Source: Thermoanaerobaculaceae bacterium (GTDB taxonomy: Bacteria > Acidobacteriota > Thermoanaerobaculia > Multivoradales > UBA5704). Taken from it: 64,000 nucleotides of DNA. The notes under the pieces were generated by a model. The model did no database searches. It saw nothing but the letters and a program-made list of their open reading frames with translations, and was not told where the DNA came from. Below, piece by piece: positions 1 to 64,000 of this stretch. The stretch spans positions 53,302 to 117,301 of the forward strand of contig CAWAUI010000003.1 of NCBI GenBank assembly GCA_963785165.1. Reading direction: 5' to 3'. A program made the position numbers and the translations under genes. The stretch's first letter is position 1. Each line of letters starts with the position of its first letter.

Positions 1-408
1 CAGGAGATCTTCCTGCGGATCTACCGGCACCTGGGCTCTTTCGGGGGTCGTTCCACCCTCAAGACCTGGGTGTTCCGCATTGCCGTCAACCACTGCCGCG
101 ACCGGCTGTCACGCCACCACCCGGTGATGCAGCCGATCGAGGACGAGGTCGAAGAGGGCGGCCAGCCCATCGCCGATCCCGGCCGCGGTCCGGAAGAGCT
201 GGCGGTCGCCGCCGACGAGGGGCGCCGGGTGATGGAAGGGCTCGCCCGCATCGCCCCGGTCTTTCGCGAAGCGGTGGTCCTGCGTGACCTGGAAGGGTTA
301 TCCTATGAGGAGATTGCTGAAGTGCTGGGAGTGCGGGTGGGTACCGTCCGTTCGCGGATCGCGCGCGGCCGGGATCATCTCCGCCTCCTTCTGGAGAAAG
401 GAACATGA
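1..408 (+). CDS. ECF (sigma-70 family) RNA polymerase sigma factor, 5'-truncated by window edge
   Basis: Frame 1 is open from base 1 (QEIFLRIYRHL...). Region-2-like TWVFRIAVNHCRDRL and region-4 HTH LEGLSYEEIAEVLGVRVGTVRSRIARGR. ATGA overlap with the next gene. Confidence 0.85.
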   Translation, partial: QEIFLRIYRHLGSFGGRSTLKTWVFRIAVNHCRDRLSRHHPVMQPIEDEVEEGGQPIADPGRGPEELAVAADEGRRVMEGLARIAPVFREAVVLRDLEGLSYEEIAEVLGVRVGTVRSRIARGRDHLRLLLEKGT

Positions 409-1137
409 ACCGCCATATTTCCACTGAGCAGCTTTCGGCCTATCTCGACTCCGAGCTGGGGTTCGCCGAGATACGGCAGCTCAAAGCTCATTGCGAGGCC
501 TGCCCGGAGTGCGGCGCGCGCCTCGCCTCGATGCGCCGCGTGGTCGCCGGCCTCGGCCGGGCCGACCGCGTGGCTCTGCCGGCGGCCCTGCACCAGCAGA
601 TCCGGCGGCAGATCGTGCAGGAGATCCCTGCGCACGGGATCCAGAAGGTGTGGCAGTCACTGCGCTTCCTGATCTTCCCGTTGCAGCCCGGCCTGCGCAC
701 GGCGGTGGCCATGGGGCTCGCCATGGTGGCCGGCCTGTTCACCCTGAGCCACAGCCTCATCGGCACCGTCGCTCCCCTCCCCGAGCCTCGTCCCAGCCAG
801 GAGGAGGTCACGGTGAAGGCCGGTACGCAACCCCTTTCCATGCTGAAGACCACCAGCAAGGTCGCCGGCCGGGACTTCACCTGGACGAATGCGGGTTGGG
901 TGCAGGAGGGGCTGGAGGGGAGGACCCCGGAGATGAGCGTGGACGCCCGCAGCCCCCGGGGCCGCGAGCTGTTGACCCGGTACTCGGAGCTTCCAGCTCT
1001 TGCTCTTCGAGGGCGATCCCGTGGTGCTGACCTACAACTTGCAGACGGTGGAGATCCGGGTCACGCCGCCGAGCCGGGTGCTCGGGTTCGAGACGAGCCC
1101 GCTGGCGAATCCGCACGGGCGGGTTCTGCCGGTTTAG
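405..1137 (+). CDS. Anti-sigma factor with zf-HC2 (H-x3-C-x2-C) motif and one TM segment; frameshifted near 995
   Basis: N-terminus has LKAHCEACPEC (ZAS-type motif), with a hydrophobic helix GLAMVAGLFTL. After ~995 the listed ORF turns into low-complexity junk and runs into a repeat. Frame 1 instead gives LLLFEGDPVVLTYNLQTVEIRVTPPSRVLGFE...VLPV, with a stop at 1135-1137. Confidence 0.7.
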
Positions 1138-1155
1138 GAGGCCCTCTTGCCGTAT

Positions 1156-1246
1156 CGACCTCACCCCAACCCCTCTCCTAAAGGAGAGGGGCTTGAGGCT
1201 TGTCTTTCTCCCATCTCCTTTAGGAGAGGGGCCGGGGGTGAGGTCG
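1156..1246. repeat. REP/MITE-like palindromic element, short subtype (copy A)
   Basis: cgacCTCACCCCaaCCCCTCTCCtaaaGGAGAGGGG...GGAGAGGGGccgGGGGTGAGgtcg: outer inverted repeat plus two internal hairpins. About 85% identical to the copy at 8792-8878. Lies between convergent genes. Confidence 0.8.
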
Positions 1247-1258
1247 CAGGGCTCCCGC

Positions 1259-3337
1259 CTACCCGTACGGCTCGATCTTCTCGATCCGCCAGCTTTCGCC
1301 GCTCACCTGCACCTCGTCACCGGGCTTCTTGCCCAGAAGCTCCTTGGCGAGGTCCGACTCGTAGGAGATGACGTCCTCTTCCGGTTTGCTCTCCCAGGGG
1401 CCGAGGATGGTCATCGTCTTCTTTTCCGAGCCGCCGCCGAGCGGGCTCAGGTGGAGCCGGCTGCCGATGCGTGCCTCCGAGGCGTCCATGCCGGTGGTGT
1501 CGATGATGCGCACGCGGTTGAGCTCGCCATTGAGCTGGGCGGCGCGGGCGTTCAGGTACTCGTGGCGCTGGCGGGCCGACTTGTACTCGAAGTTCTCGCG
1601 CAGGTCGCCCATGGCGCGGGCTTCCTCGATGGCCTTGCGGTTGGCGGGGATCTCGATGGAGAGGATGTGCTGGAGCTCCGCCCGCTTGGCTTCCACGGAC
1701 TCGAGGGTGGTGTAGAGCGCCGGCGGGCCGCTCTCCTTGCGCAGGTTCTGGAAACGGAGGTGGATGGCGTTGGTGAGCTGGTCGCGCTGGTAGGGCTCGA
1801 GGTTCGAAGCCCGGTGTACGGCGTCCTCGGCCTGGGCGGCCTGGTCTTCCGTCAAGTGGGTGAGCAGGCGCGGCACCGTGCCGCCCGATTCGGCCAGGGC
1901 CAGGAGGCGCAGCCGGTAGGAGGCGAACTCGTCGCGCGACATGCTGGCGAGGATCTGTTGAAGCATCCTCAAGGGGTTGCGGACCCGCAGCTCCTCGTCC
2001 ACGGCCGCCCGTTCGGCCAGCCAGGTGAAGGCCGCCGCATTGCGGTGAGGCTGGGCGAGGAGGTTGTCGAGGAAGCGGTCGAGCTCGCGCGGCGCCCCTT
2101 GGAGCAGGCCGTCGGTCAGCAGGTCGAGGGCGCGCGGATCGGTCTCCTTGGTCATGGCGTCGCGGTAGACGGCCGGCCAGTCGTCGCGGCGCTCACGCAG
2201 CATGGTGTAGGCGCGCTCGCGCAGGAGCCGCTCCTCGATGCCGGCGAAGACCCTTTGCGGCTGGGTGGCGAGCAGGTTGTCCGGCGACCAGTCCACGGCC
2301 TCGTCGATCTTGCCGCCGCTGCGTTCGATGGCGAACCAGATCTCGAAGGCGAGGCCGGGGTCGGCATCCATGACCTTCTCGGCCACCTCGGCCAGGTTGG
2401 CGGCCATGCGGTTGCGCAGGCCGGTGTCCCGGGCACCCTCGCGCTTCAGGCGCTCGATCTTCTTGCGCGGGTCGGTCTTTTCGAACGCCTTCCAGACCGA
2501 GTCCAGGGCGTCGCCGCTGCTGTCGGCCCAGCGGTAGGTCTGGCGCGCGCCGCTCCCCGCCGCCACCACCTGCGGGTGCTTGCGGGCGGCGCCCCACCAG
2601 GCCGTCCACTGGGATTCCGTGACGATGCCGGCCAGGATGTCGCGGATCTCGCCGGCCGTGAGCGGCCGGTCGTAGCTCAGAAGGGTGACCTTGAGCAGCT
2701 CGGGCGGGGTGAGGATCCGGAGGCCGCCGGGCTGCTCCAGCTTGCGGCGCAGCACGTGGTCGGGAGCCAGGGGGCGCAGCAGCTTGGGGGCGGCCTTGAA
2801 GCCCACGGTGAGCCCGCGGATCTTCTCGAAATCCACCTTGAAGCTCTCCAACCCCAGGTTGGCCTCCACCACCCGGCCCACGCCCTTGCCTTCCATGGAC
2901 ACCACGGTGCCCACGTCGAAGGCCAGAAGACCCTCCAGGCGGTCGACCTTCTCCCAGATCTTGGGCAGGTCGCCGGGGGCGCGGTGGAGGCCCACGGCCT
3001 CGAACAGGGCCTTGTAGGTCGACCGGTCGCTGTAGAGCTTGCCAAGGGTGGAGGTGACGGTGGGGTGGAGCTTGTCGGCGGTCACGAAGAGGGCGCCGGC
3101 GCGTTTGAGGAGATGGAGGCGTGTGGCCCAGAAGCCGCCTTCCCGCAATTGCTCGTCGAGCAATTCCAGGAGGTTGCGTGCCCTCGCCTCCTCTCCGGTG
3201 CCGACGAGGGCGCGGGCCACGCCGGTGTAATAGTCGAGGTCCGCGAGGTCTTTTTCGAGCTGTGCCAGCCACTCGCCCTCGACGGAATCGAAATCGCCTT
3301 TCGACAACTGGTTCTGTGTGGTGCGTGAGATTGTCAT
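1259..3337 (-). CDS. Long GreA/GreB-family transcription elongation factor-like protein (692 aa)
   Basis: Intact ORF. The C-terminal ~150 aa are GreA-like (AMGDLRENFEYKSARQRHEYLNARAAQLNGELNRVRIID...IGSRLHL...ISYESDLAKELLGKKPGDEV). The N-terminal ~540 aa are alpha-helical and of unknown function. Confidence 0.8.
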   Translation of the reverse strand: MTISRTTQNQLSKGDFDSVEGEWLAQLEKDLADLDYYTGVARALVGTGEEARARNLLELLDEQLREGGFWATRLHLLKRAGALFVTADKLHPTVTSTLGKLYSDRSTYKALFEAVGLHRAPGDLPKIWEKVDRLEGLLAFDVGTVVSMEGKGVGRVVEANLGLESFKVDFEKIRGLTVGFKAAPKLLRPLAPDHVLRRKLEQPGGLRILTPPELLKVTLLSYDRPLTAGEIRDILAGIVTESQWTAWWGAARKHPQVVAAGSGARQTYRWADSSGDALDSVWKAFEKTDPRKKIERLKREGARDTGLRNRMAANLAEVAEKVMDADPGLAFEIWFAIERSGGKIDEAVDWSPDNLLATQPQRVFAGIEERLLRERAYTMLRERRDDWPAVYRDAMTKETDPRALDLLTDGLLQGAPRELDRFLDNLLAQPHRNAAAFTWLAERAAVDEELRVRNPLRMLQQILASMSRDEFASYRLRLLALAESGGTVPRLLTHLTEDQAAQAEDAVHRASNLEPYQRDQLTNAIHLRFQNLRKESGPPALYTTLESVEAKRAELQHILSIEIPANRKAIEEARAMGDLRENFEYKSARQRHEYLNARAAQLNGELNRVRIIDTTGMDASEARIGSRLHLSPLGGGSEKKTMTILGPWESKPEEDVISYESDLAKELLGKKPGDEVQVSGESWRIEKIEPYG

Positions 3338-3376
3338 AGGAAGGGTTGAAGATACCAGATTCTATAAGCTTGCCGC

Positions 3377-4135
3377 ATGCCGGAGACGTCCGAGGCCTCA
3401 GATCCCTTCGAGCCGGACCTCCACCGCCGCCTGCGCGAAGCGGGGGAGGAGGAGCTCGCGGCCCTGGTGGAGGGGCACGCCGCGGAGCTGGCGCCGCCGG
3501 AGGTCCGCCAGGTTCTGCGCAACCCGCACTGCTCGGCCGAGGTGATCGGGCGGCTCGCGGCCGAGCGGCGGCTCCTGGGCTTCTACGAGGTGCGGCGGGA
3601 CCTCGCCTTCCACCCGCGGACGCCGGAGATTCTGGCGGCCGGCTTTCTGGCCGGCCTCTATTGGCGCGACCTGATGGAGCTGGGGCTCGACAACCGCCTG
3701 CGCCCGGCGCTCCGGCGCTCGGCGGACCAGATCCTGGGGATCCGCCTGCCGCAGCTCGCCCTGGGGGAGAAGACGTCGCTCGCCCGCCGGGTGGGTACGG
3801 GCGTGCTGGCCCAGCTGCGCCACGATCCCAGCCCCCGGGTGATCGCGGCCCTGCTCGACAATCCGCGCCTCACCGAGGGGATCCTGGGGCCGGTCGTCAA
3901 CGGGGGATCCACTCCGCCGGCCGTCCTGGAGCTGATCGCCGCCGACCGTCGCTGGGGCGTCCGCTATTCACTGCGCGTGGCCCTCGCCCGCAATCCCGCG
4001 ACCCCTCTGGCCACGGCTTGGCGTATCCTGGGGACGTTGCGCAAGACCGACCTCCAACCGCTGGCGGCCGACCCCCGGTTGGCCGAGCCGCTTCGGCGGC
4101 GGGCGCGCGTTTTGCTGGAACAAACTCTGAAGTAG
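3377..4135 (+). CDS. Hypothetical protein with leucine-rich-repeat-variant/HEAT-like repeats
   Basis: Repeated NP.TP...L-type units (RNPHCSAEVIGRLA, HPRTPEILAA, DNPRLTEGIL, RNPATPLATA). Intact 252-aa ORF. Confidence 0.55.
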   Translation: MPETSEASDPFEPDLHRRLREAGEEELAALVEGHAAELAPPEVRQVLRNPHCSAEVIGRLAAERRLLGFYEVRRDLAFHPRTPEILAAGFLAGLYWRDLMELGLDNRLRPALRRSADQILGIRLPQLALGEKTSLARRVGTGVLAQLRHDPSPRVIAALLDNPRLTEGILGPVVNGGSTPPAVLELIAADRRWGVRYSLRVALARNPATPLATAWRILGTLRKTDLQPLAADPRLAEPLRRRARVLLEQTLK

Positions 4136-4227
4136 AGTCGCTGACGGATCAGGCCGCCCGGGATTTTCCCGCCGTGAGCGACAAAATTTGACCGAGAGGC
4201 AGAGCGGCGCGTAAAGTTAGGTGTCGC

Positions 4228-5175
4228 GTGCAGAGAAACGTGTCCAGACGAGAACGAGTTCCGCCCCGTAAGATAGAAGCCCCCCCGGCCGATCCTGCCA
4301 ACGGGGGCGGTTCCGGCGCCGCCAAGCGTCCGGGCCGTCAACCCCCGTGGGAAAAGGAAAATGGGCCGGGCGAGACCGGCTCGTTCGGCGAATGGCTCCG
4401 CCGCCAGCGCGAAATGCGCGAGATCAGCCTGCGCGACATCGCCGACCGCACCAAGATCAGCCTGCGCTATCTGGAGGCCATGGAGGCCGACCGGTTCGAC
4501 CTCCTGCCCGCGCCCATCTTCGCCAAGGGGTTCCTCAAGGAGTACGCCCGCTACGTCGGGCTGTCGCCCGACGACGTGGTCAACCACTACCTCTCGGTGA
4601 ACCGGCCGGAGGAGCCCGCCGGCGATTCCAAGGACGACAACAAGGTCCGCCCCAAGTCGCGGCCGGTCGACCCTGGCCCGACGCCGATGCGGCGCAACTG
4701 GAGCTACGGCCTGGTCCTCGCCCTCGCCGGTCTGGTCCTGCTGGTGCTGGTGGCCGTCGCCGCCTGGTTCGCCGACCGGCGGCGCGACGCGGACCCCGCG
4801 GGCTCCAGCGGCCAGTCGCTGCCGTCCATGGCCGCTCCGCTCCCCGCACCCTCTCCGGCCGTGCCGGCCGCCACGCAACCCCCGCCGCAGCCGGCGGCGC
4901 CGCTCGAAGTGACGCTCGCCTTCAGCAAGGACTGCTGGGTGGAGGCGGTGATCGACGGCAAGAACCGCTTCTCCGAGCTGCGCGTGCAGGGCGAGGCCCT
5001 GCCGCTCCAGGCCGAGAAGAGCATCGTGCTGACGCTCGGCAACGCCGGCGCGGTGGAAATCCAGGTCAACGGCTATCCCCTCGATCTCGAACGGAAGGAA
5101 GGGGACGTGGTGCGCGACCTGCTGATCGATCTCACGACCGTCGAGACCCTGAAAGCCAAGAAAGAGGCGCGCTGA
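4228..5175 (+). CDS. rodZ: RodZ-like cytoskeleton protein (HTH + TM + DUF4115-like C-terminus)
   Basis: HTH region FGEWLRRQREMREISLRDIADRTKISLRYLEAMEADRFDLLPAPIFAKGFLKEYARYVGL. TM helix YGLVLALAGLVLLVLVAVAAWF, a Pro/Ala linker, and C-terminal VTLAFSKDCWVEAVIDGK...IQVNGYPL. The GTG start is uncertain. A possible TTGACC-18-TAAAGT promoter lies at 4188-4217. Confidence 0.75.
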   Translation: MQRNVSRRERVPPRKIEAPPADPANGGGSGAAKRPGRQPPWEKENGPGETGSFGEWLRRQREMREISLRDIADRTKISLRYLEAMEADRFDLLPAPIFAKGFLKEYARYVGLSPDDVVNHYLSVNRPEEPAGDSKDDNKVRPKSRPVDPGPTPMRRNWSYGLVLALAGLVLLVLVAVAAWFADRRRDADPAGSSGQSLPSMAAPLPAPSPAVPAATQPPPQPAAPLEVTLAFSKDCWVEAVIDGKNRFSELRVQGEALPLQAEKSIVLTLGNAGAVEIQVNGYPLDLERKEGDVVRDLLIDLTTVETLKAKKEAR

Positions 5176-6190
5176 GTGGCGGACAGCCAGTCCTCCCTGC
5201 TCGAGCAGATCCGCTCGGGGAACCGCCGGCTTCAGCTTCTCGCGGCCGACGGGGTCCTTCCCCTGCCGCCGGAAGAGCTGATCCCCCTCCAGGTGGAGCT
5301 CGCCCGCGGCACCGATCAAGAGGTGTCGGACCGGGCGCGAGACAACCTGCTCAAGGTGGACCCGCGGCTCCTCCGGCCGTTCCTGGAGCGCGCGGCGCGC
5401 GAGCCGGTGCTGGCTTTCTTCGCCGAGGAAGCCCGGAATCCCCAGATCCTCGAGGCGATCCTGCGCCGCCGCGACACGCCGCGCCGCATTCTCGCCTGGC
5501 TCGCCCGCCGGGTGCCTCCCGATCTCCAGGAGCTCCTGCTCCTGCGCCAGGACGCCATCGTCGAGGAGCCGGCCATCCTCCAGGCCCTGGAGGAGAATCC
5601 CCAGGTCTCCATCTACTCCCAGCGGCGCATCGCCGAGTACCGCGAGCATCTGCTCCCCCGCCAGCGCACCCCCCTGCCCGCGGAGGCCGAGCTGCTGGAG
5701 GAGATGGACGACGAGGAATTCGAGGAGGCCCTGGCCGTGGTCCGGGAAGCTCCCTCCCACCGGTGAGATCGAGGAGAAGACCGGCCTCTCCGAGGGGCAG
5801 ATCCGCTTTCTTCCCATACCGGCGCGCCTGAAGCTCACCCGCGGCGCGCCGCGCAGCCTGCGCTCCATCCTCCTGCGCGACAGCAACGCCCTGATCGCCG
5901 TCTCGGTCATTCAGAACAACAGCCTCTCCGAGCAGGAGGTCGAGCAGACGGCGGCCAACCGGTCCGTGGTCGAGGAGGTTCTGGTGGCGATCTCCAAGAA
6001 ACGCGACTGGGTGAACAAGTACACGGTGGCCAAGGCCCTGATTTGGAACCCCCGTACGCCCCTGCCCACGGCGCTGCGTTTGGTCAACAAACTGGCCGTT
6101 CGAGACCTCCGCGATCTGGGCCGGGACCGGAATGTTCCGGACGCGGTGCGCTCGACAGCCCTCCGTTTGTATAGAATCAAACAGCAATAG
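5176..6190 (+). CDS. Second LRV/HEAT-like repeat protein; one frameshift near 5762
   Basis: The frame-1 ORF 5176-5766 stops at TGA. Frame 2 is open from 5762 (GEIEEKTGLSEGQIRFLPIPARLKLTRGAPRSLRSILLRDSNALIAVSVIQNNSLSEQEV...) through the listed ORF 5966-6190 (IWNPRTPLPTALRLV). Same repeat style as 3377-4135. Confidence 0.5.
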
Positions 6191-6203
6191 GATTCAAAGA
6201 CCG

Positions 6204-6860
6204 ATGGCCAGGGACTTCTACACCGTCCTCGCGTTGCCGCGCAATGCCACCGAGGACCAGATCCGCCAGCGCTTCCGGGAGCTGGCGCGCACCCGCCACC
6301 CCGACCGTTTCCAGGGGACGGAGAAGGCGCGGGCCGAGGTCGAGTTCCAGGAGATCACCCAGGCGTTCAACGTTCTGGCGGATTCCGAGCGCCGCCGCCG
6401 GCACGACAACGAGCTGCAGCGCCCCGAGGAGTCGGCCTCCGCGGCCGATCCGCGGGGAGCCTTCAAGGCGTACCTGCAGCGTGGGGTCAAGGCCTACAAA
6501 GAGAAGAACTATCTGGAGGCGGCCAGCAACTTCGACCAGGCCACCCAGGCCGACCCCAAGAGCGCCCAGGCCTGGCATCACCTGGCCCAGGCGTGCAGCC
6601 AGCAGAAGACCTGGCTCCCGCGGGCCGTGGCTGCCATCGAGCGCGCCTGCCAGCTGGAGCCCATGAACGTGACCTATCTGAAGCAGGCGGGCCGCATCTG
6701 CACCCTCGCGGGGCAGCCGGAGCCCGCCATCCAGTTCTACCGTAAGGCCCTCCAGTGGGGCGGCGACGATGACACCGTGCGCCAGGCCCTGGACGAGCTG
6801 AACCGCTCCGCCGCGTCCTCCACGGGCTCCCGCTGGGGCCTGTTCGGAAAGGCCGGGTGA
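6204..6860 (+). CDS. J-domain (DnaJ-like) protein with C-terminal TPR repeats
   Basis: MARDFYTVLALPRNATEDQIRQRFRELARTRHPDRF (HPD motif). C-terminus is TPR-like (YLEAASNFDQATQADPKSAQAWHHLAQA...). Confidence 0.8.
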   Translation: MARDFYTVLALPRNATEDQIRQRFRELARTRHPDRFQGTEKARAEVEFQEITQAFNVLADSERRRRHDNELQRPEESASAADPRGAFKAYLQRGVKAYKEKNYLEAASNFDQATQADPKSAQAWHHLAQACSQQKTWLPRAVAAIERACQLEPMNVTYLKQAGRICTLAGQPEPAIQFYRKALQWGGDDDTVRQALDELNRSAASSTGSRWGLFGKAG

Positions 6861-7669
6861 CCGCGATGGCGATGCGGATCAAAGCCTGCGGACTGTCCGA
6901 CGTGGGGCTCACCCGGGCCCACAACGAGGACTATTTCGAGATCGACCCCCAGCACAAGCTCTACGTGGTGGCCGACGGCATGGGCGGCCACAGCCACGGC
7001 GAGGTGGCGGCCCAGATCGCCGTCAACTCCATCCGCGACTTCATCGCCCGCACGGCCGACCGCGACACCACCTGGCCGTTCGGCATGGACTCCCGCCTGG
7101 AGCGCCACTCGAACCTGCTCAAGATGGCCGTCCGCATGGCTCACGACCACGTGCTGCGCGCCATCACCAAGGACGGCTCCCTCTACGGGATGGGGACGAC
7201 CGTCGTCGGCCTTCTGATCTCGAACGGCATCGCCGCCGTGGCCCACGTGGGCGACAGCCGCGTCTACCGGCTGCGCGAAGGGAAGCTCGAGCAGCTCACC
7301 CAGGACCACACCTGGGTGAACGAGCAGGTGGTGGCCGGTTTCCTCTCCAAGGAGCAGGCCCGCTCGCATCCGCTCAAGAACGTGGTCACCCGTGCCCTGG
7401 GCGGCGAGAGCGACGTGCTGGTGGACGTCAAAGAGGTGGAGATCCTGCCCGGCGACTTCTTCCTCCTCTGCTCGGACGGTCTCACCGGCATGCTCTCCGA
7501 CGCCGACATCCGCGACCGCCTCTCCTCCGGCCGCAGCCTCCACGAGATCTGCCGCTCCCTGATCACCGACTCCAACGCCCGCGGCGGCATCGACAACGTC
7601 ACGGTCGTCCTGCTGTCGATCGAGGAGGATCCGGCGGAGGCGGAGGACACGGGCGAGGCCACGCGGTAG
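6857..7669 (+). CDS. PP2C-family Ser/Thr protein phosphatase
   Basis: GLTRAHNEDYF, VADGMGGHSHGEVAA, HVGDSRVYRL, LLCSDGLTGML, GGIDNVTVVLL. The GTGA overlaps the upstream stop. Confidence 0.9.
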   Translation: MTAMAMRIKACGLSDVGLTRAHNEDYFEIDPQHKLYVVADGMGGHSHGEVAAQIAVNSIRDFIARTADRDTTWPFGMDSRLERHSNLLKMAVRMAHDHVLRAITKDGSLYGMGTTVVGLLISNGIAAVAHVGDSRVYRLREGKLEQLTQDHTWVNEQVVAGFLSKEQARSHPLKNVVTRALGGESDVLVDVKEVEILPGDFFLLCSDGLTGMLSDADIRDRLSSGRSLHEICRSLITDSNARGGIDNVTVVLLSIEEDPAEAEDTGEATR

Positions 7670-7680
7670 TCGCTCCCTCC

Positions 7681-8817
7681 ATGCGGATCGCTGTCCTCGG
7701 CGGCGGCCCCGCGGGCGGCTCGGCCGCTCTTGCCTTGGCGCGGGCTGGTGCCTGCGTCGACCTCTACCTGCCGGCCCGCCCCGGTGAGAAGCCCTGCGGC
7801 GGCGCCGTGCCGGAGCACGTGCTCCCGCGCCTCGCCGGTTTCGACCCCTCCCCCCTGCCCTCCATCGTCAGCCCGGCCGCCGTGCTGGAGAACGCCCGGG
7901 GTGGCCAGGTCTCCCTGGATCTTCACGGACTCCGCATCTTCCGCCGCCGCGATCTCGACCCCGCCCTGGCCGAAGCGGCCGTGGCCGCGGGAGCGGTCCG
8001 GCGGTCCGCCAAGGCCGAGCGCCTGGAGGGGGATTCAGAGGGCGTCCGCGTCGTATCCGCCGGGGAGACCCGCGTCTACGACTGGGTCGTGGGGGCGGAC
8101 GGCGCCCGGGGGCTTTCCAGGCGTTGGCTTGGCCTGAAGCCGATGGGAGACAGCCTGGGGTTGGGGGGATCTCTTTCGGGGATCGACCGGCACCGGCTCG
8201 TGCTCGGCTTCCCGGGACTGGGCGACTCGTACGCCTGGATCTTCCCCCGGCCCGGCGGCGCTTCGGTGGGCATCGCCTACACGCCGGGCCAGGTGCGGGA
8301 CGCCGCCGCCCGGGCCGCTCTGGATACGCTTCCTCGATCGGCATCTGCGGAAGGCATGGCGGGATCTTCCCGGGCCGCGCTACCGCTATCCGATCCCCGT
8401 TTTCGGCCCCTGGACGCCGGACAGCGTGCGCCGTGGGCTCGCCCGCCGCATCCTCCTGGTGGGCGACGCCGCGGCCCTGGCCGACCCCCTGACGCGCGAG
8501 GGGATCCGCTACGGCATGCTCTCCGGCCTCTGGGCCGCCGAGAGCCTGCTCTCGATGAGGGGCGGCCCGAGGGCTACCCCGAACGGCTGGCGTCGGAGCT
8601 GGGGGAGGAGATGGAGAAGGCCCACCTGGCCCGCGATCTGTTCTTCGAGGGCTCGGTGGGCCAGTGGATGGTGCCGGCCGCCCGGGTCCACCCGGGTATC
8701 CGGCGCGTGCTCGCCGATCTGCTCGCCTGCCGGCAGGGGTACACGGGATTGAAGCGTCGGTTGGTGAGAGAGGCGGTAGGGCTTGCCCGTTCGACCTCAC
8801 CCCAACCCCTCTCCTGA
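7681..8817 (+). CDS. Geranylgeranyl reductase-family FAD-dependent oxidoreductase; two compensating frameshifts (~8322, ~8570)
   Basis: N-terminal MRIAVLGGGPAGGSAALALARAG (FAD fold). The segment IRFLDRHLRKAWRDLPGPRYRYPIPVF...ILLVGDAAALADPLTREGIRYGM is in frame 2. Frame 1 resumes at EGYPERLASELGEEMEKA. The ORF end reads into a repeat (…STSPQPLS). Confidence 0.7.
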   Translation: MRIAVLGGGPAGGSAALALARAGACVDLYLPARPGEKPCGGAVPEHVLPRLAGFDPSPLPSIVSPAAVLENARGGQVSLDLHGLRIFRRRDLDPALAEAAVAAGAVRRSAKAERLEGDSEGVRVVSAGETRVYDWVVGADGARGLSRRWLGLKPMGDSLGLGGSLSGIDRHRLVLGFPGLGDSYAWIFPRPGGASVGIAYTPGQVRDAAARAALDTLPRSASAEGMAGSSRAALPLSDPRFRPLDAGQRAPWARPPHPPGGRRRGPGRPPDARGDPLRHALRPLGRREPALDEGRPEGYPERLASELGEEMEKAHLARDLFFEGSVGQWMVPAARVHPGIRRVLADLLACRQGYTGLKRRLVREAVGLARSTSPQPLS

Positions 8818-8878
8818 AGGAGAGGGGCTCAATAGGGTCTTTCTCCCTCTCCTTCAGGAGAGGGCCGGGGTGAGGTCG
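8792..8878. repeat. REP/MITE-like palindromic element, short subtype (copy B)
   Basis: cgacCTCACCCCaaCCCCTCTCCtgaaGGAGAGGGG...ccttcaGGAGAGGGccGGGGTGAGgtcg, between convergent genes. Paralogue of copy A. Confidence 0.8.
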
Positions 8879-8881
8879 CGC

Positions 8882-10007
8882 TTACTTCCCGTACTCGTAG
8901 CCCTGGCGCGCCTTGACCCGGAATTCCGGGTTGGTGAGCGTCACCTGGACCTGCTGGAAGCCCGACTTGCCGGCCGGCTGATCGCTCTGGTAGCTCAGCA
9001 GGTAGTAGCCGTTGTTCTCCTTCGAGACCTGGTCGAGCGGCGTCGAGTAGTTGGTGACGTTGAAGAAGTACTTGCCGCCCGTGTCCGCCGCCAGCTTGTT
9101 GAGCGAGTCGGAGAGGGTGTGCTCCACGGCCGGCGGCGTCAGGTCGAACGCGTAGGCCGCCACGTTGTTGGAGTTCAGGGCCTCGACGGTGGGCTGGAAG
9201 AACTTCTTGTCCGGCACGTACTGGCCGAAGGTGTCCTGCCGGCCGGGGAGGCCGAAGGTGAAGAGGAGGAGGTTTTTGCGCCCCCGCACGTTGCCGGCGG
9301 AGCGGGCGATCTGCTGGAGCGCCTCGTAGATGGTGGTCGTCTTGTCCCGCAGCTCGTTCCCCTTGGGCAGGCCCGCGAACAGCGAGGGGCCCTTGGTCTC
9401 GTCGATACGGGAGGGGTAGTTCCCCTCGCGCTCCTTCCCCTTGACGGCGTCGCCGATGGCCTCGACCACCGCCTTGCGGTCGCGGGTGAAGTCCTGCTGC
9501 ACCTTGAGCTTGGTGTCGAAGCTCGTGACGGCCACCCAGTCGTTGGGCAGCATCTCGTCCTGCACCCAGCCGCGCGCCCGCTTGGCGGCTTCCAGGCTCT
9601 GGGACAGAAGCCGCGGAGCCTCCTGGGCGACGTCCTTCTGGTCCTCGAAGAGCAGGATGAAGTACCGGTCCTCCGGCACCTGCTCGCGTGGACACGCCCG
9701 ACTTGGCGAGCGCCGTGGACGACTCGGTCAGGCGGCGGTTGCTGTAGAACGTCACGGACGTCAGGTCGATCGGCTTGCCGTTCTCCTTGACCACGAAGTC
9801 TTCCTTGCCGAGGCCCACGATGACGTTGCCCCGGGCGTCGGTGACCAGCACGTCAAGAAGGACCTCGTTGACGCTGACCTTCCCCTCGAACTGGGGAGGC
9901 TGCGGCTCCTGGGCTCGCACGGCGGTGCCCAGGCCGCAGAAAACGATGAGGGCGAAAGCCGTCATCCGGAATGATCTCGACATGGTTTTCTCCTTTTTTT
10001 CACGCAT
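8882..10007 (-). CDS. VWFA-related acidobacterial-domain protein (TIGR03436-like), secreted; frameshift near 9690
   Basis: Signal peptide MSRSFRMTAFALIVFCGLGTAVRAQ. Then the hallmark FEGKVSVNEVLLDVLVTDARGNVIVGLGKEDFVVKENGKPIDL, and a vWA body (ORF 8882-9679). The join reads ...VSTR/EQVPEDRYFILLFEDQ. Confidence 0.8.
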
Positions 10008-10046
10008 CCCTCACTGGAGGACAGCAAGGGATGCGCCAGGATTATT

Positions 10047-11240
10047 TCATGTCTGGCCCGAGGGGGGCTCTTCCTCGAACGTCCTCCCGAGAAGACGGAC
10101 GCTCGTCCCCTCCTCGGTACGGAGGGTGAAGGCCACGACCGTCTTTTCGGCGTGCGCGGCAAGTCGGGGGTAGCTCCCCTTGTCCGCCACCACCCGGGGA
10201 GCGCTCCAGTCGCCGTGGCCGTCCCGGATGCGGACCACGATGCTCCCGCCGGCCTCGTAGAGCAGGGCGACCCGGCCGTCCGGAAGCACGCCGATCTCGG
10301 GGTGACGCGCCAGCTTGTCCGGCTCGCTCACCAGGGTCCGCGGGGCGAAGCTCGCCCCGCCGTCGTGTGAGACGGTGGCATAGACGCCCGGAGTGCCGCC
10401 GGCGGTGAACCAGACGGCCCAGAGCGCGCCGTCCGCCGTCTGCGCGAACCTCACTCCGGTCTCGGGGCAGCCGTTGATCTTCCAGCCGTCCTCCGAGAGC
10501 TTGGCCCCGGCGTCGAACCGGGGCGGGTCGGCCTGGCTCTTGAGGACGCGGAAGTCCCGCAGGTTCTCGGGCTCCAGGTCCCGGTAGGCGAGCCAGACCT
10601 CACCGCCCTTCCCGGCCAGCAGCTCGGTGCCGCAGCACTGGCAGGTCTCGGCGTCCACGGTCTGGTTGGGCGAGAACGTCTTGCCGTCCCGGGTGGAGGC
10701 GGCGTAGACGCCCATCTGGCCGGCCCGGTTGTCCAGCCAGGCGAACACCACGCTCCCCGAGCTGCCCCCGCTGCCCCCGCTGCCCCCGCTGACAGTGGCC
10801 GAGGAGAGGAACGAATGCGAGCCGGGATTCTCGGGTTGGGGATGGAGGAGCACCGGCGGGCTCCAGGTGGCGCCCCGGTCGGTGGAGCGCTGCACCCGGA
10901 TCTCGCTCTTCCACTTGCCCGGCAGGGTCACCGGGTAGCCGGTGACGAGGGTGCCGTCCGGCAAAATATCCAGGGTGGGAGGGGACTCCGTGCCCGCCGC
11001 CGTGACCGTGCCGGCCGGGGAGACGTCGAACGGGCCGGCGGGCTCGGCCCCCAGCCGCCGGTAGCGCACGGCCGCGCCACCCGCACGGTCTTCCACGTAG
11101 ACCACGTGGAGATTGCCGGCGCCGTCCCACCGGAGCCTGGGGTCCCGCCCGGGGAAGGAAGCGTCGAGAGGGGCCGGGGCGGGGCGCGACGAGCACCCCG
11201 CCACGAGCAGCAGCCCGAGAATCAAGCCTCTTCTCACCAC
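10047..11240 (-). CDS. BNR/Asp-box repeat (sialidase-fold) lipoprotein
   Basis: Lipobox LLLVAGCSS. Asp-boxes STDRGATWS, STRDGKTFS, SHDGGASFA. Internal (GGS)n linker from a 9-bp x3 repeat at 10761-10790. Overlaps the upstream TBDR stop by 7 nt. Confidence 0.75.
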   Translation of the reverse strand: MVRRGLILGLLLVAGCSSRPAPAPLDASFPGRDPRLRWDGAGNLHVVYVEDRAGGAAVRYRRLGAEPAGPFDVSPAGTVTAAGTESPPTLDILPDGTLVTGYPVTLPGKWKSEIRVQRSTDRGATWSPPVLLHPQPENPGSHSFLSSATVSGGSGGSGGSSGSVVFAWLDNRAGQMGVYAASTRDGKTFSPNQTVDAETCQCCGTELLAGKGGEVWLAYRDLEPENLRDFRVLKSQADPPRFDAGAKLSEDGWKINGCPETGVRFAQTADGALWAVWFTAGGTPGVYATVSHDGGASFAPRTLVSEPDKLARHPEIGVLPDGRVALLYEAGGSIVVRIRDGHGDWSAPRVVADKGSYPRLAAHAEKTVVAFTLRTEEGTSVRLLGRTFEEEPPSGQT

Positions 11241-13318
11241 CGGTACTCCAGGCCGGCATAGACCGAGGCGCCATCCCCGGGCAGGAACTGCGCCGAGTCC
11301 CGCCCCCGGGCGTCCGGAATCACCCCGGTGGTCGCCGCGTAGGTCTCGTCCGTCAGGTTCCGCCCTTCGACGAAGCCGGCGAGGCCGCTCGCCGTGCGGT
11401 AGCCGAGCTTGAGGCCGACGAGGGTGTAGGGGTCCGCGAAGAGGGTGTTGGCGTGGTCCACGGGGTAGCGGTTCAGCACCGATTCGAGGTTGGGGCCGCC
11501 GTAGAAGCCGCCGCGCTCGAAGAGCACCTCGGTGCGCAGGAAGTGCTCGGGCACGCCCGCGAGGGTGTTGTCGCCGAAGGTCGGGTCACCGTCGAACTCG
11601 AAACGGCTCCAGTTGTAGACCTGCCGCACGGCGAGAGCCACGGAGGCCGGGAGGGCAAAGCGGGCCTGGAGCCCCACCTCGGCCCCGGAGTGCAGGGTGC
11701 GCCCGGCGTTGATGGTGCCGAGCGGGTTCCCCACGGCGTCGTTCAGGCTCAACAGCTCGTCGGACACCCGGGCGCGGTAGAGGGCGAGGTCCCAGGAAAA
11801 GACTCCTGAGGCTCCCCGGCTGCCCACTTCCAGGGTGTCGGCCGTCTGGGCTTCGAGCTTCAGCAAACCGTCCCCGCCCACGTTGACCAGCTCGCCGAAG
11901 GTCGGCGGCTCGAAGCTGCGGCTCAGGTTGGCAAAGAGCGCCACGTCCGGCGACGCCTGGAAGAGGATTCCCAGCTTGGGGCTCACGCCGTCGAAGTCCT
12001 GCTGGTCGGTCTGGTCGCCGTTGGCCAGGAAGTCGTCGTCGAAGTCCCGGCGGGCGAAGGAGGCCTGGACGCCCAGGGAGAGGGAGAGCCGGGACCGCAC
12101 CTCGTGGCGGTCCTCCGCGTAGACGTCCACGTTGGTCGAGGTGGTCTTGCCGGCCGCCGTGCGCGCTCCCCGGTTGCCGGCCACGTTGACGAAGCGGTTG
12201 TCGTCCACGAAGCCCAGGGACGGGCTGACGCCGAGGACCAGCCGGTTGGCCCGGCCCCGCAGCGTCGCCTCGTTCTCGTAGCGCACGTCGGTCCCGAAGT
12301 CGTTGGACTCCTGGTCGAGCACCTGGAAGATGGGATGGTCGAGGCTCTTGTAGGACCAGAAGCTCCCCACATCGAGCCGGCTGTCGTCGCCGAACCGCAG
12401 GCTGGTGCGGTTGGAGACCCGGAAGAGGTCGAAGTCCCGCTTCTGGTCGAGGGCCAGGTTGCCCGCCGCGGCCTGCCGGGAGTCGGCTTCGAGCTGGGCC
12501 TTGGTGAGGTTGCCCGGCAGCTCCGAGTCGGAGCGGAAGGCCGCCAGGTAGAAGCGGGTCTCCAGATCCTCGTCCGGCCGGTAGCCGAAGTTCCCCAGGA
12601 AGCGCTGGTTGCTCTGCGCGGAGTGCCGCGGAAGCCGTCCAGCGAGGAGTGGGCGAGCGTCGCGAAGCCGTCCACGTTCCCCCGGTTGAACCCGGAGCTG
12701 ACCTGGCCCCGCAGGTAGCCGAACGAGCCGGACTCGACCCGGGCCTGAAGCGGCGGGCTGTCATACCCGTTGCGCGAGACGTAGTTGATGGCCCCGCCGA
12801 GCGTCGACGAGCCCAGCGCCAGGGCGTTCGCCGCCGCGGAAGACCTCGACGTAGCGGGCGGCCAGCGGCTCCACGGCCTGAAAGTCGAAGGCCCCGTCCG
12901 CGAGGTTGAGCGGTACTCCATCCTGGAGCAGCTTGAGGCCGCGCCCGTGGAAGGTCCGCTGGAGGCCCGAGCCGCGGATGGAGAGGCGCGCCTCTTCCGA
13001 GCCGAACCGCGGCTGCACGAGCACGCCCGGCGCAAACTCCAGGGCGTCCTTGAGGGTCGCGACCCGCCCCCGCTCATAGGTTTCGGCGTCCACCAGGCTG
13101 GTGCCGCCCGGCACCGCCTTCAGCTCCTTCTCCGCCTTGGCGACGCTGGGCGACGTCAAGGCGGGCTCCTCCTTCTCGATCACGCTGATCTCCCCGGTGT
13201 AGCTCGCCTGGGGGTTGTCAGGGTCCTGCTGCGCCTGCGGGTCCTGGGCAAATGCAAGGCTCGCGCAGAGCATTCCAGCCAGCGCGAAGGCACACGTCGG
13301 CCTACACGAAATCCTCAT
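11234..13318 (-). CDS. TonB-dependent receptor; several frameshifts between ~12.3 and 13.0 kb
   Basis: N-terminal signal and plug (12761-13318: ...PGGTSLVDAETYERGRVATLKDALEFAPGVLVQPRFGSEEARLSIRGSGLQ...). C-terminal barrel (11234-12370) ends in YAGLEYRW. The middle is spread over other frames. Confidence 0.8.
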
Positions 13319-13395
13319 GAGATGACACTCCTTTTCCGTTCATAATTTTCCGTTCATGAAAGAGCCTCTATCCGCCCGCGAGGGCGGCGCTGATT

Positions 13396-13818
13396 TCACG
13401 AGAAGGGAAAAGGAGAGGTCCGGGGCGGCGGAGATTCGGGAGAAAAAGCCAGGGACAGGGGGATGGAGACCTCGGCGGTCTCGAGGGTGCCTCGGGGATC
13501 GAGCCCGAAGCCGAAGACGGCGTCGTCAAAGATCCCCAGGCGGTGCCGGAGATCGAGAACGACCCGCGGGGTGTCGCTCTCCGTGGGCCGGGGCGCCCGC
13601 ATCGCGCAGCGGCCTCCCACGCCCATGCCGCAGTGGCTCCCCATCTTCATGCTCATGCGGTGCATGGAGAGATCGCAGGCGCAATCCCCCTTCTTCATTC
13701 CGCACGAGCAGTAATGGCTCCCCGAATCCCCGAACGCCAGGCAGAAGGGCGCGAGGATCAGGATCGCCAGAACGGTGCAGACGATCTTGTGGAGCCTGGC
13801 TCCACCGGGGTGCGACAT
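13396..13818 (-). CDS. Small membrane-anchored Cys/His/Met-rich protein (possible metal-binding)
   Basis: TM/signal LHKIVCTVLAILILAPFCLAFG followed by HYCSCGMKKGDCACDLSMHRMSMKMGSHCGMGVGGRCAM. First gene of the minus-strand run ahead of the TBDR. No family recognised. Confidence 0.5.
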   Translation of the reverse strand: MSHPGGARLHKIVCTVLAILILAPFCLAFGDSGSHYCSCGMKKGDCACDLSMHRMSMKMGSHCGMGVGGRCAMRAPRPTESDTPRVVLDLRHRLGIFDDAVFGFGLDPRGTLETAEVSIPLSLAFSPESPPPRTSPFPFS

Positions 13819-13834
13819 GGGCGAGGAGTTTACC

Positions 13835-15981
13835 TCACCCTCCGGAGGCCGGCCACCGCGCGTAGAACCCGCCCGCCTCCGCCGTCCGCCGCAGCGCGCC
13901 CGACGGCTGGAACCGGCTGCCCACGGCGGTCTCCAGGCGTTCCAGGGTGGCGATGACGCGGTCCAGCCTCTCCTGGTCGGCCCAGTGGCAGAGGCCGCCG
14001 CGGAAGGGGGGGAAACCGGTGCCGAAGATGAGGGCCAGATCCACGTCCCCGGCCGTCCTCACCACTCCCTCTTCCAGGCAGCGGGCCGCCTCGTTGACCA
14101 TGGGGAGCACCATGCGGTCCGCGATGAGGCCCGGGTCCGGATCGTTCACCCGGGGATGGAGCCCTAGAAGGGTGTAGACGGCAGGGTCCGGCCCCTTCCG
14201 CTCCTTCCCCTCATAGAGGTAGAAGCCCTTGCCGTTCTTGGTCCCCAGCCGGCCGCTCTCCGGCGTACGGTCGAGCCACGTGGGCAGGGGCAGCCGGTCG
14301 CTGAACGCCTCGTGGAGGATGTGGGCCACCTTGGTGGCCACGTCGATCCCCACCTCGTCGGTGAGGACGATCGGCCCCACGGGCATCCCCCAGTCGAGCA
14401 TGGCCCGGTCCAGATCCTCCATGCGGTACCCCTCGTCGAGCAGCCAGAGCGCCTTCCACCGAGTAGAACATCAGCAGCCGGTTGACCAGGAAGCCCGGCG
14501 TGTCCTTCACCAGCACGGGGGTCTTGCCCAGCTTGCGGGTGAAGCTGGAAGACCGTGTTCACGGCCACCGGATCGCTCCCCTCGGCCGCGATCACCTCCA
14601 CCAGGGGCATCTTGTGGACGGGGTTGAAGAAGTGCATGCCCACCACGCGCCCCGGGTTGGGGGTCTTGGCGCCGATCCCCGCGATCGAGAGGGACGACGT
14701 GTTGGAGGCCAGCACCGCGTCCGGCGCCACGTGCTGCGCCGTCTCCTCGAAGACCCCCTGCTTGACGCCCATGTTCTCCACGATGGCCTCGACCACCAGA
14801 TCCACCGAGCCGAAGCCCGTAAAGTCGAGGGTCGGGTGGAGCAGGGCCATCTTCCGCCGCGACTCCGGCGCCGTGAGCCGCCGCCGCTCCACCTGCTTGG
14901 CGAACAGGCCCGCCGCGTGCTGCATGCCGGAGGCGAGCGCCTCGTCCCGCACGTCCTTCATCCGCACCGGCAGATCCGTCTCGGCGGCGATGAGCTGGGC
15001 GATGCCGCCGCCCATGACGCCCGCTCCCAACACGGCCGTGGCGCGCACCTTCCGCGGCTCGGCGCCCGGCAGCCCCTTCTCCTTCTTGGCTTCTTCCGTC
15101 AGCCGGAAGACGTGCACCAGGCTCTTCGAGATCTTCGCCGTGGCAAGCTCGGCCACCGCCCGCGCCTCGGCGTCGAACCCCGCCTTCACACCGTCCTCGA
15201 TCCCCACCCGCACCACTTCGATGGCCCGCAGGGGAGCGGGGTAGTGGCCGCGCGTGGTCTCCAGCGTCTTCTTCCTCGCCTGGTCGAAGAGCACCTTGCG
15301 GCCCAGCGGGTTCTTTTCGAGGAGCATCTCCTTCAAGTCCGTCTTCACCTCGTCCCGCTTCTTCTGGTCGACCTTGCCGAGGGCGAAGTCGCGTACCCCG
15401 TCGAGGAAGCCGGCGTCCGGAATGAGCGCGTCGATCAGCCCCAGCTTCAGCGCCTTGCGCCCCGACACCGTCTTGCCGGTGAGGATCAGGTCCAGCGCCT
15501 CGGCGATGCCGATCAGCCGGGGGAGCCGGGTCGAGCCGCCCCAGCCGGGAAGAATCCCCAGCCGCACCTCGGGAAGGCCCATCTTCGTATCCGGCCGGTC
15601 GCTCGCCACCCGGTACGTCGAGGCGAGCGAAATCTCCAGCCCGCCGCCCAGGCAGATCCCGCGGATGGCCGACACGGTGGGGAAGGGGAGCGCCTCCCAG
15701 GCCGAAAACAGCCGGTGACCGCTCCGCGACCCCGCCTCCGCCTCCACCGGGTCCGTCACCCGGGCGATCTCGTCCACGTCCGCCCCGGCGATGAAGTTGG
15801 CCGCCTTGCCCGAGAGCAGAATCAGGCAGCCGATGTCCTTGCGGGAAGCGGCCTCTTCCAGAACCTTCTCCAGATCCTGGAACGCCGTCCGGGTGAAGAC
15901 GTTGACCTTGCGGTCCGGCGAATCGAACGTCAGCGTCGCCAGGCGGTCGGCGCCGACTTCGAGGTGGAAGATGGATGGCAT
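13835..15981 (-). CDS. Fatty-acid oxidation multifunctional protein (enoyl-CoA hydratase / 3-hydroxyacyl-CoA dehydrogenase, FadB/FadJ type); frameshifts ~14.42-14.56 kb
   Basis: Crotonase N-terminus (LILLSGKAANFIAGADVDEI). NAD-binding VLGAGVMGGGIAQ. HCDH C-terminus VKDTPGFLVNRLL then MLDWGMPVGPIVLTDEVGIDV...IFGTGFPPFRGG, on a different frame. Confidence 0.85.
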
Positions 15982-15997
15982 GGTGACTCCTCCTGAA

Positions 15998-16160
15998 AGC
16001 CCTCACCCCCGGCCCCTCTCCCGGCCCTCCACCCTCCCTTCCGGGGAGAGGGGAGAAAGGCAAACTCTGGATTCGACGTGGAACCCTCTCTCCCGTCCTT
16101 CTCCCCCTCTCCCCGGCCGGGTGGGCGGAGGGCCGGGAGAGGGGGCGGGGGGTGAGGGCT
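15998..16160. repeat. REP/MITE-like palindromic element, long subtype (copy C)
   Basis: aGCCCTCACCCCCggCCCCTCTCCCggCCCTCCACCC...GGGGAGAGGGG...CCCCTCTCCCCggccGGGTGGgcGGAGGGccGGGAGAGGGGgcGGGGGGTGAGGGCt. It fills the entire space between the fadD stop (16161) and the fadB/J-type start (15981). Confidence 0.8.
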
Positions 16161-17987
16161 CTACCCCCCCTTCTGATCCGCCTCGGCGTAGAGCCGCTCG
16201 ATGACGTCCCCGTACTTCTGGTTGATCACCCGGCGCTTCACCTTCTGCGTCGGCGTCAGCTCGCCCGTCTCCAGCGTGAACTCGTCGGGCAGCAGCTCCC
16301 AGGCCACGATCTTCTCGAAGCCGGCGAGGCCGGAGTTCACCTGCTCGACCTCCTGGGCGATCTGCGCCCGCACCTGCGGGTTCTTCACCAGGTCGGCCGG
16401 CGCGGCCCCGGCGTGGCCGGACTTCTCGGCCCAGGCCTTGAGCACGTCGAAGTCGGGCACCAGCAGCGCGGAGAGGAACTTCCGGCGGTCGCCGATCACC
16501 ACCGCCTGGCCGATGAAGCGGCTCGCCTTGAGCGCGTTCTCGATCGGCGCCGGCGCCACGTTCTTGCCGTAGGCGTTGATGATCAGCTCCTTCTTGCGGT
16601 CGGTGATCCGCACGAAGCCCTCGTCGTCGATCTCGCCGATGTCGCCGGTGTGGAACCAGCCCTCGTCGTCGATCACCTCCGCCGTCTCCTTGTCCATCTT
16701 CCAGTAGCCCTTCATGATGTTGGGGCCTTTGGAGAGGATCTCGCCGTCCGCGGCGATCTTCACCGTCACGCCCTCGATGGGCTTGCCGACCGTCCCCATC
16801 TTCACCGCGTTGCGGCCGTTCACCGAGATCACGGGCGACGTCTCCGACAGGCCGTACCCTTCATAAATCGGCACCCCGGCGCCCCAGAAGAACTCCGCGA
16901 GGTCGCGCGACAGCGGCGCGCCGCCCGAAACGGCGAACACGAACCGGCCCCCCAGGCGCTGGTGGATCTTCGAGAACACCAGCTTGTCCGCCAGCTTGAG
17001 CTGGAAGCCGAGCAGGCCCGGCGGTGTCTGGTGCTTGAGCCGCCACGGGAGCGAACGGCGCCCCACCGACACGGCCCAGGCGAAGAGCTTCTGCTTGATC
17101 GGCGAGCCCGCCGCCACCCCCTCCTGCACCCGGGCGTAGAACTTCTCGTACACCCGGGGCACCGACACGAAGAGGTGCGGCTTCACCTCCTGCATGTTCT
17201 GCGAGACCACCGCCACCGACTCGGCATAGGCGATCGTCGTCCCCTGCAGGAAGTAGATGTAGTCCACCGTCCGCTCGAACGAGTGCGAGAGCGGCAGGAA
17301 CGACAGCGCCGTGAAGCGGCTCTCCACGTCCAGCACCTTGAGGCCCGCCGTCACGTTCGAGGCAATGTTCCCGTGCGTCAGCTGCACCCCCTTGGGAGTG
17401 CCCGTCGTGCCGCTCGTATAAATGAAGGTCGCGAGGTCGTCCGGCTTCACCGCCCGCGCCCGCTGCTCGAAGTCCGCGGCGTCGTAGCCCGCCCCCTTCT
17501 CGAGCAGCGCGTTGAACGTCGTCACCCGCGGATCGCTCGACTCGCCCTTGATCAGAACAAACTGCTTGACCTCCGGAAGCTCGTCCACGTGGGCGAGGAG
17601 ACCGTCGAGATGGGCGGCCGTCTCCGCGAACACGATCTTTGCGCCGCAGTTGTTGACGATGTAGGAAGATTGGTCCGGCAGCAGTGTTGGGTAGATCGGC
17701 ACCAGCACGCCGCCCGAGCAGAGGGTCGCGAAGTCGACCGTGGGCCAGTGGGGGCCGCTCTCCGACATCAGCGCCACCCGGTCGCCCGGCTGAAGGCCGA
17801 GGTCCAGGAGCGCCTTGGACAACCGCCGTACGCGGTCCACGAGCTCCGCCGTGGACATCGGCTGATAAGTGCCTCCTACCTTGGACAGGAGACAGTCCGG
17901 CTTGTTGTAACTCGCCGCTTTCAGGAACAGCTCCGACAGGGTTGTGACCGACATGAGAGCCCTCCGCTCTTGAGTGGACGGGGGCAT
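16161..17987 (-). CDS. fadD: Long-chain fatty acid-CoA ligase (AMP-dependent synthetase)
   Basis: Intact 608-aa ORF with the AMP motif YTSGTTGTPKGVQLTHGNI, then WFHTGDIGEIDDEGFVRITDRKKELI. An alternative start is MSVTTL at 17954. Confidence 0.9.
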   Translation of the reverse strand: MPPSTQERRALMSVTTLSELFLKAASYNKPDCLLSKVGGTYQPMSTAELVDRVRRLSKALLDLGLQPGDRVALMSESGPHWPTVDFATLCSGGVLVPIYPTLLPDQSSYIVNNCGAKIVFAETAAHLDGLLAHVDELPEVKQFVLIKGESSDPRVTTFNALLEKGAGYDAADFEQRARAVKPDDLATFIYTSGTTGTPKGVQLTHGNIASNVTAGLKVLDVESRFTALSFLPLSHSFERTVDYIYFLQGTTIAYAESVAVVSQNMQEVKPHLFVSVPRVYEKFYARVQEGVAAGSPIKQKLFAWAVSVGRRSLPWRLKHQTPPGLLGFQLKLADKLVFSKIHQRLGGRFVFAVSGGAPLSRDLAEFFWGAGVPIYEGYGLSETSPVISVNGRNAVKMGTVGKPIEGVTVKIAADGEILSKGPNIMKGYWKMDKETAEVIDDEGWFHTGDIGEIDDEGFVRITDRKKELIINAYGKNVAPAPIENALKASRFIGQAVVIGDRRKFLSALLVPDFDVLKAWAEKSGHAGAAPADLVKNPQVRAQIAQEVEQVNSGLAGFEKIVAWELLPDEFTLETGELTPTQKVKRRVINQKYGDVIERLYAEADQKGG

Positions 17988-18131
17988 TCTATCCCATGGG
18001 AACAGGAGCGGCCCCGCCCCCTTGGATGGGAGGCAGGGAGAGGCCGGCAGGCCCTGCGCCTTTGGGTCTTCATGAGGGTGGGGAGGGATCGTCCCGCTCT
18101 GCCCTTCGAGGAGACGGCCCGACGACGGTGC

Positions 18132-18301
18132 ACCCGGAAAGGGCGTCGGTAGAGGACTGGGCCGTCTCTACGGAACGGTATTGCCATTGCAAACAATGGG
18201 GTTACGGGGATATCGAGGAAACGCCCCGTAACCTCAACTTTGGCCATGGCAGGACGGTACCGTAGAGACGTCCCCAGTCCTCTACCGGGCACTTTCCGGG
18301 T
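18132..18301. repeat. Structured inverted-repeat element (MITE-like or ncRNA candidate)
   Basis: Imperfect inverted arms of about 45 bp (acccggaaagggcgtcggtagaggactgggccgtctctacgg / ccgtagagacgtccccagtcctctaccgggcactttccgggt). They flank two small hairpins (ccattgcaaacaatgg; ggttacgggg...ccccgtaacc). Confidence 0.5.
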
Positions 18302-18505
18302 CCACAAACGGCGGGGCGTCTCTCTCGGAGGGCACACGGGAACGATTCAGGACAACCGATTGGGTCACCTAGCCCAAGCGATTCGTGGGCCTGGTTCTGA
18401 GAAACTCGCCCCATTTCTTTCCGTCTGGAGCAACACTGTATCCAGGGGATGGGCTGCGCCCGGCATACCGCCGTGTCCGAGACCCGTCCTCCTGGAGACT
18501 TCACC

Positions 18506-18769
18506 ATGTCCCGGAACTCCCGTCTCTACCGTGGTTTGACCGTCCTCGCCCTGGTGTCCGCCTTCCTCTTCGCCAGCCTGCCCGCGCAAGCCTTGCCTAC
18601 CCGCCGGCCCGTCCCCAGGGTTGCCGTTACCGGCGATGGGATGTTCGCCTGGATCCGGAGCGTCCTCGTGCGCCTGGGGATTCCGGGGATGGCGAAGGAA
18701 GGGGTGTCGATCGACCCGGACGGCATCGTCGTCAGCGACGAGGGCGTGATGATCGACCCCAATGGCTGA
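18506..18769 (+). CDS. Small secreted protein (87 aa) with C-terminal IDP(D/N)G repeats
   Basis: MSRNSRLYRGLTVLALVSAFLFASLPAQA signal peptide. C-terminus EGVSIDPDGIVVSDEGVMIDPNG. Followed by a strong terminator. Confidence 0.6.
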   Translation: MSRNSRLYRGLTVLALVSAFLFASLPAQALPTRRPVPRVAVTGDGMFAWIRSVLVRLGIPGMAKEGVSIDPDGIVVSDEGVMIDPNG

Positions 18770-18780
18770 GCGAATCGACC

Positions 18781-18815
18781 AGGCCGGGGAGGTTTCCTCT
18801 CCGGCCTCTTTTTAT
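18781..18815 (+). terminator. Rho-independent terminator
   Basis: aggccggggagg-tttc-cctctccggcct (12-bp stem with one G.U pair) followed by ctttttattt. Confidence 0.7.
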
Positions 18816-18873
18816 TTGCGCAGGTGTCACGAAGGAGGTGTCTGATGTGACTTTACCGTACAGGAGGCATTGC

Positions 18874-20163
18874 ATGGCCGATCAGGTGCGGTTGGAAGAG
18901 GTGGAGGAGGGTCACCTCTCCCTTGAGACGATGGCGAAGTGGATTGCGGACAAACTCGAGCACGACGAAGTCCGGCGGATCGTGGTCCCACACCTCTTGT
19001 CGTTTTGTCCGATTTGCCGGGACCGGTACGCGGAGATCGCGCGGCTCAAGAAGGAAGTCGGGCATTGGGACGAAGAGGTCGCCGTCTTCGAGGGCCTGCT
19101 TGCTCCGGAGCTTTGGGCACGACTCGCCGGCCAGCCCTTCTCCCAGCAACTGGACGAGGTGGAGCAGAACGAGGAGCTTCACGTCTGGGCTCTCTGCCAA
19201 CTCCTCCTCAAGAAGAGCCGGGAGGCGACGTTCAACGATCCCAATCGTGGGGTGGATCTGGCGAATCTGGCGTTACGCGTGGTCCGGCATCTTGGCGAGG
19301 CGTATGACCCGAACTGGGTGATGGACCTGCGAGCCCGTTGCTTTGCCTATCTTGGGAACGCCCGCCGGGTGCTCGGAGAGCTGCGGAGCGCGGAAGACGC
19401 CTTCCTGAAGGCGGAAGGCTGTCTGGCGCGGAGCGCGACGGGGAATCCCGAGATCGCGGCTGAGGTCTGGGACTTGAAAGCCTCGCTGCGACGAGCCCAA
19501 CGCCGGCTTGATGAAGCGCTTTCCCTGGCAGACAGAGCGCTCACGCTGTACAGGCAGGGATCAGACGCGTACCGAATTTGGAAGGTATTGGTTAAGAAAG
19601 CGAAGATTTTGGAGGAAGGCGGAGATTTCGCCGGCGCCATCGAGCTGCTCAGCCAAGCCCAGGCCGAAATCGATCCCGACAACCAGCCGCAGCTTTTCTA
19701 TTACGGCAAGTTTAACCTTCTCTGTTGTCTCGTCTTGGCGGAACGTTTTGAGGAGGCGGAACGTTTCCAGCTTGCTGTCTGGGACCATGTCCAGGTCGCG
19801 AAGCCCCTGGATCTCGTCCGCCTGCGCTGGGCAGAGGGGCTCATCCACCTCGGCCTCGGCCGGCTCGGACCCGCCGAATCCGCCTTCCGCGAGGTTCGAG
19901 GAGAGTTCCTGGCGAGGGAGATGGGCTACGACGCGGCCCTGGTCTCCCTCGATCTCGCCCGGCTCCTCGTTCAGGAAGGCTGCGTGGACGACCTGAAGCG
20001 GCTGGCGGCGGAGCTCATGCCCATCTTCGAGTCGCGGGACGTGCATCGCGAGGCCATCCTCACCCTCCTGCTCTTCCAGCGCGCCTGCGAGGAGGAGAAC
20101 CTGACGCTGGACCTGGTGCGAAAATTCGCCACTTCTCTAAGGAGGGACCGCCAGGGCTGCTGA
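18874..20163 (+). CDS. Cytoplasmic TPR-like regulatory protein with N-terminal Cys pair (429 aa)
   Basis: ATG at 18874 (MADQVRLEEVEEG...). PHLLSFCPICRDRY near the N-terminus, then helical TPR-like repeats (FAYLGNARRVLGELRSAEDAFLKA..., ALTLYRQGSDAYRIWKVLVKKAKILEEGGDFAGAIELL...). No TM segment. Confidence 0.7.
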   Translation: MADQVRLEEVEEGHLSLETMAKWIADKLEHDEVRRIVVPHLLSFCPICRDRYAEIARLKKEVGHWDEEVAVFEGLLAPELWARLAGQPFSQQLDEVEQNEELHVWALCQLLLKKSREATFNDPNRGVDLANLALRVVRHLGEAYDPNWVMDLRARCFAYLGNARRVLGELRSAEDAFLKAEGCLARSATGNPEIAAEVWDLKASLRRAQRRLDEALSLADRALTLYRQGSDAYRIWKVLVKKAKILEEGGDFAGAIELLSQAQAEIDPDNQPQLFYYGKFNLLCCLVLAERFEEAERFQLAVWDHVQVAKPLDLVRLRWAEGLIHLGLGRLGPAESAFREVRGEFLAREMGYDAALVSLDLARLLVQEGCVDDLKRLAAELMPIFESRDVHREAILTLLLFQRACEEENLTLDLVRKFATSLRRDRQGC

Positions 20164-20318
20164 AATGGGGTCGAGTTTTCGCCGCGCGGGCTCCGTCGAG
20201 TCGCTGCTTCTACTTTGTCAGCGTCCCCATTACCTCCGACCCCAAGCGTTACCCTCAGGCAAGAGGCGATACCTTACCGGAATCTCTGGTGTATCTCGGA
20301 TCGTAGCCGCAGCCCGCC

Positions 20319-20560
20319 AGAAAAAGCTGCGGACCTATTGGATGCGGCTCCCGATCTGGTAGAAAAACCGCGGATCTATTGGATACGGCTCGTCGACCCA
20401 TAGAAAAAGCGGCGGACCTATTGGAAATCGCTTCCTTCCTGGTAGAAAAACACCGTACCCAGTAGAAAAAGCTGCCGACCCATTGGATACCGGCCACGAT
20501 CCAGCAGAAAAATCCCGAATCCAGTGAGTCGCGGTCGAGATCCAGTGAAAATTCCGCCGG
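20319..20560. repeat. Degenerate ~42-bp tandem repeat array (6 units, one truncated)
   Basis: Units begin with AGAAAAA at 20319, 20361, 20402, 20444, 20464 and 20506. The core is AGAAAAAGCnGCGGACCTATTGGATnCGGC plus a ~17-nt variable tail ending in (C)CAG/TGGT. Confidence 0.7.
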
Positions 20561-20706
20561 CCTTATAGGTTGGGGCGCCACTCCAGACCTTCGTCGGCGC
20601 GTACCGGGCTTGCGGCGGCTTCCCAATCCCGGTATAAATACGCCACCTTTCCGTGCCGCCGGTTCTCGGCGTGCCCCCTCTCCTTTTCATCCGAAGAGGA
20701 GAGGCG

Positions 20707-21450
20707 ATGGACCCATTGTTGGAAGAACGGAGCTTCTGCCCGCTGTCGCGGCGGGAGAAGGCTTTTCAGGCCGCCTGGGAAGATCTGGTGGAGCGCTACG
20801 GCACCTTGTTGAGGGTTCAGGTGCGGCGGGCCTTCCGGAGCGTCGGCCTGCCCGCGAGCGGCGAACGGGTGGAGGAGAGGGTGCAGGAGATCTATTACCG
20901 CCTGCTCCTGGGAGGGCAGGAAAGGTTGCGCCTGCTGAAGCGCTGGGGCGACGGGCGGCTCGTGGCCTATCTCTGCAAGATGGCCGAGACGGTGGTGGTG
21001 GACGAGGTGCGGACGGAGGCCGCCGTGAAGCGCGGCGGAGGCTGGGGCCTCTGGTGGGATCCGTCGCTGAGGGGAGCCCTCAGGCACGCCGTCGATCCCG
21101 GGGGGACGCCCGAAGAACAGGCGCTGATCTCGGAACGCCGGCGCCTGGTGCTCCGGGGCTGCCGGCGGATGGCGCACAAGATGATGGACGAGGAGGATCG
21201 CGGGCGCTGCCTGCGCGTGCTGCGACTGGCGCTTCTCGAAGGGTGGAGCAGCCGCGAGATCGTGCGGGCCGAGGGGTTCACGCTGGCCGCGAGCACGGTG
21301 GACACCCTGGTTCACAGGGCCCGGCGCAGGCTCGCCCGGGGTGGCGTTGAGCTGCCGAGCCGGAGGCGGAAGCCGGGACGGCCGAAGCGGCCGAAAACGG
21401 AGGAGACGCCGCCTTGTCCGCCGCCCTCGCTGATATCATCGCCGCCATGA
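20707..21450 (+). CDS. ECF-type sigma factor (247 aa) with basic/Pro-rich C-terminal tail
   Basis: RBS GGAGAGG before the ATG at 20707. Region 2 is VQEIYYRLLL...LVAYLCKMAETVVVDEVR. Region 4 is LLEGWSSREIVRAEGFTLAASTVDTLVHRARRRLAR. Tail is SRRRKPGRPKRPKTEE. Confidence 0.8.
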   Translation: MDPLLEERSFCPLSRREKAFQAAWEDLVERYGTLLRVQVRRAFRSVGLPASGERVEERVQEIYYRLLLGGQERLRLLKRWGDGRLVAYLCKMAETVVVDEVRTEAAVKRGGGWGLWWDPSLRGALRHAVDPGGTPEEQALISERRRLVLRGCRRMAHKMMDEEDRGRCLRVLRLALLEGWSSREIVRAEGFTLAASTVDTLVHRARRRLARGGVELPSRRRKPGRPKRPKTEETPPCPPPSLISSPP

Positions 21451-22374
21451 TCCGAGTCTTCAGCCACCCCGCGTGTCTCGACCACCATCCCCCTCTCGGC
21501 TATCCCGAAAAGCCCGAGCGCCTTACGAGCGTTCTCGGCCGTCTCCGGGAGGGGGGCTGGCCCGTGGTGGAGGAGGGGGTGGACGCGGACAACGGCGCGC
21601 GCGGCCGTGCTGGCCCTTCACGACGAGGGGTACGTGACCCGCTTCGAGCGCGCCGTGGCCCGCGGCGACTCGCTGATCGACTCGCCGGACACGCCGCTCT
21701 CCGAGGGCACGGCGAGGGCGGCCTGGGCGGCGGTCTCGGCGACCCTCGCGGCGGCGGACTGGGTGGCCGGGGATGGCACGAAAGCCCTGGCCGCCGTCCG
21801 CCCCCCGGGCCACCACGCCGAGCGCGCGGTGGCCATGGGCTTCTGCTTCTTCAACAACGTGGCGGTGGCCGCCGAGCACCTGCGCCGCCGCCACGGGGTG
21901 GACCGGGTGGCGATCTTCGACTTCGACGTCCACCACGGCAACGGCACCCAGCACCTGTTCGAGGAGCGGGCCGACGTCTTCTACGCCAGCACCCACCAAT
22001 ACCCCTTCTACCCCGGCACGGGCGCCGCGGACGAGCGGGGGATCGGCGCCGGCGAGGGCTACACCTTGAACGTCCCGCTGCCGGCCGGCACGGGCGACGA
22101 GGGCTACGCCGAGGCCATCCAGGGCCAGGTTCTCCCGGCCCTCCGCGCTTTCGCCCCCGACGTCCTCCTCGTCTCCGCCGGCTTCGACGCCTGGCAGAAC
22201 GACCCCCTGGGCGGCATGAAAGTGACCGAGGACGGCTTCCGGAGCTGGAGCGAATGGCTGCGCGACCTCGCGGGCGAGATCTGCGGCGGCCGGGTGCTGG
22301 CGGTGCTGGAGGGGGGGTACGACATGCGGAACCTGCCGATGCTGGTGGAGACGCATGTGAAGGGGTTGGAGTAG
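21447..22374 (+). CDS. Histone deacetylase-family (AcuC/HDAC class II-like) deacetylase; frameshift ~21.6 kb
   Basis: MIRVFSHPACLDHHPPLGYPEKPERL, then a frame change to LALHDEGYV...RPPGHHAE...FDFDVHHGNGTQ...EGGYD. The start overlaps the sigma gene's stop. Confidence 0.85.
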
Positions 22375-22376
22375 GC

Positions 22377-22591
22377 GCCCCTCACCCCCTGCCCCCTCTC
22401 CCAGCCCTCCACCCGCCCTGCCGGGGAGAGGGGGACGTTGTTGAAAGGGTAGAGCCTGTAGGGTGCGCTGTGCGCACCGCGACGGATGATTTGGTGCGCA
22501 CAGCGCACCCTACAAAGCTCCACCCTCTCCGTCAGGTCCCCTTCTCCCGGTCGGGGGGAGGGCGATGGGAGAAGGGACAGGGATGAGGGGC
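22377..22591. repeat. REP/MITE-like element, long subtype (copy D), carrying a nested second palindrome at 22457-22514
   Basis: Arms are gCCCCTCACCCCCtgCCCCCTCTCCCagCCCTCCACCC...GGGGAGAGGGGG and the reverse arm ...GGGATGAGGGGc. The loop contains a perfect 22-bp inverted repeat, tgtagggtgcgctgtgcgcacc-N14-ggtgcgcacagcgcaccctaca. Confidence 0.75.
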
Positions 22592-22662
22592 CGGGGCGGG
22601 GGACGCGTCGCGATCCGATCCAACTAGCCGGGCTCCTCCTACCCTATAGACGAAGATTAATA

Positions 22663-22691
22663 TTGACTTCCCTCCGCGATCCCAATAAAAT
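22663..22691 (+). promoter_or_regulatory. Candidate sigma-70-type promoter
   Basis: TTGACT, a 17-nt spacer, then TAAAAT, in the AT-richer spacer about 115 nt upstream of the 22810 start. Confidence 0.4.
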
Positions 22692-22809
22692 CCCCCAAAG
22701 TTCACGTAATACTTGAAGGCTGACCGGTAAGGTCCGCGTCTTTTCGGCTGTTTCCGACGATTCACACTAGGGTGGCTGAGCGGGGTGGGTTGTGGAGGAG
22801 GTAGGAGCG

Positions 22810-24048
22810 ATGAAGCGCAACGTCTTGTTGTCCGCGTTGTTGTCCGTCCTAGGGGTGGTGTTGCTGGCTGCGGCTCCCGCCGCGGCGGCGCCGCCTTTCG
22901 GCTCGTTCGGTGGCATCGTGGGCGGCGGCAACGCCGGCTCCGGCGTCATTCCTCTGCACGGCTGGGCGCTGGATGACAACGGCATCCAGGCGGTGGACGT
23001 GCTGGTCGACGGCGTGGTGGCCGGGCGGGCGAGCTATGGCCGGGCACGGGCGGGCGTTACGGACCGCTTTCCGGGCTTCCCCAACTCCGAGCTGCCGGGC
23101 TTCGCGTTCCAGCTGGACACCACCCACTATCTGAACGGCTCGCACTCTGTGGCCATCCGCGTCCGCAGCCTGGCGGGCGAGGTGGTCCTGCTGCCGGCGA
23201 GGAGCTTCCAGTTCTCGAACGTGGAGCACCTGCTGGCGCCGTTCGGAGCCATCGACTTCCCCCGGGCCCAGGCGGAGCTGCGGGGCCGGTGCGACCTCTC
23301 GCCGGTACGGCGCTACAGCGTCATCGCGGGCTATGCGCTGGACGCCGGCACGCAGGCGGACGACTCGGGCGTGGCCTTCGTCGAGCTGCTGATCGACCGC
23401 GCCGTCGTGCTGCAGACGGACCTGGACTGCACCTTCGACGCCGTGCGGGGAGGCCAGACCAATTGTTACGGCCTCCGCCGGCTCGACGTGGAGCGCAATT
23501 TCCCCGGCCTCAAGGACAGCCCGCACGCCGGGTTCCGCTTCGTGCTCGACGTCGGCGCTCTGATCACCCCCTTCCCGCCCGCGCAGGCCCCCTTCAACCG
23601 GGGCACGCACGTGATCACCATCCGGGCGGGGGACCACGCCAACTCGGTGCGCAACATCGCCGAGATGCCGGTCACCTTCTCGTGTGACATGGATCTTCAG
23701 AACGAGAATTCGTTCGGCGACATCGACCTGACGCTGCGCGGCCTGCTCTACCACGGCACCATCCAGGTCACGGGCTGGACGCTCGACTGGGAGGGCGTGA
23801 GCCGGGTGGACATCCTGGTCGACGGCAACCCGGCGGGCACGGCGGTCTACGGCCTCGCGCGGCCGGACCTGGACCTGTCCTTCTACCCCGGTTTCCTCAA
23901 CCTCGCCTTCCCGGGCTGGCGCTTCGACCTCGACACCACGGACTTCGAGAACGGCGAGCACTTCCTGGACGTGGTGGTGACCGACCTGCGGGGCGTCACC
24001 ACGTACATCGGGAAGCGGCGGTTCGTAATCAACAACGTGGGCGGCTGA
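22810..24048 (+). CDS. Secreted protein with three internal ~130-aa repeats (Ig-like fold suspected)
   Basis: Signal peptide MKRNVLLSALLSVLGVVLLAAAPAAAA. Three copies of the pattern G(W/Y)ALD...V(D/E)(V/L)L(V/I)DG...YG..R.D(V/L)...(F/Y)PGF...PG(F/W)(A/R)F.LDT......G.H...(I/V)(R/V)V. Intact ORF. Confidence 0.65.
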   Translation: MKRNVLLSALLSVLGVVLLAAAPAAAAPPFGSFGGIVGGGNAGSGVIPLHGWALDDNGIQAVDVLVDGVVAGRASYGRARAGVTDRFPGFPNSELPGFAFQLDTTHYLNGSHSVAIRVRSLAGEVVLLPARSFQFSNVEHLLAPFGAIDFPRAQAELRGRCDLSPVRRYSVIAGYALDAGTQADDSGVAFVELLIDRAVVLQTDLDCTFDAVRGGQTNCYGLRRLDVERNFPGLKDSPHAGFRFVLDVGALITPFPPAQAPFNRGTHVITIRAGDHANSVRNIAEMPVTFSCDMDLQNENSFGDIDLTLRGLLYHGTIQVTGWTLDWEGVSRVDILVDGNPAGTAVYGLARPDLDLSFYPGFLNLAFPGWRFDLDTTDFENGEHFLDVVVTDLRGVTTYIGKRRFVINNVGG

Positions 24049-24052
24049 TCCC

Positions 24053-24198
24053 GAGCCCTCACCTCCCCGGCCCTCCTCTCCCGGCCCGCCGCCCACCCCT
24101 TCCAGGGAGAGGAGGGAGAAATCAGAACAAGCTCCGCTTCTTTTCCCCTCTCCCCGGCCGGGCGGGTGGAGGGCTGGGAGAGGGTAGGGTGAGGGCTC
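24053..24198. repeat. REP/MITE-like palindromic element, long subtype (copy E)
   Basis: gaGCCCTCACCtCCCCggCCCTCCTCTCCCggCCC...GGGAGAGGAGGG...CCCCTCTCCCCggccGGGcGGGTGGAGGGCtGGGAGAGGGtaGGGTGAGGGCtc. Confidence 0.8.
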
Positions 24199-24221
24199 CC
24201 CGGTGCTATCCTTCGCGGTCT

Positions 24222-25184
24222 ATGCCGGGCCTTGGCCGCATTCTCTTCTTCGGAACCCCTGATTTCGCCGTCCCCACCCTCGCAGCCTTGGTCGAGGCCG
24301 GGTGGGCGCCGGTGCGCGTGGTGACGCAGCCTTCGCGGCCGGTGGGCCGGGGGCGGGGGCTTCAGGACCCTCCCGTGGCGGCCTGGGCGCGCGCGCACGG
24401 CCTGGAGGTGACGCAGCCGGAGCGGGTGCGGCATCCGGACTTCCTGGCCGAGGCCGCGGCGCTGGCGCCGGACGTGGCCGTGGTGGTGGCGTTCGGCCAG
24501 ATCTTCCCGCGCGCGCTGCTCGATCTGCCGCGGCATGGCTGCGTCAACCTGCACGCCTCGCTGCTGCCGCGCTGGCGTGGCGCCGCGCCCATCCAGGCCG
24601 CCGTCGCCGCGGGGGAGGCGCGCACGGGGGTCGCGACGATGAGGATGGAGGAGGGGCTCGACACCGGGCCGATCCTGCTGGAGGAAGAGACCGCGATCGG
24701 GCCGGACGAGACGGCGGACGAGCTGTCGCGCCGCCTGGCCGAGTTGGGCGGCAAGCTGATGGTGCGGACCCTGCACGAGCTGGAAGCCGGCGGCCTCGTG
24801 CCCCGGCCGCAGGACGTGCCGAAGGCGCCACCTACGCGCCGCGCCTGACGCGCGAGAGCGGCCGGGTGGATTGGGCGCTGACGCGCTCGCGAGCTCTACG
24901 ACCGGCTGCGGGCCTATACGCCGTGGCCGGGGCTGTCGGCGGAGCTGCGGCGGCGAGCCGGTGAAGATCGTGTCGCGCCTCCGTTCTCCCGGAGGACGCC
25001 GGCACGCACCCGGCGCCGTGCCTGGCACCCTCCTGGGCCTGCGCGACGGGCGGCTCGCCGTGGTCTGCGGCGGGTGGCACCGTGCTGGGCCTGGCCGAGC
25101 TTCAGCGCCCGGGCAAGAGGCCCTCGCGCGCGGCCGACTTCGTCAACGGGGAACGGCTGCGGCGCGGGCGAGCGCTTCTCCTGA
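24222..25184 (+). CDS. fmt: Methionyl-tRNA formyltransferase; frameshifts after ~24.83 kb
   Basis: ILFFGTPDFAVPTLAAL...VVTQPSRPVGRGRGL...NLHASLLPRWRGAAPIQAAV...TGVATMRMEEGLDTGPIL. The C-terminal domain is spread over three frames (ATYAPRLTRESGRVDW; ...LAELQRPGKRPSRAADFVNGERL). Confidence 0.85.
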
Positions 25185-25199
25185 CGCGTACGAGAGAGA

Positions 25200-26616
25200 A
25201 TGTCCAGACGCCACTTCGAGCCTCCACCGACCCCGCAGACGGGGACCCCTCGCGGCCGCGCCCGGCGGCGCACGCCGCAGGACAACGTGCGCGTGGCCGC
25301 CGGCTGGGTGCTGGAGCGGACCCTGCAATCGCTCGCGCCCGCGGACTCCTTCCTGGACAGCGCTCTGGCGCCGCTTCGACGAGCGCGACCAGGGGCTCCT
25401 GCGCGAGCTGGTCATGGGCAGCCTGCGCTGGCTGCGCCGCATCGACTACGTCATCGCCGCGGCGAGCAGCCGGTCGCTTCGACGCAGATCGAGGCGCGCG
25501 CTCCACGCGCCGCTGCGCATCGCCACCTACCAGCTCCTGTTCCTCGACCGCGTGCCCGCCCACGCCGCCGTGCACGAGGCGGTGGAGCAGGCCCACCAGC
25601 TCACCCACCGCGGCGGCGCGAGCTTCGTCAACGGCGTGCTGCGCCGCATCGCGCGGGCGCCCCGGCTGGAAGACTGGCCGGTCGAGGACGCCGATCCCGG
25701 TGCGGCGGCTGGCGATCGAGAAGAGCCATCCGGACTTCCTGGTCGCCCGCTGGTCGAGCGCTTCGGCCAGGAGCGGACGCGTGGCCTGCTCGACGCCAAC
25801 AACCGCGCCAAGCCCATGCAGCTCCTGGCCTTCCGCGACCGCGGCGGGCGCGAGCTGCTGGCCGAGCGGCTGATCGACGAGGGGCTGGAGGTCGAGCCGG
25901 CGGCGCTCTCGCCCCTGGGGCTCATCGTGCGCCGGGGCAACCCGTTCGCCTCGGCGGCCTTCCAGCGCGGCGACTTCTACGTGCAGGACGAGGCGAGCCA
26001 GGCCGCGGCCCTGATCCCGCCGCCGCGCCCGGGCGAGACGGTGCTCGACGCCGCCGCGGCGCCGGGCGGCAAGAGCTTCGCCCTGCTCGCCCACGAGCCG
26101 GGCGTGCGCATCACCGCTCGCCGACGTGGCCCTCGTCCCGGCGCCAACGTGCTGCGCGAGCAACCTTCGCCGGCTGCGCCGCCATCTGCCCTCTGGTCGT
26201 GGCCGACGCGGGCGTGCCGCCCTTGCAAGCGGCCGTTCGACCGGGTGGTGCTCGACCTGCCCTGCACGGGCACGGGGACGCTGCGCCGCCATCCCGAGAT
26301 CAAGTGGCGGATCAGCGAGAGCGAGATCGGCCGCCTGTCGCGCCAGGCCCTGCGCCTGCTCGACGGCGACGGCGCCGCTGGTGGCGCCCGGCGGGCTGCT
26401 GGTGGCGATCACCTGCTCGCTCGAACGGGAGGAGAACGAGGACGTCATGACACGTTTTCTCGCTACCAGGCCGGACCTCTCGCCCCTGCCCCTGGAGGGG
26501 CTGCTGGAGAACCCCGCTGGCGGCCAGTGTCACGGGCCCCGGATCGTGGCGCGTGCTGACCGGCGGGGACCATGACGGATTCACCGTCAACGTGCTCGCG
26601 GAAAGCCCGGATCTAA
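25200..26616 (+). CDS. rsmB: 16S rRNA (cytosine-C5) methyltransferase RsmB/Sun; many frameshifts
   Basis: NusB-like N-terminus (RELVMGSLRWLRRIDYVI...YQLLFLDRVPAHAAVHEAVE). SAM motif VLDAAAAPGGKS. DLPCTGTGTLRRHPEIKW. ITCSLEREENE. The 3' end estimate assumes a stop at 26614-26616. Confidence 0.8.
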
Positions 26617-26720
26617 GCGGTTTCCGCGGGCCTGCCCGCCTTGACAGCGCCCCGCCGGTTGCCTTATCGTTTACGGCTGTCACTTTCGCTCAGGAAAAAC
26701 CACGGCAAGGAGGAGAGGAG

Positions 26721-27023
26721 ATGGCTGGTAAGGCAGACCTGGTCAATAGCATTGTGGACTCCGTGGAGGGCATTACCCGGCGGCAGGCCGTTGCGGCTTT
26801 CGAGGCAGTTTTCGGTGCGATCTCCAGTTCGCTCAAGGCCGGTGAGTCGGCCAAAGTCCCGGGTTTCGGCAGCTTCGCCATCTCCGAGCGGGGTGCCCGC
26901 AAGGGCCGCAACCCCGCCACGGGCGAGTCGATCACCATCAAGGCCAGCAAGAGCGTCCGCTTCAAGGCCGGCAAGGAGCTGAAGGAAGCCGTCAACACCA
27001 AGAAGCGGGGCAAGAAGGCTTAA
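26721..27023 (+). CDS. hup: HU/IHF-family DNA-binding protein
   Basis: RBS AAGGAGGAGAGGAG before the ATG. MAGKADLVNSIV...GFGSFAISERGARKGRNPATGESITIKASKSVRFKAGKELKEAV. Confidence 0.9.
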   Translation: MAGKADLVNSIVDSVEGITRRQAVAAFEAVFGAISSSLKAGESAKVPGFGSFAISERGARKGRNPATGESITIKASKSVRFKAGKELKEAVNTKKRGKKA

Positions 27024-27049
27024 GCGCAGCACCCGATCGCTCCAACCTG

Positions 27050-27086
27050 CCCCTCTCTCCGCGCCTTCCTCCGGCCGGGAGAGGGG
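27050..27086. terminator. Hairpin between convergent genes (possible bidirectional terminator; resembles half a REP unit)
   Basis: CCCCTCTC, a 21-nt loop, then GAGAGGGG. Located between the hup stop (27023) and the GT2 stop (27095). Confidence 0.4.
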
Positions 27087-27094
27087 GAGGCCGC

Positions 27095-27776
27095 CTACCG
27101 GACCTGCCGGTAGAGCCGCGCCAGCCGGTGCGGTGAAATCCCGAAAAAGATAGAGAATCCAGATCAGCCAGTTGATCGCCACCGTGCGCACGGCCCCTTG
27201 CTCCACGAAGCGGCGGGCGCCCGTGGTGACCGGGGACTCGATGATCGCCGCGCCGTGCCGAGGCGGCGCAGCCGCAGGGCGAAATCGAGATCCTCCAGGA
27301 TCGGCCAATCGCGATAGCCGCCCGAGTTTTTCGAACGTCTCGCGCGTGACGAACTGGGCCTGATCGCCCAGCGGCAAGCGGATCAGCCGTGTGCGCCAGT
27401 TGATCAGCCACGAGCCCAGGCGCTGCACGGGCCGGTCCGTGTCGAAACGCAGAAAGAAGGCCCCGCCCGGAGCGCCGTCCGCGATCGCCCCCCGCACCGC
27501 GTCGAGTCCGCCGGGCGGCAGCGTGGTGTCGGCATGGAGGAAGAGGAGGATGCCTGCGCCGTTGGCCGCCGCGGCGCCCCGGTTGAGCTGGCCGCCCCGG
27601 CCCGGCAGGCCCCACGACCACCCGGGCACCGAGCTCGCGCGCCACGGCCACCGTGCGCGTCGCCGCTGCCGCCGTCCGAGACCACCACCTCGTCCGCCAC
27701 CGCCAGCGTCGCCGGGCAGGGTGCGGCGCAGGGCGTCCTCCTCGTTGAGGGTGGGCACCACGATCGCCAGTCGCAT
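27095..27776 (-). CDS. Family-2 glycosyltransferase (small, TIGR04283-like); multiple frameshifts
   Basis: MRLAIVVPTLNEEDALRRTLP..., ADEVVVSDGGSGD (another frame), ILLFLHADTTLPPGGLDAVRGAI...RLPLGDQAQFVTRETFEKLG. The true C-terminus GISPHRLARLYRQVR-stop is recovered by a shift at the T-run near 27140. Confidence 0.7.
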
Positions 27777-27832
27777 GGGGCTCAAGATGGCTGAAATGCT
27801 AGCATGCAGCGTTCCCCGGAGAAGCAAATCCC

Positions 27833-28319
27833 ATGACAGCGCAAGGATCCTTCAGCCATCTCGACCCCCAGGGCACCGCCCACATGGTGGACGTGTCGGA
27901 AAAGCCCGTCACCCGCCGCGTGGCCGAGGCCTCGTGCCGCGTGTCTGCTCTCTGCCGAGACGCTGTCCCGCCTGGCCGATCTCCCCAAGGGGGACGCCTT
28001 CGCCGTCGCCCGGCTGGCGGGCATCCAGGGCGCCAAGCGCACCTCCGAGCTGATCCCGCTCGCCCACCAGATCCCCCTCGACCAGGTGGAGGTCGACATC
28101 CAGCCCACCGAGGGCCAGGACGGCGTCGAGATCCGCAGCCAGGTGGTGGTCACCGCGCGCACCGGCGCCGAGATGGAGGCGCTGCTCGCCTGCTCGACGG
28201 CGGCCCTCGCCCTCTACGACATGGTCAAGGCCATCGAGCGCGAGCGCCGTGATCACCGACCTGCGCCTGGAAGGCAAGAGCGGCGGCGCGTAGCAGGCGT
28301 GTTCCGGCGGGAGGGTTGA
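27833..28319 (+). CDS. moaC: Cyclic pyranopterin monophosphate synthase MoaC; frameshifted
   Basis: SHLDPQGTAHMVDVSEKPVTRR..., then after a frame change AKRTSELIPLAHQIPLDQVEVDI...VVVTARTGAEMEALLACSTAALALYDMVKAIER. Confidence 0.8.
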
Positions 28320-28324
28320 GGGGC

Positions 28325-29514
<1,190 letters not shown>

Positions 29515-29518
<4 letters not shown>

Positions 29519-29946
29519 AGGGGCCTCACCTCCTCCGCGTCGAAGACGCCCCGGCGGCCTTCGCTCCCTTGATCGAGGCCGCCCGCGCGCTGGGTCTGCG
29601 GATCGGTTGGCTGGAGCTTGGGGTTGCTGCGCCTGCCCCCCTCCCCGAATCCCTGGAAAGCGCCGCGGGCCTGGGCGTTTTGCGCGCCGTGTCGGTGGGA
29701 GAAGGACGGACGGTCGCCGTGAAACCGTTGCGCGGCCGGCCCGTCCTCAAAGATCTCCTGCGGGAACACTTCCAAGGCTGCACCCTGGTGCTCGTGCGGG
29801 GCGGGGGAGAGATTCCCGCTCTCGCCTTGTCACTCCTGGACGGCTCGTACCTCGTCACGCCCCCCGGGGCAGCGTCCCTGAGCTACGCGGTGGCGGATCT
29901 GGCTTTGGCTCTCCGCAAGCCACACCCCTGGGGCACCGGCCTGTAG
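29515..29946 (+). CDS. Hypothetical protein (143 aa)
   Basis: Open frame from a GTG overlapping the upstream stop (GTGA). No motif recognised. Confidence 0.4.
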
Positions 29947-29959
29947 ATAGAACCCCTTT

Positions 29960-32197
29960 CTATGGCACCCTTCGCCACTGGTTCGTCGTGCGGTTGAATT
30001 CCACCGTTACGCCGCCGTTGGTGTCGGCATTGCGCAGGTTGATGGGTACGAAGGCGTTGGCGGGGAAGAGGGACTGGAGGGCCGAGCCGCCGCGCAGGGT
30101 GACCCGGTTCGACTTGCGCACGAAGCTGGTCCAGCGGTGGCCGTCGATCGACACCTGGAGGCTCGGGTGGAAGTTGGAGCCCTGGATGACGATCACGAAC
30201 GGATTGTCCTGCCGGCGAACCAGCGTAACGGCGGGCGCGTCCTGGCTCCCCCCTCCTCCGCCTCCGCTGACATTGACCGTCACCATGCCCAGGTTGGAGT
30301 CGATGGCGCCGTCCCAGGCGGCGAAGGTGAAGGAGTCGGCTCCCGTGAAGCCCGGCTCGGGAACGTAGAGGGCGGTCCGGCCGGAGAGGCCGGCCGTGCC
30401 GTGGGCGGGCTGCGAGACCACCCGCAGCTCCAGGGTGTTGCCGTCCGCGTCGAAGGCGTCGAGGCTCACCGGGACGCCGGCTCCCGCGGGGGTCGAGGCC
30501 GTCGCGTTGCCCACCTGGGGCGGCTGATTGCGCGAGGCGCTCTCACTGTTGGGGCCGTTGTGGCAGGCATAGCAGCTCACCCGAAAGCCGCGCCAGAAGA
30601 ACCGGGTGCCGAACTCGGAGCGCACCGTCCGGTCCGCCTGGGCATAGGAAAGCACGGTGCCGCGGGAGTCCGTGCCATGGCACGCGCGGCAGGCGGAGGC
30701 ACCCCCGTGCTCGGCGGCGTCGCCGTGGCCGTTCACCCAGTCTTGACCGAGCGGGTGCAGGCCGTGGGGGCCGCCGCTCACCGTACGGGGGGAGCCGCCG
30801 TGGCAAGTGGAGCACTCCGAGAGAGGTCCCGCGTGCCCTTGAAGATCGCTGTTCTGGAGGTTGTCGTTGAGGTGCGACGCCGGGTACTCGGCGTGCGTGG
30901 AGCCGTGGCAGGCCTCACAGGCGAGGCCGCCATGGCCGTAGGAGAACCGGAACAGGGAATGGCCGGGGCCGGGGACGTTCGGATTGGTGGCGAACGTCGA
31001 GTCCGCGGCGGGCCGGGGCTGACCGCCTTCGAAGGCCGAGGTGAAGCGGATCTGACCTCGGTTGGTGACGGCCGTACCCGTGTGGCAGCTCTGGCACGAG
31101 GGCTCGTCCAGCCAGCCCTGGCGGTCGGGCGAGCCGACGGCGCTCATGGAACCGTGGCAGCTCTGGCACTGCATCGCCAAGGTTCCGTCCGGGTTGACGG
31201 CGCTGCCCATGGCCCCCCGCAGGCAGCGGGTGGTCGAGCCCGGGTGGCAGCTGTAGCAGGCCGCGCGGTTGGTGGAGGCGTCGAGAGTCTGGCCGTTGCG
31301 CGGGTCGGTCACCCTCGCGTGCAGAGTGTGGATGGTGGCCGTGAGCGCCGAAATGCCGGCGATTCCCGTCCCCGGCAGGGCGTTGGAGGCGTGGCAGCGG
31401 GCACAGAGTATGGGCCTGCCGCCGGTGGCCGTGAGATACAGCCCCCGAGCGTCATAGCCCGCGCGGGCGAGGGCGTCGCGGAAGAGGGGATTCGTCCCCT
31501 GCCGGTCGTCGTGCAACCGGAGGACGTTGAGCCGGTAATCGCGTTCCGGGTTGTTGTCGTTCACCCAGCCCGCGGCTGGCTTCGCGGCGTTGCCGGAGCC
31601 GGAGGCGTGGCAGGCGGTGCAGCTCATCTCGTCCGAGACCGGAAGCACGATCCGCGTCTCGGCCAGCAAGGCACCGCCGCGGTCGCGGGCCACGAGCCGC
31701 ATCAGGGGATAGGGATTCTTGTGGCCGGCGTCATCGTAGGGAGTGATGGGGACGCCTTCCGCGACCCACCAGTCCTGGGAGGCGTCGTAGGACATGGCCC
31801 GTGGTGCGTTCCCCGCGCCGGGCATGGAGAGGCCGGTCAGGCCCGTGTCCGGCGCCGGCGAGGCGCCATAGAGGGCCGATACGAACTGCCAGAAGTTGGT
31901 CTTGCCGAGGGCGGTGCTGTTGATCGATCCCGACGGATCGCGCATCGCCTCGTAGGTGACGAAGATGCCCGCCGGGTCCTGCACGAGGCCGCGCGAGGAG
32001 TCGACGAGCTGGGCGTGGAACGTGTTGTAGGGAGGCAGGATGGAAAACACCGAGTAGTCACTGTCCATGCAGTGCATCCCGAGGTTGTTCCATCCGACGA
32101 GAGTCCAGCCTCCGCCGGCCGCGGCGGACGGGGTGACCGGCAAGGTGGCGGCGAGGAGGACCGGAACGAGGAAGAGGACCTTGAGCAGCTTGCGCAT
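29960..32197 (-). CDS. Secreted nonaheme c-type cytochrome with C-terminal Ig/cadherin-like and IPT-like domains (745 aa)
   Basis: Signal peptide MRKLLKVLFLVPVLLAATL. Nine CxxCH motifs: CTACH, CARCH, CYSCH, CQSCH (x2), CEACH, CSTCH, CRACH, CYACH. C-terminus LRVVSQPAHGTAGLSGRTALYVPEPGFTGADSFTFAAWDG, then a beta-rich tail. Intact ORF. Confidence 0.85.
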   Translation of the reverse strand: MRKLLKVLFLVPVLLAATLPVTPSAAAGGGWTLVGWNNLGMHCMDSDYSVFSILPPYNTFHAQLVDSSRGLVQDPAGIFVTYEAMRDPSGSINSTALGKTNFWQFVSALYGASPAPDTGLTGLSMPGAGNAPRAMSYDASQDWWVAEGVPITPYDDAGHKNPYPLMRLVARDRGGALLAETRIVLPVSDEMSCTACHASGSGNAAKPAAGWVNDNNPERDYRLNVLRLHDDRQGTNPLFRDALARAGYDARGLYLTATGGRPILCARCHASNALPGTGIAGISALTATIHTLHARVTDPRNGQTLDASTNRAACYSCHPGSTTRCLRGAMGSAVNPDGTLAMQCQSCHGSMSAVGSPDRQGWLDEPSCQSCHTGTAVTNRGQIRFTSAFEGGQPRPAADSTFATNPNVPGPGHSLFRFSYGHGGLACEACHGSTHAEYPASHLNDNLQNSDLQGHAGPLSECSTCHGGSPRTVSGGPHGLHPLGQDWVNGHGDAAEHGGASACRACHGTDSRGTVLSYAQADRTVRSEFGTRFFWRGFRVSCYACHNGPNSESASRNQPPQVGNATASTPAGAGVPVSLDAFDADGNTLELRVVSQPAHGTAGLSGRTALYVPEPGFTGADSFTFAAWDGAIDSNLGMVTVNVSGGGGGGSQDAPAVTLVRRQDNPFVIVIQGSNFHPSLQVSIDGHRWTSFVRKSNRVTLRGGSALQSLFPANAFVPINLRNADTNGGVTVEFNRTTNQWRRVP

Positions 32198-32374
32198 GAA
32201 TGCACCTCCGATTTCTGAGGAGCCTCTCCGCTTTGCGCGAGGGGGTCCCGTGTGCCCTCCACGGGAAAAGAAAGAATCAGGACACCAACCCAGCCCACCT
32301 TAGATCCCTACTCCCGGACGCCGGGCCACCTGGGAGGGTGGACGGCTCCGCTCTCCGGGGTAGGAAGGCGCCGG

Positions 32375-32404
32375 TTGGGGGGGTAGGTATGGGTTAGGTA
32401 GAAT
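32375..32404 (+). promoter_or_regulatory. Candidate promoter giving a near-leaderless hen1 transcript
   Basis: TTGGGG, an 18-nt spacer, then TAGAAT, ending 10 nt before the ATG at 32415. No Shine-Dalgarno sequence in between. Confidence 0.3.
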
Positions 32405-32414
32405 CCCGGTCCCC

Positions 32415-33833
32415 ATGCTCCTCACTCTCCGCACCACCCACGTTCCAGCCACGGACCTCGGCCATCTCCTGCACAAGCATCCGGAGCGGCTGCAGACCTT
32501 CGAGCTGCCGTTCGGGCAGGCGCACGTGTTCTACCCCGAGGTCTCCGAAGAGGCCTGCACGGCGGTGCTCTTGCTGGATGTGGATCCCGTGGGCCTGGTG
32601 CGGGGCGAAGGGGCGGCGATGGATCAGTACGTCAACGACCGGCCCTACGTGGCCTCGTCGTTCCTCTCGGTCGCCATCGCCCGGGTGCTCGGGCAGGCGT
32701 TGGGGGGCCGGAAGCCAGAGCGGCAGGAGCTGGCGGAGACGGCGATTCCCCTGGAGGCCCGGCTGGCCGTGCTCCCGTGCCGTGGCGGCGAGGGCGTGCT
32801 GCGCAGGCTCTTCGAGCCTCTCGGCTACGCGGTGACGGCTGAGGGGTATCCCCTCGATCCCAATTTTCCGGAATGGGGAGCGAGCCGCTACTTCACGGTG
32901 ACCCTCAAGGCCGTTTGCCGCCTGGGTGATCTGCTTTCGCACCTCTACGTGCTCGTGCCCGTGCTCGACGACGGCAAGCATTATTGGGTAGGCGATTGGG
33001 TAGGCGATTGGGTGGGCGATGCCGAGATCGAGAAGCTCCTGCGTCACGGTGAAGGCTGGCTCGCCGAGCACCCCGAGCGGGATTTCATCACCCGGCGCTA
33101 CCTCCGCCATCAGCGCGGCCTGATGCGGCAGGCCATGGCCCGGTTGACCGAGGACGAAGAGCCCGAAGAGGAACGGAAGGCCGAGGCCCGGGACGCCGAG
33201 GAGGCCTCGCTGGAGCGCCCTCTGCGCCTTCACGACCAGCGTCTCGATCTCGTGGCGGAGGTCCTGAAAGAGAGCGGTGCCCGGCGGGTCCTCGACCTCG
33301 GCTGTGGCGACGGCAAGCTGCTGAAGCGCCTGCTGGCCGAGCCCCAATACACGGAGATCGTGGGGATGGACGTGAGCTCCCGCGCGCTCGAGGTAGCGGG
33401 GGACCGGCTGAGCCTGGACCGCCTGCCGGCCCGACAGCGGGAGAAGATCCACCTCCGCCAAGGCTCCCTGATGTACCGCGACCGCCGGCTCGCCGGCTAC
33501 GACGCGGCGGCCGTGGTGGAGGTCGTCGAGCACCTCGATCCCCCTCGCCTCGCGGCCTTCGAGCGGAACCTCTTCGAATTCGCGCGGCCCGGCACGGTCG
33601 TTCTCACCACGCCCAACCGCGAGTACAACGCCCGCTGGCCCGCCCTGCCGGCCGGCCGCTTCCGCCACCGCGACCACCGTTTCGAATGGACCCGGGCTGA
33701 ATTCCACGCCTGGGCCGAAGGGATCGCCAACCGTTTCGGTTACGCGGTGCGCTTCGGCCCGGTGGGGGAGGAGGACCCGGAGGTGGGGCCGCCTTCGCAG
33801 ATGGGGATTTTCAGCCGGAGCGCCACGCCGTGA
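32415..33833 (+). CDS. hen1: Bacterial Hen1, RNA 3'-terminal ribose 2'-O-methyltransferase
   Basis: N-terminal domain MLLTLRTTHVPATDLGHLLHKHPERLQTFELPFGQAHVFYPE. MTase motif I RVLDLGCGDGKLL. VVEVVEHLDP. Metal/His cluster FRHRDHRFEWTRAEF. Intact 472 aa. Confidence 0.85.
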   Translation: MLLTLRTTHVPATDLGHLLHKHPERLQTFELPFGQAHVFYPEVSEEACTAVLLLDVDPVGLVRGEGAAMDQYVNDRPYVASSFLSVAIARVLGQALGGRKPERQELAETAIPLEARLAVLPCRGGEGVLRRLFEPLGYAVTAEGYPLDPNFPEWGASRYFTVTLKAVCRLGDLLSHLYVLVPVLDDGKHYWVGDWVGDWVGDAEIEKLLRHGEGWLAEHPERDFITRRYLRHQRGLMRQAMARLTEDEEPEEERKAEARDAEEASLERPLRLHDQRLDLVAEVLKESGARRVLDLGCGDGKLLKRLLAEPQYTEIVGMDVSSRALEVAGDRLSLDRLPARQREKIHLRQGSLMYRDRRLAGYDAAAVVEVVEHLDPPRLAAFERNLFEFARPGTVVLTTPNREYNARWPALPAGRFRHRDHRFEWTRAEFHAWAEGIANRFGYAVRFGPVGEEDPEVGPPSQMGIFSRSATP

Positions 33834-34765
33834 CGGACCGCGGCCTCGGTGTGCCCGAGTGGATCCTGCCGGTTGGAACCCACGTAGTAATTCGTACCGA
33901 AGTACGAAACGGGCGAGGCGAAACCCTCTGCCCGGCCGGAGCCGTAGGGAAAATCGTCAGAGCGCCTGTGGATGGAACCCACGCCTATCGTGTCCTTTTC
34001 CCGGAAGGCAGGGAGCTTTCCTTGACCCGGCAGAATCTCAGCGTCCGCAAACAAGTCCAGCAAGAGGATCTCGCGAAGGCCAGCCCGCCGGATTTGGAAA
34101 GTGAGCTGTACGGGCGGGTGATCTATCGATGTATTGTCGGCTCCGTGGCTTATGGTCTGGCCGGAGAAGGATCGGATATCGACCGGCGCGGTTTCTATCT
34201 TCCTCCGGCGGATCTGCACTGGTCGCTATTTGACGTTCCGGAACAGATCGAAAACCGTGAGACCGAGGAGTGTTACTGGGAAATCCGGAAGTTCCTGACG
34301 ATGGCTCTCAAGGCCAATCCAAACATCCTGGAGTGCCTCTACACCCCGATCGTGGAGCTCAGCACGCCATTGGCGGACGAGCTCATCGCGCACCGGTCGG
34401 TTTTTCTTTCCAAGATGATCTATCAGACCTACAACGGTTATGTGATGTCTCAGTTCAAGCGGCTCGAACAGGACGTCCGCGTCACGGGAGCGCCGCGCTG
34501 GAAACATGCCATGCACCTGATCCGGCTTTTGCTCGCGGGGATCACGGCCCTGCGCGAAGGGATCATTCCGGTACAGGTGGCGGAACATCGGGACCGCTTG
34601 CTGGCCATCAAGAGAGGAGAGGTTCCCTGGGAGGAATTGGACGCCTGGAGGCTGGACCTCCATGTGCAGTTCGAGCGGGCTTTCGTAGCCACGTCCCTTC
34701 CGGACCGGCCGGACTATGAGTGGGCCAACCGTTTTCTGATCGAAGCCCGCAGGAGTGCGGTTTGA
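33830..34765 (+). CDS. Pol-beta-superfamily nucleotidyltransferase (PF10127/RlaP-like) with extra N-terminal ~90-aa domain
   Basis: GSVAYGLAGEGSDIDRRGFYLPP...YWEIRKFLTMALKANPNILECLYTP...QTYNGYVMSQFKRL. GTGA overlap with the hen1 stop. Confidence 0.75.
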   Translation: MTDRGLGVPEWILPVGTHVVIRTEVRNGRGETLCPAGAVGKIVRAPVDGTHAYRVLFPEGRELSLTRQNLSVRKQVQQEDLAKASPPDLESELYGRVIYRCIVGSVAYGLAGEGSDIDRRGFYLPPADLHWSLFDVPEQIENRETEECYWEIRKFLTMALKANPNILECLYTPIVELSTPLADELIAHRSVFLSKMIYQTYNGYVMSQFKRLEQDVRVTGAPRWKHAMHLIRLLLAGITALREGIIPVQVAEHRDRLLAIKRGEVPWEELDAWRLDLHVQFERAFVATSLPDRPDYEWANRFLIEARRSAV

Positions 34766-35550
34766 AGGGCCACGGTGAGAGCTGGACCGGCGATCCGAGG
34801 CTGGCTGCCGAGGTGGCGGAACATCCCTATCCCGTGCTGTTCGCCACCCTGAGCGGTGCCCATCTCTATGGCTTTCCATCGCCGGATTCGGACTTCGACC
34901 TGCGGGGTGTTCATGTCCTGCCCGTGGATGAGTGTCTGAGTCTTGGCGCTGCGGCTGAAACGGTTTCGCTCTCCCACGTGCGCGATGGCATGGAAGTGGA
35001 TCTGGTCACTCATGACGTGCGGAAATTCTTTACGCTTCTACAGCGCAATAACGGGTACGTCCTGGAGCAGCTCTATTCGCCTCTGGTGATCCGGACCACC
35101 TGGGCCCACGCGGAGCTCAAGGAGATCGCTCGCGGCTGCATCACCCGCGGATGCTTGAGGCACTATCGAGGATTCGCTCGCAATCAGTGGGAAATGTTCG
35201 CGCGGCAGTCTCCGCGCCGGGTCAAGACGCTGTTGTACGTCTATCGCGTGCTTCTCTCGGGCATCCACCTTTTGCGGACGGGAGAGGTCAACGCGCATCT
35301 CCTGGGGTGTAATGAGGAGCTTCTGCTTCCTTATCTGGAAGATCTCGTCGCTGAGAAAGCGGGAGGAGCGGAGAAGGGAGCGCTGGAGGCCTCGGACTTC
35401 GCCTTTCATGAGAAGGAGGTCGAACGGCTGAGGGGAGAGCTGGAAGAGGCCGCCACGGTGAGCCCGCTGCCGGAAGAGTCTGCGGCCGGTCAGGCGCTGA
35501 ACGATCTGCTGCTTCGGGTCCGGCGAGAATGGTCGGGAGGGAACTGGTGA
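34720..35550 (+). CDS. Second Pol-beta-superfamily nucleotidyltransferase (PF10127/RlaP-like paralogue)
   Basis: LSGAHLYGFPSPDSDFDLRGVHVLP...VRKFFTLLQRNNGYVLEQLYSP...HYRGFARNQW. The likely real start is the TTG at 34762, overlapping the upstream stop (TTGA). Confidence 0.75.
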   Translation: MGQPFSDRSPQECGLKGHGESWTGDPRLAAEVAEHPYPVLFATLSGAHLYGFPSPDSDFDLRGVHVLPVDECLSLGAAAETVSLSHVRDGMEVDLVTHDVRKFFTLLQRNNGYVLEQLYSPLVIRTTWAHAELKEIARGCITRGCLRHYRGFARNQWEMFARQSPRRVKTLLYVYRVLLSGIHLLRTGEVNAHLLGCNEELLLPYLEDLVAEKAGGAEKGALEASDFAFHEKEVERLRGELEEAATVSPLPEESAAGQALNDLLLRVRREWSGGNW

Positions 35551-38104
35551 AGATCGCCCTCCCCAACCTCGCGCTCGTCGTCCTCATCGGCCCTTCCGGC
35601 GCCGGCAAGTCCACCTTCGCCCGGCGGCACTTCAAGCCCACGGAGATCCTCACGTCCGATCATTGCCGGGCGCTGGTCTCGGACGACGAGAACGATCAGA
35701 CGGCCACGGCGGATGCGTTCGCGGTCCTCCACTTCATCGGCGGCCGGCGCCTCGCGCGGGGTCTCCTGACGGTGGTCGACGCCACCAGCGTTCAGCCGGA
35801 GGCCCGCAAGCCTCTCGTGGAGCTGGCCCGCGCGCATTACGTGTTGCCGGTGGCGATCGTTCTCGATCCTCCGGAGGACGTGCTGGTGGAACGGAACCGG
35901 ACCCGGCCGGACCGCAACTTCGGGTCTCACGTCCTGCGCAACCAGCGGAGTCAGCTCCGGCGGTCGCTCTCCGGTCTCCAGAAGGAGGGCTTTCGCCACG
36001 TCTGGGTCCTGCGCACACCGGAGGAAGCGGAGGCGGTTGAGATCGAGCGGCGGCCTCTCTGGCCCGACCGGCGGGACGACCGGGGTCCATTCGATCTCAT
36101 CGGCGACGTCCACGGCTGCGGGGACGAGTTCGAAGAGCTGCTGGCCACGCTCGGCTATGGGACGGACGCGTCTGGGACCTTCCGTCATCCCGAAGGCCGC
36201 AAGGCCGTCTTCCTGGGCGACTTGGTGGACCGGGGCCCACGGGTGATGGATGTGCTGCGGATCGCCATGGGGATGGTGGAGGCCGGCTCGGCCTTGTGCG
36301 TGCCGGGCAATCACGACGTCAAGCTCGTGCGGTGGCTCCGGGGAAAGAACGTCAAGGTCGCCCATGGCCTGGAGTGCTCCATCGAGCAGATCGAGCGCGA
36401 GCCGCCGGAGTTTCGCGAACGGGTAGAGAAGTTCCTCGACGGCCTGATCAGCCACTACGTGTTGGATGGCGGTCGGCTCGTGGTCGCTCACGCCGGCATG
36501 AAGGCGGAGATGCAGGGGCGTGGCTCCGGCCAGGTGCGCGAGTTTGCCCTCTACGGCGAGACCACCGGGGAGACCGACGAGTTCGGCCTGCCCGTCCGCT
36601 TCGACTGGGCCGCCGAATACCGGGGCACGGCGCCGCGTGGTCTACGGCCACACGCCGGTCGCCGAGCCGAGCTGGCTCAACCGGACGATCAACATCGACA
36701 CCGGGTGCGTCTTCGGCGGCCGGCTCACGGCCCTGCGCTATCCGGAGCGGGAGCTCGTCTCCGTCCCCGCCCGGCGCGGACCTACTGCGGGCACGCCCAG
36801 GCCGTTCCTGGCCGCCTGTCTCCGCGCTGACGGCCCAGCAGGAGCAGGACGACGTGCTCGACCTCGAGGACGTGCTCGGCAAGCGGATCATCCACACCCG
36901 GCTGCGCAGCAACGTCACGATTCGCGAGGAGAACGCCGCCGCGGCCTTGGAGGTCATGAGCCGCTTCGCGGCCGATCCCAAGTGGCTCATCTATCTGCCG
37001 CCCACCATGTCGCCGTCCGAGACCAGCCGCCGTCCGGACCTGCTGGAGCACCCGGCGGAGGCCTTCGCCTATTACCGGCGCCGAGGGCGTCGACCGGGTG
37101 ATCTGCGAAGAGAAGCACATGGGCTCGCGGGCGGTCGTGGTCGTCTGCCGGGACGAGGAGGCGGCCCGCCAACGTTTCGGAGTGGCTGGGCGAAGGGATC
37201 GGCATCTGCTACACACGGACGGGCCGGCGCTTCTTCGACGATGCCGCGCCTGGAGCAACGACTCCTGGACCGGGTGCGGCGACGCCTTCGACGAGCGCCG
37301 GCCTCTGGGACGCGTCTCGACACCGACTGGCTCTGCCTCGACTGCGAGCTGATGCCCTGGTCGGCCAAGGCCCAGGATCTCCTGCGCGAGCAGTACGCCG
37401 CCGTGGGCGCCGCCGCGCGGACGGCCCTCCGCCAAGGCCATCGCCCGCCTGGCCGAGGCGGGCGCCGCAGGGTATCGACGTCGGCAGCCTGCTCGCGCCG
37501 CTACCGCCGGCGCTACGACGTCGCCGGCCGATTCGTGGACGCCTACCGGCGCTATTGCTGGCCGGTCGCGTCGCTCGACGACCTGCACCTCGCGCCCGTT
37601 CCACCTGCTGGCCTCGGAGGGCGCCGTCCACGTGGACAAGGACCACGCCTGGCACATGGAGACGCTGGCCGAGGCTTGCCGGGCCGATCCGGACCTGCTC
37701 TGTCGCCACGCCCTGGCGGACCGTCGACCTGGACGACGCCGGCAGTCGAGGCCGAGGCGATCGCCTGGTGGGAGGAGCTGACCGCGAGCAGGCGGCGAGG
37801 GGATGGTGGTCAAGCCGCTCGACTTCGTCGCCCGGGCCGCCGGGGCCTCACCCAGCCGGCGGTCAAGTGCCGGGGCCGGGAGTACCTGCGGATCATCTAC
37901 GGCCCCGAGTACACGCTGCCGGAGAACCTGGAGCGCCTGCGATCGCGGGGCCTGGCCCGCAAGCGTTCGCTGGCCCTGCGGGAATTCGCCCTCGGAATCG
38001 AGGCGCTGGAGCGCTTCGTCCGCGGCGAGCCGCTGCGCCGCGTCCACGAGTGCGTCTTCGGCGTCCTGGCGCTGGAGAGCGAGCCGGTGGACCCGCGTCT
38101 GTAA
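35529..38104 (+). CDS. pnkp: Polynucleotide kinase-phosphatase/ligase Pnkp; 5' 1.1 kb intact, at least 8 frame changes after ~36.6 kb
   Basis: Kinase P-loop [14 protein letters not shown]. Phosphoesterase GDVHGC...[10 protein letters not shown]...VPGNHD. Ligase lysine motif [11 protein letters not shown]-terminus [26 protein letters not shown]...[16 protein letters not shown]. An alternative GTG start at 35547 overlaps the upstream stop. Confidence 0.85.
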
Positions 38105-38134
38105 AGGGTCGCCCCTACAAGAGGGCACCGCATG

Positions 38135-38514
38135 CTAGTGTAGTGCGTCGCAATTAAGGGCTCTTTTGCCGCCTCTTTGGAAGAGGTAGACCTTGACCTG
38201 TGGCCCTGGAGTCTCAGCCAAAGGCAAAGCCGACAAAACGTTGCCGCCCTGAAGGCAAGGCTCTGGGCGCCCCGTAGGGGTGCGGGCATTAAGCCTGGCG
38301 TTTCAACGCCAGGAAAGAGCCCATCCCCCATCTCCCAAAGCCCTGTAAGGGCGACGGCAGCCCGGTTCAAGCCTCCGCCCCGATGGGGCTTGGGGAGGAG
38401 AGGGAGACTCCTCTCCTGGCGTTGAAACGCCAGGCTTAATGCCCGCACCCCTACGGGGCGCCACGATGCCGACCCTGGCCCATAAGAGTCGGTCTGTTTG
38501 ACGCACTACACTAG
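38135..38514. mobile_element. MITE-like nested palindromic element (380 bp, no ORF)
   Basis: Perfect 15-bp terminal inverted repeats: ctagtgtagtgcgtc (38135-38149) and gacgcactacactag (38500-38514). Perfect 49-bp internal inverted repeat (38266-38314 / 38414-38462). Each internal arm holds its own hairpin, cctggcg-tttcaa-cgccagg. Confidence 0.6.
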
Positions 38515-38550
38515 GCTCCCGGCGAATTCTGAAGAAGTCCTCGTAGGAGC

Positions 38551-39888
38551 ATGGGAATGAAGAGGGGTTGCCTTCTCGCGTTGCTGCAACTCGGGGCTCT
38601 GATCGGCCTCTACTACCTGATCTTCCATGGCCGGCTCATTCCGCCGGCCGACCTGATCGGCGCTCTTGGGGGCGGGTTTGGTCTCCTGCTGGTCATCGGC
38701 GCTTTCCGCAACGCCTGGTCGGCGCGGAAAGGCCGCGCCCTGCTCGACCTTGCCTTTACCGGAGCCCCCTTGGAGGACGGCCGGCGGATCGCGGTCGTCG
38801 GCCCCATCCTGGCTCTGGGCGCGCCGATCGCGGCGCCCTTCAGCGATTCTCCCTGCGTGGGCTGCTCCTGGGACGTTTCCCATAAGAACACGAGCCCGGC
38901 TTCCAACGCCAAGAATCAAGACGTCAAGGATTTCTCGGGCTTCGTCATGACGCCCGGCGTTGTTCAGGCCCCTACCGGCAATGTCCGTATCCTGGGCTTT
39001 CCCGTGCTTGAGGGCTTCCCGAAGGAAGTCAGGCGCGGCGACGCGGCGTTCAAGCGGGCACGGGCCTACCTGGAATCCGCGTCCTTCGAGACGATCGGTG
39101 TCTCCAACGCCTTCTCCGAGATCGAGGATCTGATTCTGGATGGGGATGGCCGGATTCGCAAAGACTGGCGGATGGCCGGCGAGGAATTCCGGCTGGATCC
39201 CAACCTGCACACCCTCAACGAGCAGGTCGTCAAGGATGGCCAGATGGTCTGTGCTTTCGGTCTCTATTCGGCCGAGAAAGCCGCACTCGTCTCGGGCTAT
39301 GGCCGGGGAGGCGTGGGGATCAAGCTGATACAGGGGAGCGGTGAGTCGGCCAGGAACATCCTCTCCACGAAATTCTGGCAATACCTCATGGCAGGCGTAA
39401 TTCTCTTCCTCGTCACGCACTACCTACTGATGCATCTGGTTCTCCTCCACAAGGTGCCGAGCGCGGCGGAGCTGGAAGAGGCCCTTGGAGCTGTCCTGTT
39501 TCAGGCTGTCAAGGACGAAGACATGGCAGCCGTCACGGCCGCGCTGGACACCGGCTTCGATCCCGACGCGAGGGATGAGCAGGGCAATACGCCCTTGATG
39601 GTGGCGGAAGACCCTCGCGTAGCCCGCCGTCTGATCAGTGCCGGCGCCGATGTCAACGCCCGAAATGCAAACGGCTCGACGCCGCTCATCGAGGCGGCGA
39701 AGTACTGCCACCTCGAAGTAGTCCGTCTGCTACTGCAGTCCGGTGCCGATGTGAACGCCAGGGACGAAAAAGCTGAGAACGTCACGGCTCTCGATTGGGC
39801 CCATATCTGGGGTCCCGACGATGAGAATTACGAAGAGGTGGTCAAGGTCTTGCGCGAAGCAGGCGGCGTCGAGGCCCGGTCTCGCTGA
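38551..39888 (+). CDS. Membrane protein: 2 TM + ~230-aa domain (GIDE-like?) + TM + 3 ankyrin repeats (paralogue 1)
   Basis: TMs LLALLQLGALIGLYYLIF, LIGALGGGFGLLLVIGAF and FWQYLMAGVILFLVTHYLLMHLVLL. ANK repeats GNTPLMVAEDPRVARRLISAGADVNARNANGSTPLIEAAKYCHLEVVRLLLQSGADVNARD. Intact ORF. Confidence 0.75.
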   Translation: MGMKRGCLLALLQLGALIGLYYLIFHGRLIPPADLIGALGGGFGLLLVIGAFRNAWSARKGRALLDLAFTGAPLEDGRRIAVVGPILALGAPIAAPFSDSPCVGCSWDVSHKNTSPASNAKNQDVKDFSGFVMTPGVVQAPTGNVRILGFPVLEGFPKEVRRGDAAFKRARAYLESASFETIGVSNAFSEIEDLILDGDGRIRKDWRMAGEEFRLDPNLHTLNEQVVKDGQMVCAFGLYSAEKAALVSGYGRGGVGIKLIQGSGESARNILSTKFWQYLMAGVILFLVTHYLLMHLVLLHKVPSAAELEEALGAVLFQAVKDEDMAAVTAALDTGFDPDARDEQGNTPLMVAEDPRVARRLISAGADVNARNANGSTPLIEAAKYCHLEVVRLLLQSGADVNARDEKAENVTALDWAHIWGPDDENYEEVVKVLREAGGVEARSR

Positions 39889-39905
39889 GCGGCGGTATAA
39901 GACGC

Positions 39906-41234
39906 ATGAAAAAGTTTTTCCTTTTCTGGTTGCTGCTGCTCGTGGTTCTGGCAGGCCTCTACTACCTGGCGCTCCGCGGCCAGGTCAGCTCGCCGGCCGA
40001 CTGGCTGGGCGCTCTCGGAGGCGGGGCCGCCCTCACGCTCGTGACCGGCGCCTTCCACAACGCCTGGTCGGCGCGCAAGGGGCGCGTCCTGCTCGACCGA
40101 ACCCTCACCGGAGCCCCTTACGAGGACGGCAAGCAGACCGCGGCCGTCGGCCCCATTCTGGCCCTGGGCTCGCCGGTGTACGCCCCCTTTAGCGGGGAGC
40201 CCTGCGTTCTCTGCAGTTGGAGAATCACCCACGAGGTCCCGATTGACGAGCACGAGCCCGAGGAAGGCAAAAAGCATATCGAAGATTTTTCGGGTTTCAT
40301 CATGGCGCCCTGCGTGGTTCAGGACCCCGCGGGCAACGTCCGCCTCCTGGACTTGCCCACGATCGCGGGGTTCCCGGCGGAGGTTCGGCGCGGCAAGGGG
40401 GATTTCCAGCGGGCTCGGGAGTACCTGCAATCGGCCTCCTTTGAAAAAGCGAGCCTCGTCAAGCTCATCTCCGAGGAGCTGGCCGCGGACGAGGCGGGCT
40501 GCTTCCGCAAGGACTGGCGGGAGGCCGGCGACGATTTCCGGCTGGATCCCAAGGACCACACTCTCACGGAATATGTCGTCCGGGATGACGAGACCGTCTG
40601 CGCCATCGGCATCTATTCGGCCCAAAGACAGGGTCTCGTCTCCGGCAAGATCCGGGAAAGCGCACGGATCAAGCTGATCCAGGGAGACAGCGCAGCGGCC
40701 CGAAAAAACCTTGCAAAGACCTTTTGGAAGTATTCCGTGGGGGGGGGCCTGTTTCTCATTTTCACCCATGCCATGCTGTTCCACTACGCCGATCGCAACA
40801 AGGTGCAGGCCCCGGTCGAGTCGAAAGAGGCCCGGGATTACGCCTTGTTTCAGGCCGTCGGGAAAGGGGACCTGGCGGCCGTCACCGCGGCGCTCGACGC
40901 CGGGCTCGATCCCAACGCGCGGGATGAGGGGAACTACACACCCTTGATGGTGGTGGACGACCCGCGGGTCGCCCGCCGGCTCCTCCTGGCCGGCGCCGAC
41001 GTCAACGTCCGCGGCCTGGACGGCCACACGCCGCTCATTGAGGCCGCGAGGAGTTGCAAGCTCGAAGTGGTCCGGCTGCTCCTCCAGGCCGGTGCCGCCG
41101 TCCAGGCCCGCGACCCCGCGTCGAACCGCACCGCCCTGGAGTGGACTGAGGACTGCTACCCTCAGGGCGACGAGAGGCATGAAGAAGTGGTGAAGGCCCT
41201 GCGTGAGGCCGGGGCCAGGGAAAAGTCTCGCTGA
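39906..41234 (+). CDS. Membrane protein: 2 TM + GIDE-like? domain + TM + ankyrin repeats (paralogue 2)
   Basis: Colinear with 38551-39888: FHNAWSARKGRVLLD, APFSGEPCVLCSW, DFSGFIMAPCVVQDPAGNVRLL, FRLDPKDHTL, ANK C-terminus. Lies 17 bp downstream of paralogue 1. Confidence 0.75.
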   Translation: MKKFFLFWLLLLVVLAGLYYLALRGQVSSPADWLGALGGGAALTLVTGAFHNAWSARKGRVLLDRTLTGAPYEDGKQTAAVGPILALGSPVYAPFSGEPCVLCSWRITHEVPIDEHEPEEGKKHIEDFSGFIMAPCVVQDPAGNVRLLDLPTIAGFPAEVRRGKGDFQRAREYLQSASFEKASLVKLISEELAADEAGCFRKDWREAGDDFRLDPKDHTLTEYVVRDDETVCAIGIYSAQRQGLVSGKIRESARIKLIQGDSAAARKNLAKTFWKYSVGGGLFLIFTHAMLFHYADRNKVQAPVESKEARDYALFQAVGKGDLAAVTAALDAGLDPNARDEGNYTPLMVVDDPRVARRLLLAGADVNVRGLDGHTPLIEAARSCKLEVVRLLLQAGAAVQARDPASNRTALEWTEDCYPQGDERHEEVVKALREAGAREKSR

Positions 41235-41277
41235 CCCGTCCCGATGTAGGATCTTTGCCGAGGAGGATTTCACCGTC

Positions 41278-42039
41278 ATGCTCGAAACCATCGACCACGG
41301 ACCCGTCCGTGAGATCCGGATGAACCGGCCGCCGGTCAACGCCCTGTCCCCCGAGCTGATCGCCGCCCTGCGCGAGGCGGTTGAGAAGGCCCCGGGAGAC
41401 GGCGTCCGCGCCCTGGTCCTCTCCGGCACGCCCGGCCGCTTTTCCGGCGGGCTCGACGTGCCGTTCCTGATTCAATTGGAACGCGACGCGATCGCGGCCA
41501 CCTGGCGGGATCTCTACCGTCTCATGGGCGCCCTCGCCACCTCACCCATCCCCGTGGTTGCGGCCATCACCGGCCACAGCCCGGCCGGCGGCGCCGTGCT
41601 CGGCATCTTCTGCGACACCCGTTTCATGGCTCAAGCACCCGAGGGTGATTTCAAGATCGGCCTCAACGAGGTCCAGGTAGGAATCCCTCTCCCGCCCATC
41701 ATCTTCCGCGCCTTCCGCCGTCTGATTGGGCCGCGCCAGGCCGAGCGCCTCGCCGTGAGCGGCACGCTGATCTCCGGAGCCAAGGCCCGGGACATCGGCC
41801 TCGTAGACGAGCTGGTGCCCGCCGACCGGGTCGTGGAAAGGGCTGTTGAATGGTGCAACGGCCTCCTCGCCTTGCCCCCCCACGCCATGGCCATCACCCG
41901 CCAGACCTCCCGGGCCGATCTCGCCGCGATGTTCGGCGAGACGGAGGAGGAGCTGGCGGGCTTGGTGGATATGTGGTTCAGCGAGGAGACGCAGCGGGTG
42001 CTGAAGGTGGTTGTGGAACGGCTGACGAAGAAGAAATAG
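41278..42039 (+). CDS. Enoyl-CoA hydratase/isomerase family protein
   Basis: MLETIDHGPVREIRMNRPPVNALSPELIAAL...LVLSGTPGRFSGGLDV...VVAAITGHSPAGGAVLGIFCD. Confidence 0.85.
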   Translation: MLETIDHGPVREIRMNRPPVNALSPELIAALREAVEKAPGDGVRALVLSGTPGRFSGGLDVPFLIQLERDAIAATWRDLYRLMGALATSPIPVVAAITGHSPAGGAVLGIFCDTRFMAQAPEGDFKIGLNEVQVGIPLPPIIFRAFRRLIGPRQAERLAVSGTLISGAKARDIGLVDELVPADRVVERAVEWCNGLLALPPHAMAITRQTSRADLAAMFGETEEELAGLVDMWFSEETQRVLKVVVERLTKKK

Positions 42040-42865
42040 CCGCTTTTCGCCGCAACCCCCGCCACGCCGCAAACAACGGCAGGAACAACCCCAGCGCGCA
42101 CACGATCGCCGGCCCGCTGGGGAAGTCCACCTTGTAGGACGCGATCAGCCCGACGGCGCTCGCCAGGAAGCCGGTCGCCCAGGCGATGCCGATCCGCTTC
42201 CCCCAGTGCTCGCTGCTGCCGAGGGCGACGATGGCCGGGGCCACCAGGTAGGCGAACACCATCAGCACGCCCGCGATCTCCACCGACAGCGTGATGATCA
42301 CGCCGAAGGAGAGGTAGAAGAGGAAGTCCCACATCCGCACGTTGATCCCCGAGCGGTACGCTTCGTCGGGGTTTTCCGTGATCAGGATGAACTTCTTGCG
42401 GAAGGCGTAGTGGAAGAGGCCCACCGCCGAATAGATCACGAGATCCTTGACCACCACCGGCCAGGTGACCCACAGGATGGCGCCCGCCAGCAGCTCCTTG
42501 ATGTGCTCGGCCCCTTCCGGCGCCCGGTCCGCGATGAGGATGGCGGAGGCCAAGGCGATCACGTAGGTGATGCCGATGAGGGCCTCCTGCGGCACTTTCG
42601 AATCGTGCCGGCGCGAGCGCGTGAGGCTGAAGATGAAGGCTCCGAACACCGTGGCCCCGAGCGAATAGCCGAACGAGGCCAGGGTGCCCGGCTCGTGCCC
42701 CCGCACCAGGGCCACCACGGCTCCCAGCCCCGCGATCTGGGCGAGCGCCAGGTCCACGAAGATCACCTGGCGCCGCAGCACGTGCAGGCCCAGGTAGCCG
42801 TGGGGATGCCGACGAGGATGAGCATGCGCGAACGGGCCGGCCATGAACTGCAACGTTACAAGCAT
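41978..42865 (-). CDS. ABC-3 family metal (Zn/Mn/Fe) transporter permease
   Basis: VLRRQVIFVDLALAQIAGLGA...ALIGITYVIALASAILI...LLAGAILWVTW...YLSFGVIITLSVEIAGVLMVFAYLVAPA. Likely indels near the N-terminus and possibly at the stop. The ORF tail overlaps the convergent gene by 60 nt. Confidence 0.8.
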   Translation of the reverse strand: MLVTLQFMAGPFAHAHPRRHPHGYLGLHVLRRQVIFVDLALAQIAGLGAVVALVRGHEPGTLASFGYSLGATVFGAFIFSLTRSRRHDSKVPQEALIGITYVIALASAILIADRAPEGAEHIKELLAGAILWVTWPVVVKDLVIYSAVGLFHYAFRKKFILITENPDEAYRSGINVRMWDFLFYLSFGVIITLSVEIAGVLMVFAYLVAPAIVALGSSEHWGKRIGIAWATGFLASAVGLIASYKVDFPSGPAIVCALGLFLPLFAAWRGLRRKAAISSSSAVPQPPSAPAASPR

Positions 42866-42886
42866 GGGACCCCCCTGTGAAGGCAT

Positions 42887-43920
42887 CTAGGAATAAGCCT
42901 CGGCCAGCTTGCTCACCCAGAGATCGATCATTTTGAAATAGGCGCCGGCCGCCGCGCTGTCCGGCCCGAGCGGCACGACCACCGCCTTGGCCCCGGTCCG
43001 CTCCGCGATGGCCTGCACCTGGGAGGGATCGGATACCGGGCGCCATGACGACCCGGATCTTGTCGCTTTTCATCAGCTCGATCAGCTCGTGCACGTGCTT
43101 GGCCGACGGGGGAATCCCCGCCTTGGGCTCCACGTCTCCCGCCACCACGAGGCCGAAGAGGTCGGAGAAATACGTCCAGTTCTTGTGATAGGTCACAACC
43201 TTCTGGTTGCGGAAGGCCATTCCCTTGCCGAGCCAGCCGCCGAGCAGGGTGATCAGCTTCTGTCCCTTGTAGTCCTTGGATTGCAGGAAGGGGATCAGCT
43301 TCCCTGGCGGGCCAGGGGATCGAGCGTTTGCGCACCGAGGATCCGCGGGAGCTGGTCGCCGTCGAGCAGGCGGTCCGTCTGGCTTTGGAAAGCCTTCAGG
43401 TTCTGATCGTAGGCGGCGGCGTTCGCGGGGTCGATCCGCTTCAATCCACCCGCGATGTTCCCCGCGATGATCTTCGCGTTCCGAGCGGGCTGGTGGAGAT
43501 GTGCGGATTGCCGTAAATGTGGATGTCGCCCGCGGCCCGGCTCAGGCTGGTGGGCACCTCCGCGAGCGGCACGCCGCGGCTGGCGTTGACGAAGCCCGGC
43601 TGGCCGTCGCGGATCTTGGGGTTCCCCGACTTGTCCACCAGCACCGGCGCCCACAGCTCGAGGTCGAGCCCGGTGGTGACGAAGAGGTCCGCCTCCTTGA
43701 GCATCAGGGCGTAGGAGGGTTTGGGCTTGACGAAATGCGCGTCCTCGTCCCCGCGCGAGATGGAGCGCGACTGCACGAGGTTGCCGCCCACGGCCTGGGC
43801 GATGGACGCGTAGGCGGGGAGGGTGGTGACGACCTGGAGAGGCGCCGCCGCCGCCACTTCTGGAGAGATGGCCAGCGCTGGAAGCGCGAAAGCCAGGAAT
43901 AGAAAGAATAGTTTCCGCAT
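42887..43920 (-). CDS. Metal ABC transporter substrate-binding protein (ZnuA/TroA family); at least 3 frameshifts
   Basis: Signal peptide MRKLFFLFLAFALPALA. VVTTLPAYASIAQAVGG...GDEDAHFVKPKPS...DLFVTTGLDLELW...DIHIYGNPH...VVTYHKNWTYFSDLFGL...PSAKHVHELIELMKSDKIRVV...GAYFKMIDLWVSKLAEAYS-stop. Confidence 0.8.
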
Positions 43921-43930
43921 GGGGATGCTC

Positions 43931-45235
43931 CTAGTAGGTCTCATGCTTGTGCGGTCCGGCGGCCCAGGTGAGCTGGAGAGTGAAACGTTTCTCTTCACCG
44001 CCGGTCGAGCCGTCCTTGAGGAATCCGAATTCGCCGCGCAGGCGGACGAACTCGCTCTGCCAGCCAGGTAATGTTGGGGAACACGCCCCAGCGCACGTGA
44101 TCGGGGTCGAGGGGATCCTCCACCCGGTCATACCGCACGCCGCCATAAAGGTTCTGAGCGAGCAGGCCCTCCACGTAGGAGTAGCCGCCCCGGCGTCGTG
44201 GCGGGTTCCTTCCTCGTCGTCGCGCTCCGAGCGCAGCAGCTCCGTGCGCCAGGTCACCTCGCGGTACTTGGCCCGCGTGGGGGGCTGCCAGTGCAGGGTG
44301 AAGTCCGCTCCCCAAACGCGGCTCTGGCCGCCGGAGCCCTTATTTCCACCAGTACTTCCGTCGATTCCGGAAAGCCCCAGCTCCGCGTAGGTGGGGGTCC
44401 GTTCACATCCCAGAAATTCTTGAGATGGGCGAGCCCCACCAGGCGCCGGAAGCTCTCGCCGCCGAAGGCCTCGCTCTCGCCGTCCGTGAGCTGGAGGGTC
44501 AGCTCGTTGGCCGAAGCCCACGGGTGGGGGAGGAGCCAGGGAGGCGGAGAGGCCCGTCTGCGCCAGCCCTTCCTCGCCGAAGTAGGTCTGGAGGGCGAGC
44601 GGATAATCGATTTGCGGCAGGGCGTGGAGGTGGTAGCGGTTGAGCACGCCCAGCTCCTGGCGGAACTTGCCGGCGAGGTGAGCGTCAGCCCCCCGGGGAG
44701 GCCCGTGTGGGACGTTCCCCTCCCTCGATGTCCACCCCCTCCTCGGGCGAGAACGACAGCGTCCACTTGGTCAGCGAGTAGGGGTCGAGCGCGCTCTGCA
44801 CGTTCAGCTCGAACTCGCGGCCGTTGAAATCCTCCCGGCCTTGATTGGTCGCGATGCCGACGAGATCTCCGGTCATCGAGATCTCCGGGTTCAAACGGTT
44901 CAGGTTGCGCTCGTTGCCGAACGAAATCTCACCGCCAGGAGGTGTCGGTACGGGTCCGCCGGACGCGGTGGCCGTCGCTCCGGACGGCGCCTGCCCGGCG
45001 GACTCCTCGGCGGCGGCGCGCAGGGCGGCCAATTCGTCATCTTCGGTCTGTGCAGGGGTCTGAGCGGGCGTGAGCTCGGCGAGACGCTCTCTCCAACGCC
45101 GAGATGCGCTCCTCATAAGCGCTCCTCAGTCTTCGATCTCTTTTCTGAGCGTGGCGACGTCGTCCGGTCCCTGCGGTTCCTGCGCCCGCGCCAAGGGCGG
45201 GGCAGAGCAGAAGGACGACGACCGCGCATGCGCCC
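43931..45235 (-). CDS. Putative outer-membrane beta-barrel (porin-like) protein linked to the metal ABC genes; heavily frameshifted
   Basis: Fragments: coiled-coil N-terminus (RSAYEERISALERRLAELTPAQ), NLNRLNPEISMTGDLVG..., alternating beta-strand-like text, and C-terminus FTLQLTWAAGPHKHETY. The start is not resolved. Confidence 0.4.
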
Positions 45236-45805
45236 CAGGGTCCAACAACGAGTCCAATAACGGCAGCAACGGGTCCAACAACGGATCCAATAACGGGTAC
45301 CCATGGGAATCCTCTCCAAAAGCAGCCTTCCGCGCCCCAATGCGCGAAGGGTTCAGGGGGAGATCAGGCGGAGAGGAGAGAAGCCGGAGGAGCCCGCGCG
45401 GGGCCGAGGAGGGAGCTGTCCTGGGAGGAAGCGACTGTCACCGGCGCCACGGCACGGACGCCGGGCGTGAGCGGCGGGAGGGGGAGGGGAGCGGGACCGG
45501 GAACGGTCCGCGTCGCCATTTGCAGCAGGCAGGCCACGCAGCCGGGATGGACCTCCATCTCGGCGCGCTGCTCGATGTGGGCGGGATCTCCAGGGTGGAC
45601 CGCGCTCTGGGAGACCTCGACGCTCGCGGCCCCCCCCAAGCCGGTCCACCGCCATGTCGTGCGGCACCATCCCGTCGAACACCATGCCGAGGAAGGCGGC
45701 CGGCGCGGGCAGGGCGCGCCACCCGGCGATCGGTCGATGGGACGTGCGGGTTCTCATAAGGCGGTGTGCGGGGGTACTACCTCATGGTAACAGGATTTTC
45801 CGGCC

Positions 45806-46488
45806 CTACATTTCCGCCCACTGCCGGATCAAGTTGTGATAAATCCCTGTGAGCTGCACGGCCGTGGGAGCGCCGGCTTTTCACGCTCGATGCTCTGAAT
45901 GGCGGCGTCGAGGTCGAACAGCAGGGTGCGCTGGCCGTCGTCACGGATCATGCTTTGGATCCAGAAAAAGGAGCAGACGCGCGCCCCCCGGGTCACGGGG
46001 CGCACGTGGTGCAGACTGGTGGAAGGGTAGAGCACCAGGTGGCCGGCGGGGAGCTTGACGCTGTGCATGCCATAGGTGTCCTCCACCATCAGCTCGCCGC
46101 CTTCGTATTCGTCCGGACCGGTGAAGAACAGCGTCGCCGAGAGGTCCGTGCGGATGCAGGTGCGCGGCGTGCCCGGCACCTGGCGGATCGAGTTGTCCAC
46201 GTGGGTGCCGAACGACTGCCCGCCCTGGTAGCGGTTGAACAAGGGCGGGAAAATGTGCAGCGGCAGGGCAGCGGTGATGAACAGCGGGTTGCGTTGAAGG
46301 GCGGCGAGCACCATCTGCCCCAGCTCGCGCGCCGCCGGGCTCCCCTCGGGCAACTGCATGTTGTCTTTCGCCCGGGCCGACTGGTGGCCGGCGGTCACCC
46401 GGCCGTCCACCCAGTCGGTGGTGTCGAGGATCTGGCGCCCCTTCGCCACTTCCTCACCGGTCAGTACGTCGGGAATCGGTAAAAGCAT
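45806..46488 (-). CDS. Fe(II)/2-oxoglutarate-dependent hydroxylase PiuC/YbiX-like; one frameshift ~45.85 kb
   Basis: [14 protein letters not shown]...[16 protein letters not shown]...[29 protein letters not shown]. The C-terminus is restored as ...[22 protein letters not shown]-stop (stop at 45806-45808). Confidence 0.8.
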
Positions 46489-46517
46489 CGGGCGTCTCCT
46501 GGCGCGTCGTTACGTTT

Positions 46518-48961
46518 CTAGAAATTCGAACCGGTCGTCAATGCCACCGAGCGGCCGGGGCCGGGCACGAAATGCCCGCCCGACAAGCGGTCGATATACC
46601 GTTCGCCGGTGAGATTGTTGACGTTCAGCCGGAAGCTGAGGAGCTGGTTCAAGGGGTACGAGACCATGGCGTCATAGAGCGTGTAGGAAGGCGCCACGCG
46701 GATCGTCGTGGTGCTGTTCTTGCGTTCCCCCACATACTGGCCGCCGGCGCCCACCTCCACGCCCCGGGGCAGGCGGTACGTCGTCCACAGGCTGATCGAA
46801 TGGTCCGGCGTGTTGGCGAATTCGTTCCCCACTTCCACGGCGGTGTTCGACTTCGTGATTTTGCTTTTCAAGAAGGTGTAGCTGAAGGAGGTGGACCACC
46901 GCTCGGTGAGGTTGCCCGTCGGCCGACTCGAGGCCCCGGATCCGCTGCTCGCCCTGGAGCACCGTTGCCGGATCGCCGGGATTGAGGCCGGGCGTCTTGG
47001 CGTTCACCTTTTCCGTCTGGAAGACCGCCGCGGTGAGTCCTAACCGGTTGGTGGGGAAGTCCCACTTGGTCCCCAGCTCATAGCTCCGGCTCTTTTCGGG
47101 CTCGAGGTTTTCCGTGGCCGCGGTCAGGGTCAACGACGCGCCCGCTTCCGCGGAAGGATTGAACGACGTGCCGGCCGCCAGATAAATACTGCCGTTCGGC
47201 CGCGGTTTGTTGATAATGCGGCCCGCCAGCTGACCTGCTCGTCCGTGCGGCTGAACGGCGTCTTCGCCCCCCCCACGGCCACGGAGTCGAAGTCAATGCC
47301 GAAGCGGTCCCAGCGCAGGCCGCCGTTAGCCCATGTCTCGCCGAGCTTCACGGTATCGGCCACGTACACCGCGGCCGTCTCGGCGGTGCTCTCCGTCCGT
47401 GCGCCGGTGCGCGTCACCGGACCGGAGAAAGGATCCCTCGGATGGGGATCGAAAAGATCCGCATTGGGGGCGGCGGGAGCCGTGCGGGCGTGGTTTTCCG
47501 ACGTCTCTCGCGTCAGCTCGGTGCCGGCCACGAAAGCATGATCGATCGAGCCGGTGGCGAAGCGGAACGTCAGATCGTTCTGCTGCGCCACGATCGAATC
47601 GTCCTGATCGCGCGATTGGAATTCGCGGCGGATCACCGTGCTGTCCGTGCTGAGGAAACGCGGCGAGGTCGTGATCGCGTCGCGGCTCGATTCGCCGTAC
47701 CGCACGAGGCTCCGCAGCGTCACCGAGTCGTTGAAGTCGTGCTCCACCACTCCCGTGGCGATGCTGGTGACCGTTTCCTCATAGTCCCGGCTCGTGATGC
47801 CATAAAAGTTGTCGAAATCCACCGGCGCCGGCTTGTTGGCATACGCCGCCAGCGGCACGTTGGTGGCGGGCACCCAGGGGATTCCGTGATCGGGAACGTT
47901 GTCCTGCTGGAGGCGGGAGAAGGAAACCGTCGTGCGCGTGGGTGTGTCGAGGCCGAAAGCGATTGACGGCGCGATCCCCCAGCGTTCGTTCTCCACGGCG
48001 TCGCGGCCCGGAACGTCCGCGTGCGTCCACATGCCGTTGAGGCGGAACGCCGCGCCCTCGACGTTTTCGAGCGGCTGGTTCAAGTCCACCGTGGCGCGGC
48101 CGAACCGATCGGAACCGCCGGAAATGCCGGCGTCACGGAACGCATTGAGGTTCGGCGTCTTGGTGGCCAGGTTGACCGAGCCCCCCGTCGAGCCGTGCCC
48201 CACGTAGAGCGAGCCCGGCCCCTTGGCCACCTCGACCTGCTCGACGTTGAAGGGGTCCCGCGTGTACGCGCCGAAGTCGCGCACGCCGTCCACGAAAATG
48301 TCGTTCTGGGCGGCAAAACCGCGGATCGAAAGGTTGTCCCCCTGAATGCTGCCCCCCTCTCCGGCCTGAATGCTGATGCCGGTGACGTTGCGCAGCACCT
48401 CGCGCAGCGTCGTGGCGCCCCGCTGCTCGATCACGCTGTGCGGCACCACGGTGATCGACTGCGGCGTATCCCGCAAAGGCGCCGTGTATTTGGGAGACAT
48501 GGGGGCCGCGGGTGCCGTCACGTCGAGCGTTTGAGAAAGCGGCGGCAGCTCGATCATCACCGTATCGGGAGCCGTAAAGCGATAGGTCACGCCCGTGCCG
48601 GCGAGCAGCTCCTGCAAGGCTTTTTCGATCGGGAAGGTCCCCTTCACGCGGACGTTCCCAAGTCCCGGATCTCCTCGTCCGCCACCTCCACGTGCAGGCC
48701 CGTGGCCTGAGCAAATCTTTCCAAAGCCTCGCCCAGCGGTCCCCCCGGAAGATCGAAGGCGCGGGCCGGCAGCGCCGGCGCGGGGCCCGCTCCGAAATAG
48801 GACAGCGCGTTCCCCGTCTCCCGGGCTTCCGCGCTCAACGCCGGCCGCGCGCTCAATGCCGTGGAGGCCAGCGCGCCCAACACCAGCCAGCGCGGAGGCT
48901 TGCCGTTCCCGCGATGCCCGCGGTCCTTGCCCTTCCGGTGACCTTTGTCTCTCGCCTTCAT
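46518..48961 (-). CDS. TonB-dependent siderophore-type receptor with N-terminal STN signalling domain; several frameshifts
   Basis: STN domain FDLPGGPLGEALERFAQATGLHVEVADEEI.../VKGTFPIEKALQELLAGTGVTYRF. Plug TVVPHSVIEQRGATTLREVLRNVTGISIQAGEGG...IRGF. Barrel C-terminus ...ALTTGSNF. Confidence 0.8.
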
Positions 48962-50159
48962 GACAGCTCCTCCTGTTTCTTTCGAAGCCCGGCGGGGAAG
49001 AGGCGGCGCCAGGCGAGCGCGATCCCCGTCCACACCAGCACCGCCACCCCGGCGGACACCACCCCCGCCACGGCTTGGCCCGTCACACCGCCCGCCTCAC
49101 CCGTGTGAATCCACCGCGACCACGTCCGCAGCCGCCGGCCGGTACTCTGGCTCTCGTACGGCTCCCACTTTTCAATCGCACCCGTGGCGCGCTCCAGGGT
49201 GAGCTGCGCCCGCAGATCCGGCCGGCCCCCGCTGCCCACCGGGCGATCGAAAACGTCACCGGCGCCTCGGGCGAATCCGGCAGGCGCAGCGTGATGCTCC
49301 GCCACCCGGCACCTGCCGCTCGGCCACTGCCCACAGGGCGTTCAGCCCGTCGAGCACGATCTTTTCCTCGCGCTTTTCCCCAGGGCGTTCCCCGCCCCGA
49401 TTGCCTCCAGGCGGGCCTTGACGGGCCGGCGGCGGCTCCTCGCCCGCCACTCGGTACAGCAGATCGCTCGCCCAGGATACGACATGACGACGCCCGAGAC
49501 GACGATGAGCAAGAGCGGCGCCAGCGACCAGAGACCGATGACGTGGTGCCAGTTGAAATCGCGCGCCTTGCCCGGCAGGCCGCGCCGGAACCACACGACG
49601 CCTCGCAGCTACGGCCATTTCCACCGCCGCGGCCACCATAGGTAGAAGCCGGTGCCCACCAGGAACAGGAACGCGAGGTTGGAGGCGCCGGTGATCGCAC
49701 GGCCGGTGGCTCGCCACTCGCAGCTCGCACCCAGCCACCGGTGCCAGTCGGTGACGGCGTGGAAGAACCTCGCGCGTTCGGGGAGCCTTCGCCCAGAAGC
49801 TTGCCGGTGTATGGATTTACGTGGAGCGTTTGTCCGCCCCAGGCTCATCGACGCGGGCGCCGTCGGATCGGATTGGAGGGTGACCCGGGAGGGGGCGCGT
49901 CGGGGTCCCGAAGCTCCGCCGATCAGGGTTTCGACGGCAGGAGCGCCGTCGGGAGCCGGAGCTCCCTTCGTGGCAGGGAGCGACCGGTCGGCCCACGCCG
50001 TGATCTGCCGCTCGAACGTCAGCAGCACGCCCGTCACCGACATGACCAGGATGACGACGCCCGCAGTTACGCCCGCGGCCAGGTGGAGCCAGAAAATGGC
50101 GGTGCGAAAGGGGCGGGACGAGCGGCCGGCTGGACGTTCCGGTCAGGCAAGGCCGTCAT
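48958..50159 (-). CDS. PepSY-associated TM helix protein (PiuB-like); several frameshifts
   Basis: FRTAIFWLHLAAGVTAGVVILVMSVTGVLLTFERQ; FHAVTDWHRWLG; DFNWHHVIGLWSLAPLLLIVVSGVVMSYP; WSRWIHTGEAGGVTGQAVAGVVSAGVAVLVWTG. The ATG inferred at 50157-50159 needs one frame correction. Confidence 0.7.
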
Positions 50160-50453
50160 ATATACTGCTCCCGTGGTCAAACCGCCACGGCAAAGCCGGA
50201 CGGTGAAGTCCATGTCCAGGGCGGTGCCGGCCTGCTCCCCAGCGAACCCGGTATCGCCCTTTTCCTTGGCGCTGAGCCTTGTTGAGACTCAGTCTCATTT
50301 CGTTGGAAAGATCCTGGACTAAATCGGTACGGATTGTCAAGCACCAATTTTTAAGCCGGTTTCCTGTCCCCGTTTCCCCCTCCCGGCTGCACTGTTCTTA
50401 TAGACATGCGGGAAGGTCTATGGCTCTCCCGCCAACAAGGAGGAAAACGTCCC

Positions 50454-50729
50454 ATGCGCGAAAATCCCGCCCTTTTCCCGGTGAGGAAGGTCGTCCTCAC
50501 CCTGCTCCTGCTGGCCGTCGTGGCCTTCGCCCTCGCCGCCATCCAGCCCGCCGAGGCCGTCGTCATCGCCGGCCCCCACATCTGCACCTACTACAGCGAC
50601 GCGAGCCGCACCACCGCCGTCGGCGCCCGCGGCACCGGCTGCTGCAACAGCGTCATCAGTTGGGGAGTCACCTCGCCGTACAGCCGCTGCGAGCGGCTCT
50701 ACTGCCCCGACGTGATCTGCCCGGACTAA
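50454..50729 (+). CDS. Small secreted Cys-rich protein (91 aa, 6 Cys in the mature part)
   Basis: RBS AAGGAGG 7 nt before the ATG. Signal peptide VVLTLLLLAVVAFALAAIQPAEA. Mature part VVIAGPHICTYYSDASRTTAVGARGTGCCNSVISWGVTSPYSRCERLYCPDVICPD. Confidence 0.65.
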   Translation: MRENPALFPVRKVVLTLLLLAVVAFALAAIQPAEAVVIAGPHICTYYSDASRTTAVGARGTGCCNSVISWGVTSPYSRCERLYCPDVICPD

Positions 50730-50746
50730 AGGCAGTCTCGTAAAGG

Positions 50747-50786
50747 CCGCCCTCGCCAGGGATTTCAATCCCTGGCGAGGGGCGGG
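50747..50786 (+). terminator. Strong hairpin downstream of the Cys-rich gene (terminator candidate, weak T-tract)
   Basis: ccgccctcgccaggga-tttcaa-tccctggcgaggggcgg (16/17-bp stem). Same TTTCAA loop as the hairpins in the 38.1-38.5 kb element. Confidence 0.45.
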
Positions 50787-50881
50787 ACCGGACATTTATG
50801 AGACCGCGTCTAGCCCCCTAGCTCCAAGACCTCCGCCCCGTCTCTTCGTTCCCCCAAAACGCCCGCCCTGGGATCGTCCGC

Positions 50882-50910
50882 TTGACACACTGTGTGAGAC
50901 ACAGTACTAT
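50882..50910 (+). promoter_or_regulatory. Consensus-like promoter with an embedded palindromic operator
   Basis: TTGACA (50882-50887), a 17-nt spacer, then TACTAT (50905-50910). The spacer contains ACTGTGT-gag-ACACAGT, a perfect 7-bp inverted repeat. The ATG at 50918 lies about 8 nt after the -10 element. Confidence 0.5.
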
Positions 50911-50917
50911 GCGCGGC

Positions 50918-51253
50918 ATGGGTGACACGGACGCTTTCAACGAATTGAAGATCGAGCTGCGGCGCGGGGTGGTGGTGTTGGCCACCCTCTCCCAGCTGCG
51001 CGCTCCACGCTACGGCTACGAGCTGCGCCAGGCGCTGGCGGACCAGGGAATGCCGATCGAAGAGGGCACCCTCTATCCGTTGCTGCGCCGGCTGGAAACA
51101 CAGGGCTTGCTGAACAGTGAGTGGAAGATCGAGGACGGACCCCCGCGGCGGTACTACTCCCTGAACGCGGACGGCCAAAAATTGCTCGAGAAGCTCACCG
51201 CGGCCTGGCGGGCCCTGAACGGCGCCATGAACCGACTCTTGAAGGAGGACTGA
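50918..51253 (+). CDS. PadR-family transcriptional regulator
   Basis: LRRGVVVLATLSQLRAPRYGYELRQALADQGMPIEEGTLYPLLRRLETQGLLNSEWKIEDGPPRRYYSLNADGQKLL. In-frame alternative starts at 50882 and 50909. Confidence 0.85.
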   Translation: MGDTDAFNELKIELRRGVVVLATLSQLRAPRYGYELRQALADQGMPIEEGTLYPLLRRLETQGLLNSEWKIEDGPPRRYYSLNADGQKLLEKLTAAWRALNGAMNRLLKED

Positions 51254-51259
51254 CTGACC

Positions 51260-51826
51260 ATGAACGCGAACGACGTGATCGAATCCTACGTCACCGACGT
51301 CGCCGTGCGGTTGCCGCGCAAGCAGCGCAACGACGTGGCGTTTGAATTGCGGGCCCTGCTCAACGAAGGCTTGCAGGACAAAGCCGCCGCCGCCGGCCGC
51401 CCCGCCGACGCCGACGACCCCGCAATCGCCACCGAGTTTCTGCGGGCCTTCGGGCGGCCCGAGGACGTCGCCGCGCGCTACCGCCCCACGCTGACGATCA
51501 TCGACCCCGCGGACGGCCCCAAATTCCTGCGGGCGGCCGTCATCGGCCTCGCGTTGATCTGGTCTCTGGGTCTGTTCGCGTGCCTGCAGCAACCCATCCA
51601 TTCCGCGGACGACCTGATCCGCGCCCTGACCCCAGTGGTGGGGAAGCATCGTCATTCCCTCCCCCTGGTGGCCCGGCGTGCTCGTCGTGTGGTTCGGCCT
51701 GGCCTCCTGGTCGCGCCGCCGCCGGCCGCAAACCGGCGCCGGCTGGAAGCCGCGCGCGGGCGACCACCTCCAAGGCGGCCGCACCGCCTCGGCCCTGGGG
51801 CTCGCCGGCGTCCTCTGCGCGGTGGT
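51260..51826 (+). CDS. PadR-associated membrane protein (DUF1700/HAAS-like N-terminus), frameshifted and 3'-truncated by the junction
   Basis: [38 protein letters not shown]..., then TM segments [21 protein letters not shown] and (another frame) [15 protein letters not shown]...[11 protein letters not shown]. The sequence then switches to GDH. Confidence 0.6.
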
Positions 51827-53989
51827 GCACCCGGACGGCGTGGTGATCCGCGACGGCGACGATCCCTATTTCGTCGTCGCCGCCGACAAGGGCACCGCGA
51901 CCTTCTCCGACATCGCCAACGCGATCGCGCTCGAGCGCGGACTTCTGGCTCGGCGACGCCTTCGCCAGCGGCGGCTCGAACGGCTACGACCACAAGGCGA
52001 TGGGCATCACCGCGCAGGGCGCGTGGCTCTCGGTCCAGCGCCACTTCCTCGAAATGGGCATCGACGTGCAGAACGAGCCGATCACGCGTCGCCGGCTGCG
52101 GCGACATGTCGGGCGACGTGTTCGGCAACGGCATGCTGCTGTCGAAGGCGATCAAGCTGGTCGCGGCGTTCGACCATCGCCACATCTTCCTCGATCCCGA
52201 TCCCGATCCGGCGACGAGCTGGGACGAGCGCGACGCGCCTGTTCGCGCTGCCGCGCTCGAGCTGGGACGATTATGACGCGACGCTGATCTCGAAGGGCGG
52301 CGGCATCTTCCCGCGCAGCCAGAAGAGCGATCCCGCTGATCGCCGCAGATGCGCGGCGATGCTCGGCATCGACGGACGAGACGATCGATCCGGCCGCGCT
52401 GATCACCGCGATCCTGCAAGGCGCCGGTCGACCTGCTCTGGTTCGGCGGCATCGGCACCTATGTGAAGGCCGCGGCGCGAGAGCAACGCCGAGGTCGGCG
52501 ATCCCGCCAACGACGCGCTGCGCGTCAATGCCGAGGAGCTGCGCGCCAAGGTGATCGGCGAAGGCGCCAATCTGGGCATCACCCAGGCCGGCGCGCATCG
52601 AGTTCGCGCTGGCGCGGCGGGCGGATCAACACCGACTTCATCGACAATTCGGCCGGCGTCGATTGCTCGGACAATGAGGTCAACATCAAGATCGCGCTCA
52701 ACCGCGAGATGACGCGACGGGCGGCTGTCGCTCGAGCGACCGCAACGCGCTGCTCGCCGCGATGACCGACGACGTCGCCGCGCTGGTGCTCGAGGACAAC
52801 CGCCTGCAGACGCTGGCGCTGTCGATCGCCGAGCGCGGCGGCGCGCGCGGCCTGCCGAGCTACGTCCGCGCTGATCGAGATGCTCGAGGAGCAGCGGCCA
52901 GCTCGACCGCGCGGTCGAGGGGCTGGCGCGCAACGAGGAGCTGCTGCGCCGCGCGCAGGACGGCCAGGGCCTGACCCGGCCCGAACTCGCGGTGCTGCTG
53001 TCGACCGCCAAGCTGGCGCTGCAGGACGCGATCGAGGCACGGCGAGCTGGCCGACGATCCGACGCTGGACGCCGAGCTGCTCGCCGCCTTCCCGGCGCGC
53101 GATGCAGGCGCAGGCATCGCGACGCGATCGCCGAGCCACCGGCTGCGCCGCGAGATCATCGCCACCAAGCTCGCCAACCGCATCGTCAACCGGCTCGGCC
53201 TGATCCATCCGTTCGAACTGGCCGAGGAGGAAGGCGCGCGCTTCGGCGACAGGTCGCCGCGCCTTCGTCGCCGCCGAGCGCCTGTTCGACATGGGCACGC
53301 TGTGGCGCCGAGATCGACGCGGCGGAGATGCCGGAGGGCGCCGGCTCGCGCTGTTCGAAGAGATCGGCGGCGCCATGCGGGCTGCACATCGCCGATCCTC
53401 CTGCGCGTACACGCCGGCGAGCCGACGCCCGGCGAGATCGGTGCGCGACTCTCAAGCCCGGCCTCGACAAGCTCGACGCGGCGTCGACAATCTGCTGACC
53501 GAACCGCGCCGCCCGCGGCCGCGGCCATGGAGCGACGATCTGGACGACGCTGGGCGCGCCGCGGATCGCTGGCACGACCGCGATCGTCGCAGCTGTTCGA
53601 GCTGGACGGCGCGATCGGCATCGCCGACCTTGGCCGCAGCTCCGTCGGGACGAGGTCGAGCTGACCGGCGCGCTATCGTCCGTCTCGGCGAGGCGCTCGG
53701 CCTCGACTGGGCGCAGGCGCGCGGCTATCCCGGTTGCAGCCGCGCGACCCGTGGGAGCGGCTGCTGCACCGCCGGCCTCGCCGCGATATTCGAGCAGCTG
53801 CGGCTCGATTTCCTCGACGCGGCAAGGGCGGCGAGCGATCCGGTCGAGCGGTCGACAACATGGGTCGAGACGCACAGCGCCCGCGGATCGACCAGTTCCG
53901 CCGCATCACTCGAACGCGCCGCGCGCCTCGCCGATGCCGACGGCGCCGATGCTGGCCCAGATCTGCTGGCGCAGGTGCGCGACGTCTGA
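51826..53989 (+). pseudogene. gdhB: NAD-specific glutamate dehydrogenase (large Bac_GDH type), internal-to-C-terminal fragment only, many frameshifts
   Basis: [23 protein letters not shown]...[25 protein letters not shown]...[39 protein letters not shown]...RINTDFIDNSAGVDCSDNEVNIKIAL...REIIATKLANRIVNRLG. There is no N-terminal half and no start codon. Confidence 0.85.
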
Positions 53990-54010
53990 TGGACGCGCGT
54001 GAGGCTCGAG

Positions 54011-54298
54011 TCACGCTTCCCCGGCGAGATAGGCAGGCGATCCACCAACCAGGCGAGCGGATCTGCGCTGGCGCCAGGTTCTGCGGGCGGGCTGATCGCC
54101 GCTCGCAGCCGACCCGAGCCGGCGGATTGGCCGCGAGCTTCGATCGATCCGCGCGACCAGCGCGTTGAGCGGCAACGCCCTCCTCCGCCGCCGCGCGCAG
54201 CAGCGCATCCCAGAACAGCGGCTCGAGGCTGATCGAGGTCTCGTGCCCGGCGATCTCACCGAGCGCTTGACCGGGCCCCCTGGAACCAGCGCCGATCG
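54011..54298 (-). CDS. Small ribbon-helix-helix (RHH_4-like) protein; frameshifted, ends approximate
   Basis: IAGHETSISLEPLFWDALLRAAAEEG..LPLNALVARIDRS, typical of the alphaproteobacterial GH.TS.SLE..FW family. Confidence 0.45.
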   Translation of the reverse strand, partial: RSALVPGGPVKRSVRSPGTRPRSASSRCSGMRCCARRRRRALPLNALVARIDRSSRPIRRLGSAASGDQPARRTWRQRRSARLVGGSPAYLAGEA

Positions 54299-54301
54299 GG
54301 C

Positions 54302-55029
54302 TCAATACATATGCTGCCCGCCGTTGATCGACATGCGTCGATCCGGTGACGAAGCCGGCATCCTCCGACGCACAGGAACGCGACGCCGCGCGCGATCTCC
54401 TCGGCCTGGCCGAGCCGGCCGACCGGGATCTTGGCGACGATCTTTTCCAGCACGTCGGCGCGGCACCGCGGCGACCATGTCGGTGTCGATATAGCCCGGC
54501 GCGATCGCGTTGACGGTCACGCCGAACTTGCGCGCCTTCCTGCGCCAGCGCCTTGGTGAAGCCGTGGATGCCCGATTTGGCGGCGGCATAGTTGACCTGG
54601 CCGTATTGCCCGGCCTGGCCGTTGATCGAGCCGATGTTGACGATCCGGCCCCAGCCGCGCTCGCGCATGCCGGGGAAGGTCGCCTTGGCCATGTTGAAGC
54701 AGCCGCCGAGATTGATGTCGATCACCTCGTTCCAGTCCTCGAAGTTCATCCTCTTCATCGTGCCGTCGCGGGTGATGCCGGCATTGTTGACCAGCGACGT
54801 CGACCGGGCCGAGCTCGCTCTCGACCTGCGCGCAGCCGTCGAGGCAGGCCTCGTGGTCGGCGACGTCCCATTTGTACGCCGGGATGCCGGTGCGCTCGGT
54901 GAAGGCCGCGCGCCTCCGTCATTGCCGGCATAGTTGGCGGCGACGGTCATGCCCCGCATCCTGCAGCGCGAGGCTGATCGCCTCGCCGATGCCGCGCGTT
55001 CCGCCGGTGACGATTGCAACCCGTGCCAT
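54302..55029 (-). CDS. phbB: Acetoacetyl-CoA reductase (SDR); at least 6 frame changes
   Basis: MARVAIVTGGTRGIGEAISLAL...LVNNAGITRDGTMKRMNFEDWNEVIDINLGGCFN...NIGSINGQAGQYGQVNYAAAKSGIHGFTKALAQEGA/KFGVTVNAIAPGYIDTDMV/LEKIVAKIPVGRLGQAEEIA/SEDAGFVTGST/MSINGGQHMY. Confidence 0.85.
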
Positions 55030-55049
55030 GCATCCTCTCCTCATTGTGC

Positions 55050-56108
55050 TTATCGCGGACGGCTTAGCGCGCGCGGCACCCAGCCTGCAAGTTCGCGCGC
55101 CGACAAGCGTTCGCAGCATCGCCATGCCCGCGCGCGCTGTCGTTGAGGCAGGGCAGATAGGCGAAATGCGTTGCCGCCCGCCTCGAGGAAGGTCTCGCGC
55201 CCGCGGATCGCCAGCTCCTCCAGCGTCTCCAGGCAATCGGCGGAAAAGCCGGGCGCGACGATCGCGAGCTCGCGTCACGCCCTCGCGCCGGCAGCGCGGC
55301 CAGCGTCGCGTCGGTCGCGGGCTCGAGCCATTTGGCGCGGCCGAAGCGCGACTGGAAGGCGATCGTCCAGCTCGCGCGGCCCAGCGCCTCGGCCAGCAGC
55401 CGCGCGGTCTTCTGGCACTGGCAGTGATAGGGATCGCCCAGCTCGCAGCGTCCGCTCGCGGCATGCCGTGGAAGCTGGCGAGCAGCGCATCGGGCACGAA
55501 ATCGAGCGCCGCCGAGCGCCGTCTCGACGATCGGCCTTCAGCGCGTCGATATAGGCGGGATCGTCGTGATAGGGCGGCAGCGTGCGCATCGCCGGCTGCC
55601 AGCGCATCGTCGCGCAGATGCGGCGAACGCCGCATCGTTCGCGGTCGCGGTCGTCGCCGCGCAATATTGCGGATAGAGCGGCGCGAGCAGGATGCGCTCG
55701 CAGCCCCGCCGCCTTCATCGCCGTCGAGCCGGTCGGCGATCGCCGGCTTGCCATAGCGCATCGCCTAATCGACGATCACGCCCATCGCCGAACGCGCCTG
55801 CAGCGCCGCCGCCTGGCGCGGCGGTGATCGCGGCGAGCGGCGAGCCTTCGCTCGGTCCACACCTGGCGCATAGGCATGCGCCGACTTCTTCGGCCGGGTG
55901 TTGAGGATGATGCCGCGCAGGATCGGCTGCCAGAGCGAGCGGCGGAATTTCGACGACGCGCCGATCGGACAGGAATTCGCGCCAGATAGCGCTTCACCGC
56001 GGCGGCGTCGGGCGCGTCGGGCGTGCCGAGGTTGACCAGCAGCACGCCGATGCGCGGCGCAGGGATCGGGGGATGATCGGCGGGACGGTCGGGCAGGGCG
56101 GGGCTCAT
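55050..56108 (-). CDS. hemH: Ferrochelatase; many frameshifts
   Basis: [26 protein letters not shown]...; [13 protein letters not shown]; SFHGMP...; the C-terminus ...ARELAGWV is recoverable in a third frame. Confidence 0.8.
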
Positions 56109-56124
56109 GCGATGCGGGTCTCTT

Positions 56125-58383
56125 TCAGGCCGGGGCGATCAGCGGCAGGGTGCGAAAGCGCTGGCCGGTGACGGTGAAGAGCGCGTTGGCGATGGCCGGG
56201 GCGACCGCGGGAACGCCGATCTCTTCCGGCCCGCCGGGCTCCGCGACGCTTGCGATGAATTCGACCGTCACCGGCCGATGTCGGCAAGGCGGGGCAGGCC
56301 CATGCGGCCCAGATCGCGCGCTCGGGCAGGCCGCGCGCATAGTCCGCCGCGCCGCCCAGCGCGGAGGCGAGGCCGAAGACCAGCCCGCCCTCGATCTGTT
56401 GCCGGGCGATGTCCGGATGACGCTGCGCGCCGAGATCGACGACGGCGACGATGTTCTTCGCGCGGATGCCGTTCTGTCCCAGCCCGCCTCCGCCAGTCAC
56501 GGCGATGTACCGCCGTCCATCGCGTGGCACGCCAGAGCCCTGGCCGCTGCCCATCGACGCCGCCCTGCCAGCCGCCCATCGCCGCAGCCGTCGACAGGCA
56601 ATGGGCGAGGCGCGGCTGCCCGCCCAGCATGCTGGATGCGGAAGGACAGCGGTTCGATCTTCGCCTGATGCGCCAGCTCGTCGATGAAGCATTCGGTGAA
56701 GAAGGCGGCGTAGCTGTCGGCATTGCCGCGCCAGCGCCCGATCGGCAGGTCGAGCGTCGACGGGATAATGATCGATCGCCAGATGGGGGATGGCATAAGG
56801 CGGCATCACGCCGGCAACGGCGCGTGCATCGGCGCTGCGCCCGTCGGCCGCGCGCGGCGCGAAGGCCGACTGCCCGTGGAAATCCGGTCCCAGCTCTGGC
56901 GGTCGGCGGACGGCGCGGCGATCTTCGCCGACCAGCCGTCGATACGCCCGCCCGGCAGCAGCTTCGCCGCCATCCGCGCCCGGCGGGCGGGCGAGGGCGA
57001 TCGGCGACGATATCCTCCAGCCGCGACCAGATCAGCTGCACCGGCCGCCCGACCGCCCGCGCGATCAGCGCCGCCTGCACGGCGGGTTCATGATCGAAGC
57101 GCCGGTCGAACGACCCGCCGCCGGCACCGGATAGAGCAAGACGTCCGCCTCGCTCATCCCCAGCGCCTCGGCCACGGCGGCGCGGCAGAAGGCGGGCGCC
57201 TAGGCTCGCCACCCAGATCTTCGCGCGCGACCGTCGGCAACGCGCGCGGTGGCGCAGGGTGTCTCGATCGCCAGATGCAGCGCCGGGGCGACGTCATAGT
57301 CGGCGCGCAATACGCGCGCGCCCGAGAAGCTGGCGGCAAGATCGCCCAGCGCGTCGAACCGGCGGCCCGCATCCCCGGCGAACGCCGCGCGCAGCGCCGC
57401 GTCGATGGCGCCAGTATCGAGCGGCTCTCCGTCAAGCTCGAACACCGGATCGAGCGCGTCGAGCGCCTTGTTCGCCGCCCACCAGTTGGTGGCGACCGCC
57501 GCGACCCAGCGTCCTGCCGGACCAGCCGGACGAAGCCGGGCACCTTCTTTGCCGCTGCCTCCTTGACCGATTCGAGGCGGACGGCGCCGACCGGCCCCTG
57601 ACGGATCGAGGCGAACACCATGTCGGGCAGGCGAATGTCCGCGGCATAGTTGAGCGTGCCGTCGACCTTGGACGGCAGGTCCAGCCGGGGCACGTCCTGC
57701 CCGATCAGCCGGTCCTCGCGTCCTTCCGGCGCTCCGGCAGCACATCGGGCAGGGTGAAGTTCCGCGGCCTCCGCCGCCAGTTCGCCGATGCGCAGCGTGC
57801 GTCGTCCATCGGTGACAAGGCCACCGACAATGTCGCAGCTCTCCCATTCGACGTCCCAGCGCGCCGCCGCCGCCTTGCACAGCAGCACGCGCGCCGCCGC
57901 GCCCGCCGTCCGATAGCTGTCGCCGAACTTGCGCAGCGCGGTCGCGCCGCCGGTCAGCATCATCGCGTGGCAGGTCGCATATTCGCGCATCGCCCAGTCG
58001 CCCGCGACGGTCGCCCAGCCGTCTTCCATAAATTCACGGGCGAGCAGCTGGTTGGCATAGAGCGGGCTGACCGGTGCGCCCTGCACCGCGACCGTGCGCC
58101 AGTCGGCGCCGAGTTCATCGGCAAGGATCTGCGGCAGCACGGTGGTTATGCCCTGCCCCATCTCCAGCTGCGGCACGACGACGATGATCTGTCCGGCAGT
58201 GTCGATCTTCAGGAACGCGTTGATCAGCGTCTCATTCTCGCCGACCGCAAGATTGGGCGATAGCTGCGCGGCCAGAGCCCCCACGCGATGAAGCAGGCCC
58301 GCCGCCGCGCCGCCGCCGATCAGCAGCGTGCGCCGATCGACCGCCACCTTCTGAAAATCGCGCTTGTCGGGGGATCGCTTCAT
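56125..58383 (-). CDS. Molybdopterin-binding aldehyde oxidase/xanthine dehydrogenase-family subunit (IorB-like) with Tat signal; many frameshifts
   Basis: MKRSPDKRDFQKVAVDRRTLLIGGGAAAGL (twin-Arg). VVVPQLEMGQGITTVLPQILADELGADW. IGQDVPRLDLPSKVDGTLNYAADIRLPDMVFASIRQGP. C-terminus VPAVAPAIANALFTVTGQRFRTLPL. Confidence 0.75.
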
Positions 58384-58460
58384 GCCTGAGCTTTGATAGC
58401 GGGCGGCGCGATCAAAGGCAAAGGCGGAAATAGAGCGCCCCGGTTCAGGCGGCTTCTGGT

Positions 58461-58882
58461 TCAGGCGGCGGGAGCAAGGCCGAGCCGCGGAATCTCGATC
58501 GCGGGGCAGCGGTCCATCACCACCTTGAGGCCCGCCGCCTCGGCGCGCGCTGCCGCCTCCTCGTTGATCACGCCGAGCTGCATCCACACCGCCTTGGCGC
58601 CGACCGCGATCGCCTCGTCGACCGCCTCGCCCGCTGCGGCGCGCGCGGAAGATGTCGACCATGTCGATCGGCTCGCCGATCTCGGCAAGCGTCGCGCGAC
58701 AGAATTCGCCGTGGACATGCTCGCCGGTGAGCTGCGGATTGACCGGGATCACGCGATAGCCGTGCGACCTGCAGCATCTTCATCACGCCGTAGCTCGGCC
58801 GGTCGGCCGGTCGGACGCGCCGACCATCGCGATGGTGCGCGGTTGAGCAGCGCGGCGATATCCTCGTCGCGGGTCAGCGGCA
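58461..58882 (-). CDS. CoA-binding domain protein (YccU/YneT-like); frameshifted
   Basis: [13 protein letters not shown]...PSYGVMKML...[37 protein letters not shown]...[44 protein letters not shown]. Confidence 0.75.
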
Positions 58883-58944
58883 TGGCGCATCTCCTTCCCC
58901 GTCAAATGGGGGCAGGACGACGCTTCGTCAACCCATGGCACGGA

Positions 58945-59919
58945 TTACCGCGCGTCGATCCACTCCTTCACGCGCGCGGGCGATGGCGGGAAAGGCTGCC
59001 GCCTCGGCCCGTCGCCGGCGGCCGGGGGCGTGCCCGCGTCCGACGCCGCGCGGATCGCCGATGGCGAGCGGGATGCGGCCGAGGAACGGCATGCCCATCG
59101 CCGTCGCCGCCGCCTCGGCGCCGCCGATGCCGAACGGATCGCTGATCTCGCCGCAATGCGGGCAGGCATAGCCCGCCATGTTCTCGACCAGGCCGATCAT
59201 CGGCACGCCGGCCTGCTCGAACAGGTCGATCGCGCGGCGTCGCGTCGATCAGCGCCAGATCCTGCGGCGTCGAGACGATCACCGCGCCGGCGGGCTTGAG
59301 CTTCTGGATCATCGTCAGCTGGACGTCGCCGGTGCCGGGCGGCAGGTCGACGATCAGCATCTCGGCATCGCCCCAGTCGGCGTCGATCAGCTGGCCCAGC
59401 GCATTGCCGGCCATCGGCCCGCGCCAGGCGATCGCCTTGCCCGGCTCGACCAGATGGCCCATCGACAGCATCGGCACGCCGTAGCGCGCTGGGCACCGGG
59501 ATCAGCTTCTTGTCCTCGCGCTGCGGGCTTGTGCCCTCGCTGGCCAGCAGGCGCGGCTGCGACGGGCCGTAGATGTCGGCATCGACCAGGCCGACCTGCC
59601 GCCCGAGCCGCGCCAGCGCGACCGCGAGATTGGCCGACAGCGTCGATTTGCCGACGCCGCCCTTGCCGCTGCCGACCGCGATCAGCGCGAGCTCCTGCTT
59701 CTCGGCGGTCAACGGCGACGCGCACCTCGCTGCACGCCCGGCACTCGTCAGCGCCTCGGCCTCGACCCGATCGCGCAGCGGCGGCCGTTCGCGCCGCGGC
59801 CGAGCCCGGTCACGTCGAGCACCATGCTGAGCCACGCCCTCGCGCAATCGCACGCGCGCTGACGCGGCCGGAAGAACAGGCTACTGCGGCGCGTCGGCAA
59901 GCGTGTCACTGTCTGTCAT
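58945..59919 (-). CDS. mrp: Mrp/ApbC-family Fe-S cluster carrier ATPase; many frameshifts
   Basis: [41 protein letters not shown]...[17 protein letters not shown]...[16 protein letters not shown]...[14 protein letters not shown]...[22 protein letters not shown]. Confidence 0.85.
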
Positions 59920-60061
59920 GGGCGGCCGCCAGATAGGCGAATAACGTGGCACATGGCACTGTTTTTCCCCGACCAGCGTTCCTATAAAGTGGCATGAACG
60001 CAAAATGACGCCGACCGCGTTTCGCCGCCTCCTGTCCATCCTCTCCGCACCGGTCCTGACA

Positions 60062-61176
60062 ATGGCCAAGGCCCGTGGGGCAGGGAACCCGATGACGACG
60101 GCGGTGAAAAGCCGCAGCGATGGCACGTCCGGCGGGCCGCGCAACCCCTGGCGCAGCCGCCACGCGGCGGCGGGCAGCAGCCCGGCGGACAGGGGCCGCG
60201 CGGCCGACGCGCTCGACGACCTGCTTCGCGCGGCCGCGAGCGGCTTTGGCGGCGGCGGCGGTGGCGGCGGCCGGGCGGCGGCCTTCCCGGGCGCGCAGGC
60301 GCGCGCGCTCTGGCCGATCGGGCTGCCATCGTCGCGATCCTGTGGCTGCTGTTCACCTGCTTCCACCGGATCGGCCCGCAGGAGCGCGGCGTCGTCACCT
60401 CACCTCGGCAAATATAGCCGCACGCTCGAGCCGGGCATCGGCCTCACCCTGCCCTCGCCGATCGAGCGCGTGCGAGATGGTCGACGTGCGAGAATATCCG
60501 CACCATCGACATCGGCCCGACAGCGGCGGCGCGGAGAATCTGATGCTGACCGGCGACCAGAACATCATCGATCTCGCCTATTCGGTGCGCTGGAACATCC
60601 GCGATCCGCGAGCTCTACCTGTTCCAGCTCGCCGAGCCCGAAGACACGATCCGCGAGGTCGCCGAAAGCGCGATGCGCGCGGTCGTCGCCGACGCGTATC
60701 GCTCGACCGATGCGATCGGCGCCGGCCGCGGCCGAGATCGAGCAGCAGGTCGCAGCAGCGGATGCAGGAGATCCTCGACGCCTATCGGTCGCGGCGTGCG
60801 GATCCAGGGCGTCGCGATCAAGCAGGCCGATCCGCCCGCGGCGGTCGAACGACGCCTTCAAGGACGTGACCGCCGCGCAGCAGGAGGCGCAGTCGCGACA
60901 TCAACCAGGCGCGCGCCTATGCGCAGCAGCTCACCGCGCGCGCGCAGGGCGAGGCCGCCGCGTTCGACAAGGTCTACGAGCAGTACCGGCTCGCGCCCGA
61001 GGTGACCCGGCGGCGCATGTATTACGAGACGATGGAGGCGGTGCTGCCGAGACGTCGACAAGACGATCGTCGAGGCGCCGGGCGTGACGCCCTATCTGCC
61101 GCTGCCGGAAGTGCAGCGCCGGACGCGCGCGGCCGCGGCCGCCGCCGGCGCACGCCAGCGAGGGAGCCGCCGATGA
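60062..61176 (+). CDS. hflK: HflK (SPFH/band-7) membrane protease modulator; many frameshifts
   Basis: GGPRNPW...; poly-Gly; LGKYSRTLEPGIGLTLPSPIERV; ENLMLTGDQNIIDLAYSVRWNIRDP; IREVAESAMRAVV; IKQADPPAAV.DAFKDVTAAQQEAQS; EAAAFDKVYEQYRLAPEVTRRRMYYETMEAVL. Confidence 0.8.
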
Positions 61177-62045
61177 TGCCGAGCCGTCTGTCCGCAACCC
61201 GATCGGCGCTCGGCGCTCGCTCGCGCTGGCGCTCGTCATCCTGCTCGGCAGCACCTTCGCGATCGTGCCGGAAACCAAGCAGGCGGTGATCGTCCGCTTC
61301 GGCGAGCCGAGTCCGGATCGATCAACCGCTATCACGCCGAACGAGACGTTCGGCCAGCACCGGCGCCGGCCTCGTCGCGCGCATCCCGTTCGTCGAGCAG
61401 ATCGTCTGGATCGACAAGCGCGTGCGTCGATCGACATGGAGCGCCAGCAGGTGCTGTCGACCGACCAGCTGCGGCTGGAGGTCGATGCCTTTGCGCGCTA
61501 CCGCATCGTCGATCCGCTGCGCATGTACATCGCCGGCCGGCACCGAGGAACGCGTGACCGACGCAGCTGCGCCCGATCCTCGGCTCGGCGCTGCGCAACG
61601 AGCTCGGCAAGCGGCCGTTCGCGGCGCTGCTCAGCCCCGAGCGCGGCCAGGTGATGGACAATATCCAGACCGGCGCTCAACCGCGTCGCGCGCCAATATG
61701 GCGCGCGAGATCATCGACGTGCGGATCAAGCGCGCCGACCTGCCCGACGGCACGCCGCTGCGAAAGCGCGCTTCAAGCGGATGCGCACCGCGCGCCAGCA
61801 GGAGGCGCGCACGATCCGCGCCGCAGGGCCAGAAGCAGGCGCAGATCATCCGCGCCGAGGCCGATGCCGAGGCCGCGCAGATCTATGCCGCGAGCTTCGG
61901 CAAGGATCCGGAATTCTACGATTTCTACCGCGCGATGCAGTCCTATCGGCACACCTTCGGCGCCGATGGCGAGCGGACCGGACGGACGACGTCGATCATC
62001 CTGTCGCCGGACAACGACTATCTGCGCGAGTTCCGGGGGCGCTAG
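61173..62045 (+). CDS. hflC: HflC (SPFH/band-7); frameshifted
   Basis: FAIVPETKQAVIVRFGEP...; IDMERQQVLSTDQLRLEVDAFARYRIVDPLRMY; LRNELGKRPFAALLSPERGQVMDNI; IIDVRIKRADLPDG; QAQIIRAEADAEAAQIYAASFGKDPEFYDFYRAMQSY...LSPDNDYLREFRG. Confidence 0.85.
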
Positions 62046-62151
62046 GCGCTGAGCGCCGACGTGCGATCGATTCAATCAGCCGTTCAGTGCGGTCAAGCTG
62101 CCATGCAGGCCGGATCGTGCGATGAGACGCTCGCCTGATCGGATCGATGAC

Positions 62152-63752
62152 ATGAGAGGAACAGCATCAGTGCGTTACGCCTACGGCATCACCGCCGCCC
62201 TGCTGCTCGGCGGCACCGCCGTCGTCGCTCGCGCTCGAACCAGCCGCGTCGGCGCCCAGGTCGCGCAGAACGAACCCGGCGCGATCGCAGGCCGCCGCGC
62301 CGCGCGCGGCGCGCCGGCGAGCTTCGCCGACCTGGCCGCGCGGCTGCAGCCGGCGGTGGTCAACATCTCGACCACGCCAGCGCGTCCAGGTGCAGCAGGC
62401 AACCCGTTCGCCGGGCACGCCGCTTCGGCGATCTGTTCGGCGGCAGGGCGGCGGCGGCAGCGCCGCGGTCACGCGCGCAGGCGCAGTCGCTCGGCTCGGG
62501 CTTCATCATCTCGGCCGACGGCTATGTCGTCACCAACAACCACGTCATCTCGCGCCGGCGCGCAGCGGCGCGACGGTCGAGTCGATCACCGTCACCCTGC
62601 CCGACCGCACCGAATATGCCGCCAAGCTGGTCGGCCGCGACGCCGCCGTCCGACCTCGCGCGTGCTGAAGATCGACGCGACCAAGCCCTGCCCTTCGTCA
62701 AGTTCGGCGATTCGCACCCGCGCGCGCGTCGGCGACTGGGTGGTCGCGATCGGCAATCCGTTCGGCCTCGGCGGCACGGTGACCGCGGGCATCATCTCGG
62801 CGCTGCACCGCAACACCGGCAGGCCGGCGCCTATGACCGCTACATCCAGACCGACGCCTCGATCAACCAGGGCAATTCGGGCGGCCCGATGTTCGACCTG
62901 AACGGCAATGTCATCGGCATCAACACCGCGATCTCTCGCCGACCGGCGGCAATGTCGGCATCGGCTTCGCCATTCCCGGCCGAGCAGGCGATGCCGGTCG
63001 ATCGAGACGCTGCGCAAGCGGCGAGCGCGGTCGAGCGCGGCTATCTCGGCGTCGCGCATCCAGCCGCTCGACGAGGACATCGCCGACTGCGCTCGGCCTG
63101 CCGAAGAACCGCGGCGAGCTCGATCCGCGGCGTCGAGCCCGGGCGGGCGCGCCGACACGCGCCGGCATCAAGCCGGGCGACGTCATCGTGCAAGGTCAAC
63201 GGCCAGGACGTGACGCCCGACCAGACGCTGTCCTATCATCGTCGCCAACCAGCCGGTCGGCACGCGCGTCCCGATCGAGCTGATCCGCGACGGCAAGCGC
63301 CATGACGCGTGACCGCGGTCGTCGGCGCAGCGGCCGACCGAGGAAGAGCTGGCGCGGCAACAGCTCGGCAGCGGCGACGACGCAGGGCTTCGGCAGCCGA
63401 CGACGGCGACGACCGATGACAGCAGCGCCGGCGCGGCACGCAGCGCGCTCGGCCTCTCGCGTGCAGCCGCTGACCGCCGGCGATCGCCCGCCAGCTCGGC
63501 GTCGACGCCGACGACGCGCGGCGTGGTCGATCACCGCGGTCGATCCGTCGAGCGATGCCGGCAGCAAGGGCCTGCAGCGCGGCGACATCATCCTGTCGGT
63601 CAACAGCACGCCGGTGACGCACCGCAGCGGAGCTGCGCGCGGCGGTCGCGGCCGGCGCAAGGCTGCCGGCCGCGCCACCGTGCTGCTGCAGGTCAAGCGC
63701 GCGGCACAGGCCGGCGCAGCCTTCGTGCCGGTCGCGTCTGCGCGACCAGTAA
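62152..63752 (+). CDS. degP: DegP/HtrA-family periplasmic serine endoprotease with two PDZ domains; many frameshifts
   Basis: [18 protein letters not shown]; [18 protein letters not shown]; [17 protein letters not shown]; [26 protein letters not shown]; [30 protein letters not shown]; PDZ text [15 protein letters not shown] and [16 protein letters not shown]. Confidence 0.85.
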
Positions 63753-63853
63753 CCGCGCAGTGTCCGCCAGCGCCGTCTTTGACCCTGTCGTCGGCCTTTC
63801 CACGGCGGCGGCAGGGGTAGGTATCGCGTCGAGCGAGCGAAGACGGGAGCGGC

Positions 63854-64000
63854 ATGATGGCGAGACGGCATCTTCATCGGCGCGAGCGGCGGCGGCGAAC
63901 CGCAGACGCTCGAACCTGCAGACGCGCCAACCGCCACGGGCTGATCGCCGGCGCGACCGGCACCGGCAAGACCGTGACGCTGCAGGGCATCGCCGAGGGT
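63854..64000 (+). CDS. DUF853/HerA-like P-loop ATPase (YjgR family), 5' end only, frameshifted
   Basis: IFIGAS...L.PADA..NRHGLIAGATGTGKTVTLQGIAEG (Walker A) running to the window edge. Confidence 0.6.
   Translation, partial: MMARRHLHRRERRRRTADARTCRRANRHGLIAGATGTGKTVTLQGIAEG

Follow-up and report, generated by a model that had tools for sequence, protein, structure and literature searches.

A Pnkp/Hen1 RNA-repair operon from Acidobacteriota with two RlaP nucleotidyltransferase genes between hen1 and pnkp

Gene order, overlaps, and a candidate promoter

The window analysed here is a stretch of 64,000 nucleotides from a Thermoanaerobaculaceae bacterium (Acidobacteriota). It holds a cassette of four genes: hen1; two genes for RlaP-family nucleotidyltransferases (NTases), rlaP-long and rlaP-short; and pnkp (Table 1). 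A preliminary description, made from the nucleotide sequence by itself, had listed this gene set and proposed HMM searches. These matched Hen1_L, RlaP (PF10127), and PNKP_ligase; with Pfam and NCBIfam together, the sequences assign the four genes unambiguously to their families: Hen1, RlaP twice, and Pnkp.

Table 1. Coordinates of the cassette genes and associated features within the window
Feature	Position	Strand	Description
Candidate promoter	32375..32404	+	-35-like TTGGGG 32375-32380, 18-nt spacer, -10-like TAGAAT 32399-32404
hen1	32415..33833	+	472 aa; RNA 3'-terminal ribose 2'-O-methyltransferase with N-terminal Pnkp-activating region
12-nt tandem repeat, x3.2	32983-33020		Inside hen1
rlaP-long (NTase1)	33830..34765	+	311 aa; PF10127 Pol-beta nucleotidyltransferase plus ~90-aa N-terminal domain; GTG start
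rlaP-short (NTase2)	34762..35550	+	262 aa; PF10127 NTase domain plus C-terminal helical domain; TTG start
pnkp	35547..38104	+	Polynucleotide kinase / 2',3'-phosphatase / RNA ligase; GTG start; frameshifted as given
Inserted single bases in pnkp (n=18)	36632, 36775-36777, 36814, 37079, 37191, 37243, 37278, 37292, 37312, 37431, 37467, 37497, 37598, 37705, 37746, 37789	+	Relative to L001
Missing base in pnkp	37835	+	Relative to L001

Thus hen1 and pnkp share one strand and one operon, in which start and stop codons overlap by 4 nt at every junction (GTGA at 33830, TTGA at 34762, and GTGA at 35547), just as first described. The closest relative, L001 (87% nucleotide identity), has the identical four-gene order, identical overlaps, and an intact Pnkp of 846 residues. 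The stoichiometric co-expression earlier read from these overlaps is not supported: other lineages do not keep them, and there the long and short RlaP genes are separated by gaps of -30 to +170 nt and more. The ankyrin genes downstream were weighed as possible members of the cassette and excluded, since of all fetched loci only the window and L001 have them, apart from one weak partial match in L031. Elsewhere in the window, a tRNA-Pro called by ARAGORN (51713-51810) was set aside as a false positive of 98 nt with no Rfam tRNA match.

The hen1 product combines Hen1_L (6.1e-108, residues 1-244) with methyltransferase domains, and so has the N-terminal region and the C-terminal 2'-O-methyltransferase domain that a Pnkp/Hen1 system requires. 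It scores as a TIGR04074 equivalog (702 bits; cutoff 340), and a look-up of the exact protein found no match. The cassette is a bacterial RNA-repair operon of a recurrent, largely anticipated kind; judging from equivalog-level homology alone, its products would heal, methylate, and seal RNA.

The promoter proposed earlier, TTGGGG-18-TAGAAT, lies at 32375-32404 and ends 10 nt before the hen1 ATG, ahead of which no Shine-Dalgarno sequence is visible. A sigma-70 scan of 32000-38700 reported no promoter, however: the candidate falls below the scan's criteria because TTGGGG fits only three of six positions. A -10-like hexamer occurs at the equivalent site in relatives (TAAAAT-CCCGCCCCC-ATG in L002; TATAAT in L154 and L142). 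At 25 of 94 hen1 loci a TANNNT hexamer has its last base 4-12 nt ahead of the start codon, and over the surveyed loci its count in the start-nearest bin is about 2.4 times that of background bins.

The reading frame of pnkp

The preliminary description took pnkp as a single coupled gene, but its span as given, 2558 nt, is no multiple of three, and the window does not contain Pnkp as one intact open reading frame. The frame that opens at 35547 and stops at 36830 follows Pnkp only as far as about residue 362; in a three-frame read, what is left of the phosphatase domain, together with the ligase domain, is spread over all three frames. Pfam accordingly places AAA_33 and Metallophos in frame 0 and PNKP_ligase in another frame. 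All three domains (kinase, 2',3'-phosphatase, and ligase) are detected, and the P-loop, GDLVDRGP, GNHD, and KHMGS motifs are visible.

Alignment with the intact L001 gene (blastn, MAFFT) identifies 18 inserted bases and one deleted base between 36632 and 37835. Once these indels are removed, pnkp encodes a full-length protein of 846 aa with 0 stops and 88% amino-acid identity to L001, and its divergence from L001 is concentrated at third codon positions (0.076/0.064/0.237). The open reading frame as it stands covers TIGR04075 positions 1-367 of 851 and, at 603.7 bits, does not reach the cutoff of 750; the read-through covers positions 1-851 with 1435.9 bits, above the score of L001.

Were pnkp a real pseudogene, the cassette would be in decay, with hen1 and the RlaP pair as its last functional genes. 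About 16 frameshifting events are confined to pnkp within the cassette, and relative to L001 no net frameshift is seen in hen1, in either rlaP gene, or in the ankyrin genes downstream, as such decay might predict. The events themselves make it quite improbable: all but one are +1 insertions, mostly in the context C[G]C or G[C]G (a G between Cs or a C between Gs), and just one lengthens a homopolymer. Nor is there substitution decay, with 88% versus 91% amino-acid identity and the third-position bias kept. Moreover, conserved genes elsewhere in the window are broken in a similar manner (rsmB, namZ, an SDR gene, and a molybdopterin-subunit gene), the GC3 phase of the fragmented regions switches at intervals of 150-400 nt, and Pnkp matches are split in other long-read MAGs as well (L027, L031, L038, L075, and L078). 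Because other genes of the window are similarly fragmented, the pnkp frameshifts are most likely assembly or consensus errors, not biology. Searches of sequencing runs for the organism returned only unrelated soil metagenomes, with 6-7% of 31-mers. With patchy indel errors in the window assembly, the intact L001 orthologue or an insertion-corrected pnkp is preferable for experiments.

The two RlaP proteins and their neighbourhoods

Both NTases match RlaP PF10127, RlaP-long at 1.2e-40 (residues 92-304) and RlaP-short at 9.3e-50; their scores are 140.2 and 170.1 bits, against a gathering cutoff of 23. The two are paralogues with 28% identity, and the motif strings first reported for them are present as GSVAYGLAGEGSDIDRRG and LSGAHLYGFPSPDSDFDLRG. 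The family assignment had been offered together with its own possible refutation, membership in an unrelated family such as the aminoglycoside NTases. The assignment stands: the Pfam and NCBIfam results include no ANT family (such as ANT(4') or AadA), and aminoglycoside NTases are only remote fold neighbours (TM 0.3-0.4, 11-16% identity). Searched against PDB sequences, neither RlaP had a significant match, nor did a profile.

RlaP-long has more than 7900 homologues. The best 120 cover the N-terminal domain and, with the exception of the window's own 247-aa gene call, are 300-336 aa long. The source call for rlaP-short (P0271) has the identical 262 aa. Each protein displays the Pol-beta signature: G-[SG], DxD, and a third carboxylate. 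Residues G104, S105, D116, D118, and E147/E151 of RlaP-long are invariant over 42 sequences, which also share invariant residues in the N-terminal domain. In RlaP-short, D44, D46, and E78/D80 are conserved; over 85 sequences from both families, G32, D44, and D46 never vary and E78 hardly does. Since the catalytic carboxylates are kept in both, both RlaPs are probably active enzymes.

The AF2 model of RlaP-short (pLDDT 93.5, pTM 0.91) shows the plan of an NTase domain with a C-terminal helical domain: strands at 25-85, then helices to 256. For RlaP-long, AF2 models a β-barrel at 12-72 (pLDDT 75-87) and the helical domain, but residues 76-131 of the NTase core fall below pLDDT 50, so fold comparison was restricted to the N-terminal domain. 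Foldseek returned weak SH3, Tudor, and YorP matches (best E 6.5e-3), a faint indication that these ~90 residues may form a small SH3/Tudor-like β-barrel. Presumably, the barrel helps to bind RNA or a partner protein.

The long and short RlaP genes form a widespread, conserved, autonomous two-gene module. Next to the long RlaP gene, 49 of the 54 loci that could be assessed have a short one, typically at a distance of 6-50 nt; the close relatives L002 and L008 have a long RlaP without a short one. The order hen1-long-short-pnkp recurs in genomes of Acidobacteriota and Planctomycetota (L015, L029, L054, L060, and L062) and on many metagenome contigs (for example L127, L142, L148, L153, L154, L160, and L161), and RlaP genes flank hen1/pnkp in a Verrucomicrobiota MAG (L040). 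Linkage to hen1/pnkp is therefore recurrent in three phyla, contrary to the other refutation named at the outset, a lack of recurrent linkage in neighbourhood surveys. With pnkp adjacent in the window, L001, L015, L060, L062, L127, L142, L148, and others, these RlaPs have the RNA-ligase neighbourhood expected of their family.

The linkage has limits. RlaP is present at only 9 of 80 hen1 loci in species-representative genomes, so that most hen1/pnkp loci (71/80) are without the pair. Among 19 long-RlaP loci with wide flanks, nine have hen1/pnkp and ten do not, and for this reason any functional tie is facultative. Stand-alone RlaP pairs with no repair gene within 7 kb are found in L003-L007, and in L083 and L095-L097 the pair lies downstream of pnkp instead of between hen1 and pnkp. 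In other lineages the hen1-to-pnkp interval takes unrelated cargo (ApeA HEPN, Shedu nuclease, AAA ATPases, and radical SAM), which makes position alone weak evidence of joint function. The earlier picture of a duplicated NTase pair embedded in the Pnkp/Hen1 unit thus keeps its paralogues, the extra ~90-aa domain of the long one, and their place between hen1 and pnkp; the notion of a local duplication falls, as the module also exists without hen1/pnkp.

A proposed fill-in step, its alternatives, and related systems

The RlaP family was reportedly named by Burroughs and Aravind in 2016 for its linkage to RNA ligases. Nucleotide addition to broken RNA has been demonstrated, in vitro, just recently, and solely for single-gene RlaPs adjoining RtcB: those of Pseudomonas RtcB operons add 1-2 NMP to RNA 3'-OH ends, require the 3'-OH, and improve aminoacylation of repaired tRNA, with activity shown for PfRlaP and PaRlaP only (bioRxiv 10.64898/2025.12.29.696909, a December 2025 preprint). 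This overtakes the preliminary statement that a repair role was only predicted, and its suggestion of 3'-end restoration as the added step coincides with what the literature predicts. The preprint also places RlaP in operons of repair systems that use a 5'-phosphate RNA ligase (bioRxiv 10.64898/2025.12.29.696909). The 3'-OH requirement fits a 5'-phosphate/3'-OH ligase such as Pnkp, and we count this in favour of a RlaP role in the cassette.

We consider it probable that a Pnkp/Hen1 operon for the repair of RNA breaks has here acquired an accessory RlaP module, that the RlaPs fill in nucleotides, and that the pnkp frameshifts are artefact. By analogy with the characterised enzymes, the pair likely acts between Pnkp healing and Hen1 methylation plus sealing. 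The damage would be a ribotoxin cut in a loop of a tRNA or rRNA, with a 2',3'-cyclic phosphate at one end and a 5'-OH at the other, and the phosphatase and kinase domains of Pnkp would heal these to 3'-OH and 5'-phosphate; such healing is established in Clostridium thermocellum and Anabaena (PMC3675462, PMC3902929). If the toxin also took one or two nucleotides, the RlaPs, working as a heteromer or in sequence, might restore these at the 3'-OH. Hen1 would then 2'-O-methylate the ribose at the new 3' end, and the Pnkp ligase, activated by Hen1, would seal the break, both steps being established for the two-protein system (PMC3675462, PMC3902929).

A more specific version makes long and short RlaP the subunits of one heteromeric enzyme that has two active sites and is dedicated to restoring nucleotides: the barrel would recognise damaged tRNA or dock on Pnkp/Hen1, and the nucleotides added by the subunits, after healing and before methylation, would be successive or different ones. 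We put it forward tentatively, as possible but doubtful; the long RlaP found by itself in L002 and L008 argues against an obligate heterodimer. If true, the four proteins of the cassette would work as one machine that can undo the action of 'cut-and-trim' ribotoxins such as RloC, beyond the reach of two-protein Pnkp/Hen1. The strongly conserved pairing and the extra N-terminal barrel are open to direct testing.

Does the pair cooperate with Pnkp/Hen1 at all? It might instead be an independent RNA 3'-end module in a permissive operon slot, serving any ligase, or 3'-end tailing or maintenance alone. The stand-alone pairs, the ten wide-flank loci without hen1/pnkp, the varied cargo of the slot, and the pairs placed after pnkp all accord with such independence. 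Yet hen1/pnkp at nine of 19 loci is far above the random-neighbour level, with strand, order, and tight spacing conserved in several phyla; 4-nt overlaps flank the pair on both sides in the window and L001; and the family overall is defined by its linkage to RNA ligases. On balance we think independence unlikely. Less credible still is that the NTases are conflict effectors or signal synthases; they would then be, for example, a toxin that modifies tRNA 3' ends and the toxin's partner, or would produce short-oligonucleotide signals. The best fold neighbour of RlaP-short is indeed the anti-phage oligodeoxyadenylate synthase HalB (9dbh, E 1e-5), but this match is remote (TM 0.4-0.5, 11-14% identity), and by sequence both proteins belong to RlaP, in which the characterised enzymes extend RNA 3'-OH ends by only 1-2 NMP and aid aminoacylation of repaired tRNA. 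Defence genes (ApeA HEPN, Shedu, and AAA_15/21) do occur in and near hen1/pnkp operons, and the stand-alone two-gene layout resembles that of toxin-antitoxin systems; both RlaP partners, however, keep their catalytic residues, unlike a typical toxin-antitoxin pair.

For nucleotide fill-in during repair, the favoured reading, the choice of ligase matters. RtcB needs a 3'-phosphate, so its pairing with RlaP leaves a chemical mismatch, unsolved by the authors of the preprint. Pnkp seals 3'-OH/5'-phosphate ends, and a Pnkp-linked RlaP is therefore free of this mismatch and offers a cleaner system for testing fill-in as part of RNA repair.

The Pseudomonas fluorescens and P. aeruginosa RlaPs (rtcB-rlaP-rtcA) resemble those of the window in being PF10127 proteins with conserved catalytic carboxylates, encoded inside an RNA-repair operon. 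They share with RlaP-short the plan of NTase and C-terminal helical domain, as modelled by AF2 here and described in publication there, and presumably share with both window RlaPs the addition of 1-2 NMP to RNA 3'-OH, which would suit a 3'-OH/5'-phosphate ligase. Pseudomonas RlaP is a single gene partnered with RtcB, whose substrate is a 3'-phosphate, whereas the window has a long and short pair partnered with Pnkp; RlaP-long has, in addition, its putative SH3/Tudor-like N-terminal domain.

Relative to the two-gene Pnkp/Hen1 system of Clostridium thermocellum and Anabaena variabilis (PMC3675462, PMC3902929), the window Hen1 and Pnkp are equivalogs (TIGR04074 and TIGR04075). The same-strand order, hen1 then pnkp, is common to the window and the 71 of 80 surveyed loci without RlaP. 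The window differs in the two RlaP genes in between and in a pnkp that reads frameshifted. The three-protein Pnkp1-Rnl-Hen1 complex (Nat Commun 2015, PMC4411300) is likewise an expanded Hen1-based repair system with functions distributed over more than two proteins. There the ligase is a separate protein; in the window Pnkp keeps its three domains, and the extra genes would bring nucleotide addition.

Two further parallels involve other enzymes. In cyanobacteria (L057, L061, L065, and L072), the hen1-to-pnkp slot holds a Thg1-like gene and a small P-loop kinase gene, a nucleotide-restoring enzyme thus being placed as RlaP is here. The fold of Thg1-like enzymes is unrelated to that of RlaP, and their polarity is reversed: members of the Thg1 family extend 5' ends, RlaP extends 3' ends. 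Split tRNA nucleotidyltransferases, in which separate CC-adding and A-adding enzymes act, provide an analogy for paralogous Pol-beta NTases that possibly rebuild an RNA 3' stretch sequentially, although these pairs belong to a different NTase family from the window RlaPs.

Genes of the repair operon

The operon studied comprises hen1, rlaP-long, rlaP-short, and pnkp (table). Its first product belongs to the Hen1 family by two profiles, Pfam Hen1_L and the NCBIfam equivalog TIGR04074 (702 bits against a cutoff of 340). Both nucleotidyltransferases match PF10127, the RlaP family, and carry the two motifs quoted in the preliminary description, GSVAYGLAGEGSDIDRRG and LSGAHLYGFPSPDSDFDLRG; they are 28% identical to each other. 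The three 4-nt overlaps claimed there are present as well: GTGA at 33830, TTGA at 34762, and GTGA at 35547. Gene calls in L001, the closest of the fetched relative loci (handles beginning with L), have identical overlaps. (A tandem repeat within hen1 keeps the frame, and is 24 nt longer in the window than in L001.)

The source assembly's own gene calls agree on 262 aa for short RlaP (P0271), but give long RlaP as 247 aa (P0019), from an internal start codon. That call omits the first 64 codons (33830-34022), and thereby most of a conserved N-terminal barrel. The 311-aa form is preferable: its first 90 residues are covered by homologues and conserved in them, and homologue lengths of 305-315 aa fit it as well. 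Both families are large, with at least 7902 (long) and at least 8000 (short) homologues at E <= 1e-5. The Pol-beta signature is invariant in long RlaP at G104, S105, D116, D118, and E147/E151 (42 sequences), and in short RlaP at G32, D44, and D46, with E78 nearly so (joint alignment of 85 sequences). By these residues, neither protein has the look of an inactivated paralogue.

For short RlaP, AlphaFold2 gives a high-confidence model (pLDDT 93.5, pTM 0.91) in which a mixed beta/alpha nucleotidyltransferase domain at the N-terminus is followed by a helical domain, the same domain plan as the PfRlaP crystal structure described in a preprint (bioRxiv 10.64898/2025.12.29.696909). A Foldseek search returned no close solved relative of short RlaP; its best matches were the anti-phage nucleotidyltransferase HalB (E 1e-5, TM 0.42-0.48) and kanamycin nucleotidyltransferase (TM about 0.35), at 11-16% identity. 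The long RlaP model has a poor nucleotidyltransferase core, and a confidently modelled small beta-barrel at residues 12-72. Fold matches to the barrel are weak (YorP, Tudor, and SH3 domains, E >= 6.5e-3), and a profile search of PDB sequences gave non-significant matches alone (a Tudor domain and ribosomal protein uL2).

The preliminary description also proposed a promoter, TTGGGG-18-TAGAAT, that would leave hen1 mRNA nearly leaderless. The sequence is there, but fails promoter-scan criteria. Upstream of hen1, the window reads TAGAAT-CCCGGTCCCC-ATG and the relative L002 TAAAAT-CCCGCCCCC-ATG; L154 and L142 have TATAAT 7-8 nt ahead of the ATG. TANNNT ends 4-12 nt upstream of the hen1 start at 25 of 94 loci, and the bin closest to the start holds about 2.4 times as many as background bins do. 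This recurrence of −10-like hexamers makes a leaderless or near-leaderless mRNA plausible for a subset of loci.

Features of the window and of fetched relative loci (L-numbered)
Feature	Position	Strand	Description
ORF upstream of hen1	29960-32197	-	745 aa; divergent from hen1
hen1	32415-33833	+	472 aa; Pfam Hen1_L 6e-108 at residues 1-244, then methyltransferase domains
Tandem repeat in hen1	32983-33020		12-nt unit ATTGGGTAGGCG x3.2; encodes (GDWV)3
rlaP-long	33830-34765	+	311 aa; residues 92-304 match RlaP/PF10127, 1.2e-40
rlaP-short	34762-35550	+	262 aa; RlaP 9.3e-50
pnkp	35547-38104	+	2558 nt; frame opening at 35547 stops at 36830
Two ankyrin-repeat genes	38551-39888 and 39906-41234		Directly downstream of pnkp; repeats C-terminal
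rsmB	24871-26559		Partial match to Pfam profile
namZ	28522-29946		Partial match to Pfam profile
GT2 gene	within 24400-30000 or 50000-64000		Partial match to Pfam profile
SDR gene	53673-55019 (-)		Truncated; fused in frame to RHH domain
Molybdopterin-binding subunit	56.1-58.8 kb (-)		Fragments in three ORFs
tRNA-Pro(TGG) call	51713-51810	-	ARAGORN, 98 nt
Split long RlaP	L029:9412-11419		Acidobacteriota MAG
Kinase and Thg1-like genes between hen1 and pnkp	L057:9401-10610, L061:2634-3835, L065:9934-10705, L072:9307-10634		Assigned by Pfam (L057) or ORF sequence similarity (L061, L065, L072)
Other cargo in the same slot or beside the RlaP pair	L055:9230-10843, L035:9359-10534, L070:1684-2847, L054:9673-11388		ApeA-type HEPN, Shedu SduA_C nuclease, AAA_15/AAA_21 ATPase, radical SAM protein

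Frameshifts in pnkp

The preliminary description has pnkp as the last gene of a translationally coupled operon; in the window it is no single ORF, and reading is broken over three frames. Starting at 35547, the first frame covers the kinase and the greater part of the phosphatase, and keeps the Pnkp register only to about residue 362; what remains of the phosphatase domain, like the ligase domain, is distributed across all three frames. In L001, a Logan contig with 87% nucleotide identity and the same gene order, Pnkp is intact at 846 aa. Relative to it, the window pnkp has 18 additional single bases and lacks one, all within 36632-37835, whereas gaps in hen1, both rlaP genes, and the downstream genes are without exception compensated or in-frame.

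Removing the differences from L001 restores 846 codons with no stop. In the affected part, the corrected protein shares 88% identity with L001, as against 91% upstream, and the profile TIGR04075 matches it end to end (1435.9 bits); the uncorrected ORF scores 603.7 bits, over profile positions 1-367 only. By codon position, the affected part diverges from L001 at 0.076/0.064/0.237 and the upstream part at 0.083/0.036/0.26, so the signature of purifying selection is preserved. A homopolymer is lengthened by just one of the 18 inserted bases; of the 15 isolated insertions, ten are a G between two Cs or, complementarily, a C between two Gs. Judged from these sequence comparisons and from the fragmentation of other genes (below), the frameshifts are very probably patchy assembly or consensus errors rather than signs of a pseudogene. 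Searches for sequencing runs of this organism returned none.

Other genes in the window are as fragmentary (table). In two regions, 24.4-30 kb and 50-64 kb, the GC3 phase switches every 150-400 nt, whereas clean genes hold it for more than 1 kb; gene content there should not be trusted frame by frame. (The tRNA-Pro call lacks an Rfam tRNA match even at E <= 1, lies in GC-rich, apparently coding DNA, and is probably a false positive.) Several "MFD" MAG assemblies (L027, L031, L038, L075, and L078) give Pnkp tblastn matches in abutting or overlapping pieces, the same kind of frameshift fragmentation.

Recurrence of the RlaP pair

Two surveys bear on how often the arrangement recurs. The first covered species-representative genomes, from which the 80 hen1 loci that best matched a diverse Hen1 alignment were annotated by tblastn with Hen1, both RlaPs, and L001 Pnkp. 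RlaP genes occur at nine, from Acidobacteriota, Planctomycetota, and Verrucomicrobiota. The long and short genes lie between hen1 and pnkp in five (L015, L029, L054, L060, and L062) and after pnkp in L083; L008 has long RlaP only, L033 is cut by a contig end, and in L040 RlaP genes or fragments flank hen1/pnkp. The other 71 loci lack RlaP, and in most of them pnkp directly follows hen1. (In L029, the N-domain and nucleotidyltransferase domain of long RlaP are about 1.1 kb apart; the gap contains a 371-aa ORF and may be due to insertion of a mobile element.)

The reverse survey used 80 metagenome loci retrieved by a long-RlaP alignment, 54 of them with a judgeable neighbourhood. Short RlaP is nearby in 49: downstream in 47, usually 6-50 nt away, and upstream in two. 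Two more have pnkp directly downstream and no short RlaP, and three lack short RlaP within at least 1.2 kb. Among the 19 loci with wide flanks (>= 1.5 kb upstream, >= 4 kb downstream), nine have hen1 and/or pnkp and ten have neither; by gene calls and Pfam labels, repair genes are absent within 7 kb of the stand-alone pairs L003-L007.

The conserved unit is thus the long and short pair itself. Its link to Pnkp/Hen1 is genuine and found again in several phyla, yet facultative, and the RlaP-bearing form is a minority state of Pnkp/Hen1 operons. Stand-alone pairs retain the N-terminal barrel, which therefore does not serve Pnkp/Hen1 docking specifically. Two close Thermoanaerobaculaceae relatives, L002 and L008, have hen1, long RlaP, and pnkp but are missing short RlaP, which argues against strictly obligate pairing. 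(In L002, hen1 is immediately preceded by an AAA_15/21 gene.)

The hen1-to-pnkp interval takes other genes. In cyanobacterial operons it is filled by two genes, one for a small P-loop kinase (AAA_33) and one for a Thg1-like nucleotidyltransferase (Thg1 plus Thg1C); this fits a general accessory role in restoring missing nucleotides. Unrelated conflict genes also occupy the slot (ApeA HEPN, Shedu SduA_C, AAA_15/21, and radical SAM), so position alone is weak evidence of role. The operon appears to be set in a conflict or defence context. The downstream ankyrin genes, paralogues about 55% identical, are excluded from the recurrent cassette because, among all fetched loci, only L001 shares them, bar a weak partial match in L031. 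(The product of the divergent upstream ORF looks like a secreted multihaem cytochrome, with a signal-peptide-like N-terminus and at least nine CxxCH motifs: CTACH, CARCH, CYSCH, CQSCH twice, CEACH, CSTCH, CRACH, and CYACH.)

A proposed place for RlaP in Pnkp/Hen1 repair

In the established Pnkp/Hen1 pathway, breaks with 2',3'-cyclic-phosphate and 5'-OH ends are first healed by Pnkp, through its phosphatase and kinase. Hen1 then places a methyl group on the 2'-OH of the last nucleoside at the 3' end, after which the ligase, activated by Hen1, seals the break. Linkage to a variety of RNA ligases is what defined the RlaP family, and the prediction then was that it puts lost nucleotides back ahead of ligation (Burroughs & Aravind 2016). 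The preliminary description took this family's role in RNA repair as only predicted; activity in vitro has now been shown by Carruthers, Fatma and Huang (bioRxiv 10.64898/2025.12.29.696909). As they describe, two RlaPs from RtcB operons add one or two NMPs to an RNA 3'-OH and do not extend 3'-phosphate ends; they favour the 5' half when given a cleaved-tRNA mimic, work best with Mn2+, and raise aminoacylation of a repaired tRNA short of one nucleotide. Their 3'-OH product fits 5'-phosphate ligases, in whose repair operons the preprint states that RlaP occurs. Given these activities and the Pnkp/Hen1 sequence of reactions, the RlaP step would fall after dephosphorylation by Pnkp, and before Hen1 methylation and sealing. 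In it, long and short RlaP might form a heteromer, act in succession, or take different substrates.

We found no published characterisation of the near-constant long and short pairing (perhaps already noted in Burroughs & Aravind 2016 or the preprint supplement), of the long RlaP barrel, or of any Pnkp-linked RlaP. The window's copy of the operon is marred by probable assembly errors. The Pnkp-linked pair is a good experimental lead, though unsurprising to a specialist: the window is a further instance of the known RlaP/RNA-ligase repair operons.

Follow-up and report, generated by a model that had tools for sequence, protein, structure and literature searches.

A probable technical chimera of Thermoanaerobaculia and Sphingomonadales DNA in a deposited contig

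The contig from which our window was drawn (the window being the whole stretch of 64,000 nucleotides analyzed here) is, we conclude with high confidence, a technical chimera, in which DNA of a Thermoanaerobaculia population (positions 1 to 51,819) runs directly into that of an unrelated and apparently less deeply covered Sphingomonadales population (51,821 to 64,000). The observations behind this conclusion are a blunt breakpoint, two truncated genes, and a simultaneous switch in taxonomy, oligonucleotide composition, and consensus error. A lower read depth on the right side and clipping of reads are suggested by the step in error rate, for which frameshift density served as a surrogate. The junction would accordingly be expected in no cell.

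A first-pass annotation of this DNA had proposed either a chimeric assembly join or an artificial concatenation, rather than biology. Our results support a chimeric join of nonbiological origin, while artificial concatenation is excluded by the record of the deposited contig. A public protein collection includes a 338-amino-acid (aa) open reading frame (ORF) that spans the junction and assigns it to one contig of 122,635 bases (NCBI and ENA), and genes from both sides, including the 114-aa product of a PadR-family regulator gene, are recorded on a contig of that length. The join was thus already present in the assembly as deposited.

Position and composition of the junction

The breakpoint lies at 51819 to 51821. 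In our alignments, the match to the acidobacterial reference stops after base 51819, and similarity to sphingomonad glutamate dehydrogenase genes (gdh) most often starts at 51821, which leaves at most one base (the C at 51820) unassigned. The abrupt passage from one gene into the other, with neither a stop codon nor a spacer, had been described in the first-pass annotation and is confirmed by an ORF at 51678 to 52466 that reads straight through. Both genes are truncated mid-domain at the breakpoint, the kind of arbitrary gene cut by which chimeric contigs are recognized, and neither the missing half of the membrane-protein gene on the left nor that of gdh on the right was found within the 64-kb window. 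Around the join, we found no adapter or linker, no meaningful flanking direct or inverted repeats, and no target-site duplication, and at the join itself there was no mobile-element or recombination signature and no integrase. The sequence common to the two sides at this point amounts to 0 to 2 bases; with no meaningful repeats nearby, a repeat-mediated misjoin was ruled out. The 54-mer across the junction had no match in JGI metagenome contigs.

Gene-level taxonomy changes from Thermoanaerobaculia to Sphingomonadales within 51819 to 51821, and the oligonucleotide signature changes at the same point, both of which are marks of a chimeric contig. Tetranucleotide profiling of the two sides had been suggested as a check; when this was done, the profile switched at the junction, with a single global change point at 51,850. 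Local divergence there was 0.071, or 3.3 times the window median of 0.022, the 95th percentile being 0.041. The change in oligonucleotide texture noticed earlier is evident in the motif counts: from left to right, GATC rises from 7.5 to 13.8 per kb and CGATCG rises from 0.64 to 3.2 per kb, and GANTC falls from 2.6 to 0.74 per kb. GC content barely shifts (0.68 versus 0.71), and a GC plot alone would therefore miss the chimera. The change-point scan detected one such junction in the 64-kb window, which contains no N bases.

Across the junction, the reading frame of the one gene passes in phase into that of the other, as it would in a genuine fusion gene encoding a membrane-anchored catalytic fragment of glutamate dehydrogenase. 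We give this reading almost no credence. A match in phase is a one-in-three chance and is meaningless here, and frameshifts interrupt the frame on either side, at 51632 (190 bases before the join) and at 51939 (120 bases after it), with about 30 more beyond that. The dehydrogenase part begins at position 167 of the 497 positions of the Bac_GDH_CD profile, inside the catalytic domain, and no protein with such an architecture was seen among the membrane protein's relatives (more than 900) or those of the dehydrogenase (thousands).

The abrupt compositional and taxonomic boundary resembles that of genomic islands and other foreign DNA inserted at tRNA genes, and ARAGORN called a 98-base tRNA-Pro at 51713 to 51810 on the minus strand, 10 bases from the join. 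We rejected this call as an integration site because Rfam reported no tRNA there even at an E value of ≤10 and because the call lies inside coding sequence that is conserved in hundreds of homologues; its orientation is also wrong for integration at a 3′ end. The features by which a horizontal island is recognized are a tRNA gene or att site, an integrase or transposase, direct repeats, and a cargo of complete genes. Unlike tRNA-gene islands, the window join lacks an Rfam-supported tRNA, an integrase, and direct repeats, and what follows it is core chromosome starting mid-gene.

The Thermoanaerobaculia side

Positions 1 to 50908 form the left partner, a chromosome segment of Thermoanaerobaculia type, as indicated by a uniform tetranucleotide profile, the relatives of an acyl-CoA ligase, synteny, and a match to contig_24218 of ENA assembly ERZ25039597. 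The first-pass annotation had called this side acidobacterial, and we agree: the best named relatives of the ligase (16164 to 17987, minus strand) are from Thermoanaerobaculia, at 90% identity, and eight left-side genes are syntenic with the Thermoanaerobaculia metagenome-assembled genome (MAG) GCA_035940855.1.

The last two genes before the join are on the plus strand. An intact PadR-family regulator gene (50909 to 51253; Pfam PadR, E = 5.6e-21) is followed by the 5′ part of a PadR-linked membrane-protein gene (51260 to 51819), which covers residues 1 to 187 of 322 and is 99% identical to its counterpart on contig_24218, the 322-aa protein P0001. This part has no stop codon before the cut and one +1 frameshift near 51632. 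Its match to the Pfam HAAS family is weak, at 23.5 bits, below the curated cut-off of 27. Among PadR-linked membrane proteins (HAAS-domain neighbours), the same gene pair in the same order occurs in hundreds of metagenomic relatives, from which the window copy differs in lacking the C-terminal 135 residues; in P0001, the protein runs on (...GVLCGLSVLLNPRW...) for that distance past the cut point. The 90% cluster of the PadR protein includes a member on a reference contig of 149,930 bases.

Positions 41277 to 51819 of the window are 98.2% identical to contig_24218 (locus L081), and the alignment ends exactly at 51819. Beyond its intact membrane-protein gene, contig_24218 carries an integrase fragment, a C1 peptidase gene, an IS21 istB gene, a reverse transcriptase gene, and a TIR gene, and it has no similarity to the window from 51820 onward. 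According to the first-pass annotation, a single contiguous reference matching both halves would have argued against a chimera. No such reference was found, and the near-identical left-side reference continues differently. An independent assembly without the join is thus shown on the left by contig_24218; on the right, the absence of the join is seen in order-level references alone (80 loci, with gdh full length in the ten whose frame was measured).

The sphingomonad side

Immediately after the join, 51821 to 53980 (plus strand) hold roughly the final 710 codons (the 3′ part) of a sphingomonad gene for the large NAD-specific glutamate dehydrogenase, with matches to Pfam Bac_GDH_CD (E = 1.1e-172) and GDH_C. 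Its extent was set by frameshift-aware alignment to the dehydrogenase proteins of two sphingomonad loci, L069 and L034, which covers 51822 to 53963, and by blastn to two others, L048 and L024, which reaches 53979. The fragment represents the C-terminal ~45% of the gene and contains 32 to 34 frameshifts. It aligns to residues 886 to 1350 of the 1,611-aa NAD-glutamate dehydrogenase of M. smegmatis (7a1d). This alignment and the point of entry into the Pfam profile bear out the earlier observation that the gene is entered in the middle, with its N-terminal half absent. A full Bac_GDH protein is encoded by a single open frame of ~1,550 to 1,610 aa, in which regulatory domains at the N terminus accompany an entire catalytic domain. 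The window fragment is clearly orthologous to the C-terminal part of such proteins (the catalytic domain from profile position 167, plus the C-terminal domain), but it differs from them in its length and in its roughly 32 frameshifts. It is not a functional gene, and it provides no evidence for a naturally short form.

Nucleotide similarity to 80 Sphingomonadales gdh loci begins between 51809 and 51852, most commonly at 51821 (37 alignments), and the window left of 51809 has no match in any of them. In the ten sphingomonad loci for which the frame was measured, gdh is always full length, with an open frame of 1,544 to 1,795 aa, of which 833 to 1,084 residues lie upstream of the junction point. 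All of the best gdh loci are from Sphingomonadales, at 74 to 80% amino acid identity, in keeping with the alphaproteobacterial origin first proposed for this side. The closest relative stands at ~80% amino acid identity, and the sphingomonad side lacks a near-identical reference of the kind available for the left.

The genes downstream of gdh are colinear with reference genomes in a conserved sphingomonad order (gdh, an RHH_4 gene, a phbB-like reductase gene, hemH, a molybdopterin oxidoreductase gene, and mrp), and this side is ordinary sphingomonad core chromosome. The five genes that follow gdh in this order are on the minus strand and frameshifted. The small ribbon-helix-helix gene (54096 to 54290) was recognized from a hand-joined translation (Pfam RHH_4, E = 1.3e-11), and its stretch from 54144 to 54278, between gdh and phbB, is 80 to 84% conserved in many sphingomonad loci. 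The phbB-like short-chain reductase gene (54305 to 55029; 7 frameshifts) encodes a protein with 85 to 86% amino acid identity to orthologues in loci L004 and L024, and the reference protein matches Pfam adh_short. The ferrochelatase gene, hemH (55068 to 56290; ~17 frameshifts), shows 74% identity to the L024 orthologue, with a reference protein that matches Pfam Ferrochelatase at an E value of 2e-107. The molybdopterin-binding, IorB-like oxidoreductase gene (56134 to 58681) has at least 14 to 19 frameshifts; matches to Pfam MoCoBD_1 and MoCoBD_2 were found both on the reference protein and on fragments from the window. A gene for a P-loop ATPase of the Mrp/NUBPL type (58948 to 59973) has ~9 frameshifts. 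The rest of the segment (59974 to 64000) retains the right-side tetranucleotide profile and a low codon periodicity to the window end and includes a fragment of a trypsin-like protease of DegP type (62616 to 63305; Pfam Trypsin_2). The window is thus still of sphingomonad type at position 64,000, with no second boundary up to there.

The first-pass annotation had also described a sharp difference in indel density. We measured 0.6 frameshifts per kb at 4 to 18 kb, 2.7 at 41 to 52 kb, and ~11 at 52 to 60 kb, and codon periodicity halves at the join. These counts come from frameshift-aware dynamic-programming alignment; a tblastn-based count was discarded because it was swamped by the shadow ORFs typical of high-GC DNA. 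The left side is itself uneven in its frameshift rate (0.6 versus 2.7 per kb), and its genes show the same type of error as those on the right, at a lower rate.

The right-side frameshifts bear on whether the junction could be real, that is, whether a soil member of the Thermoanaerobaculia took 12 kb or more of core chromosome from a sphingomonad into its membrane-protein gene by illegitimate recombination, the insert now decaying or the transfer being very recent and preceding any adaptation. The join does sit in a deposited contig, frameshifts are what decaying genes accumulate, and the remainder of the disrupted gene might be found past base 64,000; even so, we regard a real junction as very improbable. 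Decaying genes should have gathered numerous substitutions and nonsense codons, whereas in 7.66 kb we counted 85 frameshifts, mostly +1 (one-base insertions), against 1 in-frame stop in 2,495 codons, and identity to orthologues is still 74 to 86% once the proteins are corrected. Given this ratio of stops to frameshifts, pseudogene decay was rejected as their source. Randomly placed one-base indels with a bias to insertion resemble read errors, and they are shared with the left-side genes. The frameshifts thus fit sequencing error rather than gene decay. In oligonucleotide usage, the right side is entirely of sphingomonad type and shows no drift toward the host pattern. Also counting against a real insertion are the lack of an integrase, tRNA, repeat, or target duplication at the join, a cargo of core housekeeping genes that starts mid-gene, and the existence of a 98.2%-identical relative without the insert.

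Route of the join and its consequences

If the join is technical, it may have arisen in the assembler or downstream of it. In the latter case, two separate contigs, one ending inside the membrane-protein gene and the other beginning inside gdh, could have been fused with no intervening N at a later step (scaffolding, bin merging, or submission processing), which would still be an artefact. Two contig ends would look just like this, meeting bluntly without common sequence and cutting genes arbitrarily; the difference in error rate is compatible with contigs of unequal depth; and the mobile and defence island that starts ~0.6 kb past the membrane-protein gene in contig_24218 is a typical site for a contig to break. 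In public records, however, contigs are usually deposited separately or gaps are shown as N, and no N occurs in the window; the gene table treats the sequence as one contig of 122,635 bases, and a single such junction is detectable in 64 kb. We therefore consider pasting after assembly improbable.

For a chimera formed during assembly, the join cannot be put down to overlapping or repeated sequence in the assembly graph, because the two sides have no more than 0 to 2 bases in common there. It is more likely that the assembler let through a long read that was itself chimeric or extended the tip of a contig wrongly. Frame-breaking indels at ~1% on the right, near the quality of a single read, suggest that very few reads would have supported that side. 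Contigs that merge different phyla have been reported for metaFlye, metaMDBG, and hifiasm-meta (bioRxiv 10.1101/2025.04.22.649783). Those interphylum chimeras show the same sudden shift in gene-level taxonomy, composition, and depth, the last represented here by consensus error rate; they were defined by read clipping and coverage, whereas our case is defined by sequence markers.

The join is of no biological importance and serves as a warning about data quality. The contig is present in NCBI and ENA, is probably part of a MAG, and holds at least 12 kb from another phylum. Protein databases already list its predicted proteins, among them a product of 338 residues that crosses the junction and dozens of fragments created by frameshifts. 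Contigs of this kind make horizontal transfer look more frequent than it is, introduce contamination into taxonomic and pangenome analyses, and give rise to spurious "novel" protein clusters. Where reads are not at hand, a chimera of this kind can be located to a few tens of bases from its tetranucleotide profile and frameshift density, and its breakpoint can be fixed to the base by aligning the contig with related genomes.

Position of the junction and the genes it cuts

A membrane-protein gene starts at 51260 (+), immediately downstream of a gene for a PadR regulator (50909-51253, + strand; Pfam PadR, E 5.6e-21), and makes up the upstream part of the junction frame; the downstream part encodes the catalytic core of NAD-glutamate dehydrogenase (GDH) in its large bacterial form. 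The frame from 51678, read over 50 residues, crosses the junction without a stop codon or spacer, as the first-pass annotation had described for a membrane protein running into GDH. Window positions 41277-51819 align to bases 1-10559 of a left-side reference, L081 (ENA ERZ25039597 contig_24218, 149,930 bases), at 98.2% identity, and the alignment ends at 51819. Past this base, L081 reads GGCTCTCCGTG..., encoding ...GVLCGLSVLLNPRW... plus 135 further residues, whereas the window reads CGGTGGTGCACCCGGAC. After repair, the membrane protein is 99% identical in a protein search to its 322-residue counterpart on L081 (P0001) across the 188 residues present.

We compared the right side with 80 Sphingomonadales gdh loci, each with a 10-kb flank. 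Matches to the window began at 51809-51852, most commonly at 51821 (37 alignments), and from base 51821 the window agrees with ...AAG GTG GTG CAC CC... of the sphingomonad reference sequences. Left of 51809-51852 there were no matches to any of the 80 loci, although these include the whole 5' half of gdh. The end of the L081 alignment and the starts of the sphingomonad matches bracket the breakpoint at 51819-51821, leaving no more than one base unassigned. The join is a blunt union of two unrelated genomes: no adapter or linker was present at the breakpoint, and no direct or inverted repeats were found flanking it. Elsewhere in the window, we found neither the 135-residue C terminus of the membrane protein, nor the N-terminal half of GDH, nor the 10.4 kb of L081 beyond the breakpoint.

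The GDH family was said to be entered partway, with its N-terminal half missing, and this is what we found. A hand-joined 464-residue translation matched Pfam Bac_GDH_CD (E 1.1e-172) only from profile position 167 of 497, and in the Mycobacterium smegmatis enzyme (7a1d; 1,611 residues) the aligned stretch was residues 886-1350. The gdh open frame in ten measured sphingomonad genomes spans 1,544-1,795 residues, 833-1,084 of them upstream of the breakpoint; the window therefore carries approximately the last 45% of gdh. The 120 best GDH matches from the protein search (P0121-P0240) were all 507-810 residues long, versus open frames of ~1,550-1,600 residues at genomic gdh loci. Three of them (P0122, P0131, and P0230; 773-777 aa, on contigs of 29, 504, and 514 kb) have a common internal methionine start (MKAQRVKNAVIVP...). 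These short matches may reflect split gene calls or index ranking of long proteins.

Frameshifts 190 bases before the join and 120 bases after it rule out a functional fusion protein. ARAGORN called a 98-base tRNA-Pro(TGG) at 51713-51810 (-), ending 10 bases from the junction; Rfam returned no tRNA there even at E ≤ 10, and the call, which sits within conserved membrane-protein coding sequence, is probably a spurious hit in GC-rich coding DNA.

Taxonomy and composition of the two sides

The left side is from the Thermoanaerobaculia (Acidobacteriota). The best named relatives of its acyl-CoA ligase (16164-17987, -) are Thermoanaerobaculia, at 90% identity, and its gene order at 4.4-18 kb matches that of the Thermoanaerobaculia MAG GCA_035940855.1 for eight consecutive genes (82-91% amino acid identity), bearing out the acidobacterial label of the first-pass annotation. 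Further genes encode FadB, a zf-HC2 anti-sigma factor, ankyrin-repeat proteins, a TonB-dependent receptor, a PepSY_TM protein, and, judged by domain matches, an apparent RNA-repair pair at 32415-38104 (+) comprising Hen1 (Hen1_L plus methyltransferase, E 6e-108) and Pnkp (PNKP ligase domain, E 2.5e-108). Two neighboring genes of ~440 residues with C-terminal ankyrin repeats (38551-41234, +) may be tandem paralogues. A 745-residue protein (29960-32197, -) carries both multihaem cytochrome motifs (MtrC/MtrF-like, cytochrome c7) and domains of the bacterial Ig and cadherin-like types.

Several left-side stretches depart from their surroundings or references. The ~3.9 kb separating the FadB gene from its next syntenic neighbor (9974-13841), which includes a BNR/Asp-box repeat protein, is missing from the MAG locus and is thus a strain- or lineage-specific insertion. 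A possible small island inside the left genome lies at 18000-21000: GC content there is 0.61-0.63 versus ~0.69, local tetranucleotide divergence peaks on either side (17.8 and 20.8 kb), and the stretch codes for a 592-residue TPR protein. Within the PepSY_TM gene, ~550 bases (49450-50000; ~8180-8740 in L081) diverge by ~15%, mostly through substitutions, and hold 82 of the 186 differences in an alignment that is elsewhere 98-100% identical; this looks like a strain-level recombination tract rather than sequencing error.

The right side is from the Sphingomonadales, in agreement with the alphaproteobacterial origin first proposed. All of the best gdh loci belong to this order (74-80% amino acid identity), and sphingomonad gene order is kept to at least 59.7 kb: gdh, a small RHH_4 gene, a phbB-like reductase, ferrochelatase, a molybdopterin-binding oxidoreductase, and a Mrp-type ATPase. 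The segment is ordinary core chromosome rather than a mobile element. The ribbon-helix-helix (RHH_4) gene, located between gdh and the phbB-like gene (54096-54290, -), is conserved across many sphingomonad loci (L069 12602-12736 and others) at a nucleotide identity of 80-84%.

GC content hardly shifts (0.681 left, 0.708 right). Tetranucleotide profiles correlate at 0.94-0.98 with the left profile up to ~49 kb and at 0.98-0.99 with the right profile from 51 kb. The best single change point across the 64 kb is 51,850, where local divergence reaches the window maximum of 0.071 (median, 0.022; 95th percentile, 0.041). The reported downstream enrichment of GATC and CGATCG was recovered, with densities rising from 7.5 to 13.8 and from 0.64 to 3.2 per kb. 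GANTC falls from 2.6 per kb (observed/expected, 0.88) to 0.74 per kb (observed/expected, 0.28); low GANTC is typical of Alphaproteobacteria with the CcrM methyltransferase.

Error profile and origin of the join

Frameshift-aware protein-to-DNA alignment on both sides of the join confirmed a sharp difference in indel density: 0.6 frameshifts per kb at 4.4-18 kb against the MAG locus (6 in 9.4 kb) and 2.7 per kb at 41.3-51.8 kb against L081 (26 in 9.46 kb), versus 11 per kb over five right-side genes against sphingomonad loci (85 in 7.66 kb) and ~15 per kb in the gdh fragment against L069 and L034 (32-34 in 2.14 kb). Codon-position GC periodicity, which is reference free, drops from ~0.3 to ~0.14 at the breakpoint. 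The left side is itself uneven in frameshift rate, and its codon periodicity falls at ~18 kb; the acidobacterial part may already contain variation in depth or strain heterogeneity.

Right-side frameshifts were predominantly one-base insertions (54 +1, 20 -1, and 11 +2), with only one in-frame stop in 2,495 aligned codons after frame correction. Given that mutational decay is expected to produce several substitutions, nonsense included, per indel, this pattern is unlike decay; the pure ~1% indel load looks like poorly covered long-read consensus. A genuine cross-phylum insertion that later decayed is therefore very improbable: besides the misfitting indel-to-nonsense ratio, left-side genes show the same error type at a lower rate, the right-side signature shows no host adaptation, the join lacks boundary features, and the insert is missing from a relative with 98.2% identity. 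The best reading of an error step exactly where composition and taxonomy switch is a change in read depth, and hence two populations of unequal abundance.

With a blunt breakpoint at which taxonomy, composition, and error rate all switch, the feature is nonbiological, and the chimeric join favored by the first-pass annotation is supported. Its other suggestion, that the concatenation was made artificially when the window was prepared, is ruled out. The 338-residue ORF spanning the junction (51260-52273) is a singleton in the public protein collection, on one 122,635-base contig (NCBI, ENA), and the records of the left-side PadR and acyl-CoA ligase and of three right-side ORFs each give a contig of equal length, so the deposited contig already bore the junction before the window was cut. 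Spacer-free pasting of two contigs after assembly, likewise an artifact, would look the same in sequence, but we consider it unlikely.

An assembly-graph repeat or overlap cannot account for the join, since the two sides have no sequence in common there. The more likely route would be a chimeric read, or a contig tip wrongly extended on very few reads. Past the membrane-protein gene, L081 carries an integrase fragment, a C1 peptidase, IS21 IstB, a reverse transcriptase, and a TIR-domain gene (11587-18442), and this mobile/defense island is a plausible place for this population's assemblies to break. The Flye-style name of this near-identical contig (contig_24218) is only a hint at data type. 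Interphylum contigs are a documented error of metaFlye, metaMDBG, and hifiasm-meta and can be spotted where composition, coverage, and gene-level taxonomy shift (bioRxiv 10.1101/2025.04.22.649783). The practical value of the junction is as a warning about a contaminated public contig; otherwise, it is of low interest.
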